Assembly: GCA_040285825.1 (NCBI GenBank)
Contig: JAUPSS010000007.1
Location: 582,501-646,500 of the forward strand
Length of the DNA stretch: 64,000 nucleotides
Source of the DNA: Eukaryota sp. TZLM1-RC
Lineage: Eukaryota; Protista; Metamonada: BaSk clade
Reading direction: 5' to 3'
Part shown: in pieces, positions 1-64,000 of the stretch
Layout of the letters: each line of letters opens with the position of its first letter
How positions within the stretch are numbered: the first letter of the stretch is position 1
Notes under the pieces: generated by a model
Seen by the model: the letters and a program-made list of their open reading frames with translations, nothing else
Told to the model about the DNA's origin: nothing
The model's database searches: none
Position numbers and translations under genes: made by a program

Positions 1-2
1 CT

Positions 3-887
3 ACATCACGCAATCTCTTCCAAACTCCTTCATCTCGTCACAAACTAAACGAAACAGCGTCCTCATTTATCCTCCAACTTGTGAAAGAACAACCTCTCCT
101 TTTTTTACGCGAAATACGTAAGCTAGTTTTTACAAAATTTCACAAGAAAGTTAGTGTAACAACTGTGCACAGATTACTTATCAAAAACAATTTTACTCAC
201 AAAAAATGTGGTAATTTGATGAGACGAGCCAAAAAAGAACTGATTCATAACTTTGAATTAAGTTTTCGAAGACTTTTTGGTGTTGTAATTCAACAACAAT
301 TATTATTTATTGACGAAGTTTCGTTTAAATCAGAACACTTTGTGAGAAAAACTTGTTGGAGCCCTAAGGGAGTTCCAATTAATACTGAAAGACCGAACTT
401 CAAGGAAGGGCAGGTGAGTCTCATGGTGGCAATTGATGTCAATGGACTAGTGATGTTTCATATAAAACAGGGTCATTTTGATCGCACAGGATATGTAAGT
501 TTTCTACAAGATTTACTGCATCATAAATTATTATCAATTGAAGGAGGAGCTAGATCAATAGTGGTTGTTGATGGATGCAATATTCATAAAAGTGCATACA
601 TTTTCAGGGCTGTAAAATTGGCTGGCTTAAAATATTTGATTTTACCACCGTATTCTCCTGATTGTAACCCAATAGAAGCGTTTTTTGGTCTGCTTAGAAG
701 AAAAGTCAGAGACAATTCGTTACACAGCCCACTGCAAGGTGTGAATCTTTTACAGCAGCTATTACGTACAATGAATTTTAATTGCAGCAATTTATTTGAC
801 CATAGTGGCTGGAAGGATTTTTGCCCATTCAGATCACCATACTTGCATGGTATAAAGGCAAACTTTTTCAAAGATCATTTGGATTGA
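3..887 (+). CDS. IS630/Tc1-type DD34E transposase (5'-partial; frame is open to the window edge)
   Basis: Motifs FIDEVSF, VVVDGCNIH and LPPYSPDCNPIEAFFG; 34 residues between the second D and the E; upstream HTH remnant VSVTTVHRLL. Confidence 0.92.
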   Translation, partial: TSRNLFQTPSSRHKLNETASSFILQLVKEQPLLFLREIRKLVFTKFHKKVSVTTVHRLLIKNNFTHKKCGNLMRRAKKELIHNFELSFRRLFGVVIQQQLLFIDEVSFKSEHFVRKTCWSPKGVPINTERPNFKEGQVSLMVAIDVNGLVMFHIKQGHFDRTGYVSFLQDLLHHKLLSIEGGARSIVVVDGCNIHKSAYIFRAVKLAGLKYLILPPYSPDCNPIEAFFGLLRRKVRDNSLHSPLQGVNLLQQLLRTMNFNCSNLFDHSGWKDFCPFRSPYLHGIKANFFKDHLD

Positions 888-998
888 ATAAAGTTTTGAT
901 TAAAAATGTATTAAAAATAAAACAGTTTTAATTGATTTTGTATTGAAAATAAAAAAAAGAACTTTTATCTTCAAAAAACCAATACTATTGTACTACTA

Positions 999-1483
999 TT
1001 AATCAGTATGCTGAGTGTCTTCCGCAGCAGCCACTCTTTTGAAAGCTTCATTTACGTCACTGGATAAGGCAGCTTCTGAACTAGTTCTTTTACCCAAGCT
1101 GATAACAAAACAATTTAACTTCTTGAGAAAAGTAGACTCAAGTACATCAAGTAATTCAAGTACTTGTTCTCTAATCTTGAATAATTGAGCGGCTGAATAT
1201 TGAGCTACCTGTTCAGCCAATTCAACCGAAAACAGATTGTTTTTTGCATCACCCAGGAAGGGTATGATGGACTCAGGAATCCTGGTGATGCTTCCCTTTC
1301 CCTCGTTGATTATCTCCAACCAAGTGTTCCACAGGTGGTCAGCAAGTACCACCTTGTGACTGTTTCAACGTCTTGGTATAGAAGACTGATGGTAGTAGCA
1401 CCAAAACGTCGAGCTCCAGAAACTAGATAGTAATAAAGTTGGATTTGTACGGAATTGGGTGTACCAGATGCAACTAAAGACAT
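999..1483 (-). CDS. Uncharacterised accessory ORF2 of the IS630/Tc1 element (main frame 999-1352; probable ATG at 1483 with a frameshift near 1352)
   Basis: Its C-terminal 69 aa align without gaps (20 identities) to the minus-strand ORF next to the second IS630 transposase at 34364+. Confidence 0.6.
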
Positions 1484-2386
1484 AATATTTATGAAAGTGA
1501 ATGAAATGTGAGGTGAATGTGAAAGAGGGAGTGATATCTATTTGAGATGAAATTCACACTAAAATTCAGGTTCAACAGGGTATTTGATCAAACAGTGTTG
1601 ACCTAAATAATAACAATAGCTAAGCTGAGACAACTGGCTCTACCATTTAGTGCCCCGACTGTAGGTGAAATGAAATCAGCTCGGATAATTTTCAAGTTTC
1701 ATGCTACCTCAGCCAACATGTCCATAAATCAATGAACGATGAGCTTGATCAAATTGGTTTTTGAATGTACACCTCGATGGAACACATTATTTAGCCTATC
1801 GATCGTGAAAAATTGAATTATATTGAATTCAAGAACTCCATTTGAAGTGATTAAAGACAGGGTTCTTTGATCTGTTTCTAATTAATTCTGATGCAGTTGA
1901 TCAATGCAATTCGATCACCTCAAGTGGTCTTCCATTGTCAGGAAGCTCAACGATGACCAGGAACTCACTCTTGACAAATATCCTATCTTTAATTTTAATA
2001 CCAGATAAAATACGTTGCTCATCTGCTTCAAATTAAAAACTATATTACAGCTTTTTGTATTGTATGTCAAGATGGAACAAAGTTAAAAACATCTTCCCTA
2101 TCTCAGGAACCCAGCACAAACCCCAAAACCGACCACAATTCCAATGGTACATCAAGTTATATTATAAGAAGAGAATCTCTTAGCATATTGAAAATTGTGA
2201 ATCTCCACCGAAATCCATTTCAATAATATGTAGAATTTTCGGTAATTTGCATCAAACCTTTTTTTTCAATTTATATCTAGATTAATTCAGATAGTGAAGG
2301 TGTAATAAAAAAGGGATATCAACATTCTTCCCGTCAACCATAACAACAAAAACTGAAAACAAAAACCACTAGATAACACAATTTAT

Positions 2387-4660
2387 TTAACAATCAAATC
2401 CTATACATTTATACCGAACAATTTCATGAGCCAAATCAGAGAAAAATGGTGACAAATCAGAAATTTCAAACATAGCATCACGAACTGCTTGTAATCCAAC
2501 ACTTGAAACCAATTTTAAAAAAGGTCTTTTCAACTCAAATGGCATCGAGCCAACTAAATCAACCACATCTGCAGGACTAGTATCTTCGTTTATACGGAAA
2601 TACTTTTTAATAGCTACATTTAAGCAAATTAAAGTTTCCTTCAAGTGCAAAGTGTGCGCAAAGACTCGCGCTAATTGTAGCCATGAATACAAAGAAAATG
2701 CCAAGCCAGTACACGTTCGGTACCCAAACACAGCCTCGTTAAAGTAGGAAAGTCGCAAGGAAACGTTAGCCCGTTCCAACCATAAATCTAGAGAGTTTTG
2801 GTCAAGTGTAAGAGCTCCAAGGTCTTTGGAATTCAATTGACCAGAGCCAATTCCATCAGAATTTTGAGCTCTTTCCGAAATGGTGTGGTCATAAGCCTCC
2901 CTTCGACCACATTCCTCTACTCTCCAATCATTGTAGATCTTAATGTCATGAAGAACAGTCGAAATGACATACTTCAACATTTTTGATGGAGAAATTGGTA
3001 AGTCATGTTCAAAATCAAGGTCAAATTGACTATAGTCGAATAGTTTTTCTTCATCAGTCTTTGGAGTTTCTGACTGGGAAACTTCAATCAAATCAAGATC
3101 AAACCCTGTAAATACACTTTCCAATAATGATTTGAAACCAACAAGGCCGAGCGAATGAATTAACTTGATAAGATTATCAAATATAGCTCGTTGATGCGAC
3201 TTCAACTCAAAAGACATTACACTCTCAGATTCCCTGTGTAACTTAATTTCACCAATCAAATCAGAATATAATTTGATTGGCGAACTGATTGAAGAAGGTG
3301 ACGTAAGATTGACATCATCGACATTGATTTCAATCAAATTAGAGTAGAATGGGCTAAAATCATCAAATAGACCCAATTCTAATTGATCAAGTTTAACATT
3401 ATTTAGTAAAACCAAAGCTTTTTCTGGTTTCCCGATCAAACATAAAGTTTTTGATAAAAATAAAGTGATGAATAGAGAGTTTCTATGGAAGTTGTTGGAA
3501 AATAAGGATTGTGCGATAGCAAAGGCCTTTTCAAAACAATCAGAGATTTCAAGACTATCATCTTTTTGACCTTCTTCCTCTGCTTTTTGAGTCACTTCAG
3601 CTCCATCTTTTTGGCCAACTTCCTCTTCCTTTTGACCTTCTTCTTCTTGTTGTTGTAGATTTTCTTCCTCTTCCTTTTGAGTCACTTCAGCTCCATCTTT
3701 TTGGCCAACTTCCTCTTCCTTTTGACCTTCTTCTTCTTCTTTTTGAGCTCTTTCCTTTTTCAATCGGTACTGTTGATTGAGAAGAGCACCATGATGATCC
3801 AGCAATGCCGATCCAACAAAAGCTTTTAAATAAATATATTCATCACCAATATCCAACATATTATCAAGTAAAAACTTAAAAGCTTCCTTGGGTCTATTAA
3901 TTGATTGGTAGAGTTTGAAAATGTAAACATTAGCAGCGGGATAAGTCTTGGAAATGGAGTAAAAAACTTCCAAAGCAGCAGAAATCCTGAATGAATTAGA
4001 GAAATAACGATAAAGATAAGTAAATACTGGATGATTACAATCTACAACCTGGTCTTCCTTTTTCCATTGACCAATCTTGACCAAATCTTGAATGTTATCC
4101 TTAATCAACTTAACCAGCTGTGCTTCGTATTTATAACCATAATAAAGCAACTCAGCACTATAAACATCATGGGGCATGGATTTGCGGCAGAATGAAGCAA
4201 TAGAAGCTTCTTTCCACTGCTGGTCAGTTGGTTCCGAGACTTCTAAAGAATCCACGTGTACTGCCTGGAAACTTGTTGACCCGGGAACTTGGATAATGAC
4301 GCGGAGGTCCACACGGGAAATAGGGTTGTAGATACAGACGACCACCTTGCCTATGCGGTACTCTCCTCTGTAAGTGATGGGAGCGGGCTCTTGTGTGCAG
4401 AGGAGAGAGTGGACGTGAGAGCAGATGTAGGGGGCGTCAATGTGGAGACCGAGGACGGAGTGATGGTAGATTTGAGTGGGAATGTTTCCGAGAACAGTGG
4501 ACAGGAGACCCTTGCGCTCATAGAATTTCTCCGTGACAATAGTGTCGTGAAGACCTAGGCCAGTGGGCTCGGATGCAAGTGACTTCGTCCGAGCGGCAAG
4601 GAAAGAATCCATGTCACAGTTCTCAACCGTTTCAATGACTTGAGCAAAAGATTCAGACAT
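2387..4660 (-). CDS. ChAPs-family (Chs5-Arf1-binding, Bch1/Bud7-like) exomer cargo adaptor, TPR-like
   Basis: 757-aa intact ORF with the ChAPs-like N-terminus (FLAART..LGLHD, CIYNPISRVDLRVIIQVPG, WKEASIASFCR) and the C-terminal WLERANVSLRLSYFNEAVFGYRTC helix pair. Confidence 0.78.
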   Translation of the reverse strand: MSESFAQVIETVENCDMDSFLAARTKSLASEPTGLGLHDTIVTEKFYERKGLLSTVLGNIPTQIYHHSVLGLHIDAPYICSHVHSLLCTQEPAPITYRGEYRIGKVVVCIYNPISRVDLRVIIQVPGSTSFQAVHVDSLEVSEPTDQQWKEASIASFCRKSMPHDVYSAELLYYGYKYEAQLVKLIKDNIQDLVKIGQWKKEDQVVDCNHPVFTYLYRYFSNSFRISAALEVFYSISKTYPAANVYIFKLYQSINRPKEAFKFLLDNMLDIGDEYIYLKAFVGSALLDHHGALLNQQYRLKKERAQKEEEEGQKEEEVGQKDGAEVTQKEEEENLQQQEEEGQKEEEVGQKDGAEVTQKAEEEGQKDDSLEISDCFEKAFAIAQSLFSNNFHRNSLFITLFLSKTLCLIGKPEKALVLLNNVKLDQLELGLFDDFSPFYSNLIEINVDDVNLTSPSSISSPIKLYSDLIGEIKLHRESESVMSFELKSHQRAIFDNLIKLIHSLGLVGFKSLLESVFTGFDLDLIEVSQSETPKTDEEKLFDYSQFDLDFEHDLPISPSKMLKYVISTVLHDIKIYNDWRVEECGRREAYDHTISERAQNSDGIGSGQLNSKDLGALTLDQNSLDLWLERANVSLRLSYFNEAVFGYRTCTGLAFSLYSWLQLARVFAHTLHLKETLICLNVAIKKYFRINEDTSPADVVDLVGSMPFELKRPFLKLVSSVGLQAVRDAMFEISDLSPFFSDLAHEIVRYKCIGFDC
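3562..3745 (-). repeat. Coding tandem duplication with a 90-bp period (EEEGQKEEEVGQKDGAEVTQK x2) inside the ChAPs gene
   Basis: GTCACTTCAGCTCCATCTTTTTGGCCAACTTCCTCTTCCTTTTGACC occurs at 3591 and 3681. Confidence 0.9.
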
Positions 4661-4707
4661 CAGCTAATAGGACAAAAAAGAGGTAATCTGTTTAGATTAA
4701 TGGAAAT

Positions 4708-5283
4708 CAAGATTTTGTAGAGGAAATCTTGGTTTAATGATAGTCGTCCCATTAGTTATGATTTAATTTAATCAAGTGTGCAAATTCAATAAATTAATAA
4801 TTAATGGATGATGCTGGATGAAAAAAGTTTGGTGTTTTGGAAATTTATAACATTGTACCACGAAGATTTGAATTGTGTGCCACTGATGAAGCATTTTTTA
4901 ACAAAAATGAGATTATATTTGAACATCCCCATAGAAAATATGATAAAGATATTGAAGAGGCTAATGTCGATAGAAATACACAGCTGGTTTTTATTGCTTT
5001 CCCATTTTCGATAAATGGAAGATTATCAGTTGACGCAGAAACTTTTTTGGATGACTTCCAAAAAATGGTGCAAGAAAAGACAATGAAAAGATTTGATATT
5101 TTTTTATGGCGTTCACGGATTCAATTTGCCATTATTAATAGATTACCACGGTTTTTCAATCGAATCAGAGAAGCTTTAGCTAGACAGCAAGCAGATCAAG
5201 ATTTTGCAGAGGAAATCTTGGTTCAATGATAGTCGTCCCATTAGTTATGAATTAATTTAATTAAGTGTGCAAATTCAATAAAC
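4708..5283 (+). mobile_element. Two head-to-tail 3' fragments of CRE-like non-LTR family A (the second internally deleted)
   Basis: The 3' end GAGGAAATCTTGGTT.AATGATAGTCGTCCCATTAGTTATGA...AAGTGTGCAAATTCAATAAA occurs at ~4720-4795 and ~5210-5283. RLE tail KYDKDIEEAN...FPFSINGRLS is present. Confidence 0.8.
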
Positions 5284-5590
5284 AAAAATTTATGAAAAAT
5301 TTATCAAACTTTACAAAATAACTTTGAATCTGAATATTTTCATTTCCAAGAATAGTGAAGACTCAGAAACAACTTGACCAGCACAAAATTACCACACTAT
5401 GCTCTGGGAGGAAAATAAGCAAAAGATCAGTTTGAAACTTTATTTTCAGTTAAAACTATTCTAATAAAGACCAACTAAAAGTGTTTCTTTTAAATTTGTT
5501 ATTTGATTTATTAAATTGTTTTGAATTGATTTTTATTAAATAATTTATTTATTTACTGTTTACAATTGCCAAACTCAATCATATAATACA

Positions 5591-6187
5591 TTAATCGTCT
5601 TCCACTTCCTTTTTTTCTGCTATATAACAATAGAAATTCCCAGAATCCTCCCTTGGGATCTCCACCACTTCAACCTTCCACTTTTTCTGTGAAAACAAAG
5701 GAGTTCTCTCGCCAGGTTCAACAAAACTCAAAGAGATAAAGATTCCATTTGGGGAAAGCAAGGAATGAATGTTTGATAGGATTAATGGTGCAGTTTCAGA
5801 AGCTCTTGATGAGCAGAATTGTGAATCTAACATGGCCTTATCTATAGCAACATCATAAGATTCTCTTGCAAGATCATTAAAAGGGGATTTCAGATCAACT
5901 TGTCGGAAGGTGATGTTTCTGGCGTGTTTTTGTTCCTTTAGCGTTGATATACATGTTGAGGAGTAGTCAATGGCTGCAATGGAAGTGTAGCCGGCTTTGT
6001 AAAGTTGGAAGGGAAGTCTACTGAGACCAGTGCCTGTGATCAGAATGTTACTCTGTTTACTGGGAATCTTTTGGGTCAGTGTTTCACGAAAAGTGTTGTT
6101 GTTTGTGTAGTCTAAAAGCCAATCAAAGAGAGAAGGATCTTTAGAGTATCTGCGATTCCAATATTGTACATCAGAGTAGTCAAGCAT
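5591..6187 (-). CDS. Class I SAM-dependent methyltransferase, EEF1AKMT4/METTL13-N-like
   Basis: YSDVQYWNRRY...FDW, ILITGTGLS (motif I), IDYS, YDVAIDKAMLD, LLSPNGIFISLS. Confidence 0.85.
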   Translation of the reverse strand: MLDYSDVQYWNRRYSKDPSLFDWLLDYTNNNTFRETLTQKIPSKQSNILITGTGLSRLPFQLYKAGYTSIAAIDYSSTCISTLKEQKHARNITFRQVDLKSPFNDLARESYDVAIDKAMLDSQFCSSRASETAPLILSNIHSLLSPNGIFISLSFVEPGERTPLFSQKKWKVEVVEIPREDSGNFYCYIAEKKEVEDD

Positions 6188-6569
6188 TGAAGTATTGGTT
6201 TGTGTATTGGAGAGAAATCTTTGGTTGTAGGTTGATAGAATCTGTTCTTTTTCTGCATATAAACCTCTCAGATTCCAAAATTAATTTATTTGAACAATAA
6301 GAATTAAATTCCTCGAACTGTATTTCACCATTGACAACTTATTTGTAACAATTTGTTCATTTAATTGTCCAAGCGATAACCCTGAACTCACAAATTATCT
6401 GAAATTTTGGAAAATTCTTGGAAACATTTCAAAAAGTTCTGTTGCTGTTTCAGTAACATCAATTTATTTTTACTTCATGATTTCCAGCCATGTTTTTCAT
6501 TATCTGGACAAGATGGCTAATTGTTTTTTTTATTTATTTATTTATTTTTAAAACTGGAATAATTATTGA

Positions 6570-7964
6570 GATAAAAAACATCTAGAATTCAATATCCTCC
6601 AAACAAGCGTCACTATTACTGAACCTACTCACAGCATTACGTTCATATTCTACACCAATAGATTCTCCAGTAGAGAGGAAAAACCTTATCACATTTCTCC
6701 TGTTTCAACCACTGTAGGCCCTGGATATTTTCCCATTGATACAAGAATACTATGGGGAATTGTTAAACAAACACTGATGGATGATTTATTATCTACAGAG
6801 ACGCTGAAAATGTCCAATACATTAGCCCAAATTACGAAATTCAAACCACCTCAGCAATTTGACTTTTGGTCTAATATTCTCGATTTAAATCAACCAATGT
6901 TCAAACAGAAGAGTTATAAATTCAACAACATTATCCACACAGATGGATTTAAAATTGCGGTAGAATTTGTTCGTCGGGATTTACAAGGTCAGAAGTGTAA
7001 GCCAGACAACAAGGCCAGTGTTTCTGATTTATATATTGATGATGTTGATTTTGATACTTTACAAGACAAACGAATTGTTATTTGTGATCCGGAAAACGTG
7101 ATTTATTGTATTTTGGGAGTAAAAAGACTGATGAAGAACTAGCCATGGTTCCTCAGAATGAAACCGAACAGCAAAGAAATAGTCGGGTGATGAATCAAGA
7201 CAAGAAGTACAAATGGTTAAGAATGACTCAGATGTCCTGGTCTTTGAAAAGTAAGATGAATGAAAAGCAAAAACGATGGGGGACAAAGTATACTGAGGTA
7301 GATTACGACAGGAACCAGATGATAGAGTCTTACGAAATGACAATTGAAGATGCAAACACCGAATTATCTGCGTTTGCTGCCAATTCAGCAACTTTTATAG
7401 ATTTTTCCAACTTTGTGGTTGCCAAACTTCGGCAAGTTTTTTTTGACAATCGACTTTTATAGTCTTGACTTGTGGAGCATTCATAAAATGCAAGCTTTTA
7501 TTCACAAGCAAAGGACTGAAAGTTGGTTGTTAAAAAGCCTTGTTCAGCAGTTTGGCAATCCAAAAGACACTTTAATACTAATGGGTGATTATGGTAAAAA
7601 AGGTTCCAAGAATTTAAAACATCAGAGACCTACTCGAGGCATTGGATGGATTCAATTTCTGAAAAGAAATGGTTTTGAAGTCTTGATGATTAATGAAGCT
7701 TTGACTTCAGCAAAATGTCCTGTTTGTTTTGAAAAGGTTGCTACGTTTTTGAGAGTCGCAAATCCCAGATTCTATAGAAGAGAAAAGACTCCAGTTACTA
7801 CATGTCATGGTTTATTAGCTTGTAACAGTGAGAGTTGCAAACTCTGTAACAAAGGCTCAACAAAGCTCTTCAATAGAAATAAGCTGGCTTGTCTGAATAT
7901 GTTTGCAATTGCTGAAGCGAGGATGAGTGGTAATGAAAGGCCTCAGTATCTGTGTAGTAGATAG
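6570..7964 (+). pseudogene. Fanzor1 (eukaryotic TnpB homolog, RuvC RNA-guided nuclease), 5'-truncated, with two 1-nt frameshifts
   Basis: Frame is open from 6570 (KPYHISPVSTTVGPGYFPIDTRIL ... IIHTDG). Adding one G at ~7091 restores DPGKRDLLY (RuvC-I), and removing one T from the T8 run at ~7437-7444 joins the next frame. Then MGDYG..PTRGIG, INEALTSAKCPVC (RuvC-II, Zn), HGLLACxxxxC, FNRNKLACLNM (RuvC-III D replaced by N) and GNERPQYL. Confidence 0.88.
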
Positions 7965-8024
7965 TGATTGTAATTATTCCACACAAAAAAATTGATCGTG
8001 TATTTATGGGAATTTCCCACTCAA

Positions 8025-9289
8025 ATGTCAACGTTTTTGCATGATGGCAACACAATCTACACAATCTCTATGAGTCAAAGCTCCTATCCGATCACACCAT
8101 CACTCACAACAATGTTTGTTTCAAGCTTCATCAATGTATTCTGGCGAACCACTCTGGCTTTTTCCACAAGCTTTTCACCCAACAAGAATCAAAACAAGTC
8201 CCGAAAGAACAAGATCTCAGCGATCTCAATGTAACGTCACCCATCTTTGAATCATTCATTCAATCTTTTTATAGTTTTCCACTCGATATTACTCATGAAA
8301 ACTGCTATCAATTATTCTACTGTGCCAGACACTTTGAAGTAGCCTTATTGAAAGACAAATGCCTCAATCTCATGAAGGAAAACATTTCTTCAGCTAATTG
8401 GACCCTGAATGTCCTACTACAGGCCCAGAAAAGAGGAGACAAGGATGTATTCGTGGAGCTGAATGGAACAAACACAGATACTAATGTTGAACAATCATTA
8501 ACTCACATTGTAACCTCAGTGGATAACATTCAGGATGCTGAACCAATCATGCTGAAGCCCTCTACATTCCCTTTACTAACAACAGCAGCACAGGAAAGCA
8601 GAGAAGTATGTTTTTGGTTAGTAAAAAGCTTTGTTATTTCATACACCAAGAATTCATCTCAATGGACACTAAAAGAAGTTGAGGATCTTATCAACTCGTT
8701 TTGTGTGGAGTACTTACATCCTAAAACATGGTCAGAGATACTGTTAGAGCCTCTGAAGGAACACAAGAAGCTTGAGTTAGTTTTGATGAAGTTTTCATGT
8801 GTGAATTTACTACCAAAGTTGTTGGAATTGGTTAATCATAATGGGGAAGTTGTCGATGGAAGTAATTGTTTTAATACAAAACAAAGTGGTTCTGGTATGG
8901 CGTTCTCAGAAGGTAATAGAATGGTTTTAAACAATTGTTGCAATAGTTGGGCACATTGTAATTTTGCAGCAATAGATTTCAATCCTAAGAACTTCAAAAT
9001 TGCAATTAAAAGGACTAGATTATGTTATGATTGGGATTCTATAGGGTTTTGGACAATGGATGGTATTATGAATGGCTACCAGAACAGTGATTGGTATGAT
9101 ACTAATGGTGGAGGCTCTTTCCTTACTACCCAAATGAACCAAGAGGACATTCTTTACGTCAATATTGACAACAATCAAGTTACATTTAGCTTAAATGGAA
9201 GTAGTGATACCAAACATATTCCTTCTGGTACTGTATTCGGTATATGGACAAGGTATAAGGGTAATGAGTACTCAATTGTAGATTATTAG
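8025..9289 (+). CDS. BTB/POZ-domain protein with a C-terminal beta-rich domain (1-nt frameshift near 8045)
   Basis: The 8348-9289 frame is open back to 8045 and encodes SDHTITHNNVCFKLHQCILANHSGFFHKLF...FESFIQSFYSFPLDITHENCYQLFYCARHFEVALLKDKC (BTB). The ATG at 8025 is one base out of frame. Confidence 0.8.
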
Positions 9290-9829
9290 TAACCAATACC
9301 ATGTTGCTTTCAAAGATTTACTTTTTAAATGAAGTATGTTGATTTAAGAAAAATTTGAACAAATAACAGGAAAGAAGTTTCTCCTTCAAAACTGGAAAAG
9401 TATTCAAGTAGTTTTCAACTCTATTTTAACTAAGTCTATTGATACTGTTGTGCTTTCAAAATAATTTGTCAACCACAATTTGGTAGTATTTGGTCAATCA
9501 ACAATTGCTGAAGTCATAGTTGGTAGTCATCTCTTTATGGCAAAATGGAATTCATAGATGGTGATGAAATTGAAATAATAACTTCTAGTAAAAGTCATTT
9601 TTTGTAAGTTTAAAAGACAGAGATCCGAACGGAAGTGTAAAATAAACTTAGCCATCATATTATGTTTCTTCAAAAAGTACTGTTTTACAATGGTTAACAT
9701 GAACAATCGTGACGCAATTGATTTTGCGTTATCTATCAAGTAAATTAATTTGGAAATTCAGAAATCGTGATGATTGTCTTGTCAGTGTTTATCTTCCTAG
9801 TGGAATAGTTTGTTTCTGAATTAAACATT

Positions 9830-10975
9830 TAGCTAGAGAGCAAGCAGATCAAGATTCTGTAGATGAAATTTTGGTTCATTGAATTTCGTCCCATTAGGTA
9901 TGAGTTTATTTTGTTAAGTGTGCAAGTTCAATAAAACTATAAGTAATAAATCATCATATAAATAACGCAAAATGTCTTGAAGTGTTGATCATGCTTAACT
10001 TAGTCCATATTATGGCGGTTTAGGTTGGACAAAATTTTCAATTCTTACTTCGTGTGCTTTTATTGGTGGATGCAGAAGAGCAACTTCTGAGTTTTCCGAA
10101 AGATTTGCAGATTGGAAAGATTTATTGATGACAACGCAAAGTTCCACTGTTTTTGCATTAGATGAAGAATTGTCAAAAATTCATGTAAAAAAATGGAATC
10201 AAAACTTTCCCCAATCACTCGATGGTAATATTCCCGAAAAATTTTTTTTAATGAGATGTTATTTCAATATCCCATTAATCAATAATTATTAAAAGAAAAA
10301 TGTATTTGTTCGAATTCATTTCAACTCACTCTGCGCCATGCTCTGAATTGTTCTAAATTGATAACTTATCGTTCTTCATTACATGATGCTGTTAGAGACA
10401 CTGTTTTCAAAATGGTACAAGCTGCATGAATATCATGTACCAAAGAGCCTCTGCTGAAGGAAACACTGTCTTTGAATATTTTTGGTTCTGATGACAGAGG
10501 TGATGTATACTGTGATTGGATTCAGATTTCTGAAGTTGTTGTTGATTTTTTCTCACGTGATGTCGCAAATGACACTTTGGTTCAAAGAAGAAAACTTAGT
10601 CCTGTAGATGCTCTTGAATTTAAGGCCCAAGAAAAACATAAAAAATATGACAAAGATATCAAAGAAGCTAATGACGATAGAAAAAGGACACTTGTTTTTA
10701 TTGCTTTCCCATCTTCTGTAAACGGAAGACTATCAGTCGAAGCAGAAACTTTTTTGAATGACTTCCAATAAATAATTCAAGAACGAACAATGAATAAATT
10801 TGATATATTTTTATGGCGCTCTCGGAGTCAATTTGCCATTTTTAATAGAATACCTCCGTTTTTCAATCGAATTAGAGAAGTTTTAGCAAGACAGCAAACA
10901 GGTCAACATTTTGTAGAGGAAATCTTGGTTCAATGAATTTTGTCCCATTAGTTATGATTTTATTTTGTTAAAGTG
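9830..10975 (+). mobile_element. CRE-like non-LTR family A: short 3' end (9830-9935) followed by a longer degenerate 3' portion (~9970-10975)
   Basis: Zn-knuckle region (HALNCSKLITYRSSLHDAVRD), EP/RGD RLE motifs, KYDKDIKEAN and family-A 3' UTRs; contains stops and frameshifts. Confidence 0.82.
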
Positions 10976-11076
10976 CCATTTTCAAAACCCATATATCATC
11001 TATTTCAAACAGATGTCAACAAATCCTTTTCACATGCAGACATTACTGCGACAATTTGGAACTAAATAGAAGTATT

Positions 11077-13702
11077 TTTCTGGAAATATTTTGCTCGAAA
11101 AAACAAAAATTGTTTTAAAAAAATTTTGGAAATAGAAAAATTGTAAAATCAAAAATTTGCCGAAAATTGTGCTAACGTGGTCGTTATGGTGCCGCAAAAC
11201 AGTCCTTGTTTTCCTCTTCTTTGGCTGATGCAAACTCTGATACCCTTGAAACACTTCAAAAGTTGCATCCTCAAGAAAATTTCAAGTGCAGCAAGCCTGA
11301 AGTGTGTCCTTTTTGGATTGAAAATCCTATTACTGCAATTGAAGTTCCTAAAGCTATTGAAAAATTACCAAAGGGGAAAGCAGCAGGCCCATCTGGAATT
11401 TCTTTTGATCTGTTAAAAACAGCGTGTTCCAGTGCTCCCGAAATTGCATATGATCTAGCCCATTATTTTCAACAATTAATTGTTTTGAAAATTAATCCTC
11501 CTTTTGAATTACTTGCTGCACGTCTGATTGCAAGTCTGTGATAAAGTCTGGTAATGGAATTAAACATGATGGAATACGCCCATTTGCTGTTGGTGAATCT
11601 CTATCTCGTTTGCTGGCATCAATTGTCTTCGATCGTGTCAAAGACAAAGCTTCTACATTTTTGAATCCTCATCAATTTGGAATCAAAACAATTGATGGTG
11701 CTTCTGTTGCTGCTATTGCCTCAGATACTTTTTTTAATGCAGAGGAAAATAATTATAATTTTAATCTTGACTTTAAAAATGCTTTTAATTCTGTAAAGCG
11801 AGAAGCAATTTTTGAAGTAATTAAATCTAATTTTCCTGAGCTATCGAGTTTTTTCTATCATTTTTATGGGAAAGAATCAGATTTAATTTATAATTCATTT
11901 GGTCTTAAATCATCTTCTGGTGTGAAGCAAGGTGATCCTTTAGGCCCATTATTGTTTTGTTTTGCTATTCACAAAACTTTAAATATCATTAAGCAAAATA
12001 CCCTTCTATAAAAATAGTTGCTTATATGGATGATATATCCTTGATTGGTTCATTTGATTTACTAGAATTGGTTGCTCAAGAAATTGCCGATTCATATGAA
12101 AATATTGGGCTTTATCTTAATGCGGGCAAATGCCTTCTGATTGGCTCTTCTGCTCAAGATCTTGTGATAAACGATTCTATTGTCCCTTTTACTAATTATA
12201 GTAGTGATGCTTTTAAGTTTCTTCGTTGTTGGTTAGGAAACGTGCCTCAAATTCAGAATGAATTGCAAGTTATTTAGGAAAAAATGAAAATTGAACTTGA
12301 TTCAATTTCTTCTTTAGATATAGAAAAGCATATTAAATTTTTCATGCTTAAAATTTGCTACACTGGGAGAATAACCCACATTTTGAGATCTTGTGCTCCT
12401 TCCATAGCATTAGATTTTTGTCGTTCATTTAATTCATTGAGAACAGAATTTTTTGCTGATTTATTGGATGTAGAACCAGTAATGTTGAAAAGTCACTTAT
12501 TTTCTTCAGCAAATTTGGGTGGTATTGGATTTACTAAATCTTCAATTTTGTGTCAATCAGCATTCTTGGGTGGTGGCAAAAATTTTATTTATGAATTTTC
12601 TCGTAGATTTCCTGATGATTCTCATCTGTTAGTTGCCAATTGCAGTCCTTATTTGTATGAGTTATCTTGTGAACTTGAAAAATTGCGCCACAAATTTTGA
12701 CCAAATGTTTTCCTCAATCAATTCAAGAAATTCCAAACCGATCTCTTTTTAATTTACAGTTTTGCTGTAAAAAGCTTCAACAAAAATTGTCAAAGATTTT
12801 TGAAAGTTTGGATTTTGATGTTAGACTTGGCTTGGCCAAGAAAAAGAATCCCGCTTTTGCAAATCTTTTAGAAGATATGTCTGACAGTACTTCTTCTGCC
12901 TTAGTAACAACAATTCCACAAGTTTATGGTACTCTCTTAACCGATTCTGCGTGAACTCTAAATATGAGATTTCGTTCCTTTATCTGGCCTGATAATTTAC
13001 CTCATAATTTAATTTGTAAATGTTCTCGAGAAATTACAACTACTCATTTGTTAAATTGTAAACATTTTATTACTTTTAGAAGCAAGGTTCATGATGCTGT
13101 AAGAGACCAGTTATATTGTATGTGTAAATCTCATAGAATTGAATCCTTTTTGGAACCTCTGTTGTCAAGTCTGTTCGATGCTGAAGATGATTTTCATAAG
13201 AATAATAGAGGTGATGTTATATTACCTGGATTAGATGGAAGTTTCATTTTATTGGATGTAATGTCTGTTGATCCTTGTGATGCCTCAAATGCAAGGCTAG
13301 TTAATTCTGAAATTCATAATCCCCTTTCAAATGCTGAAAATTCTAAATTCAAAAAATACAATGAACCTTTGTCCAAATTGGCCAGTCTACAGCATGCAAA
13401 ATACAATTTGTATCCATTTGTATTTTCCCTTTTTGGTTCACTTGCACCAACTGCTTTACGTTTTTTGGATGATTTTGAAATGATTGTAAAAAGAAGAACT
13501 GGCAGAAATTTCAACAAATGTTTTGGGCAAAATAGAATTGTGTTTTCCATTTTTAAGGGGATGTTGAAGATGGTTTCTGATGCTTTGCTTTCTCTTGGAT
13601 CTCATTATGAGAGAGTTGCATCTAGTGTTTTTGTTCTGGGAGAGATGGATTATTTAGATGTTGATTTATAGGTTTTGAATAATGTTAAAATTTTGGTCAA
13701 AA
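11077..13702 (+). mobile_element. CRE-like non-LTR retrotransposon family B (RT + CCHC + RLE endonuclease), 5'-truncated and frameshifted
   Basis: KAAGPSG, IRPFAVGE, LDFKNAFNSV, GVKQGDPLG, YMDD, CKC..HLLNC, VHDAVRD, EP..RGD..DV, PFVFSLFGSL. TSD AAATAGAAGTATT at 11064-11076 and 13703-13715. Confidence 0.92.
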
Positions 13703-15160
13703 AAATAGAAGTATTGTTTTACAAAAACAATATTGGTTATGATGGGACACATCATTTGTCAAACAAGATTACTTTGGAGCAAATTTTCCAACGATTGCTT
13801 TATGATCATATTAGACATGTCAGTCCTTGTTTCATGTGAGCAACAAAGAATCCAATTTTATTGTACGATCAGTGGGTTTGGCCTTCTGCATTATTCTTTT
13901 GTTTCAAGATATTTATTGATGACATTACAGCGCTCAAGGTTTGAATGGATCTGTTTTTGCTCAAATTACTTAAGGATCGTGTTCTGACACCCATTGCGTA
14001 TCTAAAACAGACGAAAAATATGTCAAAGTTGACGACAGCTTGGACTATTAAGCCAACACTTACATCAGAAAAAGGCTCCAACTTAATTGATTGTAAATGG
14101 TTCATAAATAGAAAATGGAAATTTGGTAAATAACTTTTTGGATCTTTGAATGTAATAAAATGTATTTGTCAATTTTCTGCAAATGGTATTTTCAAAACAA
14201 AATCAACTGTTGCAATTGTATACACTGTCAAAATTTTTGCAATATCCTTTCTCATCAATGCATCTCGGAAATTGGTGGCGTTGATTTAAAAGACTGAATT
14301 ACCTTCGCAAAGTTGCATTGTACCATTTACTATTACTTTGTTTTGTGATACTGGACCTTTTTGATCACATTTCTACAAAACAGAGCTTAACATAATTGAA
14401 TTCTTGAATATGGTTAAGTTGAACTGATTGTTGCAATTTTAGGTGTATTGCAGCAATGGTCTCTGACGCTTTGTGAGCTACTAATGCTGAGAGAATCAGA
14501 ATGTTTCATATAATGATTATGGAAACCAGCAAAAATGTTTGGGAATAACATGAATTATTGAAAAACATCAGATTTCGTGTCAAAGAACATGAGCCTAACA
14601 ATAGCATAGAGTTCCAAGATGGCACGAAACGAGGTGACCATTGTGTCTTGGACTGAATGTCAAGAAATCGTAGAATTGGAACTTCACTTCTAATTATTTC
14701 AATGACAACATAAGAATCAAACTGAAGTCCTCAATATCGGTAGCTACTAATCAAAAATTGACATCCATTTTTTAGAGCATTGTGCGGAACAGTTAGTTAG
14801 ATGATGTAGGAAATTTCATAGAATTGATTGCATGAACGGATCCATTGGTTTAGTCTATAAAAGCCAGTTGAAATATAAAAACATCATTTGGATTTTTGTC
14901 AAAAGTTGTGATGTTGATTCTATCAATAGTCATCAGAAAATTAATTAATACATCACCAACTAAAATTTGGTTGTTTTCTTCATGTTGTTGAGCTATATAC
15001 AGCTCTTTTTTATTCTCAAATTGTGCTCAATTGTGAAAGGTCACTCAGTATATAATAGCAGAGAGAGCCAACAAAATGGATTTAAAAAGCACAAAGACAT
15101 CACTCCCCAGGATTTCAACTCAACATCCCTGAACAGTTTTAAACCATCTTTTCTCCACCA

Positions 15161-17110
15161 ATGTTCTTCCAATCATCCTTTGAAGAATGGCTTGCCTCAG
15201 ACCCCCGTGGTCGTGTCATATGTGAGAACCTTCCAACGTTCTACACATACTACCAAGAACGTGGCTTCTTCAACTGGGCCCTTCGCAATACTCTCCTTCT
15301 CCTCCTAAACCTCTTCAACGCTTCCCTACTCTTCTTTCTCATCGTTTTTGTTAACTGGAATGGCCTTTTCTCTTGCCAAGACCCTGTGGACTGTGCTTCC
15401 AACGCTCTCAATCCCTCCCCACTGTCTAACATAGGTACCTTTACTGTTCTGCTTACTCTTTCCTTTCTTTTGTATTTTGGTTATCAAGTTCGGCTATTCG
15501 TACTTACTATTCCAAAAATGAAAATAATGCAAAGGTTCTACACAAAAGAGTTAAATATAACCAATTCTGACCTCCAAGTCTTGCCTTTTCAACGGCTGGT
15601 TTCCGTTATTTCTGACCTTTCTGGAGAATCTTCAGGACTGATTGCACTCAAACTTTCCCAGTTAATATGCAAAGACGATAACACGTTATTAGCACTGTAT
15701 CATTCTAAAATACTACCACTTGATCGAAAACTGATTGGGTTCGGCCCAGTCAAAATCGACTATTTTTCAAAATCACTTGAATTTTTGCTCCGAAAAACAA
15801 TTATTCATTCTAGTTGGAGGTTTGAAATTGTTGATGAAAAATATTTTAATTCAAAATTTAATTTAAATTCAGAACTAATTCGCAAAAGAATACTTCTTTG
15901 GACCTTGGTCTCATTACTAGCTTCTCCTTTCATTTTCGTTTTCATCCTAGTTCACCTATTTTTCTCTTACACCGAAGCCCTCTATGATTCAGACTCCTTC
16001 GCTTCTTGGAAGTCGTTTAGTAATAGATCGCGTTGGCTATTTCGTCATTTTAACGAATTACCACATTTATTTGATGATAAATTAAAAAGTTCCTACAAAC
16101 CAGCTAATGAATACTTGGGTTTGTTTAAGTCTAGAACGAGTGTGATTGTGCAAAGGTTTGTAGTTTACATGTTTTCGGCTTTTGCGGCTGTTTTAATTAC
16201 CTTTTTGTACCTATTTGGTGAAAAAGTGCTGAATATAGAACTATTCTCAAATGGTCGAACTTTAACTTGGATTCTTTTATCAGTAATTATTCCAATAATA
16301 GCTTTCTCAAGATCATCACTTCCCGGACCAGATTTCTCTTTTCATGCTAACCAATCATTAAGGAAATTTTTCCACTCCACCAAGTACATTCCAGACGGAT
16401 GGAGGGGCAATGGTGAGAGTATTCACACCCACAAGGCTCTATCAAGTGTATTTCAGCTACGACTAATTAATTTAGTTTCCGAATTAATCTCAGTATTTAT
16501 ATCGCCTTTTATAATGTTTTTTATTGTTTTGCCTAAAATCACCACTATTGTTTCTTTTCTTGAATCTATAGTAGATCACGACATCGAAGCTTCTGATGGC
16601 AGCGATGAGCTCAATTGGTCTAGATTCCAACTTGATGATAATGGTAAGGTGGAGGTGTTATTAAAGGTTCACAAAGGACCTGATAATGAACAAATTTGTT
16701 TGAATAAGATTGTTTCATCACTTCTACATTTTGCTGCGATTTTCCCATCATTTTCACCAATCAATTTTGATAAGTTTTTGGCCACTTTCCCTTCCAAGAC
16801 CAACAACATTGTTGATGACGTCATTGAGGTCATTTATTCCCAAGATATGAGCATTGGAAGCACCATTGCCCAAAGAGGTTTTGACACGCAAAATGTTACC
16901 AGTATGTCTTATGTAGCGAGATCGGCATATTACTCTACACTTCATGACAATGCTCTGCAAAGCACTTCAATGATGAATAAAAGAGATATAGAAGAGGGGG
17001 GAAACCGATCAATCGGGAATGAGGTTGGTGAAGTGTTGAATGAATCGCCAGTTAGTAGCAGGAATTTTGAAAAGAAAAAGCTATTGGATGATGTAGGTGA
17101 TGATCTGTAA
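15161..17110 (+). CDS. ATG9: Autophagy-related protein 9 (lipid scramblase)
   Basis: NLPTFYTYYQERGF, WKSFSNRSRWLFRHFNELPHLFDDKLKSSYKPANEYL, LVSELISVFISPFIMFF and multiple TM helices; 649-aa intact ORF. Confidence 0.9.
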   Translation: MFFQSSFEEWLASDPRGRVICENLPTFYTYYQERGFFNWALRNTLLLLLNLFNASLLFFLIVFVNWNGLFSCQDPVDCASNALNPSPLSNIGTFTVLLTLSFLLYFGYQVRLFVLTIPKMKIMQRFYTKELNITNSDLQVLPFQRLVSVISDLSGESSGLIALKLSQLICKDDNTLLALYHSKILPLDRKLIGFGPVKIDYFSKSLEFLLRKTIIHSSWRFEIVDEKYFNSKFNLNSELIRKRILLWTLVSLLASPFIFVFILVHLFFSYTEALYDSDSFASWKSFSNRSRWLFRHFNELPHLFDDKLKSSYKPANEYLGLFKSRTSVIVQRFVVYMFSAFAAVLITFLYLFGEKVLNIELFSNGRTLTWILLSVIIPIIAFSRSSLPGPDFSFHANQSLRKFFHSTKYIPDGWRGNGESIHTHKALSSVFQLRLINLVSELISVFISPFIMFFIVLPKITTIVSFLESIVDHDIEASDGSDELNWSRFQLDDNGKVEVLLKVHKGPDNEQICLNKIVSSLLHFAAIFPSFSPINFDKFLATFPSKTNNIVDDVIEVIYSQDMSIGSTIAQRGFDTQNVTSMSYVARSAYYSTLHDNALQSTSMMNKRDIEEGGNRSIGNEVGEVLNESPVSSRNFEKKKLLDDVGDDL

Positions 17111-17396
17111 ATAATGTTAATAAAGTTTTGTTGCGGTGTTTCTTTTTAATTCCATTGATTTGTTACTTTTGTTGTTTTTCAAGGATTTCATAATTGTTTG
17201 CTCAATATTTTAATTTTTTAAGGTTAAAAGGTGCATTTAAAGTTCAAAAAAATTTCGTGAAATCGACACCTAAATCTTAATGACTCCAAACCAATGAATG
17301 AGGTCTTATTTGTAAAATTACAAATACAATTGAAACAAAAAGAAACATCATTTATTTATTAAATCAAGATATAATTCAATCAAAAAATGAAACATT

Positions 17397-19100
17397 CTAA
17401 ACTTGATTTACAATATCGTCAATTCGCAAAATCATCTTAGTGACTTGCGTTGCTAACAAAAATTGTTGTTGTTTTCCCTTTAAAGTTTCAAACACATGTT
17501 GCGTCATCATATCATTATCCCCAGTTTGATTGCAATCAATTCCGTAATGAGGTTTCCCGGATTTAATCTGCTGAGCTCTTGCCTTAGCAACTTCCTCCAA
17601 TACAGGAAGTCCTGCATTCTCGGCCAAAGCCATTGGTATAGCTTCCAAAGCATCAGCGAATGCCCTGAACGAGAACTGATCAGTATTACCAACAGTATCG
17701 GCATGCTCGTTGATTTTAAGAGCACAAGCAATTTCAGCTGAACCACCCCCATAAATGATTGATGGATCCCTAATCAGATTGCGTGACACACAGATGGCAT
17801 CGTGTAAAGAACGTTGAGTCTCAGCAACAGCCATGTTGTTGGATCCCCTGCATAGAACAGTGACTGCCTTGGAAGAAGGGCATCCCTCAAAGAAAATGAA
17901 GCGGTCTCGAGTTGTACCCAAAGAAGCTTCCCTTACAGAAGATGCAAAACCAAGTTTGCTCTCAGTAAGCTCTTCAAAGCGAGGAACTATACGGGCACCT
18001 GTGATGAGTTGTCAAGATAATAGAGAAACAATACCAGTCGCAATAGCCAGCAATTCAATTTCAGGACCACCAACCCATCTCACTGCATTGATTCCATTCT
18101 TTAATAATAAATGATTAGCCTCATCCTCAAAACCCCATTGGCAAATTACTAAATTACAACCCACGGATTTCAAAGAACTAATCATGTCTTTGAAAAATTG
18201 TTGCTCCATCGTAGCTAATCGTTCGTAGGCATCAGCATCAGTAATGTCAATATGATGTTTGTTTTTAGGCTTTGGTGCTTCCATTGGACATGTAAGAATG
18301 GCAATACGGGCCTCTGAAAGAGACTTCTGCATTTGAGGGTGACTAAACTCTTTTTCTAGAACAATGCCCTTAACCAAAGCAGAATCTTCAATTCTACCTC
18401 CAGTCTTTGTTACGACTTTGATCAAATCAAGGTTAGTATCTTTTCGTTCTAGGTCGGCCACAGAGAGCACGGCATCAACAGCGATATCAGCCATTGTATC
18501 AATACTTTTGGAAACAATCTTGGAAGAAAGTGTTGTCAGGGCAGTTTTCTTCAAGTGTTTTTGAAGATTCTCTTCAATCTTCAGTTCATCAGCAATCTCA
18601 GTAAGGTAAGCAGAGCAGATCTGGGCGGCTTTTTCGTAACCAGCAGCGATACGCACAGGATGCATTCCCCGATCGAGGAGTTCAAGAGCTTGTTCTAGCA
18701 GGGCACCGGCAAAAACAACGACAGAGGTGGTACCGTCACCAATCTCAGCGTCCTGAGATCGGGAAAGTTCAACCAAGAGTTTACCCACTTCATGTTCTAC
18801 TTGCATCTGTTCCATGATGGTGGCACCATCGTTGGAGATGTTGAGATCACCATCGGGCGAGACAAGCATTTTATCGGCACCTTTGGGACCAAGAGATGTG
18901 CGAAGGGTAGATGCAACGGATATGGCTGCAAGGATGTTTTGCTAGGATAAGCTGGTGGATGATCGTGCTAGACGTACTTTGTGGGCTTCTAGACCTGTAG
19001 CACGTTTCTTTTCTTCTTGATCCTTGACGATGACAAAAGGTCTACCATACTCGTCAAAGACGACGGGCATTTGAGAGGGATTGCTTGCTTGTGCGCTCAT
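17397..19100 (-). CDS. CCT5: T-complex protein 1 subunit epsilon; introns at 18942-18977 and 17999-18034 (36 nt each)
   Basis: [15 protein letters not shown]-terminus, [37 protein letters not shown] and [25 protein letters not shown] after removing the GT-AG introns. Confidence 0.95.
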
Positions 19101-19896
19101 TGTGAAAAAGTGTGTAAAGAGGGTTAAAAAGTGAAATTAATTAACCAGAGATTAATTTTGAAGTGACTTTCTTGTTTGATTACTGCTAGTTTATCAACAA
19201 ATGTAATAGAAGAGAAAAAATGACCTTTCTTGGACCAACTCTGATCGTAGTAATTGTTTTGTCAAACCACCAGTAAAAATTGTATCATGTAGAGATTAAT
19301 CAGCTTGTGTTCTCATTCGAAGCCTTTTGTTTTTTTATTGTACTATCATTTTTCTAAAAGAGCCCCGATCTTGTTCATAGGGTTTAATTAGAACAGGGAT
19401 CTATTAGAAGAGGGCTGTAATGTGAGGCCTCTCATATTCATGATCAACACTAATAAAAATATTTTTTGCTGGTTTTTATATTTTATGCTTAACTCATTAA
19501 AGACACACTTTAGTTTGATCTGCTGAATCACTATATATTAATACTTTCAGCAGGGTTCTATTAGAACAGTGCTGAATTAGAAAAATGATAGTATGTTGCA
19601 GTTCAAAAAACAAACTAACAGTATCTGTATTTGGCCTTTTTCCCAATTTTATACATTGGCGGGGTATTCTTTGAGCTTTTGAAACATTCAAGATTGTACT
19701 TAAACTTGCTTTGTCAAGAGTACAAAGGATGGAAATCATAACTAGCCAAATAAACTGTAATAAATGTACTAAAATTGTCACCAGATATACTAGCTTTTGA
19801 AACAACAAAAATATTTTTTCCTTACAATTTATTCATTTTCTTCAGAATATTGTGAAAAACAACCCAAACAATACTAAAAACAAACTTAAATACACT

Positions 19897-20747
19897 TTAT
19901 TTTAAATCATTCAAATAACGAACAATAAATGGACTTTGTAATATATCTTCCAGGCTCGGCCTATCTTTTGGATTTGCTTTTAAAATACTTAGTATTAAAT
20001 TCCGACAATCAGGTGGAAAATTCCTTGGAAAATCAATATCCAACTTCGATATGGACCGGAACGTTTCCTCTTTCGTACCCCTTACCCATGGTGGATGGCC
20101 TACCAGAAACTCATAGAGCAAAACTCCTACGGCCCAGACATCGATTCTGTGATCATGGGGTTGGTCGTTAATCATTTCAGGAGAAATGTAATCTATGGTT
20201 CCGCACATGGTCTTTCGCCTTCCGTCATTGACCAAAGCTGCCCACCCAAAGTCGGCTATTTTGAGTTCACCATCCGCACCAATTAGAATGTTTTCTGGCT
20301 TGATGTCGCGATGGATAACGTTACAGGCGTGGCAGTGGCGAAGAGCTTTGATTAGTTGGGTGATGTAAAGTGCGGCTCTTCTAGGTCTGAATTTCCCACA
20401 AGATTTGAGTTCCTTGTACAATTCACCACCGGGAGCATATTCTAGTATCATGTAGATTCGTTTCTTGTCATGAAAGTAACCATAAAGTTTGAGTATATTG
20501 CGATGACTAAGGTAAGGATGAGGAAGAAAGAGGCATACTTAAGGCGACGTTGAATCTCGATTTCTTGCAGAACTTGTTTTTGATAGTTGTAACGTTCGAG
20601 TTCCTTTTTTTGTAGAACCTTGAGAGCAACAATGAACTTTGACTTCTTCTCACGAGCAAGAAAAACTTGTCCAAATTGACCCTGTCCGAGTTCACGGCCT
20701 ATATCAAAGTCTGATACATGCCAAGTACGACGAGGAGTCTCTGACAT
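19897..20747 (-). CDS. Aurora kinase; one 32-nt intron (20507-20538)
   Basis: WHVSDFDIGRELGQGQFGQVFLAREKKSKFIVALKVL, EIEIQ, LEYAPGGELYKEL, HRDIKPEN, ADFGW, RRKTMCGTIDY. Splicing restores LNHRNILKLYGYFHD. Confidence 0.93.
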
Positions 20748-20838
20748 GTCAGAATGAGGAGGAAAGTGTGTATATTGTGTAACTAAAGTGCAGACTTGTT
20801 GAGATGGGTTGGAGGAAGTTCAATCAAAATTGCAAAAC

Positions 20839-21248
20839 TCGGATGTAAATAATCCTCTTCTTGCAGGCGAAAAATATAAAATTGCTAAATATGCGAAACC
20901 CATTTCCTTGGTTAATGAAAATTCTCATGCCCGATATAATTTATGTCCATTTGTTTTTTCTTTGCTTGGATCTCTAGGTAAGGCTGCTATGGCTTTCCTT
21001 GAGGATTTTGTTGTAGTTGTAAAGGAAAGAACTGGAAGAATTTTCAATCGTGTTTACTGGCAAAACAGGATTGTATTTTCTATTTTTAAGGGAATGGTAA
21101 CACTAATTTCTGATTCACTATCTTCTTTTGGGAAATTTTCTGAATCTTTAGCGATTAATTGTTTTGATGTAGGGGAGGCAGGTTTTGAGGATGTGGAGTT
21201 TTAATTGTGTATTTCATATTTGTTGTTGAATAAAAATATATACTAAAA
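20839..21248 (+). mobile_element. CRE-like family C, short 3' fragment
   Basis: Near-identical to 36108-36508. TSD AAAATTGCAAAA(C) at 20826-20838 and 21249-21261. Confidence 0.88.
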
Positions 21249-21705
21249 AAAATTGCAAAACCCTGAGCTCTGCAAGAAAAAACAATCAAAAGATTGTTTC
21301 AATGGGCCTTTGTGCAGTTCCATGTAATGTATTTATGAGATAAACTATGCTATACTTATTACTCAACTTGTTGTTAATTTAGAGTACATTCCTGGGTTCG
21401 TAGTCAACAACTCTCCCTTTAGAACGAAGAAACACTAATTACTCATATCCAATTCGCAAGAATATTAGTCACTTATCAAGAACAAATATTGTTTCACTGA
21501 TGACTTAAGTTGTTTATCATTACGTGTACATTGTTTACAATCGTACCTTCAACGAATTCTTTGAACTTTTTTTAATCGAGAATACTCCAAATTTAAGCTT
21601 ACAGTAGTAGTGATATCAGATAGCAAACTATTATTGATACACAAAGGCTAATACTGTAGAAGAAATTCAACAAAGCATTTTGTGACTCAAACCACCCAAT
21701 ATGCA

Positions 21706-23952
21706 ATGACCCACAAACTAGGTGATGATAAGCTCTCATGTGACTGTTCTACTTCATGTTCCTCAAAAGTACAAAATACTCAAGGTTTTGTCTCTCATCT
21801 CGATCATCTGTCCGTTACTCAAGTCACACAACAATCAACCGCAAGGTCAATCACCCCTTCACAAACCGTTCTCGATGTTTCTCACATAGATGTGCCAGAA
21901 TTCACTGACCTCTCTACCACACATCAAACTCCCCTTTCATTCTCTTCCCTTTCCTGCACTCCCTTGATTTCCCTCGATTCCAAGTTTGGTGTCAAGTCCA
22001 TATCAAGCAGTGGAAATCATACCCTCCTCCTCACTTATTCTGGGGAGGTTTATGGTTGGGGGGATAATGATCACGGTAAAGTTCTTTATAATGGACCTTC
22101 AAGGATCAAATCACCCATCAAGTTACCATTAACTAACATTGTAACCATTTCAGCTTGCTGTGATCATTCCCTTGCCATTTCTTCTGAAGGTAAGTTATAT
22201 GGTTGGGGATGGAATGATGATAATCGAATCTCCACATCAGAAGGGCAATCACTACCAATTACACTAATCAACATTCCTTATAACATTAATGAAGTTTATG
22301 GTGGTGATGGTTATTCATTTGCTTTGACCCAAGAAGGTAAAGTTGTTAAATGGGGAGATTGTGAATCATTTAAACTACTAGAAGAATTAAATAGTATTGT
22401 TTTAATTTCTGTCTATGGTGATTCTTTTGTTGCACTCAATGGAAATGGTGAATTCTTCTACTTTGACTCTGAATGTGATTGTTGTAGAAAGGTACCTTTG
22501 ACCAATTGCTTTTCTCCAATAGAACCATTTAGGGGCTGCCTTTTATTTAATGGTGATTTTCTTTTCGTTATTGACTTCAATGGTGATGTTTGGAGGTTTG
22601 ACAAGGGTGATGATGTTCCTTTTAATCACAAACCCACTAAAGTTTTAGGGTTGAATAATATAGTTTCTATTAGTGGTTATTTCTGTCAATATCTGGACCG
22701 TGTTTATTCTGCCATTGATAATAATGGTAAAGTTTTTGTTTGGGGTCAATTGAGTGCAATCAGTGAATTATATGAAGATAGAGATGAACCAATAGGCATA
22801 GAAGCTCTCACTAATATAGAAGGTATTTCTCTAGGTGAAGACTTCCTTTTCGCCTTCAACAAAAACACTGTTTGGGCTTGGGGAAGGAACGATATAGGTC
22901 AATTAGGTACAGGTGATTTGATTGATCGACCACAACCTGTCAAAATATTTGGTTCTGAAATTCTTGGCAGTTTTCAATATCCAAAGCAGCCTTTGGATAG
23001 CATGTTTAGTGGTCTAATTAAGCTTGTTTATTGGGAATACTTACAGTATTTGCAAGAGCTCTTTGGTAATCATCCATATGTTAAAGCAAGATTTTACACC
23101 AAATGTGGTATTAGTAAAAGGGTAGCTCAATTTGCTAAAGAAGTGTTTAATGATCATCAACTACAAAATAAGATATTTTTAGAAGATCCTGAAGACTTAA
23201 CTTTGAACGAAAATATTTGTGACTTACAATTGCGATTATCTGCCGATTATGGTGGTCCCAGTGTAATCAATACTAGAATTAAAACACTTGATCTTTACTA
23301 TGATTGGGTTGATTATGATCCTGAAATATTGTCATCTTTCCCAAATGTTGAGGTTGTCAGGCTTGGTGGAAGGTGGATATTTGATGAAGAGCCTCAAAAT
23401 TTGACGCATTTATCAAATCTCAAATGTCTTGACCTTGCTTTTGATTTTGAGGTAGAACAATTACCCAGTTCACTAGTGAAGTTAGTGCTTAAAAATGACC
23501 ATATCAACTTTGCTGATTTAAGCTACCTTTCATCACTTAAAGAATTAGTGGTGTTATTTGGTAATTCATACAGTATAATGAAAGGAAAAATACCTCTACC
23601 TCACTCTATTGTTAGATTGGATATTTGGATGGAAAAGCCGGTTAAGATTCAAATACAAATACCAAACTTGAAGGAATTAATTATTCATGACATTGTTCCT
23701 ACCAATATCACTGAACAAAACTTTCCTTCTCTGAAATTCGTTCAATTTATTGGACCTGATAAAGACAGTCTGTCTAATTCTCCCCTCTCTCCAACAAAAC
23801 TTATTAATCAAGGTTTAATTAAATCTGTTAAACTAACCATGAATGAATATTTGGTTGAATTGTCTGGTTTTCTATGGTGGATTCAGTATCCGGCTGAAAG
23901 GTTTTTGATTGATGTTTTTCGTGACAAACAAGATAAAATCTATAAAACCTAG
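21706..23952 (+). CDS. RCC1/BLIP-II-repeat protein with an LRR-like C-terminal region
   Basis: Repeats HTLLLTYSGEVYGWGDNDHG, HSLAISSEGKLYGWGWN and VWAWGRNDIGQLGTGD; C-terminal LPSSLVKLVL / LSSLKEL repeats. First ATG is at 21706. Confidence 0.85.
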   Translation: MTHKLGDDKLSCDCSTSCSSKVQNTQGFVSHLDHLSVTQVTQQSTARSITPSQTVLDVSHIDVPEFTDLSTTHQTPLSFSSLSCTPLISLDSKFGVKSISSSGNHTLLLTYSGEVYGWGDNDHGKVLYNGPSRIKSPIKLPLTNIVTISACCDHSLAISSEGKLYGWGWNDDNRISTSEGQSLPITLINIPYNINEVYGGDGYSFALTQEGKVVKWGDCESFKLLEELNSIVLISVYGDSFVALNGNGEFFYFDSECDCCRKVPLTNCFSPIEPFRGCLLFNGDFLFVIDFNGDVWRFDKGDDVPFNHKPTKVLGLNNIVSISGYFCQYLDRVYSAIDNNGKVFVWGQLSAISELYEDRDEPIGIEALTNIEGISLGEDFLFAFNKNTVWAWGRNDIGQLGTGDLIDRPQPVKIFGSEILGSFQYPKQPLDSMFSGLIKLVYWEYLQYLQELFGNHPYVKARFYTKCGISKRVAQFAKEVFNDHQLQNKIFLEDPEDLTLNENICDLQLRLSADYGGPSVINTRIKTLDLYYDWVDYDPEILSSFPNVEVVRLGGRWIFDEEPQNLTHLSNLKCLDLAFDFEVEQLPSSLVKLVLKNDHINFADLSYLSSLKELVVLFGNSYSIMKGKIPLPHSIVRLDIWMEKPVKIQIQIPNLKELIIHDIVPTNITEQNFPSLKFVQFIGPDKDSLSNSPLSPTKLINQGLIKSVKLTMNEYLVELSGFLWWIQYPAERFLIDVFRDKQDKIYKT

Positions 23953-25039
23953 TTGAAAATAAATTATTTGATTCTGTTTTTGTTTTGTGATTGTTTTACT
24001 TAGATTATCTGAGATGCTTCTTCCTTATACCAGAGTTAGATTCAATCTCACACATTCGCAATCCCTTAATATGGCCCAAATTTTGAAGCCATTGTTGTAT
24101 TTGCCAACAAAATTTCACCACAATTTGACAAATGACTCTCGAAATTGATGTGTCGTACCTGGCATTAAATGTAGGTAATTCAGTTTCAGTTCTCACACCA
24201 ACTGACAGCAACTGTAAGCAATTTGTTAAGGTATTTTTACGGTATGTTGTTGAAAAGTAGAACATGTTCTTTTATCAACAAAGACCTACAAAAACAAAGG
24301 TTTTTTGGCTCAGTTTCTTTGTTGTACATAATTGATGAGTTTACATTAGGTAAACGTAACATTTATCCAGAAATTTTCTGCTGCTTCATCAATAATGTCA
24401 ACTGCAATTTATCTTCCACAATGTTCAAGAATCTTTAACAATCTTTAGGAATGTAACTGAAATGAATAGAATTGTTCAAGCGTGAAGAATTTAAATCTTA
24501 TTGCACATAAAGGCAAGAAACATCTCAAAGAACAAAGCAATCGAAAAATATTACCAATCATACGAATTTTGGACATTGGTTAAAGTTTATAAGCGTGATC
24601 AGTTTTGAAGACAATTCTCTAAATATTAAACCTCAGTGAAGAGTTCAGACCTTTTGCTCTCACAGACAATATGGATTCATAAGAAATTGAAGGAAATGGT
24701 GAATGATAATTGGGTTGAGAGTTTTGATGAATCTATTGTCAAGAATGTTTTTATAGTTTGTTTCAATGTTTTAAATGAAACGATGCAAAACGAAACATTT
24801 AATTATAATTCAACAAATAATGACATAAAGTTTGTGGCAATTTGGTCAATGCAGAATCGAGATAATAATGGCCTGCAATCGAGATACTATCAGTGCTCTA
24901 AATCCATTCCGTTTAAAATATGAAAAATGACATTATTCTGATTGGAACCATAATCTCAGGTTAGATGAAAACAGTTTCAAACACATTGTCACTGAACTCA
25001 GCTGTAATTTTTATTATTAATATTAATATTATTACAATA

Positions 25040-26412
25040 AATTTATTTATATTTACTACGTAATTACAAAACAAAACAAACTTAAACACATAAGAAACAA
25101 AATTCTCCAGACCAAATCTTGAAGAATCCTTGTACAGCTTGGACCCAATTAAATTTAAATACTTGGGAATACTTCTATACAAAGCAAAAATGACACGATT
25201 CTTTCATAAATACCCAGCAAAATTCTTACCATTTGAACGACAAAGAATATCAAAATCATTGAGCAAAACCAAACCAGACTGATCAATATTACCAAAAATC
25301 GAGAAGGCAAAAGGAACAAACGAAGACTTCGAGTAAAGGTTCTTATTTAAATCATTCAATAGCTCAACATATTTGTCTCGTTTACGAACCTCAGCCTTGT
25401 TTAAATGACCATAAGAATTAAGTAAAACATCATCACGATAAATAAAAGCAAAGGGATAATCAGTAGTAAAATCAACAACAAGCCGTGAGGAGCAACAAAA
25501 AGAGCAATTAAATCACCACGACGAGAATCAAACAAATTACTATTGCTATAATGTTTCAACAAGGGTTCTACTTTGGAAATGAAATTGTAACACTTGAAAA
25601 ATTCGAAGGTCACATCACCAACAGCATTTTGAAGAACTGACCGCTATTGAAGAAACTTTTTACAAGTCACAATATGACAGAAAATGGCAGACGGTTTTTT
25701 ATGCAAATACAAGTAGAATTATCTAAAAGTCCACTTGGATACAGCCCTAATCTCAAACGCATGTTTTGTTTCCAAGCTTCATTTGTTAAGTGAAGACCAA
25801 ATGGCTTTGGTTGCTGAGAAATTAAACTAGTGCAATTTTGGATGTCTGACAAAAAGGCAGCAAAGACGGTATTATTAATCTTTGTTACATTATGTTGTTT
25901 AGAAACATCCCGGTCTTCAAATCCAGTTAAAACAGACTAATGTAATTTCACAACAGCAAGATGAAGATTAGACACAGATCTCGAAGGTACAGAAGGCAAA
26001 CTTGTAGGAAAACATTTATTCCACTTATCAAAAGGTAGTTCCAGCACCATGTTTTCGAGAGACTTCAATAAAGGATGTGATTCATTCAAAGAAATTTCAT
26101 CAAACAAATTTCCAATCAAATAGAAAATTTGTCATACCACCAATGAAAACAGTTTTGCATAAATATTCTGCTTTTGAAAAACCAACTCCACCACATTTAG
26201 GACTAAAAATGCTTGATAAGGAATTTTTGACGGACATATTGCCACCAAATTACCTAAAATATTGGATTTCAAAGCATTAAATCGACGTGCAAAATCATGT
26301 GAAATTGTAGGGGATAAAAAACGAAGAAGGTGATTAATTTTTGATCCAAAACACACATTCTGGACCGAAAACGCTAAATGCTTGTCAATTTTCAACTCTT
26401 AAATAGCTAAAA
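25040..26412 (-). mobile_element. CRE-like non-LTR family D, degenerate 3' half
   Basis: KINHLLR, GGVGF, NMRLRLG..CIC, EPLL..RRGDL, FVPFAFSIFG, NRVIFALY; TTATTATT tracts flank both ends. Confidence 0.8.
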
Positions 26413-26556
26413 GTTATTATTATTATTATTCAAATTCTCGAAAAGATTCTACTGACATTCTGATGACTTCTACTCAACAACCAAAGTTTTGTGTTTCATC
26501 ATCATCAGTAGTAAACATCATTGAACAACTGTGGATAGCTGCGTTGAAAAGTATTT

Positions 26557-27576
26557 TTGAGGGAATTAAATCATGAACAAATATTTGATCCAAAAATAGA
26601 ACTTTCTGGATCTGGAAAATCATTCAAAACTTCACAATACACATCTGATTGCCACATTACTGCTTTAATGTCACATACACTGGACGTAGAGGATTGGATT
26701 GAGCTTTCCAACTTTTATCTATTTGACTGTGAACCGAACGAAGCCGCAGAGAAGGGACTGAAGTGTGTCGCTCTCCTCTGTGAGAATGCCCCTGCTTCCA
26801 AAATGCTGATTGATCTTGTCAAATTCTGTAGCATGGCGTTTTATGACAACGCACACATTCATCACCGACTTAATCTTATATTGGAGAATGAACAAGTACA
26901 TACTGTAGTGAGCTCCATGAAACACAACTATAAAAGGGCAATTGCGATAGCAAATCGACTGAAGAAGCGATTGACAGGACCCCACATACTTTCACGCCTT
27001 CAAGATGAATATCTATCATACGGACTGTTCTATAACCTTGCATATTGTAGCAGTAGTGATGTTATGGATACTCATACATTCAAGCAACTTCTCTCTTGGC
27101 ATTCTCTACACTGTCGGTTAGTGTATCCGATCTGGAATTACTGCTTCTCTAATTTCATTAAGAACTACGGTGTAGAATACTCCACCATGCTCACTGATGA
27201 ACTGATTGATGTTCCCGTTACTCTACTCACAGTGTTTCTCTCCATTCTCTCAAATTATAAGCAATGTAATGCACCTATCAGTGGTGCACCTAAGGTCATT
27301 GGAACAGCTGTTGATGTCTTTGATCAAACAATAACGTTGAGCCTTTATGAGCTTCACACCTCCAGTTTTCGTGCCATTCTCTTGTTTTTGTGCTTGTGCT
27401 CCTTTTGCATTGATCTCTCCACATTCCAAGTAGTTCTCCGTGAGCCTGCAAGGTACTCAGAATGGGAGGTTTTGAACCTATTCAAAACACTTCATTCAAA
27501 GTTTAGGGAAGATGAGCAATTTTATGACCTTTTGAGTAATCATGTGGCAAATAATTTGTGCACACATTGTAAGTGA
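26557..27576 (+). CDS. Hypothetical protein (N-terminus probably disrupted)
   Basis: 339-codon open frame with host-like composition; no motif recognised. Confidence 0.45.
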   Translation: MRELNHEQIFDPKIELSGSGKSFKTSQYTSDCHITALMSHTLDVEDWIELSNFYLFDCEPNEAAEKGLKCVALLCENAPASKMLIDLVKFCSMAFYDNAHIHHRLNLILENEQVHTVVSSMKHNYKRAIAIANRLKKRLTGPHILSRLQDEYLSYGLFYNLAYCSSSDVMDTHTFKQLLSWHSLHCRLVYPIWNYCFSNFIKNYGVEYSTMLTDELIDVPVTLLTVFLSILSNYKQCNAPISGAPKVIGTAVDVFDQTITLSLYELHTSSFRAILLFLCLCSFCIDLSTFQVVLREPARYSEWEVLNLFKTLHSKFREDEQFYDLLSNHVANNLCTHCK

Positions 27577-28598
27577 CGATGTATTTAATCTTTGTGTATA
27601 ATATAATTGTATATGGTTTGTTTTTTAAAAAATTTAATTGCCAATTGATATTTATCACATCTTGTGGTCTGTACTTCCATCAGAAACATTGTTACAAAAT
27701 CATCCAAAAGTTTATGATGCAAATGTACATAGGCTTATGCCAACCATCTTTGTGCAAATTACTAAGAAGTAAATACAAATGAAATAGATCAATAGACAAC
27801 TCCTTTTCGCAGTGACACAACACATCTTCTGAGAGGTGACATCATCAGTAAAGACAATATTAAGTTTGTAGAACCAGCCTAGTTACTGAAAGAACAGTTT
27901 ATAGAAAAGGGAGGAGCTCCTGAATGTCTCAAATGTGCAATAATAATGAAACATGATAATTCCATGAACTATAGTATGTTATTGTCAAAAATATCAAAAG
28001 CCTCGATGAAACAAGTTACGACCTTGTTGGTGTGATAGAGCAGAGTAGATAATTGATTTTGCTTTAGTCTGGTTTTAATAATTGCGACGAATGTTATTGA
28101 CTCAATTTCGATCAGAAATGTACTGTTGTCCACACATTAGTTCTTGTGAAAAGTTGACGCAAACCTTCCCCAAAAAATGAAATTAATATTTAAACAGATG
28201 ACAGATCAATAATTACTTCAATTGAATCACAGAAAATTTTTACGGTTTTTAAAGAGCGTAATTTCATATTGGTCTTTCGTTAAACCCATCATTAATGATT
28301 AGATAATATATGCGAGAAGATACTACTGAAATTTCCATTATTGTGCAGTAGAATTGTTGTTGGTAGGTTCACAGCAATTCTAGAAATGATGACCAAAACA
28401 CTGTTGTTATTAGTGAAAGGGTATAAAAATCGCTGGCTCAAGACATTTGATGAAGTTGATGTGTGTTGGGAATGTTTATTTCTAGCCGTACGTACACTGT
28501 TATGTTTTGGGATTCAATGGTCACATTTACATTCATTTTTTAAAAGAAATAGTGCGAAAACGTACGATTCAAGTAAAAGCAAAACAAATTTTAGATAT

Positions 28599-29584
28599 AA
28601 AAAATTTGGACCAAATGTTTTCCTCAATCAATTCAAGAAATTCCAAACCGATCTCTATTTAATTTACAGTTTTGCTGTAAAAAGCTTCAACAAAAATTGT
28701 CAAAGATTTTTGAAAGCTTGGATTTTGATGTTAGACTTGGCTTGGCCAAGAAAAAGAATCCCGCTTTTGCAAATCTTTTACAAGATATGTGTGACAGTAC
28801 TTCTTCTGCCTTAGTAACAACAATTCCACAAGTTTATGGTACTCTCTTATCCGATTCTGCTTGGACTCTAAATATGAGATTTCGGTCCTTTATCTGGCCT
28901 GATAATTTACCTCATAATTTAATTTGTAAATGTTCTCGAGAAATTACAACTACTCATTTGTTAAATTGTAAACATTTTATTACTTTTAGAAGCAAGGTTC
29001 ATGATGCTGTAAGAGACCAGTTATATTGTATGTGTAAATCTCATAGAATTGAATCCTGAATTGAATGCTGAAAATGATTTTCATAAGAATAATAGAGGTG
29101 ATGTCATATTACCTGGATTAGATGGAAGCTTCATTTTATTGGATGTAATGTCTGTTGATCCTTGTAATGCCTCAAATGAAAGGCTTGTTAATTCTGAAAT
29201 TCATAATCCCCTTTCAAATGCTGAAAATTTTAAATTCAAAAAATACAATGAACTTTTGTCCAAATTGGCCAGTCTACAGCATGCAAAATACAATTTGTAT
29301 CCATTTGTATTTTCCCTTTTTGGTTCACTTGCACCAACTGCTTTACGTTTTTTGGATGATTTTGAAATGATTGTAAAGAGAAGAACTGGCAGAAATTTCA
29401 ACAGATTGTTTTGGCAAAATAGAATTGTGTTTTCTATTTTTAAGGGGATGTTGAAGATGGTTTCTGATGCTTTGCTTTCTCTTGGATCTCACTATGAGAG
29501 AGTTGCATCTAGTGTTTTTGTTTTGGGTGAGATGGATTTTTTAGATGTTGATTTATAGGTTTAGAATAAAATTAAATTTAAAAA
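28599..29584 (+). mobile_element. CRE-like family B, 5'-truncated copy of the defective subfamily
   Basis: Near-identical to 12690-13690, with an A-tail. TSD AAATTTTAGATAT at 28586-28598 and 29585-29597. Confidence 0.92.
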
Positions 29585-29929
29585 AAATTTTAGATATCGA
29601 CCATATAAAATCATAATCAAACTTGAGGGTTTGCTGTTAAAAATCAAACTGATTAATTCTCATATGAAACTGTTTGCAAGATGTCTTGTGAGTTTAAGGT
29701 GGTCGTTTATTTTCTCTTCCTTATTTATTAAATGTTAAATTGGTTTTTGGATGCTAAAATTACCCTCAATCTGAAATCTTATTAAACGTTTATTGTAAAT
29801 TCAGTCAATGTTTGTGATTCATTAGGTTTGACGATAATGACGGTTTTCCCAATAGTTATATCTCATCAGTGAAGAAAATTGAATATGTTCAATTTATTGA
29901 CCTCCAATTTAAGGCAAAAATATCCACAC

Positions 29930-30975
29930 TTGCAGATCAAATTTTGAGACACGTTATCAGGCCAAATGAAACATTAAAGGCCCATGGTGAAAGAAAATGT
30001 GGTATCTGTTTTAAGACCATAAATGTGTAAAAATTGTGTAATGAGACACGAAGAGGAACTGTTTTAAGCTTCAAACAAGATATTTGCGAAAGCGGAATCA
30101 TCGTTTTTGGTCGAGCCAAGAGGAACATTAAAATCCAAGCCTTCCAAAATAATTGTTAATTTTTCTTGCAATTTTTCAACACAATACCTCAAATTGACTA
30201 GTGTTCTAGGTGGTACTTTTTGTACATTATCAGGAAAATTTTGACTCCAAATCCCAAAAAGCAAACAATCATGAACATTTTCAAAGTTTTTCAAATAATA
30301 ATTCATTACAGAATTCAGTAAATCAACATCGTTTGGGTTAAAATTCAAAAAAAATTTCTCTCCACCAGGAAACGCATCTTGACAAAGAATAGACGATTTT
30401 GTGAAATTAATTCCACCAAAGTAAGATGATGAAAATACATGACTCTAAACCAGTTCAGGATTGATATCAATCAAAAATGCAAAATATTTTGTTCTTAAGT
30501 AGTTAAAGGAACGGCAAAACTCACGTGCATTATTTGGAGAAGTTCTTAAAATGTGAATAATTTTTCCTGAGTAACAAATTTTTAAAACAAAATACTGAAT
30601 ATGCTTCTGTACTTCAAATAAAGAAATTGTATCAAGTTCCCAACCAGATTTCAGCAAAAAATTATTAAATCATCAGTTAATTTGGGATCATTTCCAAGCC
30701 AGCATCCTCGGAAACGATAAGCATCTGAAGAATAGTTTACGTCAGGAATTTCAACAGCATCACTAATCAACTATCTATTACATTTCTTATGAGGAGCCAT
30801 TTGTCAACGTTAGGCAAAAGATCAATATTTATGTAAAGAATAGAAGCTTCAAAAACATTTTCATTTAAAACATTTTAAAGGACCAACAATCGAGATATCA
30901 TCCATAAATCCTACAATTTTCAACATTGGATAACGTCTACTAAAATGAAACAAAGAATTGTGAATTGCTGAATAG
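29930..30975 (-). mobile_element. Degenerate CRE-like RT fragment related to families B/C
   Basis: KIVGFMDDISIVG, FRGCWLG, KICYSGKIIHILR, GGINFTKSSILCQ, LRYCVEKLQ. Confidence 0.8.
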
Positions 30976-31404
30976 AATTGTAGTTCCCTAAGGGAATCAT
31001 TTTTGCTTAACTCCAGAAGATGAGAATAGTGTATAAAATTCATTAATTAGTTCATTGGCTTTGCCATAAAACTGCTGAAAAGAACGAAAGTTTAGTCAAC
31101 AAAGAAGTAACATGTCATTTTCAGCACAGTGACAATTATTTTCCCAATGATGCTCTCGAAAAGCATGTTGTGAAGACTCATTTAGAGCACCTTTTTTTGA
31201 ATTTTTCCATGTACCACTGCTCTTCCAATATTACAACTCCCTCTTAGGGCGGATTTCAAACACTGTGCTGAATACTGTGAAAATCACAAAGTGCAGGACT
31301 ATTGTATAGTGGAGTACTTATGAAGAATTATCAAAAATGGGAAAAAAGTGTTTCCTCAGCACGAAATCCAACTGCTAAAATCGGCAGGTCCTCCTACACT
31401 GATA

Positions 31405-32676
31405 ATGACATCTTCCTCTTCAGACTCTCGGTCTGCATTAGACGCACACATTATTCGCAAATATGAAGTCCTGAACCTTCTTGGTAAGGGAGCGTTTGTC
31501 CTTCTCTACATTCTTCTTATTCAAGTTATGGCTTAGTGTGGAAAGTTACTGATAAGAAAACTGGCCAACTTCTTGCTCTGAAGAAGATCTTTGATGCTTT
31601 CCAAAATGATACTGACGGTTGGTTTATCTCATTTCACTTTTCATCCTAGCACAACGCACCTTTCGTGAAATCATGTTTCTTCAGCAACTGAACCATCCCA
31701 ACATTGTCAGGCTTCTCAACGTTCTCAAAGCTGACAATGACTATGATATTTATCTCGTCTTTGACTACCTCGGTATCGTCTCTCCCGTCCTCTCCTCACC
31801 ATAGAAACAGACCTTCACACAGTCATTAGATCTAACATCCTTGAACCCATCCACAAACAATACATCACCTTTCAAATCATCAGAGCTCTCAGATACATCC
31901 ACTCTGGTAAGCTTATCCATCGCGACATGAAACCTTCGAATGTGCTACTAAACGCCGATTGTACAGTTAAACTTGCTGACTTTGGTCTCGCTCGTTCTCT
32001 TGCTTCAACGCCTTCGGGAAGAGTCCCTATTCTGACAGACTATGTAGCCACTAGGTGGTACAGATCCCCCGAGATTTTGCTGGGGAGTAGTAACTATAGC
32101 GAAGGGGCTGATATGTGGGCTGTTGGGTGCATTTTAGCCGAAATTCTGCTTGGTGAGCCTGTTTTTCCAGGAAAGTCTACAATGAATCAACTGTCGATGA
32201 TTGCAGGTTTGATTGGACCACCTTCCGAAGAAGATATTGCCTCAATGAAGAGTCAGTATGCCGCATCAATGCTACGTACATTGACGACTGTGCGGAAAGT
32301 GCCAATGGAGGTTCGGTTCCCCAACGCCCCAGTGGAAGCCATTGATTTAATGAAGAAATTAATTGTTTTTAATCCAACGAAAAGGTTATCCGCTGTGGAA
32401 GCAATGAAGCATCCTTTTGTCTCCATCTTTAATAACTCCCTAGAAGATATTGTTTATGAAGGTGATATCAAAATTTCCATGGACGATAATAGACGATATA
32501 ATCTTGAAGAGTATAGGACTAAATTATATGCAGAAATAGTAGCGAGGAAGAAGGAGATGAGGCGGCTGGCCATGCAGAGACATAAACGACAAGGGGGTAA
32601 TAGTTCGGTGAGGTCTAGAAGTCAGTCTAATGCTATAGGTAGGAGTAATTCGAGGAATAGACAGCAGTGGAAATAG
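31405..32676 (+). CDS. ERK7/MAPK15-like MAP kinase; three 32-nt introns (31494-31525, 31618-31649, 31773-31804)
   Basis: After splicing: [80 protein letters not shown]. Confidence 0.92.
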
Positions 32677-33654
32677 AAGATTTTGTATTTAAGATTAAAA
32701 TAAGGTTTATTGTTGTATTAGTAAATAAACATTTGTTATATATAAATTCAGGGATTAAGTCATTTTTTTTAAAATTTTTGAAGAGTTTGAGTCACCAATG
32801 TATATTATTTTGAATGGTTTAGACATTGTGTGTGTTTGATATTTGTATAAGGCTTGCTATTTTCAACAATTTTTTTCAGAATTTTTGCGTCTAAGTGGTT
32901 AAAATGTATTGAATCAGTTTAAATCAATTGACAAGTCAGGTCGATCTACCAAATTACAACGTGTTTTGACATTGTTTGAGGAATGAATAAATAAAACTAA
33001 AAAACAGAAAACAAAGGGAGATCAACAATAGATTTGATGTAATAAGTTGTCAAGATAAGGTATTAGAACAGTGGGAAAGAAACCATTTCAAAAAATGCAA
33101 TTACCAAAACAATAACGAGTAATTTTCAGAATCAGATCCAAGGAACATTTCTACAAGGTTAAAGAATGGCATACCCTTGAATCAATTTCATTAGCTTTCA
33201 ATTCAAAAGGTTAAATAGTAGATTAAATAACGAAATTCAATAGATTTGTTTTCATTTTTGTATGTGGTGACTTCTTATCTTCAATTAATGGTAATTATTG
33301 TTTTGCAGGAAAAAAACTAGACTAAGAAAGATTAGGCATTTGTTTACAACAATGAATTACAGGAACAAATGTTTTCAATGAAAACCAATCGAAAAAACAT
33401 CAATTTCAAATGAATTTTAAGTCTACTGCATTGAATTTATTGATATTCTGTTATTTCAGTAAAATTTGTCTTCTACATAACCACTCTGTTTTTCTATTAG
33501 TTACAAATGTGAATTCATCCAAAGTTTTTTTGTGTTTCACTAATAATTTGATGATTATTATCCTAATTTCATTTATTGTTCTGTAACAGTTCCAATTACG
33601 ATTATTTGGGTCCGAACTTCACTGTTTTCACTCATTGCCATCCACTCTTGTTCA

Positions 33655-34274
33655 ATGATGGAACTTATTCAGCAATTCGAAAGAACTATCTTTCACTTTG
33701 TAGGTCCTGTTGTTCAAGAACAGTTTTTGTTTATAGACGAAGTGTCGTTTCAACGAAATGACTTCATTCGGACACAAGGTTGGTCACCAAAGGGTTGTCC
33801 AATAGTTGTGGAGAGTCTATCAACTAAGTATAGTCAGATCTCAGCATGTGTAGCGATAGATGTGAACGGTTATGTTCATTCGCACATACAGGAGGGTCAC
33901 TTTGACCGACATCAGTTCATTGGCTTCTTGCGTTCACTTCTTCGTTTAGGCTTTTTGAGCACAAGAGGTGGCCCTCGTAGCTGTATTGTCTTGGATGGTT
34001 GTCGGATCCACATCTATCAACTGATATCTGAAGCATTACTTACTGCCCAGAGCAAAATCCCATCGAAACCTTTTTTGGCTCCTTCAAAAAAACTGTTCGA
34101 AGGTTGACGCAGTACTACAGCGATCTTGATCAAATTCAACTCCTCAACACAATATTGCATCACCATATGAGGTACAATTGTTACAGGATTTTCTCCAATT
34201 CCGGTTGGAAACAGTTTCAAGTTTATCGCTCTCCCTACCTCCTGAAAGAGAAACTAAAGGTGTTTGTAGAATAA
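33655..34274 (+). pseudogene. Second IS630/Tc1 transposase (5'-truncated, small internal deletion causing a frameshift)
   Basis: FIDEVSF, GWSPKG, AIDVNG, EGHFDR, IVLDGCRIH; after the shift YCPEQNPIETFFG...SGWKQFQVYRSPYL. Collinear with the 3-887 transposase. Confidence 0.88.
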
Positions 34275-34363
34275 CAAAGGGTCAAAGAGTCACTATTGAT
34301 AGAAAATAAAGCTTTTTATGTCACTGAAACGAACAAAATCTACACTAAAACGTCATTACATAG

Positions 34364-37073
34364 TTACTGGTGACTGTTTTCAGCATTATCAGCTCTTTTG
34401 AGTTGCTGGGCTACAACACTAGACAGTCTAGCAACGGAGGACACTCGCTTTCTAGCACTTCGAATCAAGCTTGGCATAATCGAGATGATGTTCTCAGTCC
34501 GAACTTGTAAGACATTCATGGCGTGATCTCTTGCTTCTACAATTTCTTGGGCGATGAACTGAAAAATGGCTTCGTTTTCTCTTTCTATATCATCGTCGTT
34601 GTCAACAGAGTGGCTGACTCTGGTGAAAAACTGCGTTAGACCTGTTGGAATGGCAGTTGTAGTGCATGTTGGATCATCTTGAATCTTCTTCTGGTGTGAA
34701 ACAAGGTGATCCTCTTGGCCCTTTGCTGTTTTGTTTGGCTATTCATAATATTATTAAAATGACACAACAAGATTTCCCTGATTTGCGTATTGTTGCCTAT
34801 ATGGATGACATTTCTATTATTGGTTCTTTTGAAAGCATTTCTAGGGTTTCTGAAGACATTGCGGCGAAATACAAAGAAATTGGTTTAGCTTTGAACCCAT
34901 CTAAATGTCTCTTGATTGGTAGAGAAAAACAATCTTTGATGATTGGTGGAGCTCAGATTCCTTTTATCAATTATGACCAACAAGCTTTTAAGTTTCTTGG
35001 ATGTTGGCTTGGCAATTTGGATGAAATTTATTCCCAGTTAAACAATTTATTGGAGAAGTTTGACAAGGATCTTAGTTTTATTGCTGAATGTGACATTGAG
35101 AAACACATCAAATTTTTTATTTTAAAAATTTGTTATTCTGGAAAATTCACTCATATTTTAAGGTCAACTCCCCCATCGGTATCTCTCAATTTTTGCAGAT
35201 CTTTTAACAAACTTCGAGTCAAATTTTTTTCTTCTTTATTAGAAGTAAATGAATCTTTAATTCGAAGTCATGTATTTTGTTCAGCAGATTTGGGTGGAAT
35301 TGGATTCACCAAATCTTCTATTCTGTGTAAAGCAGCATTTTTGGGAGGTGGTAAAAATTTTGTTTTTGAATTTTTCCAAAGGTTCCCTTTTGATGTTCAT
35401 CTGATCAATGGTGAATCAAATTTTTACTTGAATCAACTGCAATTTGAATTAGAAAATTTGCCTAGTGATATCTGGATTCAGTGTTTTCCTCAAAATGTTC
35501 AAGAAATTCCCACCCGATCACTTCCAAATTTACGTTTTTGCTTGAAAAAGCTTCAGCACCATCTGGTTAAATTATATGAAGGCTTGGATTATGAAGTAAG
35601 ACTTGGCTTGGCCAAAACTAAAAATCCCGCTTTCGGTAATTTTTTAAAGGATATTCGTGATAGTTCAGCTGCTGCTTTAGTAACTCAAGTTCCCTCTGTT
35701 TATGGACTTTTGTTAAAAAACAATGAATGGCTTCTAAACATGCGTTTTCGTTGTTTTCTGTGGCCAAACAATTTGCCCAATCATTTAACTTGTAAATGTG
35801 GTAAACCTCTTTTGTTTACTCATCTTTTGAACTGCAAACATTTCATTACGTTTAGAAGCAAAGTGCATAATAACGTCAGGGACCAAATTTATGTAATGTG
35901 CAAATCATATCGAGTAGATTCCTTTTTAGAACCGCTGTTATCAAAATTAATTCTTGATGATCCCAATATTGATAGTACGCGTTACAACAGAGCTTCTATG
36001 GGTCTGACTAGAGGTGATCTAGTTGTTCCTGGTTTAAATGGTAGTTTTACTATTTTTGGACGCCATGTCTATTGACCCTTGTAATTCCTCTAACGAACAT
36101 CTCATTAACTCGGATGTAAATAATCCTCTTCTTGCAGGCGAAAAATATAAAATTGCTAAATATGCGAAACCCATTTCCTCGGTTAATGAAAATTCTCATG
36201 CCCAATATAATTTATGTCCATTTGTTTTTTCTTTGCTTGGATCTCTAGGTAAGGCTGCTATGGCTTTCCTCGAGGATTTTGTTGTAGTTGTAAAGGAAAG
36301 AACTGGAAGAATTTTCAATCGTGTTTACTGGCAAAACAGGATTGTATTTTCTATTTTTAAGGGAATGGTAAAACTAATTTCTGATTCACTATCTTCTTTG
36401 GGGAAATTTTCTGAATCTTTAGCAATTAATTGTTTTGATGTAGGGGAGGCAGGTTTCGAGGATGTGGAGTTTTAATTGTGAATTTCATATTTGTTTGTTG
36501 AATAAAAATTAGTGTTGGATCATCTTTATAATTTTTGGCCCAGGTCTCCCAAGCAGACTGTGGACCGTCAATATCTGGGTTCTGTTCCTGCAAAAACTCC
36601 ACTGTAGTTGACCTTGCTTCTTCAGCTTCTGTTTCCTTAATAAACAAGCCGTATTACTTAGCAGACACATTATCGGCAGCTATTTTGATCGAAAATGGGT
36701 ATTCCTTTCGATCGTTTGGCGCAGCAGATAACCAATTTTTAACCCATTTTCTGATTGTGGAAGCCTCGACTTTGGTATAGTTCCAGCCGTTTCCATAAGA
36801 AAAGAAGAACTGAAACGAGCTTCTTGGATGAGTTTTTACTTCCTGAGCTCGGCAAATTGCGTGAAAGTGTTGCAGGAAAAACTCTTTGAGAGCAGAGGGG
36901 CTCCAAGAGTAATCGTGTGTGTAGAATAAGTCAAGTTCGCGAGGTTCGAGTCTGTTAGATTTCTGGCCTGAAAGACAACAGACAACGCCAACAGTAAGTT
37001 TATTGGCGTCAGGGAACAGTTCTAACGAAAGGTCATTAAACAAAGCACGGTTTACGTTTTGATGTTCACTCAT
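34364..37073 (-). pseudogene. Accessory ORF2 of the second IS630/Tc1 element, split by a CRE insertion (reconstructed ~290 aa with one in-frame stop)
   Basis: 36654-37073 and 36527-36653 are in one frame. Removing the insertion and one TSD copy joins AWETWAKNYKDDPT to CTTTAIPTGL...RKRVSSVARLSSVVAQQLKRADNAENSHQ* (stop 34364-34366), homologous to 999-1352. Confidence 0.75.
34681..36512 (+). mobile_element. CRE-like family C, 5'-truncated at the RT QGDPLG motif
   Basis: GVKQGDPLG, YMDD, CKC..HLLNC, RGDL, PFVFSLLGSL. Perfect 14-bp TSD TGTTGGATCATCTT at 34667-34680 and 36513-36526. Confidence 0.93.
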
Positions 37074-37161
37074 AAGTTGTGGAAAGAAAATGTGGAAAAA
37101 GTCTGTAGGGAATTTGTGAAAAATGCATGTGGTTTGAAATCCACTGCAGTCTCTCCAAAAT

Positions 37162-38294
37162 TCATCCCATAAAACTTCTCTTGTTGCAGATTTGAAAAAC
37201 TTGGATGTTTCGGTTGATGTGCCACAGGCATAAGATGTTTAAGCTTTGAGGAAAGAGCATTTTAATGGAGTTCATTAGCGCCAGTTCACGAACTGTAGTA
37301 ATGGCAGCAGGGATTACTCCAAATATTTCAACGTACGTTGATAAAGCAAAAAAGTAATAGTCAGTTCGTTCTCTTTTTAAAAAGCAAAACGCAAAATAAA
37401 AGTTTTTGTAAGTTCCAGTAATTCCAATAATAGAGAGCAGCCTCATCTTAAAAGCATTTGTCTTATAAGTAGCGTCCATGATCAAGACAGTTGGGTAGCG
37501 TTTAGTGAGTTCGATGGATTTTCGATGACAAAAAAAGAGGGCTACTGAAGTGTTATTTTCCAGATCAACTAAATCCTGATCATCTTGATGAACCTCAATA
37601 TCTGGAGATGCAGAGCGAATTGTAGAATAAGATGCGTTACGAAAGACGAAGTCATCACTGAAGTTGTTGATTAAATATTCCAGCGGAGAGTTATCTCCGA
37701 TCAGATCACGTTTTTTCCGATTCTTTAAGTTTGAAATGTTTCTTTTAGAAATAGAAATCTCAGGATGAGAACTTTTAAAGTCACGTTGAGCTATTCGTGG
37801 AACTGTTGTAATATTAATAGATTCGACAGCTGTTCTTTCTATTTCTGGTGAGCCCCACCTGTGTTGTGGCAGAAAGGTTACATATCGTATACGTTCATGA
37901 TTGTGTTCTAAGCAAAAAGCAGTATAATTAACATCAACAACCCACTGTTCATTCAATCTGATAACTCTCATCTTCCATAAACACTGGGTCTTCAAAGTGG
38001 TGCAAACTCTGCGACGAGAACCTTCTGGTAACGGTTGATACTTTCCAGGGCGAGAACAAACTACATATCCATGATCATATTGTTCCTTAAATCCTAATTT
38101 GTTGACAGCAAATGATTGTTCTTTGGCCCAGTTTTGAATGGCAAGAAAAAGTTCAGAAGAAGTGGAAAAAGAACCATCTTCAGATGGTAGGTCTGTTGTG
38201 AAAGAGGACCACATCAACGAAAGAGTGAATGAGGGTAGCTGTTTGGAAGGATGCACACGGATAACACAAATTTGCACACGGATAACATCATCCC
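37162..38294 (-). mobile_element. MULE (Mutator-like) transposon, 3'-truncated; transposase likely starts at ATG 38214
   Basis: FAR1/WRKY-GCM-type DNA-binding domain (VCSR..KTQCLWKM..HNH), MDATYKTN, CLWHINRNI. The putative left end GGGATG.. carries a duplicated TGTTATCCGTGTGCA motif (38252-38287). Confidence 0.88.
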
Positions 38295-39199
38295 AAGAGT
38301 TATGTTGAAATCTTTTGTTAAATTAGTTTTAACATCGTTCATCTGTCCAGTTCTATTCGAATCTATATCATTACAGTTCAGTAGTTCAATTTTCTCCAAC
38401 AATTGGAATTACATTCTCTGGTCACCTTTTTTCATTATTTGATATATCGGCAGTAACGTGAATAAATTCGTTATCAGTCGTTTATGCAGGTTCAGTTACA
38501 ATTGATTATGGACAATATGTTTCCAATTCCCTTTTGAAATGGAAATGGGAACGCAAAATGTGGAAATTCATTACACATTGCCAAGACTAATCAGCACTCA
38601 TTCTGGTGGATTCATAAGGAACTGTTCAGGCCCAGTACATCAAAATTGAATTAATACAATGTCTGAATATCAAAAACTGATTTTCAGTGGTGCTGATTCT
38701 AATCAAAATATACTGGGAATCAATTGTTTTTGAATTTTTTGAATTAAAAAAAACGATTCAAATTCAGTGGAACCAATTGGAGGTATTGTGTTTATTGGTA
38801 GGAATTCGTTTGAATTTTGTTATTTCCCCTTTGATTTAACTCTCAAAAGTTTTGCTACACTCATCATCCAAAATGTCTTTTGACAAGAATTCGAAAGGAT
38901 TTCACCACTTAAGTTATAGATACCTGCACCAACACGCTTCTATACATACTTCCTACTTTTTGACCAGCTACTGAAAGTGAAAGAACATTTATTAAGCATA
39001 GACTGTGGTTGATTTTTATGTTGAATACAATTCCCCTAAACATTCTCAATTTCAGTTTTCCCCCAAAACTCCCCCAAACAATATGCCGTTGACTTTTCGC
39101 ATACTTTCAGAAGTTAAATCGGCTCAATAGCTTCTGTCGATGCCGTAGGTTGGAAAAGTGGGTTAAGATAAAGCTGATTTATTTTCTATTCATATTATA

Positions 39200-39355
39200 A
39201 AAACCTAAGGCCGCCAACACTATCACTTAATTTACATTGTTTGGAAGACACCAGGGCTCACATGTGTGCTGCTCGCTGTTTTCACCCTCTCACTCAAAAA
39301 GAGATTGCAAAACAGTATAGTGTGTCACAATTCACTATTTCTCAAGCAATCATTT
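39200..39355 (+). pseudogene. Transposase-type helix-turn-helix fragment
   Basis: LTQKEIAKQYSVSQFTISQAI. Confidence 0.5.
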
Positions 39356-40470
39356 GACTCTTCCCCGTGGGGTCCATATCGACGTAGAAGAAACAGAGTA
39401 CTAAACTCTTCGAAAGTTACTACCCTTCTGTTAATCATTGATGTCGATCCCCAGCTATTTTTACATCAAATGAAAAAGATAGCGTTAAAACTCTTTGGTA
39501 AAACTATGTCTGAAACAACACTTTACTGTATAACGTTAGTGGCCATATCAAATTGGGCAACTGCATCAGCATGTAAAACAGTAGGTATTGGAGCCTGAAG
39601 ATAACAGCGATCTGATAAAAGTCGCAATTTCAGCGTCCCTTTTGATGCGTAAAGGCTTAGCGAAACTTTCTACTATTTCCTCATATTCTTTTGTTTTTTT
39701 GGATAAATTGCAAAATCTGTTCTTCTTTTTCTGGACGTCGCTACGTTCTAGATTACAATTTCTTAACAACTTGACTTTGAGAACAGAAGATGGAACACTG
39801 ATAAATTGTTGATTTGATCAGATTCAAATGGAATTTTGAATATCTGCCAGCCACGTGTTGAGAGATGTCATTCAGGATGTATGGATTGAAGTGCTTCAAT
39901 GGATAAGCTTTTAAATTCAACCTCACGATCATTTTGAAGTTCCAATTTATACTCGTTTTTCGAAAGGTCTGCTCCAATACGAAAATATGGAGCGACACCC
40001 TTCTTTATCCATTTTTGGAAGGTTGAATTACTGATAGAACGAAAGTTCTTTGAAGCAGCCCCAGGCTTACCCATCAATACTAATGGTTTTTCATTCATTC
40101 CATAAATTTTAATATTTCTTTCTTTTGCTTGGGCGATAAAGTGAGGAGTCAGAAGTAGCACCAAGTCGTCTGAAACAAGGTGTGAATATGACTCAGCTTG
40201 TTGAATATACACATCGTGTTTCCCTTCATAAAAGAATTTATGAGTTCCCTTATACGGTGCATATAGTAAATACAATTTGAGAGCAACTCAACCATCATGA
40301 ACAAAGGAAAAGTAAAGAGGTTGATGGCTTTGAGTACTATCAACTTCATTAAGGTGAGGGTTGACATACGGTGCTGTATGAAAAGTACTATTGACAGAAG
40401 AAAAATCAAGTTGTTGAGCACAAGACTGTCTCCAAGGGAAGTCAAATCTTTATAAGTTTTTATCAGTGCG
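39356..40470 (-). pseudogene. Decayed gene ending in a possible 2OG-Fe(II) dioxygenase-like domain
   Basis: Stitched frames give LSTRGWQIFKIPF ... PTVLHAD ... FNAIFF ... GST ... PHGE; several stops and frameshifts. Confidence 0.3.
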
Positions 40471-40474
40471 TGGC

Positions 40475-41424
40475 AATACGATATCATTGTTGCCGCTTCC
40501 ACCAAGGAAACATTCCTAGAAAAACTCGAATTAATTCTTTCCTGTGCTAGGAAACACCGTGTAAGAATCGGCCTGCATAAATGCTCTTTCCAGACCGAGA
40601 AACAACCGATGAAGGTCCTCGGAACTATTTTCGAAAATGGTAGACGCCGCATCGACCCATCCAAAATAGAGACCATTCGTAAGTTAGCTCTGCTCACGTG
40701 TGTTCCTGAGGGGAGCTCCTTCATAGGATCTAGCAACTTCCTCCGCGACTGGCTCCCTTCGATTTCTAAAGAACTCGCCCCACTAACCGCCCTTTTGAAG
40801 AATAAGCCAAAGCGTATTAAACTCGGCACTGAAGAGTTGCGTTGCTTCAACATTTTCAAAAATATGGTGATAAACGACCTTGCTCTCCCTGACTCCGACG
40901 CCAACATCCTTGTCTCCACTGACGCTTCTGACAAAGCGATCGCCGGCATCATTTGGAGGGAATTAAGTCCCTCGCCACCCGAAACATGTCTGTCCAAAAG
41001 AAAAGTCATGCCCATCTGTTTTTACTCTCGAATATTGACTAACTCACAGCGTAACTGGTCGACATTACAAAAGGAACTATTCGCAATAGTCATGACACTG
41101 AACCAACCGAATCTCGATTCTTTCCTGCTGACCAAGCACCTAACCTTGTTTTGCGATCACAAAAACCTCTCGTACCTGTTCAGCTGCCCTGACTCTAACC
41201 GCTTAGTGTTACACTGGATCTCTGTGCTACAATCCTTTTTCTTTGACTGTGTACATGTAGAATGAAATCAAGAACTACTGGACCGACTACTTATCTAGAG
41301 TCAAATACACAATTTGCGCCTCAAAGAAAAAGAAAAAAACGAAAAGAAGACCAGAAGTGTCTTTGACAACCCTGCTCCCGCTCCTGCTCCCACCCACGTA
41401 GTATCCGCTATAGTGGCTTCCTCT
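40475..41424 (+). mobile_element. Older Ty3/Gypsy element: RT C-terminus and RNase H fragment
   Basis: DIIVAA..KC, FIGSSNFLRDW, STDASDKAIAG, QRNWSTLQKELFAI, FCDHKNL; paralogous to pol at 48819+. Confidence 0.88.
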
Positions 41425-44400
41425 ATTTATTAAATTATCAAATGATACTTTTGCGTGAACATTTGCCTTTTTCGCCTTTTTATGAACTTCGTATGATTTA
41501 TCGTTAATAGAAGCTGGTGTAATATTAAATAATCGTTTAATGATTTCACCATCGTATACCTTTCCAAATCTTGTGTTTTAAAAAATACAATTCTTTTTGT
41601 TTTGCAACATTTTAACGAGGAAATAATTATTTCAACAGTAAAACAATTCTTCAATTAATTTTTCACGATAGCCAATATAAGTCAGTGCAATATCGGTTTT
41701 ATCTGGATTAATTAACAAGATGTTGTCCAAATTAACTGCCTTTGGATATGTTGCTGTTACATCACGGTGAATTCTAATTCCTGGTGTATCAGAAAAGAAT
41801 TCTCACTGGTTCACTGGTTCAATTGCATTTAATAATTTTATTTCATTACAACGAGGAATTGTTGTTTTTTTTGTTTTAATATAATCATCAAATGCACCCT
41901 TTAATTGTGGTAATAAAACAAACCCCTTTAAATTGAAAATAATCTTTTCATTTACATATTCAAAGCATAGAATATCAAGTAGGCGTGGGTCAACATCCTT
42001 TGTTTGGAATTTCTTAATTCTCTTACTTACAAGTGAATAACACTCACCCAATTCTGAAACATCAATATCATTACAGTTTCTCAACATTAAATCCAAATTC
42101 ATAAAGTAATACTTGTTTTCTATTTCAGTAAAATCAACATCAATGAATAATTATTGTTCGGGATATGTTGGGAATTTCTTTTCAACAATCTTTGGAAGAT
42201 TTGCAATATTATCATATAATATTTTACTGGCAATAAATGACTTTAAACTCAAATATTGATTTCTACACAATTCACCAGTAAATAATGGATGTGATAACAC
42301 AAATTCCATTTCCTCAACATAAAGATTAAATATTTCTTGATTTTTTGACCAAGATGTAAATTCTGTAATTATTTTTGGAGATAACTGGAAAATTGGATCA
42401 CGTATATCTTGCATTGTACTCATTGAAAAATTTTCAAGTGAGTTACCCAATCCATATAATTGTGTGATTGGATCTGTTCTTCTTGACACACTATTATTGA
42501 AATCTGCGGATTTTGAAAATAATACCCTGTAATTGATTTCTCTAGGTGTTGTATCAACAACCTTTGCAACATATTCTTTAGGAGTTTCAGTTTCTGGCAC
42601 GTGATAATTTGTTGGTTGGTCCATATAATTATTAAAATGAATATTCACGATTGCTTGACCAGTTGTCACATTGAGCAAATATTGACAGATATAATCTTCA
42701 TCAGAGATGTCCAACTCTTTACAATATTCATATGTTGCCAATGTTTCAATTATAATCTCTTTTGTTAGCTTCTTACCATCAGATTGTAATTTGAAAATCT
42801 CAGAACACGGATTAATTTTAAACATTTTTCCCAATTCATTTGCAAGATTTTTTTATAAATGAGATGTGAATGGAAAAATGCGGCTGCTGTTGAAATATTA
42901 TGTGATTCAGTTAAACACACAACCACATATCCAACCATCATCTTCTTTTCCTTTGTTGCAATTTGGTGCAATTTTTCCAATTGATACCCATAAGTAGATG
43001 CTAAAATACCCTTTGATTCATAGTCCAAATTGATTTTGTGTAACTTAACATATTCTTGATAAAAATATGGTAACAACACCAGTTCTTCCAATCGTACTTT
43101 CAAATCATTATTGTGATCTAAAACCATTATATCAATTAAGAAATCTGGTATGGTTGAAATTTTAAGATCACCATAATTATAATCTTTTATCATATCAAAA
43201 AAAATCATTTAAATCAACATTTAATTTATTCAAAAACATTCATAGATTTTGGAAATATGTTGACACAGATACATTTTCAATATAATTATAATCCAAAGTA
43301 CCAATAGGTTTGTTGTTTCGTTTCTTTAGAAAATTCCATAATAAAAGAATAAATTCTTGTAGTATATGCAATCATTTTAACCATTTGTAAATTTTCACAG
43401 TCTGATAAATCAAAACAAGTAATTTGTGCACACCTTTAAGTGCACACCTTTGGATATTTTCGGCATCATCAACTAACAGGTTGTTCATTTCTTCAATACT
43501 TTTGACTTTGTTTATGTAATTTCCACATAAATTTTTTTTTAATAATTTGAATTTTATTCTAAACCTATAAATCAACATCTAAAAAATCCATCTCACCCAA
43601 AACAAAAACACTAGATGCAACTCTCTCATAGTGAGATCCAAGAGAAAGCAAAGCATCGGAAACCATCTTCAACATCCCCTTAAAAATAGAAAACACAATT
43701 CTATTTTGCCAAAACAATCTGTTGAAATTTCTGCCAGTTCTTCTCTTTACAATCATTTCAAAATCATCCAAAAAACGTAAAGCAGTTGGTGCAAGTGAAC
43801 CAAAAAGGGAAAATACAAATGGATGCAAATTGTATTTTGCATGCTGTAGACTGGCCAATTTGGATAAAGGTTCATTGTATTTTTTGAATTTAAAATTTTC
43901 AGCATTTGAAAGGGGATTATGAATTTCAGAATTAACAAGCCTTTCATTTGAGGCATTACAAGAATCAACAGACATTACATCCAATAAAATGAAGCTTCCA
44001 TCTAATCCAGGTAATATGACATCACCTCTATTATTCTTATGAAAATCATTTTCAGCATTCAATTCAGGATTCAATTCTATGAGATTTACACATACAATAT
44101 AACTGGTCTCTTACAGCATCATGAACCTTGCTTCTAAAAGTAATAAAATGTTTACAATTTAACAAATGAGTAGTTGTAATTTCTCGAGAACATTTACAAA
44201 TTAAATTATGAGGTAAATTATCAGGCCAGATAAAGGACCGAAATCTCTTATTCAGAGTCCAAGCAGAATCGGATAAGAGAGTACCATAAACTTGTGGAAT
44301 TGTTGTTACTAAGGCAGAAGAAGTACTGTCACACATATCTTGTAAAAGATTTGCAAAAGCGGGATTCTTTTTCTTGGCCAAGCCAAGTCTAACATCAAAA

Positions 44401-45678
44401 GCCAAGCTTTCAAAAATCTTTGACAATTTTTGTTGAAGCTTTTTACAGCAAAACTGTAAATTAAATAGAGATCGGTTTGGAATTTCTTGAATTGATTGAG
44501 GAAAACATTTGGTCCAAATTTGTGGCGGTAATTTTTCAAGTTCACAAGATAACTCATACAAATAGGGACTACAATTGGGGACTAACAGATGAGAATCATC
44601 AGGAAATCTACGAGAAAATTCATAAATAAAATTTTTGCCACCACCCAAGAATGCTGATTGACACAAAATTGAAGATTTAGTAAAACCAATACCACCCAAA
44701 TTTGCTGAAGAAAATAAATGGCTTTTCAACATTCCTGGTTCTACATCCAATAAATCAGCAAAAAATTCTGTTCTCAATGAATTAAAAGAACGACAAAAAA
44801 ATCTAATGCTATGGAAGGAGCATAAGATCTCAAAATGTGGGTTATTCTCCCAGTGTAGCAAATTTTAAGCATGAAAAATTTAATATGCTTTTCTATATCT
44901 AAAGAAGAAATTGAATCAAGTTCAATTTTCATTTTTTTCCAAAATAACTTGCAATTCATTCTGAATTTGAGGCACATTTCCTAACCAACAACCAAGGAAC
45001 TTAAAAGCATCACTACTATAATTAGTAAAAGGGACAATAGAATCGTTTATCACGAGGTCTTGAGCAGAAGAGCCAATCAGAAGGCATTTGCTGGCATTAA
45101 GATGAAGCCCAATATTTTCATATGAATCGGCAATTTCTTGAGCAACCAATTCTAGTAAATCAAATGAACCAATCAAGGATATATCATCCATATAAGCAAC
45201 TATTTTTATAGAAGGGTATTTTTGCTTAATGATATTTAAAGTTTTGTGAATAGCTAAACAAAACAATAATGGGCCTAAAGGATCTCCCTGCTTCACTCCA
45301 GAAGATGATTTAAGACCAAATGAATTAAAAATTAAATCTGATTCTTTCCCATAAAAATGGTAGAAAAAACTCGATAGCTCAGGAAAATCAGATTTAATAA
45401 CTTCAAAAATTGCTTCTCGCTTTACAGAATTAAAAGCATTGTTAAAGTCGAGATTAAAAATAAAATTATTTTCCTCTGCATTAAAAAAGGTATCAGAGGC
45501 AACATAAATTTAACATTTAATAACATATTCCACATAAATGATCTCGTAAAGTAGAAATGAAATTATATTCTAGAAAATTTCCCCAGATACCATATATCAT
45601 GTCGTGTGGTTTGGAGTTACCATCAACTTGTATTTCTTGAGATAAAAAATCGTGAATGTTTGCTAAACAGTTATTCAT
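41425..45678 (-). pseudogene. Large uncharacterised ORF (~750 aa reconstructed), frameshifted and split by the CRE insertion
   Basis: Fragments 45502-45678, 43372-43531, 42765-43208, 42151-42834, 41803-42102 and 41430-41800 follow one another via single stops or shifts. Confidence 0.55.
43532..45501 (-). mobile_element. CRE-like family B, 5'-truncated copy of the defective subfamily
   Basis: Near-identical to 11715-13690, with a poly(T) tail at 43532-43540. TSD ACATAAA(TTT) at 43525-43534 and 45502-45511. Confidence 0.92.
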
Positions 45679-45712
45679 TTTTATGTAATTTAATTCAGTC
45701 TTTTACCTAAGA

Positions 45713-46219
45713 ATGAGATTACCAACTATTTTACAAAAAGGTACTTTTGAAAAACCATCTGGTACAACACAACACGAATGGATGGCTGGGGGTGTTGATG
45801 TTATTGCAGTTGATATAATTACAAAAATTTTAAAAGAAAAACAAAAATTACCACCAACAGATATTGACAAATATATATATATTGTTTATTGGTAGAACTG
45901 GTACTCGAAGATCATCTGCGTTCATCCTTAAATTATATGAGGAATTCCCTGATGCTCGAATGGCAATCCTCGAACCACGTAGGTTTTGATTACAATCATT
46001 TGAACAATATGGTAAAAGTTTGTATGAAACTTATTCGAAAATATACGATAATATAATTGAAGGCAAAAATGAAATTGAAACATTTGAATTCAATGATCAT
46101 GATTATGAATTATATGATTCTATAAAGACAAGAAAGTTACCTCTTATTATTCCAACAAAAAAATAACAGAAGAATTATTAGAACAAGTACGTGCATCTTT
46201 TATAAAGTTAATAGTTTAA
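45713..46219 (+). pseudogene. DEAH/NPH-II-type RNA helicase remnant (N-terminus, motifs I and Ia, then a large internal deletion)
   Basis: MRLPTILQKG...LPPTDIDKYIY, then after a shift LFIGRTGTRRSSAF (degenerate Walker A) and MAILEPRR (motif Ia). Confidence 0.6.
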
Positions 46220-46518
46220 ATTCGGGTAATCTATTTGATTTTCGTTGGGTCGATTTTACAAAAGTTTGTGAAATTGTAACGATATCACCAATTTTATATA
46301 TTTCAACATTTTATTTTGTTTTTGATCATATAATTATGTGAAAAATTACATCTATATCCATATTCACAATAACCATCCTTAAAAAAATGGTAAACATTTT
46401 GTTAATTTATAATTTGATGAAACTTTTCGAGGTTTAATTTCAGTAATTGAATGTGCATATGTGCATTTTTCATTATAAGGACAATTTGGGTAATTTCTAC
46501 AAAATTCAGTTTCATCAT
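46200..46518 (-). pseudogene. Minimal tristetraprolin/ZFP36-like tandem CCCH zinc-finger protein (~105 aa; three 1-nt homopolymer indels)
   Basis: KTEFCRNYPNCPYNEKCTYAH-(18 aa)-CLPFFKDGYCEYGYRCNFSH, with a YKLTKC lead-in and a C-terminal RLPEFKLLTL*. Confidence 0.8.
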
Positions 46519-46540
46519 TTATATACTGTATTCTCCCGAT

Positions 46541-46595
46541 TAGAGCACCTCCCTAAGGGGTGCTCTATAACAGAGCGCTCTTGAATAGAGCACCC
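46541..46595. repeat. GC-rich inverted/direct repeat cluster (AGAGCACC motif)
   Basis: TAGAGCACC (46541) / GGTGCTCTA (46559-46567) hairpin, AGAGCGCTCT palindrome (46572-46581) and TAGAGCACCC (46586-46595). Confidence 0.7.
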
Positions 46596-46972
46596 TCATA
46601 CTTGACTAAAATCAACTGCAGTCAATAGTATTTGTTAAACTGTATTTCTAACAACTTAGCAAATTACAATAAATACTGGAAACTGGATGAAAAATTTGAT
46701 ATTCTACGCTCTTTTCACTCATGTATACTCAGTATTCGGCGCGCCTAAATCTATCCACTCTGATAATGGCCCTGAATTCTCCAACCAGACCTTTGCCTTG
46801 ATATGCTTCTATCTGAACATTGAACACACCCTTTCCATCTGCCATTTCCATCAGTCCAATGGACTAGTAGAACGGCAACACCGAACCTTTCTCCCAGCTT
46901 TCCAGAAACTGCTACTTGTCTTCTCTGATGATGACAACTGGTGTCATTATGTTCCAATTTGTTAAATGCTGA

Positions 46973-47064
46973 TGTAATCGTAATAGTTAGTTATTGCCAC
47001 GTCATCACTCGTTTAGTACTCGTGTTAGTTATAATAATTCATTCGTTTATCTCTCTAAGCTACA
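46973..47064 (+). repeat. 5' LTR (92 bp)
   Basis: Identical to 51404-51495. Confidence 0.96.
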
Positions 47065-47091
47065 GTAACGTTACTTTAGACCGCGAGATTT

Positions 47092-48732
47092 ATGTCCGAT
47101 ACCGAATCGCCACCCCCGTCTGAATCCGAACAACGCGTAGCCGATACCTCGTCAAGTTCCGAAAGCTCCGAGAGTACCGCCCAATTAAGCGAATCAGAGT
47201 CCGAGTCTGAACCCGAAGTAATATCCGAAGAAGAACGAAGCAACCCCAATGAAGACCACCAAGACAACAATGATGTCGAAGACAAGAACCCAACCATACA
47301 ACCCGATCTATCCGAAACGCTAAAAAAATTGTTTATCACCGGCTCCATGGTAAGACCCGTCACGCTGCGTTCCCTCAGCAGAACAAATGTTAAATACTTC
47401 TTCGAGAAGTACGAACTCTATAAAATAAACTCTAACACTGCCCTACCTTTAAAGAACTTCATTCCTAAACGTTTACTCAAGGTAATCACTGTCGAAACTG
47501 GATCCACCAAAGACAAAAAAATCCATCGATACTTGAACTCATTGACTATTATTACCGACCCCTACGAAGCTAAAAAAGCGATGAAAGCATGCCGTATGAA
47601 CATCAAAATCAAGAACAAAGAACAACAGCTAGCTGATTATTACGTCAGATTTCTCGAAATAGTTGAACAATGCCGCTTCAACACAAAAAACAAGACCGTC
47701 ATCCGCTACTTCCTAAGAAACCTCCATCCGAAACATGTCGCAAACGAAATTGAAGAAAACGTTGACCTAAGCTATTTGAAATCCCTCCACACAGTCTACA
47801 AAGAAGCAAAGAAACTAATCAAAAGAACGTATAATCAACAGAAACGTAATCATTATCCTCGCCTAAACACTTCCGATAATCCTTCAAAAAACGATAACGG
47901 TTCCGAAACTTCTGAGATCCCACAGAACGGAAGACCCGACGAAAATGAAACATCCGCTCATCATACTCAAAGACGCTTTAAATACTCTAAGGACTCCGGC
48001 CGCTGTTTACACTGTGGTTCTTATGACCATTACGTAAAAAATTGCCCCAATAATCCACCTCCCCCTCGATACAAGAAAAAAGAAGTTTTTCACATATCCT
48101 CAGACAACGGTGTGCTTCGCAGCCCTGTTACAGTCAACGGTACCTCCATAGAAGCAATCATCGATACCGGTTCAAGCATCTCCCTGATTTCCGAAAACAT
48201 ACGTGCCACATTGAACCTTAACATTCAACCCTTGACTAATGAAATTGAACTGAAAACAATCTCTGGATCCTTTTATCCAGACAAAATGGTTAAAGATGCC
48301 CGTATCGAAATCTCTCTCATTAATTCAAAACCATCCGTCGTAAACCACAACCTCGTGATCATCCCTCTTCCCGACAAGCTCATTCTCGGTTGTGACATTC
48401 TTAGGAAACTTGGCTGTCTCACTAATTCTTCCTTTCATTTTGATTTCAACTTCACTCCTGATATAGACCCAGACCCTATTGCTGACCTATATCCCAATCC
48501 ACTCGAGCTTTTTCACGTCGAATCCGAAAAAGGCAGCAATCTAGACGACATCACATCCAAGGCCTCACTGACGCCGAACATAAAACTCTTGCCAACCTAC
48601 TACAAGAATACTCAGACATATTTACCACAGCTCTACACCCCGACGGAGTCAAATGTGAACCCTTACGTTTACCTCTTCACCCTGAAAAAATTGTTACCTC
48701 CGCTGCAAGACCTCTATCGCCGAGAAAACTGA
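47092..48732 (+). CDS. gag: Gag-protease
   Basis: CLHCGSYDHYVKNC zinc knuckle; AIIDTGS and ILGCDIL protease motifs. Confidence 0.9.
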   Translation: MSDTESPPPSESEQRVADTSSSSESSESTAQLSESESESEPEVISEEERSNPNEDHQDNNDVEDKNPTIQPDLSETLKKLFITGSMVRPVTLRSLSRTNVKYFFEKYELYKINSNTALPLKNFIPKRLLKVITVETGSTKDKKIHRYLNSLTIITDPYEAKKAMKACRMNIKIKNKEQQLADYYVRFLEIVEQCRFNTKNKTVIRYFLRNLHPKHVANEIEENVDLSYLKSLHTVYKEAKKLIKRTYNQQKRNHYPRLNTSDNPSKNDNGSETSEIPQNGRPDENETSAHHTQRRFKYSKDSGRCLHCGSYDHYVKNCPNNPPPPRYKKKEVFHISSDNGVLRSPVTVNGTSIEAIIDTGSSISLISENIRATLNLNIQPLTNEIELKTISGSFYPDKMVKDARIEISLINSKPSVVNHNLVIIPLPDKLILGCDILRKLGCLTNSSFHFDFNFTPDIDPDPIADLYPNPLELFHVESEKGSNLDDITSKASLTPNIKLLPTYYKNTQTYLPQLYTPTESNVNPYVYLFTLKKLLPPLQDLYRREN

Positions 48733-51380
48733 AAATTGCCAACCAAATATTTGACAGCTTAATAGAGAAAGGTCTAGCCAGACCATCTTGTTCCCCATTC
48801 GCCTCTCCTATTGTTCTAGTGGAACGAACTAACAAAGAACCTAGATTAACTGGCGATTATGGGCGACTCAACGAGATCCTTATTCCTATCATCCCCGATA
48901 TTCCACGTCTAAGCGAAGTTCATAAACAACTCGCCAACGCAAAATACATCGCATGCTTCGACCTGCCACGCGCTTTTTATCAAATATTGATGCACGAAGA
49001 AGATATTCCTAAGACTGCTATCGTAATACCGGGTCGCAAGATTGAGTTTCTCCGAGCTCCCTTCGGTTTCTCCACAGTACCAGCCCACTTCCAAAAACAA
49101 TTGAACAACATCCTTGGTAGTGATCACACTTGGATCTACATAGATGACCTCATCGATACTGCCGCTACTTTCGAAGACTTTATCAATCATATAGCATGGA
49201 TTCTAAAACAATGCCGAGCTCACAACATCCGCTTATCAGCCAAGAAAAGCATCATCACAACTAAGGCTTACCCAATACGAATTGTCGGAACAATCTTCCA
49301 CAACGGCCAACGACTCCCAGACCCCACCAAAACAGAAGCCATTACACAATTGAATTTCCCATCAAATATAACCGAATTACGTTCCTTTCTCGGCTCAATC
49401 AACTTTTTACGAGATTTAATCCCCAACTTAGCTTCACTTCGAGCCCCTCTTGACGAATTACTGAGAAAGAACTCCAAGTACTCTCCTTGCAAAACCCATC
49501 GTGAGGCATTCGATCAACTTATCAATCACGTAAAAAAGATCATCCCTCTTACTATACCTGATGACCATCACCCCTTCATCATGACTACCGACGCATCCTC
49601 TACAGGTATTGGTGCTGCTTTATTCGTAGAACTTCCTCCTTATGCACCTAACAAACCCCTGAAGGATCGTTCTCTGAAACCTGTTTCTTTCTTTTCCCGC
49701 AAATTAACAAAAACTCAGCAAAACTGGCCAACCATCAAGCAAGAACTCTTTGCCATTATCGAATCACTACGCTACGAACCTCATCACGAATTTCTGTTTG
49801 GACGTTGCTTCGAACTTCATACGGATCACCGGAATTTACTTTTTCTATTGAACAGTTCAACTTCAAATCCCCTTATAGAACGCTGGAAACCAATCTTATT
49901 TCACTATGACTTCACCATGCACCATGTTGACGGACCTTCAAACTTATGGGCCGACCTTTTGTCTCGCTCTTACACTCATCAATTGAAATCCTCGACGGCT
50001 ACGGACAACGACTTGTGTCTTTATGCTGAACTTGATGAACTCTTACCACACCTGGACACACAAACTTTACTCAACGACACTGACCTCCGTACGGAATTTC
50101 TTAGTACAATCCATAAGGAAAACGCACATCTCAGCAAAACCCGTATGTTGCAAAAACTCAAATCCCTGAAGCTCGACACATCTCACTTCAAAGAAAATGT
50201 TGATTCCATAATCGATAACTGTGGTATCTGCCAAAAATTCTCGAGTTCGTCTTTTTCTTCTCCGCCTCTAACAGGCAAACTGTTCTCACACTTACCCTTC
50301 CAATCTCTTCATCTCGATTCCATTGGCCCTCTTCAGGATGACTCTGATGGGAACAAATACATCTTAGTAATGACCGACGCATTCACACGATTTTCTATAT
50401 TGAAAGCCATTCCCAATATTACGGCAGAGACTATAGCAAACGCTTTGATTTCATCTGTTTTTTGCATGTTTGGTCTTCCTGAATCGATAAGAACAGATAA
50501 CGGCCCTGAATTTGACAATCGCCTTTTCGCTGCTCTACTCAAAAGTCTTTATATAAAACATACTTTCAGTTACCCACACCATCACGAATCTAATGGACTC
50601 ACAGAGAGATGAAACAGAGATATCCGATCTACTTTAAACAGATTCGCAGCCGAATACAACAATAGGGCAAATTGGTCAAAATTAATTCCCTTCACTCAAC
50701 TAATTATCAACTCTTTTCTGTGCTCATCCACAGGATTTGCTCCCTTTACACTCTTGTTTGGGGCTAATACATCACCACGACGAAATATCATCGATCACAT
50801 CTTATCTTCACCCATTTCCAATTTCAAACTAGATTCACGCACAAAGGCAAAAACGTTCCTGCTTGATCTTGAAAATACACTCACTAGCTTATGGCTATCT
50901 GCCGAGAATCAGCAAGACAGTTTCACCAAACCTCATCTTAAACATGAACCACTATTTAAGATTGGAGACCTGGTTCTTAGGAAATCTGACAACAAAAACA
51001 AATTTATTAAGCACACTGGACCCTTCGTCGTACTTGAGATACCTGGATCTAACGGGTACAAGATTGGAAGTATTGTTAACGACAGCTCTTACAACGTTTC
51101 TCAATATCAACTTCTACCTTTTCTACCAAACGAACTCAACGATAATGCTAGAACAGTTGCTGCCTTAGACTCTTCCGAATTCATCGTAGAAAATATCACT
51201 GATCATCGTATTGAGGATAATCAGTTTACTTTCTTAGTGAAATTTCTCAACGGGCCTACTTTGTGGCAACCATTAGAGAACCTTCGTGATGGTTTTAGAA
51301 TCAACAGCGTCTTACTCGACTATGCCAACAAAAATGGAATCAAACTCCCTACTCGCCACAGAAAGAAGGTAGATAGGTGA
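48486..51380 (+). pseudogene. pol: Pol (RT, RNase H, integrase, chromodomain); -1 frame relative to gag, with one nonsense codon at 50610-50612
   Basis: FASPIVLV, APFGFS, YIDD, TDASSTGIGA, TDHRNL, H..H..CGIC, LDSIGPL, TDNGPEF, SNGLTER*, HTGPF, EFIVENITDHR..FLVKF..WQPLENL. Confidence 0.92.
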
Positions 51381-51403
51381 CCTCACTCTCAAATGAAGGG
51401 TAG

Positions 51404-51495
51404 TGTAATCGTAATAGTTAGTTATTGCCACGTCATCACTCGTTTAGTACTCGTGTTAGTTATAATAATTCATTCGTTTATCTCTCTAAGCTACA
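51404..51495 (+). repeat. 3' LTR (92 bp)
   Basis: Identical to 46973-47064. Confidence 0.96.
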
Positions 51496-52308
51496 CTGAT
51501 GCCAAATCCCACCACCGTCCATCTCTGAACCCCTCACCCTACCATCTGATATTTGGTACTGAGACCCCTCCTCGCTTGCTACCTCATTCTATACTAGACC
51601 GCTTTTGTTCTATACATCTAGACCCAGATGTGCTTGAATAGCTCCGCCATACCGCTTCTGTAACTAGACGGCTGACTCATTTTTGGGCCTCTGTGATCTC
51701 TGCTTCCAAGAAAACGCCGCTGTCTACTCCCCCAAAATACGCCTTCAAGTAAACGACCGAGTCTTTGTTCTGTGGGAGAAGCCAGACAAGCTCCATGGCC
51801 ACTATGTTGGTCCATACACCGTTCAAGCAGTGTTATCCTCTAGCTCCGTCCTCTTACTTAATCCCGTGACTCGCTCGAAGCTCAAGACTTCTATTCATCT
51901 AATAATATCCTGCCATTCCTCACTACCCCAATCCGTTCTCGATGCCTATGCTGCTGCTGACTCTGGAGAGACCTTTCTCGACGCTATCTTAGGCATTGAA
52001 TCAGACATTGCCACCGTTCTGTGGTCCGATGATACCACCACCAAGCAACCTGTAGGTTTGTTAGTAACACAGCCGCCTACCATCGATTTATCAAGCTAGC
52101 CGCTCCTCCTGCTCAGAAGAGACGCGGAAGAAAGAAGAAGAAGCAGTGTTAGCTTAGACTGAACGTGCTTTATGATTTAGGAAATTATCACGTTTCCTAT
52201 CACGTGATCGATAGTTTAAATTCTGTTTGTACTTTTTATTTAGTTGATTTTCTTAACTCTGATTCATAAACTCCACTTTAAATCTAGTTTTATGGATATT
52301 CGTGCACA

Positions 52309-53151
52309 TGAGCCAACACAACCAAGGTATCAATCAATATAGATCTTTGGACTTCTGCCTCTCAATCTCCATTCGTCGCTGTAACAGCTCATTTTGTCAA
52401 CGCGGAATTCAAATTGCAATAAGTATTATTGGATCTCATTATGTGACCAAATCCGCATACCAAAAAAGTTATCAGCGACTGTCTGTTCAATTTGTTTGAA
52501 GAATTTGAGTTAACCAAAAACTTCCTTGGAATCACTACTGACAACGGAGCCAATGTCGTGGCCAGTGTACAGTTGTTATCTGACCGTCTTCGAGATTTGG
52601 GGATAGTTATAGCTCCTAGACGATGTTCTACCCACATTTTGAATTTAGCTGTCAAGTGGGGGCAAGGTACATGTCAGTCAGGTAACGATCCTCTCACCTA
52701 CTGGAAAAGCAACACATTACGCTTTTTACTTTTACCTCGCCTTGCGAAGAATTACCTCAATGTACAAGCAACCTCTGTCTGTTGTGAACAAGTCTTTTCT
52801 CCCGCTGGACGCACTGTCACTGAGTTCAGAGCATCTTTGTCTGACAACAGTGTCCAAGCTCTTATAAGTCTACAAGATTGGAGACGCTTCTTTCAAGTAG
52901 ATTTCTAACAGGTAAATATTTCAATAAATACTTGGTTCATTATATATGTCTATATCTAAAGGTACAAAGTCCACAGCAGTGGGAAGTTTATCAGGTTTAA
53001 ACTCAAATCTGTTGGCTCCAAACCAAACTAAACCCAAACCTGAAAAACAAAAAACCAGGCTGAACCCAAGCCTGTTTATCGAAAACCAAACCTAGCCTGC
53101 ACCAGGTTTGAGGTGTAAAACCTAATTGAAACTTAAACTTGCACAGTCCTA
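52309..53151 (+). mobile_element. Internally deleted hAT relic with its right end
   Basis: DLWTS..FVAVTAHFVN, ITTDNGANV, RCSTHILNL joined directly to the hATC dimerisation domain (ATSVCCEQVFS); AAACC-type subterminal repeats and a terminus ...GCACAGTCCTA. Confidence 0.82.
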
Positions 53152-53472
53152 GTTTTTTCACCTAAATTAGCTGACATTGATGCCATTGTCCCAACGGTCT
53201 TTAAACCGTTTGAATCCTCCGACTTTCCAACATTTGTTGCGAAGAAGACTATAACGTGCTGTTGAAACCCCAAATAATTGCATTACTGAGACCAGGGATG
53301 ACTAAAGTGGTCCAAAAAATGAAATTAAAGTACTTTATTTACTTTAAGCTTTACTTTAAACTTTAAGCTTTAAGCTCTAAAATTGGCTAAAGTGGTATAA
53401 AGTAGTGAACGCTTCTTTCTTTACTCTCCACCCCTTTCTCACTTCATTTTTCTTATATATTTTCTTTTGTTA

Positions 53473-55584
53473 ATGACTTCACTCCCTTGTGAGGCTTGGA
53501 CGAATGTCTGTCAAGTCAACGAAGTTGTTTCAAAGACTTGTGCGCGCTTTCAATGTCTATTATGCGGTGAGGTCTATTCTGTCAACCGATGGGCAATGGA
53601 AGGGCATTATGTATCTGACCTACTACCTAAAAGACAGGTACCGTTATGCAACCAAATAGGGTGTCCTGAGAGTAACAATGGTAAGAAGGTTGCAGACTTA
53701 CGAGTGTATCTAGCTACACATTCTAGACAACGCAAAAGACGAGCTTCCAGTATCAATAGTCCAGCTCCTAGACAAGCACTTCCGTCCTTTTCAAGTCCTT
53801 CTCCACTTACTCCTTTTACACCACAGACTCCATCAACTCCTTCTACACCACAGAATCCATCAACTCCATCAACGATTCACAATCCCTTCTTTTCAGGCAG
53901 TCAACAACCAACTGTCCAAAGAACACTTCATCAACTCACTTTGAAGAAGACTCAAGAGCGGTTGAACACGAAGATGCTGGAAGACATGGCTGCAACGTAC
54001 TGTTTTAGTGAAGGTCTCCCTCTAACGAAAGTTAGTAGTGGAACATTGCTACAAGACTTGATAGATAAATCAGTTGAGCATTTTAAGTTATATGGACAAG
54101 TTTTTCAATTACCTTCTTACACCAAATTACAGTCATCTGTGGGACCACGAGTGGTCATTAGTGTAAAAGACGGAATTAAAAAACAACTCACCCAACACAA
54201 ATTGACAGGATTTTGCCTGGCAATAGATGGTTCTGAAGTAAATGGCAATTCTTTAATCAATTTTTGTTTGATTGCTCCAGGGAAATCAATTTTCTGGAAA
54301 GCTGTCGATGCGGAGACCAATCGAAAGAATGAAACATATCTTACCAATTTATTTGAAACCACAATTCAAGAAATCGGCCCTGATTTGGTCAATTGTGTGA
54401 TAACTGATGCAGCTCCAAATTATCTTAATGCTGCCAATAATTTATTCAATATGGTAAAAGTCAAAGGACTCAGGTGTGCAATTCACACTTTGAATTCCTT
54501 TATGAAAGATATTTTAGAAGTGAATTCACAATTCAAGATAGACTCTATATGCCAGTTGATCGTACCTGCCATTAAAGTCGTTACGTTCGTTCTAAAACCA
54601 TTTATTAAGAAGCTCATGCGAAAAGTTTCTACAACAAAGAAGTTGAAACGAATAGCCACTACAAGGTTCTATACACATTTTCTTGTGTTGGAAAGAGTAG
54701 TTGAGCTTTATCCATTTATAGCCCATACCTTGACTCATGAAGAGTATGTCCGATGGCTATCCTTCCCCGAACAACGGGGTTTACGTCAGGAATCCTGTGA
54801 CGTAAAGAGAATTTTAGCCAATGAAAACTATTGGACAAAAGTGGAAAAATTGGTGGACTTCATGAAACCACTTGTCAATATCATGCAAAGAATTAATAGT
54901 TTGACACCAATTATGGGCAAACTGTATCGCTATCTACAAATGGAAAAAGAAAGAATGGATCTCACTCAACTATCATTTATATCAGAAGAAGAACACAGTC
55001 TACTTCTTCAGAGATTTGAAATCAGAATTTTGCAAATCTTCAACGACTATCATCGGGCGGCTTTTTGTTTGGATCCTGAATTTAGGGATTTAATTACAGA
55101 ACAACAATTTCAAGAGTGTCGTGATGCTTTGTTTCGAGTGATTGAAGAACAATTTGGACGGGCAAAAAAGGCAGACATCATTCATCAATGGTCTTGTTAT
55201 GTTGCAGGGTCAGATTTATTCGAACACAGTGAACTATTCAACATAGCTTCCAGAATGGCAGCACATGAATGGTGGTATGTTCATGGCGGTAACACTGAGC
55301 TATCTAACCTGGCAGTGAGACTGTTAAGTATGGTGACATCAAACTCAGAAGCTGAAAGAAACTGGTCGGACTTTCGTATTGTATGTACACAAGAAAGAAA
55401 CAAAATGGAAAGTCAGAGGGCAACAGATAGTGTGATGGTGAAGCATTACGTCAGAGGAGGAAGAAGTAGTTCGAAGAAGTATTGGGACTGGCTGAATGGT
55501 GCAGATGTCCCCAATGAACCTGATGAGTTGGAAGTAAGTAGCGGGGTGTCATCCGATGAAGACGTAATTGAGATCCATGAGTAG
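53473..55584 (+). CDS. hAT transposase (DUF659/hATC type)
   Basis: IDGS..LINF, VITDAAPN, RCAIHTLN, TRF, AAFCLDPEF, WW..LAVRLLSMVTSNSEAERNWS; uninterrupted ORF. Confidence 0.93.
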   Translation: MTSLPCEAWTNVCQVNEVVSKTCARFQCLLCGEVYSVNRWAMEGHYVSDLLPKRQVPLCNQIGCPESNNGKKVADLRVYLATHSRQRKRRASSINSPAPRQALPSFSSPSPLTPFTPQTPSTPSTPQNPSTPSTIHNPFFSGSQQPTVQRTLHQLTLKKTQERLNTKMLEDMAATYCFSEGLPLTKVSSGTLLQDLIDKSVEHFKLYGQVFQLPSYTKLQSSVGPRVVISVKDGIKKQLTQHKLTGFCLAIDGSEVNGNSLINFCLIAPGKSIFWKAVDAETNRKNETYLTNLFETTIQEIGPDLVNCVITDAAPNYLNAANNLFNMVKVKGLRCAIHTLNSFMKDILEVNSQFKIDSICQLIVPAIKVVTFVLKPFIKKLMRKVSTTKKLKRIATTRFYTHFLVLERVVELYPFIAHTLTHEEYVRWLSFPEQRGLRQESCDVKRILANENYWTKVEKLVDFMKPLVNIMQRINSLTPIMGKLYRYLQMEKERMDLTQLSFISEEEHSLLLQRFEIRILQIFNDYHRAAFCLDPEFRDLITEQQFQECRDALFRVIEEQFGRAKKADIIHQWSCYVAGSDLFEHSELFNIASRMAAHEWWYVHGGNTELSNLAVRLLSMVTSNSEAERNWSDFRIVCTQERNKMESQRATDSVMVKHYVRGGRSSSKKYWDWLNGADVPNEPDELEVSSGVSSDEDVIEIHE

Positions 55585-55838
55585 AAGAGTGTTGGTGCTC
55601 ATCCACCACATACTTAATTTTTCAATCAGTTTTTGATGAGTTTCTGAATAAATGTTAGGTTTTGTTATCTTATGGTGAATTGAAAAGTAACCTTACTTGA
55701 AGAGGATTTCGTAAATAGATATAAATAAATATTCCAGTTTTTTTTAAAAATAAAGTAAATAGAATGTTCTCTATTAAAATGTACAACATGTTTGTCAAAC
55801 CAAATAATGATGACTCTACTTTATCAAAAAAAGATTCT

Positions 55839-55875
55839 TTAAAGTAAAGTAAAGTAAAGTAAAGTAAAGTAAAGT
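55839..55875. repeat. (TAAAG)n subterminal tandem repeat of the hAT element
   Basis: About seven tandem copies; the inverse motif ACTTTA is repeated at 53331-53372. Confidence 0.85.
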
Positions 55876-56520
55876 GCTTAAAGTACTTTACCACTTTAGT
55901 TATCCCTGACTGAGACAGTTGATTGGACTGATTTAGTTTTTCCTGTATGCACATCAGATTGAGGGAATTCTGACAAGTTCGAAAGACGTCGCAAAACGAG
56001 TTCACTTGCTACACCATGGAAAAACCTTGCTTGTCCGAGAGGAAAGTGAAACCTATAGTGATACAATTAGAGCATCAATAATATTGAAAAAACTGACCAA
56101 ACAATTGATAATCTACACAGACATCAGAAATTTGGTCAATGATGACCGTGATCAAATTCCAACAGTTAAAAACTGAATGATTGATGATTACTCAGTCGTT
56201 TATGTATTAATTAATAGAGACTCTAAGTAAAGAAAATTACTCTCAATATTTGGTAGAGACTCTAATTAAATTCAAATCATGGAAAGACAATATTTCTCTT
56301 TTTAATAAAAATAAAGAAATAAATTAAACAATTAACTGCCAATACTTCACCTCAATACATCCCAAATTGAACTTTTAAATCCAACAAATAGAGAATAACT
56401 TGGGTCTTTGACACCAAATGATGAAGGGAAACAGAAAATACAATCATTTTGTAAAATTAAATTGTAAATAAATACTCGTAAATATTGAAATCAATTACAA
56501 TAATATTCTTAAAAATACAT

Positions 56521-56561
56521 TCTAAATTCCAAGGTCATAAGTTCGATTCCATGTGAGAGCA
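56521..56561 (+). pseudogene. Possible degenerate tRNA 3' half
   Basis: AAGGTCATAAGTTCGATTCCATGTGAGAGCA resembles variable loop + T-loop + acceptor strand; no 5' half is present. Confidence 0.3.
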
Positions 56562-58789
56562 ATTCACCCATCATAATACAAAATTGAATGATAGAAAAGC
56601 AATTGAATAAGGAATACCAGGTAAAAACCAAGAATATTGTTCAAGGCATCAACTAACTGGTAATAATAACTCTATAAGAAATAAGTTAATAAAAAAGCCA
56701 AAAAAAGGGTTAAAGTGACAGAAGATTTGGTGAAAGAGTGTTCTCAAATGATTGAAGTGACTTGGTGAGCATCAGCGATTCATGATCTGAAAGAAATATT
56801 GAATGAAGGTGAAAGAATGGGCGATGAACGGCGTCAGAATGAATAGAGACCGGCAGGTGGTAAATGGTGGATGGTTGATCACTCATGAAACGAATGTCTC
56901 CCACAGATGAAACCAAATCTTGACAATTGTGGTGGATTGGATGTTAACAATGATCACGCGGTAACCAATGCAATACAAGCTGATCTGCTCAACGATGCTG
57001 TTTTTCTGGTGCGAGAACTAATGAGACGTTACAGTGGAAATCTCTTGTTTGTCAATGTAAACTTCTCATTTTCCAATCATCTTGAAATCAAATGTACCTC
57101 TCGAAAATATAGGTGCAGATTACACCCTGAATGAATGTGTCATGATGATATTACAGTTGTGTTCAGAGGGATTTCACTGATCCTGCTCTTCCCAATTGAT
57201 TGTTTTTACATCCAGAAAAATAGATTGCTGGTTAAGTGTCAATCCCCTGTTGCAAAACAACAGGTAAATTGTTGTTTTATGCAAATTATTAAACCGTTCC
57301 AAACAACCATCGAATCCTGTATTGAAAAATCAGCTCATTTTGTTGCCGTAAATGCTCAATTAATTCTGAAGATTTCATCTAATAGTCCATTGCTATCTAC
57401 TCACATATCATTTTGTGCGTAGTAACATAGCGTTTCAACTACTCAATCGTGAGATAATAGCAGTCAAATTCCTAAACAATATGAATGTATCTCTAGGAAA
57501 AAAATTGTGAGGAGCCAACTGTTGGTCAGTTCAATCTGGAATAAATTTAGATCGACGCATTTGGAGGTTACATCAACATATGGCATACATACGAACCTAT
57601 ATAATACATCAGTTTTATTACCTATATTCAAAGGTTTCCAAGATCACAATACAATGCTGTCCACATAACTTAAATGTTGTGTCATTATCACCCTGTCAAC
57701 CTTGATCATCACATTGCAAATCCTGCCCATTTTTTTGTAGTCCATCTACGCTTTACATAAATGCGACTTGATCATTTAGCTGTTTCCTTTGTCAAGGCAA
57801 CAGCTTTTGTGTCGGCCGACAGAAAGTTCTTTTGTTTCTGTTGAGCACTTTTACATTCTACTTTTATTTAAATTTGTAAAATCAAATTATGTTAGGATAT
57901 CTATTGCTTAATCAAATGCTACAAATTCTCCACAATTTTCCAAAACCTCAAAAGTTAGTGAAATTTACTCCTAGGTCAATTAAAGCAAGGGAAAGGTGAT
58001 ACTCAGCCTCATGTAGCAAAGCCATCCCCATCAGTAGCTTGCATCTCTCCAAGCTGTTGAAAGGAAGTAGGGTGTTGATTCACATTTGACTACATCATCA
58101 TGAATTGTCATTTGTCAAATTGCAAATCTCAATTTCCCATTAGTTCCTCGTTTTTTAAGGATACTTCCAATAAAACTTACGTGTTGTTTGATCAACCCCC
58201 GATCAATGGTACATTGATAACCTGGTGATGTTTTACCTTTAAAATCATCGTTTCTGCTACATCTGATTGTACATGACTTCTTGCAACTCATGCCATTTGT
58301 CTCTACAACTTTCTGTGTAGGCCATAAACACTTTTGGTCTCTCTACCCCATTTAGTTCCCATCTCCGATCCTGCACTGGTTCGTCCATTAACCAAATGCC
58401 ACGTTACCCTACGTATCTTCTGTTTTAAATGTTTATCCCGTGCTGTTATTCCAGACGTGTTGCCACGTCATCACCTAATCGTTTCCCCAAAAACTCTTGA
58501 TTCAGCTCAATGTTCTTTTGTGGTTCTTGCTCCTTTTTGTTACCAAAGTGAAGTAACTTTTTGCCAAATTGATTTTATTTGCTACTCAACCCTCTCTTGT
58601 TGCTAGTCACTCTTCCGATGAAGTTCCGTACAAGAGTGGTTTGATAATAAACCTTACCAAATCCAAATATCGAGAAGTTTAAATCAATTTAGTCTAATAG
58701 TTCTATTAGAAACATTAGGCAATCAAATCTTTCAAAGCACGAGGTAGTTATTCTTAAGTAGCAAAGCGATCAGTACATGCGACATCAGT

Positions 58790-59200
58790 AGCTTTGGTTG
58801 TTTTTGCAATAATTCAATGTTCCAAAGTCAGCAAGTCTCATTTGGCCATTGTCTAATAGTGTATTTTCTGGTTTAAGATCTCCATGTACGAGTGACTTGG
58901 AGTGTGAAAACCTGGCAGCCTTGCAGATCTTCTTTGCAAAATAAAGGCTTTGTTAAGCCAACTGTAAAGAATTTTTCAACAAATGAAGATTGCATGCGAT
59001 ACGGTGGTGCCAGACAAAGAGGGAGGAGAAAGTAGTTCGATCCATGACAATTGCCATCTTGTCGTCTAGGAAGGTGTTGCTATCGATAAATTATGTTGGG
59101 GGGGGGGTTGACCCTTTAGAAGCAAGGTGTTCTCAGGCTTTAAATCACCGTGGATGATAGATTTCGAATGAATGGAATTATTTTCCTTTAGCTTTTGTAG
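58790..59200 (-). pseudogene. Protein kinase fragments (catalytic loop present twice)
   Basis: HSKSIIHGDLKPENTLL (~59120-59175) and HSKSLVHGDLKPENTLLDNGQMRLADFG (~58820-58905). Confidence 0.7.
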
Positions 59201-60362
59201 CATCACTAGTGGCTTATCTTTTGCAGGTAGTCCAAGGTAAATCAATAGTGAAAGGGAAAACATAATCACTTTCTGAATCGTATTAAACAATGAAACTGTT
59301 TCTTGGACTGCTAAAAACTTACAAGTCATTGGTTTATTATTGGATTTTTGATGAGGTGTTGATCACACAACATGTAAGTTTTAATTTAACAACTGTTTTT
59401 TCTTGTATTTTTAGGTTTTTTTGAATCATAGAGTGATCAGGAAGTTGAAAATAGAATTTATATGTAAATAAAACAGTTTTTGTATAATTTAGGATTTTTT
59501 TGAAAACATAAAACCAAGGAAATGGATTATCTACAGTGGAAGATGCTCATTACAAATGCTAACTACAGACATAACCAAAGCTGCTGTGGGAATTGTTAAG
59601 TACTCTTTTCTCAATCCGATTGGTTTATGGCTGAGTTTGTATTGTTTCATAAATGTTGTAGCTTTAAGTCGCCGAAAAGGAAAAGCTGATTTATTTTCTA
59701 TTCATATTATATAAGCCTTAGGGCGCCAGCAATGCCAGGATATCTATATTCACATGGCAATTAGAATGTTTTGGAATGATCTATATTCCCAAATATGCAA
59801 TTCTATATAAAGAACAATCAAATATTGAAGAATTTTGTTGAGGTCAATTCTTGGTGACATCATTCAAAATGTAAGAATAACAACTTAGAATAGGTCCTAC
59901 AATTGTGATTTTAGACAAACACTGTAAACATTCAGCCATGATGTCTTCATTCATTTTTTCCTTTCGATTATCTGGAATGTATGAAAATGATCTTTATAAT
60001 AATATATGCAGCTCTGCTGTTTAAAATCAAGATCTTCACTGATTGTTATTAGAAAAGGGTGTTTGTGAATGCAAGTAATCAGATTCTCCACTTTTTGTGA
60101 CCATTGTACGACGAAGATTTGGATTGGGTGCCACTGATGAAGTATTTGTAACAAAAATGAGATCATATTTGAGTATCCCGATTAATCAATTATTATCAAA
60201 AGAAAAATGTATTTGGTCGAATTCACCTCAACTCACTGTGCGCCATGCTCTGAATTGTTCTAAATTGATAACTTATCGCTCTTCATTACATGATGCTGTT
60301 AGAGACAATGTTGTTAATATGGCACAAACTGCAAGAATATCGTGTATCAAAGAGCCTCTGCT

Positions 60363-60696
60363 TCCAACTCACATACTCAATACCTTCTTTGTCCTTTTGC
60401 TTTTTCTTTATTTGGAACCTTGGGTAAAACCGCTTTATCATTTCTAGATGAATTCTCTACTATTGTCAAAAATAGAACTGGAAGAATATTTGACCGAACC
60501 TTTTGGCAAAATAGAATTGTATTTTGCATTTTAAAGGGGATTCATAGCCTTGTTTTTAGCTTGTTGTTATTACTAGTAAGATATTATGAAGAAAAGGTTG
60601 ATGGTAAATTTTCAATGGTAGATGTGGAGTTTGGGGAAATAGATTTTTAGTTTTTAACATTTTTGTTTTTGTTTTAAATAAGTAAGAAGTCGTCTA
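60363..60696 (+). mobile_element. CRE-like family E, 3' fragment nested in family A
   Basis: LCPFAFSLFGTLG..FWQNRIVF; 14-bp TSD AAAGAGCCTCTGCT at 60349-60362 and 60697-60710. Confidence 0.88.
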
Positions 60697-60914
60697 AAAG
60701 AGCCTCTGCTGAAGGAAACACTTTCTCTGAATAATTTCAGTTCTGATGATAGAGGTGATGTATACTGTGATGGGATTGATAATTCTGAAGCTAATGTTGA
60801 CTGTGTCTCATGTAATGCGGCAAATGATACTTTGGTTCACTGAAGAAAACTTAATCCTGTGGCTGCTCTGGATTTTAAAGCAATAGTGAAACATAGAAAA
60901 TATGATAAAGATAT

Positions 60915-61629
60915 GTAGGCTTTATCCTAGAATGCAAACAAGATTACTATAAACAACAACAATGCAAAGCAATATTCTAGATAAGTGATCACTGACAAAA
61001 TGAAGGTAGATTCTCACTATTTACGGGTTCATGAGCACGTATATTGTGAAACTCAGTAATACTTGAAAGTATTGAGTTTAAATAATGTGGTAGAGCCTTA
61101 AAGAGTGAGAAAACAATTCTGTTCTTCGAAATTAGTTGATCAAAAGAACGTCCTGAGTCTTTTAAGAAACTGCCTAAATCATTCAAAAAAGATAGTCCTT
61201 CCCTGCCTAAAGTACCAAAAATAGAAATTCCAATTGGAACAAAAACGATGTTTTTGCCACGTTGTTTGTTCAAACGTACAAGTAAATCATTATACTTCGA
61301 GTGCTTGCTCCTTTCTACACTCTTGAGGGTTGATTCAATGTCGGAAAACGAAGACAACTTCCAAGGAGAAACATTTGTACAATCAATAATTAATTCCTGG
61401 CCGCTATGCCAAGCACATTGAAGGTCACCTCTTTTTTGACTTTGAACAACCTGCATTTCATCAAAAACTGGTTCCAGTCGTACTAGAGGATGGGCACTCG
61501 TCAACAAATCAAAAATGCAATTGCGAACGGCATTGTGAATTATCGACCTCTTCTGAGTGAACTTCCTACAAGATAAGACATGAGTATAGGAAGCAACTGC
61601 TCCACATTTACAACGAATATTTGTTAAAC
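60915..61629 (-). mobile_element. CRE-like family F, 3' fragment nested in family A
   Basis: CKCG..HVLSC, HNAVRN, EP..RGD..D, FVPIGISIFG; 15-bp TSD ATATGATAAA(G/C)ATAT at 60900-60914 and 61630-61644. Confidence 0.88.
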
Positions 61630-62400
61630 ATATGATAAACATATTGAAGAGGCTAATGTTGATAGAAATACACAGCTGGTTTTTAATGCTTTCCCATTTT
61701 CGATAAATAAAAGATTATCAGATGAAGCAGAAACTTTTTTGAATGATTTCCAAAAAATGGTTCAAGAAAAAACAATGAAAAGATTTGATATTTTTTATGG
61801 CGTTCACGGATTCAATTTGCCATTAGTAATAGATTACCTCAGTTTTTCAATCGAATAAGAGAAACTTTAGCTAGACAGCAAGCAGATCAAAATTTTGTAG
61901 AGGAAACCTTGGTTCAATGATAGTCGTCCCATTAGTTATGAGTTAATTTAATTAAGTGTGCAAATTCAATCAATATTCACCATTATCAAACAATTGATAT
62001 ATTAGTGGTTAAATAAATGCTTTTTACTATTAGTCAAGGAGTATAATAAATACCCTGTTTGTTTTGAAACCTTCTCGAAATTAAACTGATTCATTCCAAC
62101 TTCAGATACAAATACAATGATACAATTTGTCTAACTTGACATAATTACAAAACTACAGAAACACAGATTGATTGATTTTATCCTTTAGAGCAAACTCATG
62201 TTCAAAGTTTTGAATTAAAGTATTCCATTCTGCTTGCTGTCTAGCCAAAGCTTCTCTTATTCGATTGAAGAACCGATGCAATCTATTAATAATAGCAGTA
62301 CGAATTCGAGCACGCCATTTATTATACTTTGAACATGATAAATCAACAGCAAACATTCATCACGATAAACACGATAAACATTTATTTAAATAAAATAAAA

Positions 62401-64000
62401 CTATTGTAAATCTACGGCCACCTCAACCCTCGACTCCTCAAGTTCAGCTTCATCCTCAATGTTTTCAACTGTATCAACCATCTCCTTATCAATTAATTGT
62501 TTTTCTTCAATAGCAACAACCTCAGTAGAAGAAAGTCCCTTCATTTCAGTATCCTCAGCATCCTTCTCATCTTCCTTCTCAATGTAAAAGACAGGGACGG
62601 GCTTCCCAACAAATCGTAAAACGACAAAGCATGCGATGAAGCACAATCCAATAGAAATCAGAGGATGTAAGCTAAACAAAAGCGTAGGAACATAGCCAAA
62701 CACTACAACGACACTCGCTACTGTTAAAGCATAAGGGATCTGCGTGCGAACGTGCGATAAAAGATTACACCTAGCTGCCTAAAGTTAGATAACTTACTGA
62801 ACCATACCATTGCAGCAATGACTGTTGTATCTCCTAATGGGCTTGAATGATTACCAAAGACTGAACCACTCAATACTGAAGCTACCATTGCTCTGAGGAC
62901 GACCATATCACCAGGAGCAGCTCCTACAGCAAGAGGGACAACTAGAGGAATGAGGATCGACATAGTTCCCCAAGCTGTACCAGTGGAGAACGATACCAAA
63001 GCAGAAGCAATAAACACCGATGTCACTAATAAAACAGCAGAAAAACCTTCGGGAATAAGCGAAACTAACCAGGGAGCCGTTCCCAACACCCTCGAAGCTG
63101 AACCTATAGCCCATGCAAACAAAATGATAATAATTGATGACGACAATGATTTAAAACCAGCTATAAATGCATTCATGTTTTGTTCAAGAGTTGCTATTTT
63201 TTGGCAGAGGTTGAGAATCATCGACATTAAAACACCACAAATACTACCTTGAAGCAGAGCATCGAAAACAGAAGCATTGCCAAAGAGGTTTGAAACAGCA
63301 AAAGATTCTTGATCAAGAAGTTCTTCATACTTTTTAACCATTTCTTCATTATCAATAGCATTATAAACTTCTATTTGAGTTTCAAAATGAATTCTAGTAT
63401 CACTAATTTCAACGTAGCCTGTGTAAACCATTAAAGAAATAACTGCAACAATTGTGACAAAGATGGGTAAAACTGCGTTTATGGCTCTCGTAGGTTTTGT
63501 TAAATCAGCAGCCATATGTTTATCTTCATGATCTGAAAGCTCATCTTGCTTACCTTCCTCAACCTTACAGTTAGAGTTAGGGTCAACTCCTCTTGCTTTG
63601 AGCTCGCATTCATACATGGGACCATAATCCCTTTTCAAGGAGATATTGATAACCACGAAAGCAGCAGCTACGATGGGATAAAAGGAATATGGAATTGATT
63701 GCAAAAACAAAATAAAAGGATCATTATCAAGTCCATTTGCTGCTAATTCACTTCTTAATAAACTAACTTGAAACCCAATCCAAGACGTAATCACCCCAAT
63801 AGCACTCAAAGGCGCTGCCAAAGAGTCCAACAGGAAGGAAATCTTTTCAGGGGAAACTCTCAATCTTGCTAGCACAGGTCTGACTGCCAGCCCAGTTAAT
63901 AACACGTTACTAAATTCGTCTACAAAGACAGTGAGGGTCATGAGAGCAAGCCCAAACATAGCCTTGGTTGATGACGTGGCGACTTTGGAAATCTTTCTAG
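62401..64000 (-). CDS. NhaC-family Na+/H+ antiporter-like transporter (5'-partial); 29-nt intron at 62779-62807
   Basis: FVDEFSNVL, SPEKISFLLDSLAAP, FSTGTAWGTMSIL and VFGNHSSPLGDTT; splicing restores AARCNLLSHVRTQIPYAL. The frame is open to the window edge. Confidence 0.88.

What the first reader, a model, noticed from the sequence alone, without database searches (positions are those of the whole stretch)
41425..46530. Giant-virus-like endogenous segment inside a retroelement nest
Seen: composition drops abruptly to very AT-rich at ~41425. Three intronless genes are packed in virus fashion: a divergent pair 34 bp apart (45678/45713) and a convergent pair overlapping by 20 bp (46200-46219). 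The segment replaces the region between RNase H and integrase of an old Gypsy and was later hit by a CRE with a TSD, so it is integrated rather than a contaminant. Gene content is a DEAH/NPH-II-like helicase, a TTP-like TZF protein and a large orphan. Inference: a relic of a Nucleocytoviricota (possibly asfarvirus-related) genome, pointing to an undescribed virus of this host. No hallmark gene (capsid, PolB, A32) is visible here.
Basis: partly seen in the sequence, partly recalled or inferred. Interest (0 to 1): 0.82.

Follow-up and report, generated by a model that had tools for sequence, protein, structure and literature searches.

The report
Eroded asfarvirus-like fragment inside retrotransposon
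A 3-kb AT-rich piece of broken, intron-less genes sits inside an old retrotransposon of a microbial eukaryote and is likely a fossil scrap of a giant DNA virus related to African swine fever virus, which would be one more case of a known kind of viral fossil.

Summary
The anatomy holds up. About 3.1 kb of foreign-looking DNA (GC 27-28% against 35.6% for the window; GC3 0.22 against 0.35 for host genes) lies between the RNase H and integrase parts of a decayed Gypsy. A CRE later entered it and left an 11-bp target duplication. All three genes are broken.

The plus-strand gene (45713-46219) is the start of an asfarvirus-type (B962L-like) DEAH helicase. It scores 23 bits against a 228-sequence viral profile, above all 2737 shuffles. 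Its N-terminal cap is not matched by the 60 solved cellular helicases listed. Its Walker A is eroded and the match ends after motif Ia.

The zinc-finger gene is tristetraprolin-like, which does not indicate origin.

The 'orphan' has no database relative. It shows weak, collinear traces of the same helicase family with dead motifs (about 65% likely; some controls failed), as a paralog or as the other half of one inverted gene.

No hallmark gene, genome or reads were available, so viral origin rests on roughly 95 residues plus layout and composition (about 65%). Endogenous Asfuvirales are already described, so this is a new member of a known kind.

The parts
40456..41319 (+). Old, 5'-truncated Gypsy: RT end and RNase H
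   Evidence: Pfam RT_RNaseH E 1.3e-19; 36% identical to young Gypsy pol aa 215-501
41425..43531 (-). Large broken gene ('orphan'), main part. Likely a degenerate DEAH/B962L-type helicase with eroded motifs Ib, II, V and VI. The frame runs into Gypsy sequence at 41425 without a stop.
   Evidence: No homolog; weak collinear profile matches; not significant; several stops and frameshifts
43521..43531 (-). CRE target-site duplication, copy at the CRE 3' end
43533..45502 (-). 5'-truncated host CRE non-LTR retrotransposon inserted into the large gene
   Evidence: Pfam RVT_1 E 1.3e-18; 94.7% to 11716-13705 and 98.8% to 28602-29592; the name CRE is recalled, not from a call
45528..45538 (-). CRE target-site duplication, copy at the CRE 5' end
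45529..45678 (-). First 50 codons of the large broken gene
   Evidence: ATG at 45678; frame continues across the duplication
45713..46219 (+). Fragment of an asfarvirus-type DEAH (B962L/NPH-II-like) helicase: N-terminal cap, eroded Walker A, motif Ia, then about 75 unrecognisable codons
   Evidence: 23.1 bits, profile positions 1-102, 0 of 2737 shuffles; hhalign 50% probability for the first 60 aa and 11% for the second piece
46200..46525 (-). Broken tristetraprolin-like tandem CCCH zinc-finger gene (first finger C-x5-C, 18-aa linker, second finger C-x8-C across a frameshift)
   Evidence: Pfam zf-CCCH families below curated cut-offs; PDB tristetraprolin E 2e-6
46541..46630 (.). Hairpin-rich block of unknown origin at the right junction, with three copies of a 9-mer (direct, inverted, direct)
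   Evidence: -16.4 kcal/mol, z -3.7, 0 of 200 shuffles; no Gypsy pol match
46680..46972 (+). Old Gypsy integrase core
   Evidence: Pfam rve E 1.1e-6; 37% identical to young Gypsy pol aa 644-740
46973..51495 (+). Young Gypsy with identical 92-bp LTRs and a 4-bp target duplication, inserted in the old integrase

Best explanation
The segment is a broken, intron-less three-gene insert inside a decayed Gypsy and is likely a dead fragment of an Asfuvirales-like giant DNA virus that was probably pasted in by break repair or recombination.

Shown: the insert lies between Gypsy RNase H and integrase; a host CRE later entered it with a target duplication; a young Gypsy entered the old integrase; all three genes carry stops or frameshifts; the plus gene starts like asfarvirus B962L-type DEAH helicases.

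Inferred: viral donor; entry during infection of this host lineage; no transposase or integrase involved, since no end duplication is seen and some Gypsy pol is missing.

Also inferred, with about 65% confidence: the large gene is a second piece of the same helicase family with eroded catalytic motifs, either a head-to-head paralog or the other half of one gene split by an inversion. In the donor, B962L-type helicases are virion-packaged candidate factors for early transcription termination, and the zinc-finger protein would bind AU-rich mRNA. Here the segment most likely does nothing.
For: HELICASE START
- 23.1 bits (E 2.7e-9) against an N-terminal profile of 228 asfarvirus-type helicases, aligned from the first Met over profile positions 1-102; 0 of 2737 scored shuffles reach it.
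- Without the first 10 residues, which held the motif I used to find seeds: 11.9 bits, 1 of 2741 shuffles. Motif I/Ia part alone: 8.3 bits, 0 of 1851.
- 89 of 120 independently found relatives carry the N-terminal motif, as does the ASFV-like record L044.
- The 60 solved cellular DEAH chains listed (of 70 found) begin matching at profile position 30-63, never at the cap. The window's gene matches positions 2-64.
- Bacterial DEAH profile 6.0 bits; other viral DEAH profile -0.3.
- Neighbours of the family include NCLDV capsid, primase, Rpb1, poly(A) polymerase and Erv1.

COMPOSITION AND LAYOUT
- GC3 0.22 against 0.35 for host genes; dinucleotide distance 0.134 against a maximum of 0.105 in 56 other tiles.
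- Genes on both strands with 34 bp between starts.
- Giant-virus contigs do encode tandem CCCH proteins, including a C-x5-C first finger.

LARGE GENE AS HELICASE
- Of 858 six-frame tiles of the window, the only two hits to the helicase profile were the plus-gene start and the large gene's Ib/II-like stretch (neither significant alone).
- Core alignment z 4.1, 0 of 400 shuffles and 1 of 400 block shuffles.
- Joining the two pieces with X raised the score from 17.2 to 35.5 bits, best of 12 junctions.
- MAFFT and hhalign place its C-terminus on the same family motif.
Against: - No capsid, PolB, A32 or VLTF3 found in the segment; the one capsid hint was in a non-coding frame and vanished with a profile.
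- No tree was built.
- The motif I/Ia part scores nearly as well against bacterial DEAH (7.1 against 8.3 bits; profile of only 12 sequences). Residues 11-55 alone are not significant (176 of 2759 shuffles). The viral call therefore leans on the first ten or so residues plus correct spacing.
- The plus-gene pieces found nothing directly: Pfam, NCBIfam, protein database (second piece), Atlas (first piece), viral contigs (second piece).
- CRE copies also have GC3 0.25, so composition is weak evidence.
- Large gene: 9 of 148 unrelated viral proteins also reached z 3.8 or more.
- Large gene: four of six profile ranges were not significant.
- Large gene: hhalign was not significant, and a CRE control scored the same.
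- Large gene: 47 of at most 175 unrelated profiles hit it at P<0.05, one of them better than the helicase profile.
- The junction control was run at only one junction, where 1 of 500 shuffles beat the observed 22.6 bits.
- Junctions are not verified by reads.
Confidence: 0.65

Rival explanations
1. Host or cellular genes (a divergent DEAH helicase, a TIS11/tristetraprolin-like gene and an orphan) captured into the Gypsy as retrocopies or by DNA capture, then pseudogenised.
For: The insert is inside an LTR element, where transduced genes are commonly found (own knowledge). TZF proteins are ordinary eukaryotic genes. Motif Ia reads like cellular HrpB-type helicases, and that part scores 7.1 bits against a bacterial profile. 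Many host ORFs in the window are long and intron-poor.
Against: The N-terminal cap is not matched by the 60 listed solved cellular DEAH chains. The genes lie on both strands with 34 bp between starts, which an mRNA capture would not give. GC3 is 0.22 against 0.35. The large gene has no relative among 1.84 billion representatives, which is unusual for a conserved host gene.
Confidence: 0.15
2. Viral-derived DNA carried by another mobile element (a rolling-circle or MITE-like element whose end is the hairpin block at 46541-46630, or a smaller DNA virus that had taken these genes), rather than direct capture from a giant virus.
For: The hairpin block folds better than 200 of 200 shuffles, is not Gypsy pol and sits exactly at one border. 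The catalytic motifs look more eroded than the few stops would predict, which suggests a history before this insertion (inference).
Against: No second copy of the block in the window or in 278 fetched loci. No terminal repeat or target duplication longer than 8 nt joins the two ends. No transposase or Rep lies in the segment.
Confidence: 0.12
3. Assembly chimera of a free virus contig with host repeats.
For: Both borders lie in repeats; no genome or reads could be checked.
Against: A host CRE 95-99% identical to two other copies sits inside the segment with a clean duplication. All genes are decayed, which a free virus would not be. The Gypsy halves are collinear across the insert.
Confidence: 0.05

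Closest known systems
Giant endogenous viral elements of Asfuvirales in Euglena gracilis (PMC12455990; passages read)
   Same: Integrated, eroded, invaded by transposable elements, asfarvirus-related, in a microbial eukaryote.
   Different: Those span 86-311 kb and carry capsid, A32, RNA polymerase and VLTF3 markers. This is about 3 kb with no hallmark gene, inside a Gypsy.
1.5-Mb Asfarviridae-like region in Rhizophagus irregularis (PMC10640383; passages read)
   Same: Asfarvirus-related insertion with shifted GC and pseudogenes.
   Different: Recent, 1.5 Mb, transposon-poor and placed by marker trees. Here the relic is tiny, older than the CRE that hit it, and placed by one profile match.
ASFV B962L / vaccinia I8 (NPH-II) DEAH helicase (PMC10965686; passages read)
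   Same: N-terminal cap, position of Walker A and motif Ia; possibly Ib, II, V and C-terminal region in the large gene.
   Different: Walker A lacks GK(S/T); the motif II-like stretch lacks DExH; no motif VI is recognisable; the gene is split or duplicated and broken. It could not be an active helicase.
Tristetraprolin / TIS11 tandem CCCH proteins
   Same: Two CCCH fingers, 18-residue linker, similar lead-in residues.
   Different: First finger three residues shorter (C-x5-C), as in CCCH proteins on giant-virus contigs L243 and L255; very short protein; frameshifted.

Membership tests
Endogenous Nucleocytoviricota element (GEVE or fragment) | Hallmark genes (MCP, PolB, A32, VLTF3, RNAP) | tested here: not met
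   None found in the 3-kb segment; the rest of the genome is not held, so absence from the genome is untested
Endogenous Nucleocytoviricota element (GEVE or fragment) | Genes whose closest family is viral | tested here: met
   One gene of three: 23.1 bits viral profile against 6.0 bacterial and -0.3 other viral DEAH; no eukaryotic profile could be built, one search is the indirect test
Endogenous Nucleocytoviricota element (GEVE or fragment) | Physically joined to host DNA | tested here: inconclusive
   Internal host CRE with target duplication and collinear Gypsy halves; no reads listed
Endogenous Nucleocytoviricota element (GEVE or fragment) | Compact intron-less layout and shifted composition | tested here: met
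   34-bp divergent spacer; GC 27-28%, GC3 0.22, dinucleotide distance above all 56 control tiles; effect is modest
Asfuvirales | Placement in marker-gene phylogeny | not tested
   No marker gene; fragment too short; script machine lost before a tree was tried
B962L/NPH-II-type DEAH helicase | N-terminal cap followed by Walker A and motif Ia | tested here: met
B962L/NPH-II-type DEAH helicase | Intact catalytic motifs I (GK[S/T]), II (DExH), III, VI | tested here: not met
   Walker A eroded, no DExH, no motif VI in either gene
B962L/NPH-II-type DEAH helicase | Large gene homologous over RecA1, RecA2 and C-terminal domains | tested here: inconclusive
   For. Against. Folds uninformative
Tristetraprolin-like TZF | Two C-x8-C-x5-C-x3-H fingers with 18-aa linker | tested here: inconclusive
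   Linker and second finger fit, first finger is C-x5-C; PDB hit E 2e-6; Pfam below cut-offs

The most novel reading that the evidence does not exclude
The fragment comes from a deep, unsampled Asfuvirales lineage that infects this host group and had already turned its virion DEAH helicase into one or two catalytically dead pseudo-helicases, keeping the N-terminal cap while losing motifs I, II and VI. The piece entered the genome by recombination with a Gypsy retrotransposon, which would make an LTR element the vehicle for giant-virus DNA.
Probability: 0.2. Interest if true: 0.65.

Novelty: new member of a known kind. Interest (0 to 1): 0.4.

Why it matters
If viral, it records a past infection of this microbial eukaryote by an asfarvirus-like virus so divergent that its large gene has no relative among 1.84 billion protein representatives. 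It would tell where to look (the rest of this genome, related hosts) for markers that could extend the Asfuvirales host range. It also shows how small such relics can become inside retroelement nests, below what marker-based screens would catch. A dead B962L-type helicase kept by a virus would be new; one literature search for it listed nothing on point in the 10 titles shown. On present evidence it is a non-functional 3-kb scrap.

Tried and rejected
GENOME AND READS
- Whole genome: none held. Sequencing runs: none was listed.
- Earlier findings: four look-ups returned nothing.

LARGE GENE
- No hit in the protein database (lengths 261-832 only), the 1.84-billion representatives, PDB sequences, Pfam, NCBIfam, viral contigs, one virus record (4 of the 5 handles given were not held) or the Atlas for one natural ORF.
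- Two single-sequence folds were unusable (pLDDT 38 and 36), so their fold searches say nothing.
- A capsid-protein resemblance was rejected: wrong frame, gone with a profile.
- An 11.7-bit hit of cluster c37 lies in a frame full of stops and was rejected.

INVERSION VERSUS PARALOG: unresolved
- No inverted repeat longer than 11 nt joins the candidate break regions, and the DNA alignment there is weak.
- BLASTP between the two genes found nothing.
- MAFFT places a degenerate Walker A-like stretch in the large gene too, but hhalign did not.
- The full junction scan with real-protein controls never ran.
- My script read-through of the large gene probably used the wrong frame for about 50 codons upstream of the helicase-like part (14-bp duplication at 43426-43451). 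This weakens only the test of its N-terminal part.

OTHER
- The first shuffle control scored nothing and was redone.
- Zinc-finger gene: no close viral relative.
- No Rfam match in 41000-47000.
- L147 was dropped from alignment A4 because it was out of frame.
- Literature searches for viral tristetraprolin (0 papers; 3 listed, none on point by title) and for endogenous giant viruses in metamonads (3 listed, not read) added nothing.
Full report
SETTING. The window is eukaryotic, 35.6% GC. Compact host genes (ATG9, a CCT chaperonin subunit, two kinases, a ChAPs-family protein, a Na/H antiporter) lie among many transposons. The host lineage was not determined, no genome is held, and no sequencing run was listed.

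ANATOMY. From left to right: a decayed Gypsy RT/RNase H (40456-41319), the insert (41425 to about 46530), a hairpin-rich block, the old integrase core (46680-46972), and a young Gypsy with identical 92-bp LTRs and a 4-bp target duplication (46973-51495). The old halves align to residues 215-501 and 644-740 of the young element's pol, so the insert does sit between RNase H and integrase, with some pol sequence missing. No repeat longer than 8 nt joins the insert's two ends. A 2-kb CRE on the minus strand (43533-45502) is 94.7% and 98.8% identical to two other copies. It carries an 11-bp duplication found twice in the window against 0.14 expected. A host element inside the insert, and decay of all its genes, argue for real integration.

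COMPOSITION. The arms are 28.3% and 26.8% GC, and the lowest of 219 other 2-kb tiles is 30.7%. GC3 is 0.22 against 0.35 for 11 host ORFs, but CRE ORFs have 0.25. The dinucleotide distance to the rest of the window is 0.134, against at most 0.105 in 56 tiles. This is a real but modest shift; the 'abrupt drop' owes much to the 42-44% GC Gypsy next door.

THE PLUS GENE (45713-46219). Direct searches found nothing. A degenerate pattern for its first ten residues found 28 viral loci, two of which encode full DEAH helicases. From one of these came 173 relatives, of which 120 were listed; 89 of the 120 carry the same N-terminal motif. An alignment of 71 fetched 76 viral and 80 metagenome loci. Selected neighbours include NCLDV capsid, primase, Rpb1, poly(A) polymerase, ERCC4 and Erv1. 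One record (L044) has an Erv1 gene matching PDB 3gwl at E 2e-70, which I recall as ASFV B119L next to B962L.

The window's gene, read with X at its frameshift, aligns from the first Met over positions 1-102 of a 228-sequence profile at 23.1 bits. Controls: 0 of 2737 scored shuffles reach it; without the ten seed residues 11.9 bits, 1 of 2741; motif I/Ia part 8.3 bits, 0 of 1851; residues 11-55 alone not significant (176 of 2759); the tail after motif Ia not significant (1505 of 2883). Alternative profiles scored 6.0 (12 bacterial DEAH) and -0.3 (7 other viral DEAH). The motif part alone is not discriminating (7.1 against 8.3 bits). What discriminates is the cap: hhalign matches the first 60 residues to profile positions 2-64 (probability 50%), while the 60 listed solved cellular DEAH chains, of 70 found, begin matching at position 30-63. 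The Walker A has lost GK(S/T). In ASFV, B962L is the NPH-II homolog, found in virions and a candidate early termination factor (PMC10965686, passages).

THE LARGE GENE. It has about 750 codons with several stops and frameshifts and no relative in any search. Folds were unusable. Several results point to a degenerate helicase. In a scan of 858 six-frame tiles with the helicase profile, the only two hits were the plus-gene start and a stretch of this gene matching profile positions 135-178, motifs Ib and II (E 0.46 and 0.52). A global-in-profile alignment of the helicase core gave z 4.1, with 0 of 400 shuffles and 1 of 400 block shuffles as high. Joining the two pieces with X gave up to 35.5 bits against 17.2 and 6.8 separately, best of 12 junctions. 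MAFFT and hhalign put the C-terminal part on the same family motif, at 12-17% overall identity.

Other results are against it. Nine of 148 unrelated viral proteins also reached z 3.8. Four of six ranges were not significant. hhalign never reached significance, and a CRE control scored the same. Of at most 175 unrelated profiles, 47 hit at P<0.05 and one did better. The junction control covered one junction only (1 of 500 shuffles above 22.6 bits). I put homology at about 65%. If true, there are two readings I could not separate. One is a single gene split by an inversion that carried both start codons; the recognisable parts are complementary, 1-102 and 134 onward. The other is two head-to-head paralogs; MAFFT finds a degenerate Walker A-like stretch in the large gene as well (not confirmed). 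Either way motifs I, II and VI are eroded more than the few stops suggest, which hints, as inference only, that the protein was already a dead enzyme in the donor.

THE ZINC-FINGER GENE. The best PDB hit is tristetraprolin (E 2e-6). The linker is 18 residues and the first finger three residues short. Two pattern scans found 27 and 12 CCCH-like stretches in viral contigs. Of five inspected, two giant-virus contigs encode triple-CCCH proteins with the same short first finger, and the other three also encode CCCH-type fingers. The gene is compatible with a viral donor but does not show one.

MECHANISM. Most likely a piece of viral DNA present during infection was ligated or recombined into a Gypsy copy, with loss of some pol sequence and no target duplication. 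It then decayed and was hit by a CRE; a young Gypsy entered the adjacent integrase. The CRE insertion after the insert is shown. The viral donor (about 65%) and the route of entry are inferred. The rivals are captured host genes (15%), a mobile-element vehicle marked by the hairpin block (12%; z -3.7) and a chimera (5%).

COMPARISON AND VERDICT. Eroded Asfuvirales insertions are known in Euglena (PMC12455990, passages) and Rhizophagus (PMC10640383, passages). Both are far larger and placed by marker trees; their supplements were not consulted. This segment works like a small scrap of such an element, but it fails the hallmark-gene test within its 3 kb and was not placed on a tree. It is a new member of a known kind, interest 0.4. 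It would rise if the assembly yields markers or if a dead-helicase lineage is confirmed.

Noticed in passing
window 6570-7964 (+): Broken TnpB/Fanzor-like gene: weak Pfam Cas12f1-like_TNB match (E 0.02) and RuvC-like motifs by eye; frameshifted.
   Followed up: partly
window 46541-46630: Hairpin block with three copies of a 9-mer at the right junction, z -3.7; not Gypsy pol; could be the end of a small mobile element or part of the viral piece.
   Followed up: partly
window 46973-51495 (+): Very young Gypsy with unusually short (92-bp) identical LTRs, a 4-bp target duplication and a weak chromodomain match (E 0.018); pol carries one frameshift and one stop.
   Followed up: partly
window 53293-55908 (+): hAT transposon with a 727-codon open frame (DUF659, hAT dimerisation domain) and imperfect terminal inverted repeats.
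   Followed up: no
window 37162-38322 (-), 33547-34107 (+), 52447-52908 (+): MULE transposase, DDE_3 transposase and a second hAT fragment.
   Followed up: no
window 62401-63998 (-): Na+/H+ antiporter family gene (PF03553, E 5e-31), a family I recall as mainly prokaryotic; possible lateral transfer.
   Followed up: no
window 2387-4663 (-): ChAPs (exomer-type cargo adaptor) family protein with an internal 90-bp repeat; could help place the host lineage.
   Followed up: no
window 11716-13705, 20836-21237, 25204-26398, 28602-29592, 30064-30669, 34663-36509, 60079-61714: At least three subfamilies of CRE-like non-LTR elements of different ages.
   Followed up: no
window 39566-40287 (-): Protein-like open frames just left of the old Gypsy with no Pfam match; unexplained.
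   Followed up: partly
L185, L186, L187, L229: Asfarvirus-type helicases on contigs binned into bacterial genomes, probably misbinned giant-virus contigs.
   Followed up: no

What the first reader, a model, noticed from the sequence alone, without database searches (positions are those of the whole stretch)
46200..46518. Minimal tristetraprolin mimic (tandem CCCH + RLPxF tail) in the virus-like segment, missed by the ORF track
Seen: correcting three homopolymer indels gives MMKTEFCRNYPNCPYNEKCTYAHSITEIKPRKVSSNYKLTKCLPFFKDGYCEYGYRCNFSHNYMIKNKINVEIYKIGDIVTISQTFVKSTQRKSNRLPEFKLLTL* (105 aa). Finger 2 is C-x8-C-x5-C-x3-H, finger 1 is C-x5-C-x5-C-x3-H, the linker is exactly 18 aa, and both have KTEL-like lead-ins. 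Known: TTP/ZFP36 proteins bind AU-rich elements through this tandem finger and recruit CCR4-NOT through a C-terminal RLP(I/V)F motif. Inference: a stripped-down RNA-binding plus deadenylase-recruiting module lacking the regulatory regions. Next to an RNA helicase in virus-like DNA, it is a candidate viral hijacker of host mRNA decay.
Basis: partly seen in the sequence, partly recalled or inferred. Interest (0 to 1): 0.85.

Follow-up and report, generated by a model that had tools for sequence, protein, structure and literature searches.

The report
Broken mini-tristetraprolin in foreign DNA
Inside a decayed stretch of foreign, likely giant-virus DNA, a eukaryote genome carries a broken gene for a very small two-zinc-finger protein that would likely have bound AU-rich mRNAs and handed them to the cell's poly(A)-shortening machinery; similar small proteins are already on record in viruses and protists, so this is one more example, not a new kind.

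Summary
The sequence is real. On the minus strand at 46200-46518 lie a tristetraprolin (TTP)-like tandem CCCH pair (C-x5 finger, 18-residue linker, C-x8 finger) and a NOT1-motif-like tail. They are split over three frames. The tail scores above chance (0 of 2000 resamples), but its fourth residue is Glu, where 54 of 54 homologous motifs have V, I, T or C.

The gene's codon use is foreign (GC3 0.10 against 0.36 in host genes). It sits in a low-GC stretch with in-frame stops, frame breaks and a LINE insertion, so it is most likely a relic. No read covers it, so assembly error stays open. No tool confirmed the neighbouring 'RNA helicase' or any viral hallmark gene; viral origin is inferred.

The design is not new. 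Viral TTP-like proteins are in print (Hamid & Makeyev 2016). Proteins of 117-125 aa from Scale drop disease virus and Tetraselmis virus 1 match an intact look-alike's model. Giant-virus bins carry CCCH plus RLPI(F/L) genes, and a cellular contig encodes a 145-aa version. This scan also noted an 88-aa giant-virus mini-TTP before, on other DNA (e1-5529847). Verdict: a new, broken member of a known kind whose function is untested.

The parts
46510..46518 (-). Likely start (Met-Met-Lys), in another frame than finger 1; first frame break at a run of three A near 46510-46512
   Evidence: Lys before Thr-Glu is nearly invariant in 35 aligned homologs. The finger-1 frame is open up to 46552 without a Met.
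46451..46501 (-). Zinc finger 1, C-x5-C-x5-C-x3-H (three residues shorter than the TTP finger); both aromatic positions hold Tyr
   Evidence: best Pfam hit Nab2-type zf-CCCH_2, E 4.5e-5; aligned to TTP 1M9O with a 3-residue gap
46397..46450 (-). 18-residue linker with a basic patch and a loose second lead-in (YKLTK)
46336..46396 (-). Zinc finger 2, C-x8-C-x5-C-x3-H, split by the second frame break at the T7 run 46381-46387
46203..46335 (-). Tail of about 44 residues; third frame break in the A runs 46309-46323
46206..46232 (-). NOT1-binding-like motif R-L-P-E-F-x-x-L-T, with an atypical Glu at position 4; stop at 46200-46202
   Evidence: the mouse TTP motif is quoted as RLPIFNRISVSE in PMC8180021
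45710..46166 (+). A degenerate Walker-A-like stretch and an EPRR stretch resemble DEAH helicases only from recall.
   Evidence: no hit in Pfam, NCBIfam, PDB or 13 giant-virus helicase loci; only a chance-level PHROGs row
41632..45702 (-). Long orphan gene of several hundred codons, broken by about 5 frame shifts and 3 in-frame stops in its left 1.9 kb and cut in two by the LINE
   Evidence: no relatives found
43532..45502 (-). 5'-truncated host LINE (non-LTR retroelement) with poly(A) tail and a 7-9 bp target-site duplication, inserted in the low-GC stretch
   Evidence: RVT_1; contigs run on past 45502
41420..46530 (.). Low-GC foreign stretch (27-28% GC outside the LINE, against 37-44% in host genes), flanked by LTR-retroelement remnants
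46530..46600 (.). Small GC-richer hairpin-forming element just upstream of the gene, near the edge of the stretch
   Evidence: 46525-46625 folded as DNA, z -4.3, 0 of 200 shuffles

Best explanation
This is a broken, likely dead copy of a compact tristetraprolin-type gene, lying in a foreign stretch that likely came from a large DNA virus; when intact, its two CCCH fingers would likely have bound AU-rich mRNA and its C-terminal helix would likely have docked on NOT1 to bring in the host CCR4-NOT deadenylase. SHOWN: finger pair and spacing, tail motif above chance, foreign codon use, decay of the surrounding stretch, insertion of a host LINE. FROM FAMILY KNOWLEDGE: TTP's tandem finger binds AU-rich elements and its C-terminal peptide forms an amphipathic helix on NOT1 (PMC12350847, introduction). 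INFERRED: viral origin; that the ancestor was functional; that a C-x5 first finger still reads an AU-rich half-site; that the host has a compatible NOT1.
For: Fingers, linker and all four aromatic positions align with TTP and TIS11d. Tail motif 12.9 bits, 0 of 2000 resamples; it lies about 35 residues after the last His, within the range of most homologs (24-58). An intact 110-aa look-alike with the same C-x5/18/C-x8 spacing and an RL..F tail (P0078) scores best of the 70 tandem-finger domains compared. Its model has confident fingers (pLDDT 85-95 over residues 11-70) and a helix over the motif (residues 102-109), and matches TIS11d 1RGO at E 5.8e-6. Foreign origin: GC3 0.10 against 0.36; +15.9 bits against 26 of 26 negative host chunks. 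Decay: 3 in-frame stops and 5 shifts in 1895 nt of the neighbouring gene, 2 of those shifts without a homopolymer nearby; LINE insertion; host ORFs of 649, 757 and 198 aa are intact, and the host breaks checked are GT..AG introns. Viral precedent: Scale drop disease virus ORF_096L (125 aa) and a Tetraselmis virus 1 protein (117 aa) are the top viral fold matches; giant-virus bins carry CCCH + RLPIF, RLDVF and RLPIL genes (L003, L105, L122); one Atlas cluster of 79 members at 139 aa is viral, mostly Nucleocytoviricota, at score 0.86, a lead only.
Against: No viral hallmark gene or viral relative was found for any ORF of the stretch. The closest database relatives of the finger pair with a known setting are cellular or unplaced, and the tree does not place the window gene in any supported group. 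Glu at motif position 4 occurs in 0 of 54 homologs. In human TTP the C-terminal motif alone contributes modestly and several contacts are needed (PMC12350847, PMC9476947; passages). 3 of 4 intact C-x5/18/C-x8 look-alikes lack an RL..F tail. The codon model for the foreign class was trained on only 466 codons of the same stretch.
Confidence: 0.5

Rival explanations
1. The gene is intact in the organism. The three breaks are long-read errors in a part of the assembly that short reads did not polish, and the protein is a live or recently acquired mRNA-decay adaptor.
For: Two of the three breaks lie at T7 and A4-A5 runs. All eight zinc ligands and four aromatic positions are kept, and the joined path holds no internal stop.
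Against: The neighbouring gene has in-frame stops and shifts away from homopolymers and is cut by a LINE. Runs of 4 or more lie in 53% of 28-nt windows here. Two LINE copies agree over 989 nt with only 2 gap openings, and long host ORFs are intact. Glu at motif position 4 looks like decay.
Confidence: 0.2
2. The protein worked as an RNA-binding decoy or poly(A)/U-rich binder rather than a deadenylase recruiter. The shortened, Nab2-like first finger changed its specificity, and the tail had lost NOT1 binding.
For: Finger 1 is C-x5 and its best Pfam hit is the Nab2-type finger. TTP is defined by two C-x8 fingers (PMC3739726, passage). Glu at motif position 4. 3 of 4 look-alikes with this spacing lack the motif.
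Against: The other motif positions (R, L, P, F, hydrophobic at 8, Thr at 9) match the homolog consensus. The look-alike P0078 keeps both the C-x5 finger and a canonical motif.
Confidence: 0.15
3. The gene is cellular: a transferred piece of another AT-rich protist, or a diverged host TTP paralog, with no virus involved.
For: Compact finger-pair + RL..F proteins are common outside viruses: 54 of 115 distinct tandem-finger proteins examined carry the motif, and L089 (145 aa) lies among Dopey, PIP5K and NUFIP1 genes. Top BLAST matches among the fetched loci are such metagenome genes. No viral marker was found.
Against: Codon use is unlike the host's, which argues against a host paralog. The neighbours are tightly packed orphan ORFs without recognisable cellular families, as expected of large-virus DNA. 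Retrieval was biased towards cellular genes, which far outnumber viral ones.
Confidence: 0.13

Closest known systems
Tristetraprolin / TIS11 family (ZFP36, ZFP36L1/L2, dTIS11; PDB 1M9O, 1RGO)
   Same: Two CCCH fingers 18 residues apart, a K-T-E lead-in, conserved aromatic positions, and a C-terminal RLPxF-xx-(I/L)-(S/T) motif.
   Different: First finger is C-x5, not C-x8; second lead-in diverged; Glu at motif position 4; no flanking disordered regions; gene broken in three places.
Viral TTP-like proteins: Scale drop disease virus ORF_096L (125 aa), Lymphocystis disease virus TTP-like protein, Tetraselmis virus 1 CCCH protein (117 aa), Marseillevirus LCMAC zinc-finger proteins
   Same: Compact CCCH proteins in large DNA viruses. 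The two iridovirus proteins are listed in Hamid & Makeyev 2016 Table S1. All appear in the viral fold search with the look-alike's model, 4 at E <= 0.001 (the lymphocystis row only at E 0.36).
   Different: Their sequences were not fetched, so their finger spacing and tails were not checked here. Function is given as unknown (PMC5031192). They sit in free viruses; this copy is endogenous and broken.
Giant-virus MAG single-finger CCCH + RLPI(F/L)/RLDVF proteins (L003, L105, L122)
   Same: CCCH finger with a NOT1-motif-like stretch in giant-virus bins. L003 and L122 share neighbours (kinase, nuclease), so the motif is kept in two related viruses.
   Different: One finger only, 141-170 aa, motif in mid-protein, genes intact.
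Compact TTP-like proteins from metagenomes (P0078 110 aa, P0052 111 aa, L072 119 aa, L089 145 aa)
   Same: Finger pair plus short tail with RL..F. P0078 has the same C-x5/18/C-x8 spacing and 44% identity over the first piece.
   Different: Intact. L089 is cellular by its neighbours; the setting of P0078 (a 10.5-kb unnamed contig) is unknown.
Nab2/ZC3H14-type CCCH fingers
   Same: C-x5 spacing of finger 1 (Pfam zf-CCCH_2; 3ZJ1 at E 0.016).
   Different: Linker, finger 2 and tail are TTP-type. That Nab2 binds poly(A) is recalled, not tested.

Membership tests
TTP/TIS11 family | Two fingers, each C-x8-C-x5-C-x3-H | tested here: not met
   Finger 2 is C-x8 once joined; finger 1 is C-x5. Definition from PMC3739726 (passage).
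TTP/TIS11 family | Fingers 18 residues apart | tested here: met
TTP/TIS11 family | (R/K)YKTE lead-in before each finger | tested here: inconclusive
   Lead-in 1 has TE with its Lys in another frame; lead-in 2 is YKLTK.
TTP/TIS11 family | Conserved aromatic residues at the RNA-stacking positions of both fingers | tested here: met
   Tyr/Tyr in finger 1 and Tyr/Phe in finger 2; their stacking role is recalled from the TIS11d structure.
TTP/TIS11 family | C-terminal NOT1-binding motif | tested here: inconclusive
   Above chance, but Glu at position 4 occurs in 0 of 54 homologs and the score is below all training motifs.
TTP/TIS11 family | Binds AU-rich elements and promotes CCR4-NOT deadenylation | not testable with these tools
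Endogenous Nucleocytoviricota element | Hallmark or homologous giant-virus genes in the stretch | tested here: inconclusive
   No hit, but no library of giant-virus gene families was on hand and the queries were short fragments.
Endogenous Nucleocytoviricota element | Integrated, compositionally foreign, gene-dense stretch in a eukaryote chromosome | tested here: met
   GC 27-28% and GC3 0.10-0.23 against host 37-44% and 0.36; host LINE inserted with a target-site duplication; window ORFs map to a 3.2-Mb contig.
DEAH/HrpA-type RNA helicase (neighbour) | Intact motifs I-VI of the two RecA domains | tested here: not met
   Only about 150 codons in three frames; no GK(S/T) Walker A; no profile or pairwise hit above shuffles, best 4 of 300 among 13 loci.

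The most novel reading that the evidence does not exclude
Large DNA viruses of protists widely carry phosphorylation-free mini-tristetraprolins (one or two CCCH fingers wired straight to a NOT1-docking helix) that redirect the host's CCR4-NOT deadenylase. This relic records such a gene, with a re-spaced first finger and perhaps a new RNA target, from a virus lineage that has no sequenced relative.
Probability: 0.25. Interest if true: 0.65.

Novelty: new member of a known kind. Interest (0 to 1): 0.33.

Why it matters
If such viral mini-TTPs do recruit CCR4-NOT, giant viruses would steer host mRNA decay with a captured adaptor rather than with a nuclease of their own. They would also give a natural test of whether the NOT1 motif suffices without the extra contacts that human TTP needs (PMC12350847). 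That case is better made with intact genes (Tetraselmis virus 1, giant-virus bins, P0078, the scan's earlier 88-aa finding). This broken copy adds a further host setting and the C-x5 first finger, but cannot show function.

Tried and rejected
READS. Five runs were listed, none on record as RNA (no RNA holder listed). Four runs were laid on each of 45450-47050 and 40900-43700; no contig covers the gene or the orphan ORFs beyond short chance matches, so the breaks could not be checked. This blank is no evidence either way.

HOST GENOME. None is held, so the host's own TTP and NOT1 could not be compared and no complex was modelled.

RELATIVES OF THE GENE. Viral-contig scans with the first piece and with P0078 found none. 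Word-index protein searches found none for the piece and only self for P0078. Three alignment scans of viral contigs gave 8, 6 and 3 loci, 16 distinct; none holds a C-x5/18/C-x8 pair, and the one tandem pair (L009) sits in a 648-aa protein without the motif. A full census of viral contigs by finger spacing was not obtained, so the viral range of this spacing is open.

NEIGHBOURS. No relatives for the 233-aa, 147-aa or helicase-like pieces. L095 is a 10-residue chance match in a tailed phage. The single-sequence model of the 233-aa ORF had pLDDT 36, and its fold matches are meaningless. DNA matches to two giant-virus bins were short AT-rich noise.

TREE. 71 rows and 65 columns, unresolved; the window gene falls in no starred group. 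Rows: stored proteins under 500 aa with a finger pair, plus 21 picked loci; single-finger viral proteins were left out.

REJECTED IDEAS. (2) A link to egoviruses: the preprint's main text has no CCCH, zinc-finger or helicase mention (passages); its supplements are closed and might bear on this.

LITERATURE. 'Tis11' + 'giant virus' gave 0 papers. 'iridovirus' + 'tristetraprolin' gave 1, not relevant. (listings) showed no functional study of a viral TTP homolog. Blackshear & Perera 2014 is not held and is known only through citations.

Full report
SETTING. The window is from a eukaryote. It holds ATG9, CCT-epsilon, kinases, a ChAPs protein and a Na+/H+ antiporter among many transposons. Three of its ORFs are on record on a 3.2-Mb contig. 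The three host-gene breaks checked read as short GT..AG introns. The lineage was not determined; 'protist-like' is my inference from the compact, short-intron genes. No whole genome is held.

OBSERVATION. Joined with X at the break, the spacing is 5/18/8. The first piece aligns to TTP (1M9O, E 2.2e-6) and TIS11d (1RGO, E 2e-5) through finger 1 and the linker, with a 3-residue gap in the finger. The family definition (two C-x8 fingers, 18 residues apart, R/K-Y-K-T-E lead-ins) is from PMC3739726 (passages), so finger 1 fails the strict definition.

THE TAIL. They come from the best 150 of 324 representative hits and the best 80 of 549 confirmed metagenome stretches; many are close kin, so they are not independent. 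A profile of these motifs gives the window's tail 12.9 bits. None of 2000 resamples and 1 other of 688 tiles of the window reach that score. But position 4 is V, I, T or C in 54 of 54 and Glu here, and the window scores below every training motif. The motif is real but worn. The mouse motif is RLPIFNRISVSE (PMC8180021, passage). Its role as an amphipathic helix on NOT1, and its modest effect when deleted, are from PMC12350847 (introduction and passages) and PMC9476947 (passages).

FOREIGN AND DECAYED. The stretch 41420-46530 has 27-28% GC outside an inserted LINE; host genes have 37-44%. GC3 is 0.10 in the finger gene, 0.11 in the convergent neighbour, 0.23 in the orphan ORFs and 0.36 in host genes. 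The finger gene's synonymous codons favour the orphan model by 15.9 bits, while 26 of 26 host chunks are negative (the host chunks were also the host training set). A processed host copy is therefore unlikely. A 5'-truncated LINE with a short target-site duplication splits a long orphan gene, which shows that the stretch is chromosomal. That gene has 3 in-frame stops and 5 shifts in 1895 nt, two of them away from homopolymers. Two of the three breaks in the finger gene are at homopolymers, but 53% of 28-nt windows here hold such a run, and two LINE copies match over 989 nt with 2 gap openings. Decay is the simpler reading; error in an unpolished patch cannot be excluded because no reads cover the gene.

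IS IT VIRAL? Not shown. No ORF of the stretch found a relative in Pfam, NCBIfam, PHROGs (chance-level rows only), PDB, the word-index protein set, the Atlas, viral contigs or two giant-virus bins. The 'RNA helicase' is about 150 codons in three frames, with a degenerate Walker-A-like stretch and EPRR. Against 13 giant-virus helicase loci its best score was reached by 4 of 300 shuffles. Its likeness to viral DEAH helicases is recalled, not tested positive. Foreign composition and packed orphan ORFs fit a large-virus insert, and I put a viral origin at about 0.75.

PRECEDENT. Hamid & Makeyev 2016 state that iridoviruses and nidoviruses encode tandem-finger proteins of unknown function, and list five entries (PMC5031192, passages and Table S1). 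The intact look-alike P0078 (110 aa, 5/18/8, tail RLHVF; unnamed 10.5-kb contig) folds with confident fingers and a helix over the motif. Its model matches TIS11d and, among viral models, Scale drop disease virus ORF_096L (125 aa, E 4.7e-6), a Tetraselmis virus 1 protein (117 aa, E 3.6e-5) and two Marseillevirus proteins: 4 of 66 matches at E <= 0.001. Giant-virus bins hold single-finger genes with RLPIF, RLDVF or RLPIL (L003, L105, L122); others lack the motif (L001, L002, L104). An Atlas cluster of 79 short viral zf-CCCH proteins is a lead. Compactness is not a viral mark: L089 (145 aa) lies among Dopey, PIP5K and NUFIP1 genes, and L072 (119 aa) beside a WD40 gene on a 1-kb contig. Of four intact proteins with exactly 5/18/8 spacing (P0078, P0082, P0128, P0151), one has the motif.

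MECHANISM. Most likely (0.5), the ancestor was a TTP-type adaptor in a large DNA virus: fingers on AU-rich 3' UTRs, tail helix on NOT1, target mRNA deadenylated, without the phosphorylated regions of animal TTP. The present copy is a relic. Architecture and decay are shown; RNA binding, NOT1 docking and viral origin are inferred. Rivals: intact gene with assembly errors (0.2), decoy or altered binder without NOT1 recruitment (0.15), cellular donor or host paralog (0.13).

VERDICT. It works like a tristetraprolin but is not a strict member (finger 1 spacing). It is a new, broken member of a known kind: compact TTP-like proteins of viruses and protists. I found no functional study of the viral ones in the searches named under Tried and rejected, so the class is worth testing, but with intact genes. 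Interest 0.33.

Noticed in passing
window 6570-7964 (+): A Fanzor1-type RNA-guided nuclease gene in three frames; the C-terminal piece 7413-7961 matches Parasitella and Spizellomyces Fanzor1 structures (E 3.7e-21 and 2.9e-16). Pfam missed it.
   Followed up: partly
window 46973-51495: A Ty3/gypsy-like retrotransposon with two identical, very short 92-bp LTRs (TG...CA) and long gag and pol frames, nested in an older integrase remnant; likely a recent insertion.
   Followed up: no
window 46530-46600: A 70-bp element of nested inverted repeats at the edge of the foreign stretch, just upstream of the finger gene (z -4.3); could be an element end or a junction scar.
   Followed up: partly
window 41632-43525 and 45503-45702 (-): A long orphan gene of foreign codon use, split by a LINE; no relative found by any search. 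Identifying it would name the donor.
   Followed up: partly
window 11716-13705, 28602-29587, 34677-36385, 43532-45502: At least four copies of one LINE family at 65-99% identity, so it has been active over a long time.
   Followed up: no
L003:2060-2548, L105:1471-1896, L122:4840-5352: Giant-virus bins with single-finger CCCH genes bearing a NOT1-motif-like stretch; bin G002 has two, and L003/L122 are syntenic. Better candidates than the window's gene for testing viral CCR4-NOT recruitment.
   Followed up: partly
L004-L008: Five small viral contigs (2.8-4.8 kb); in four, a long replicase-like ORF ends in a single CCCH finger. Their likeness to noda-like RNA viruses is recalled, not tested.
   Followed up: no
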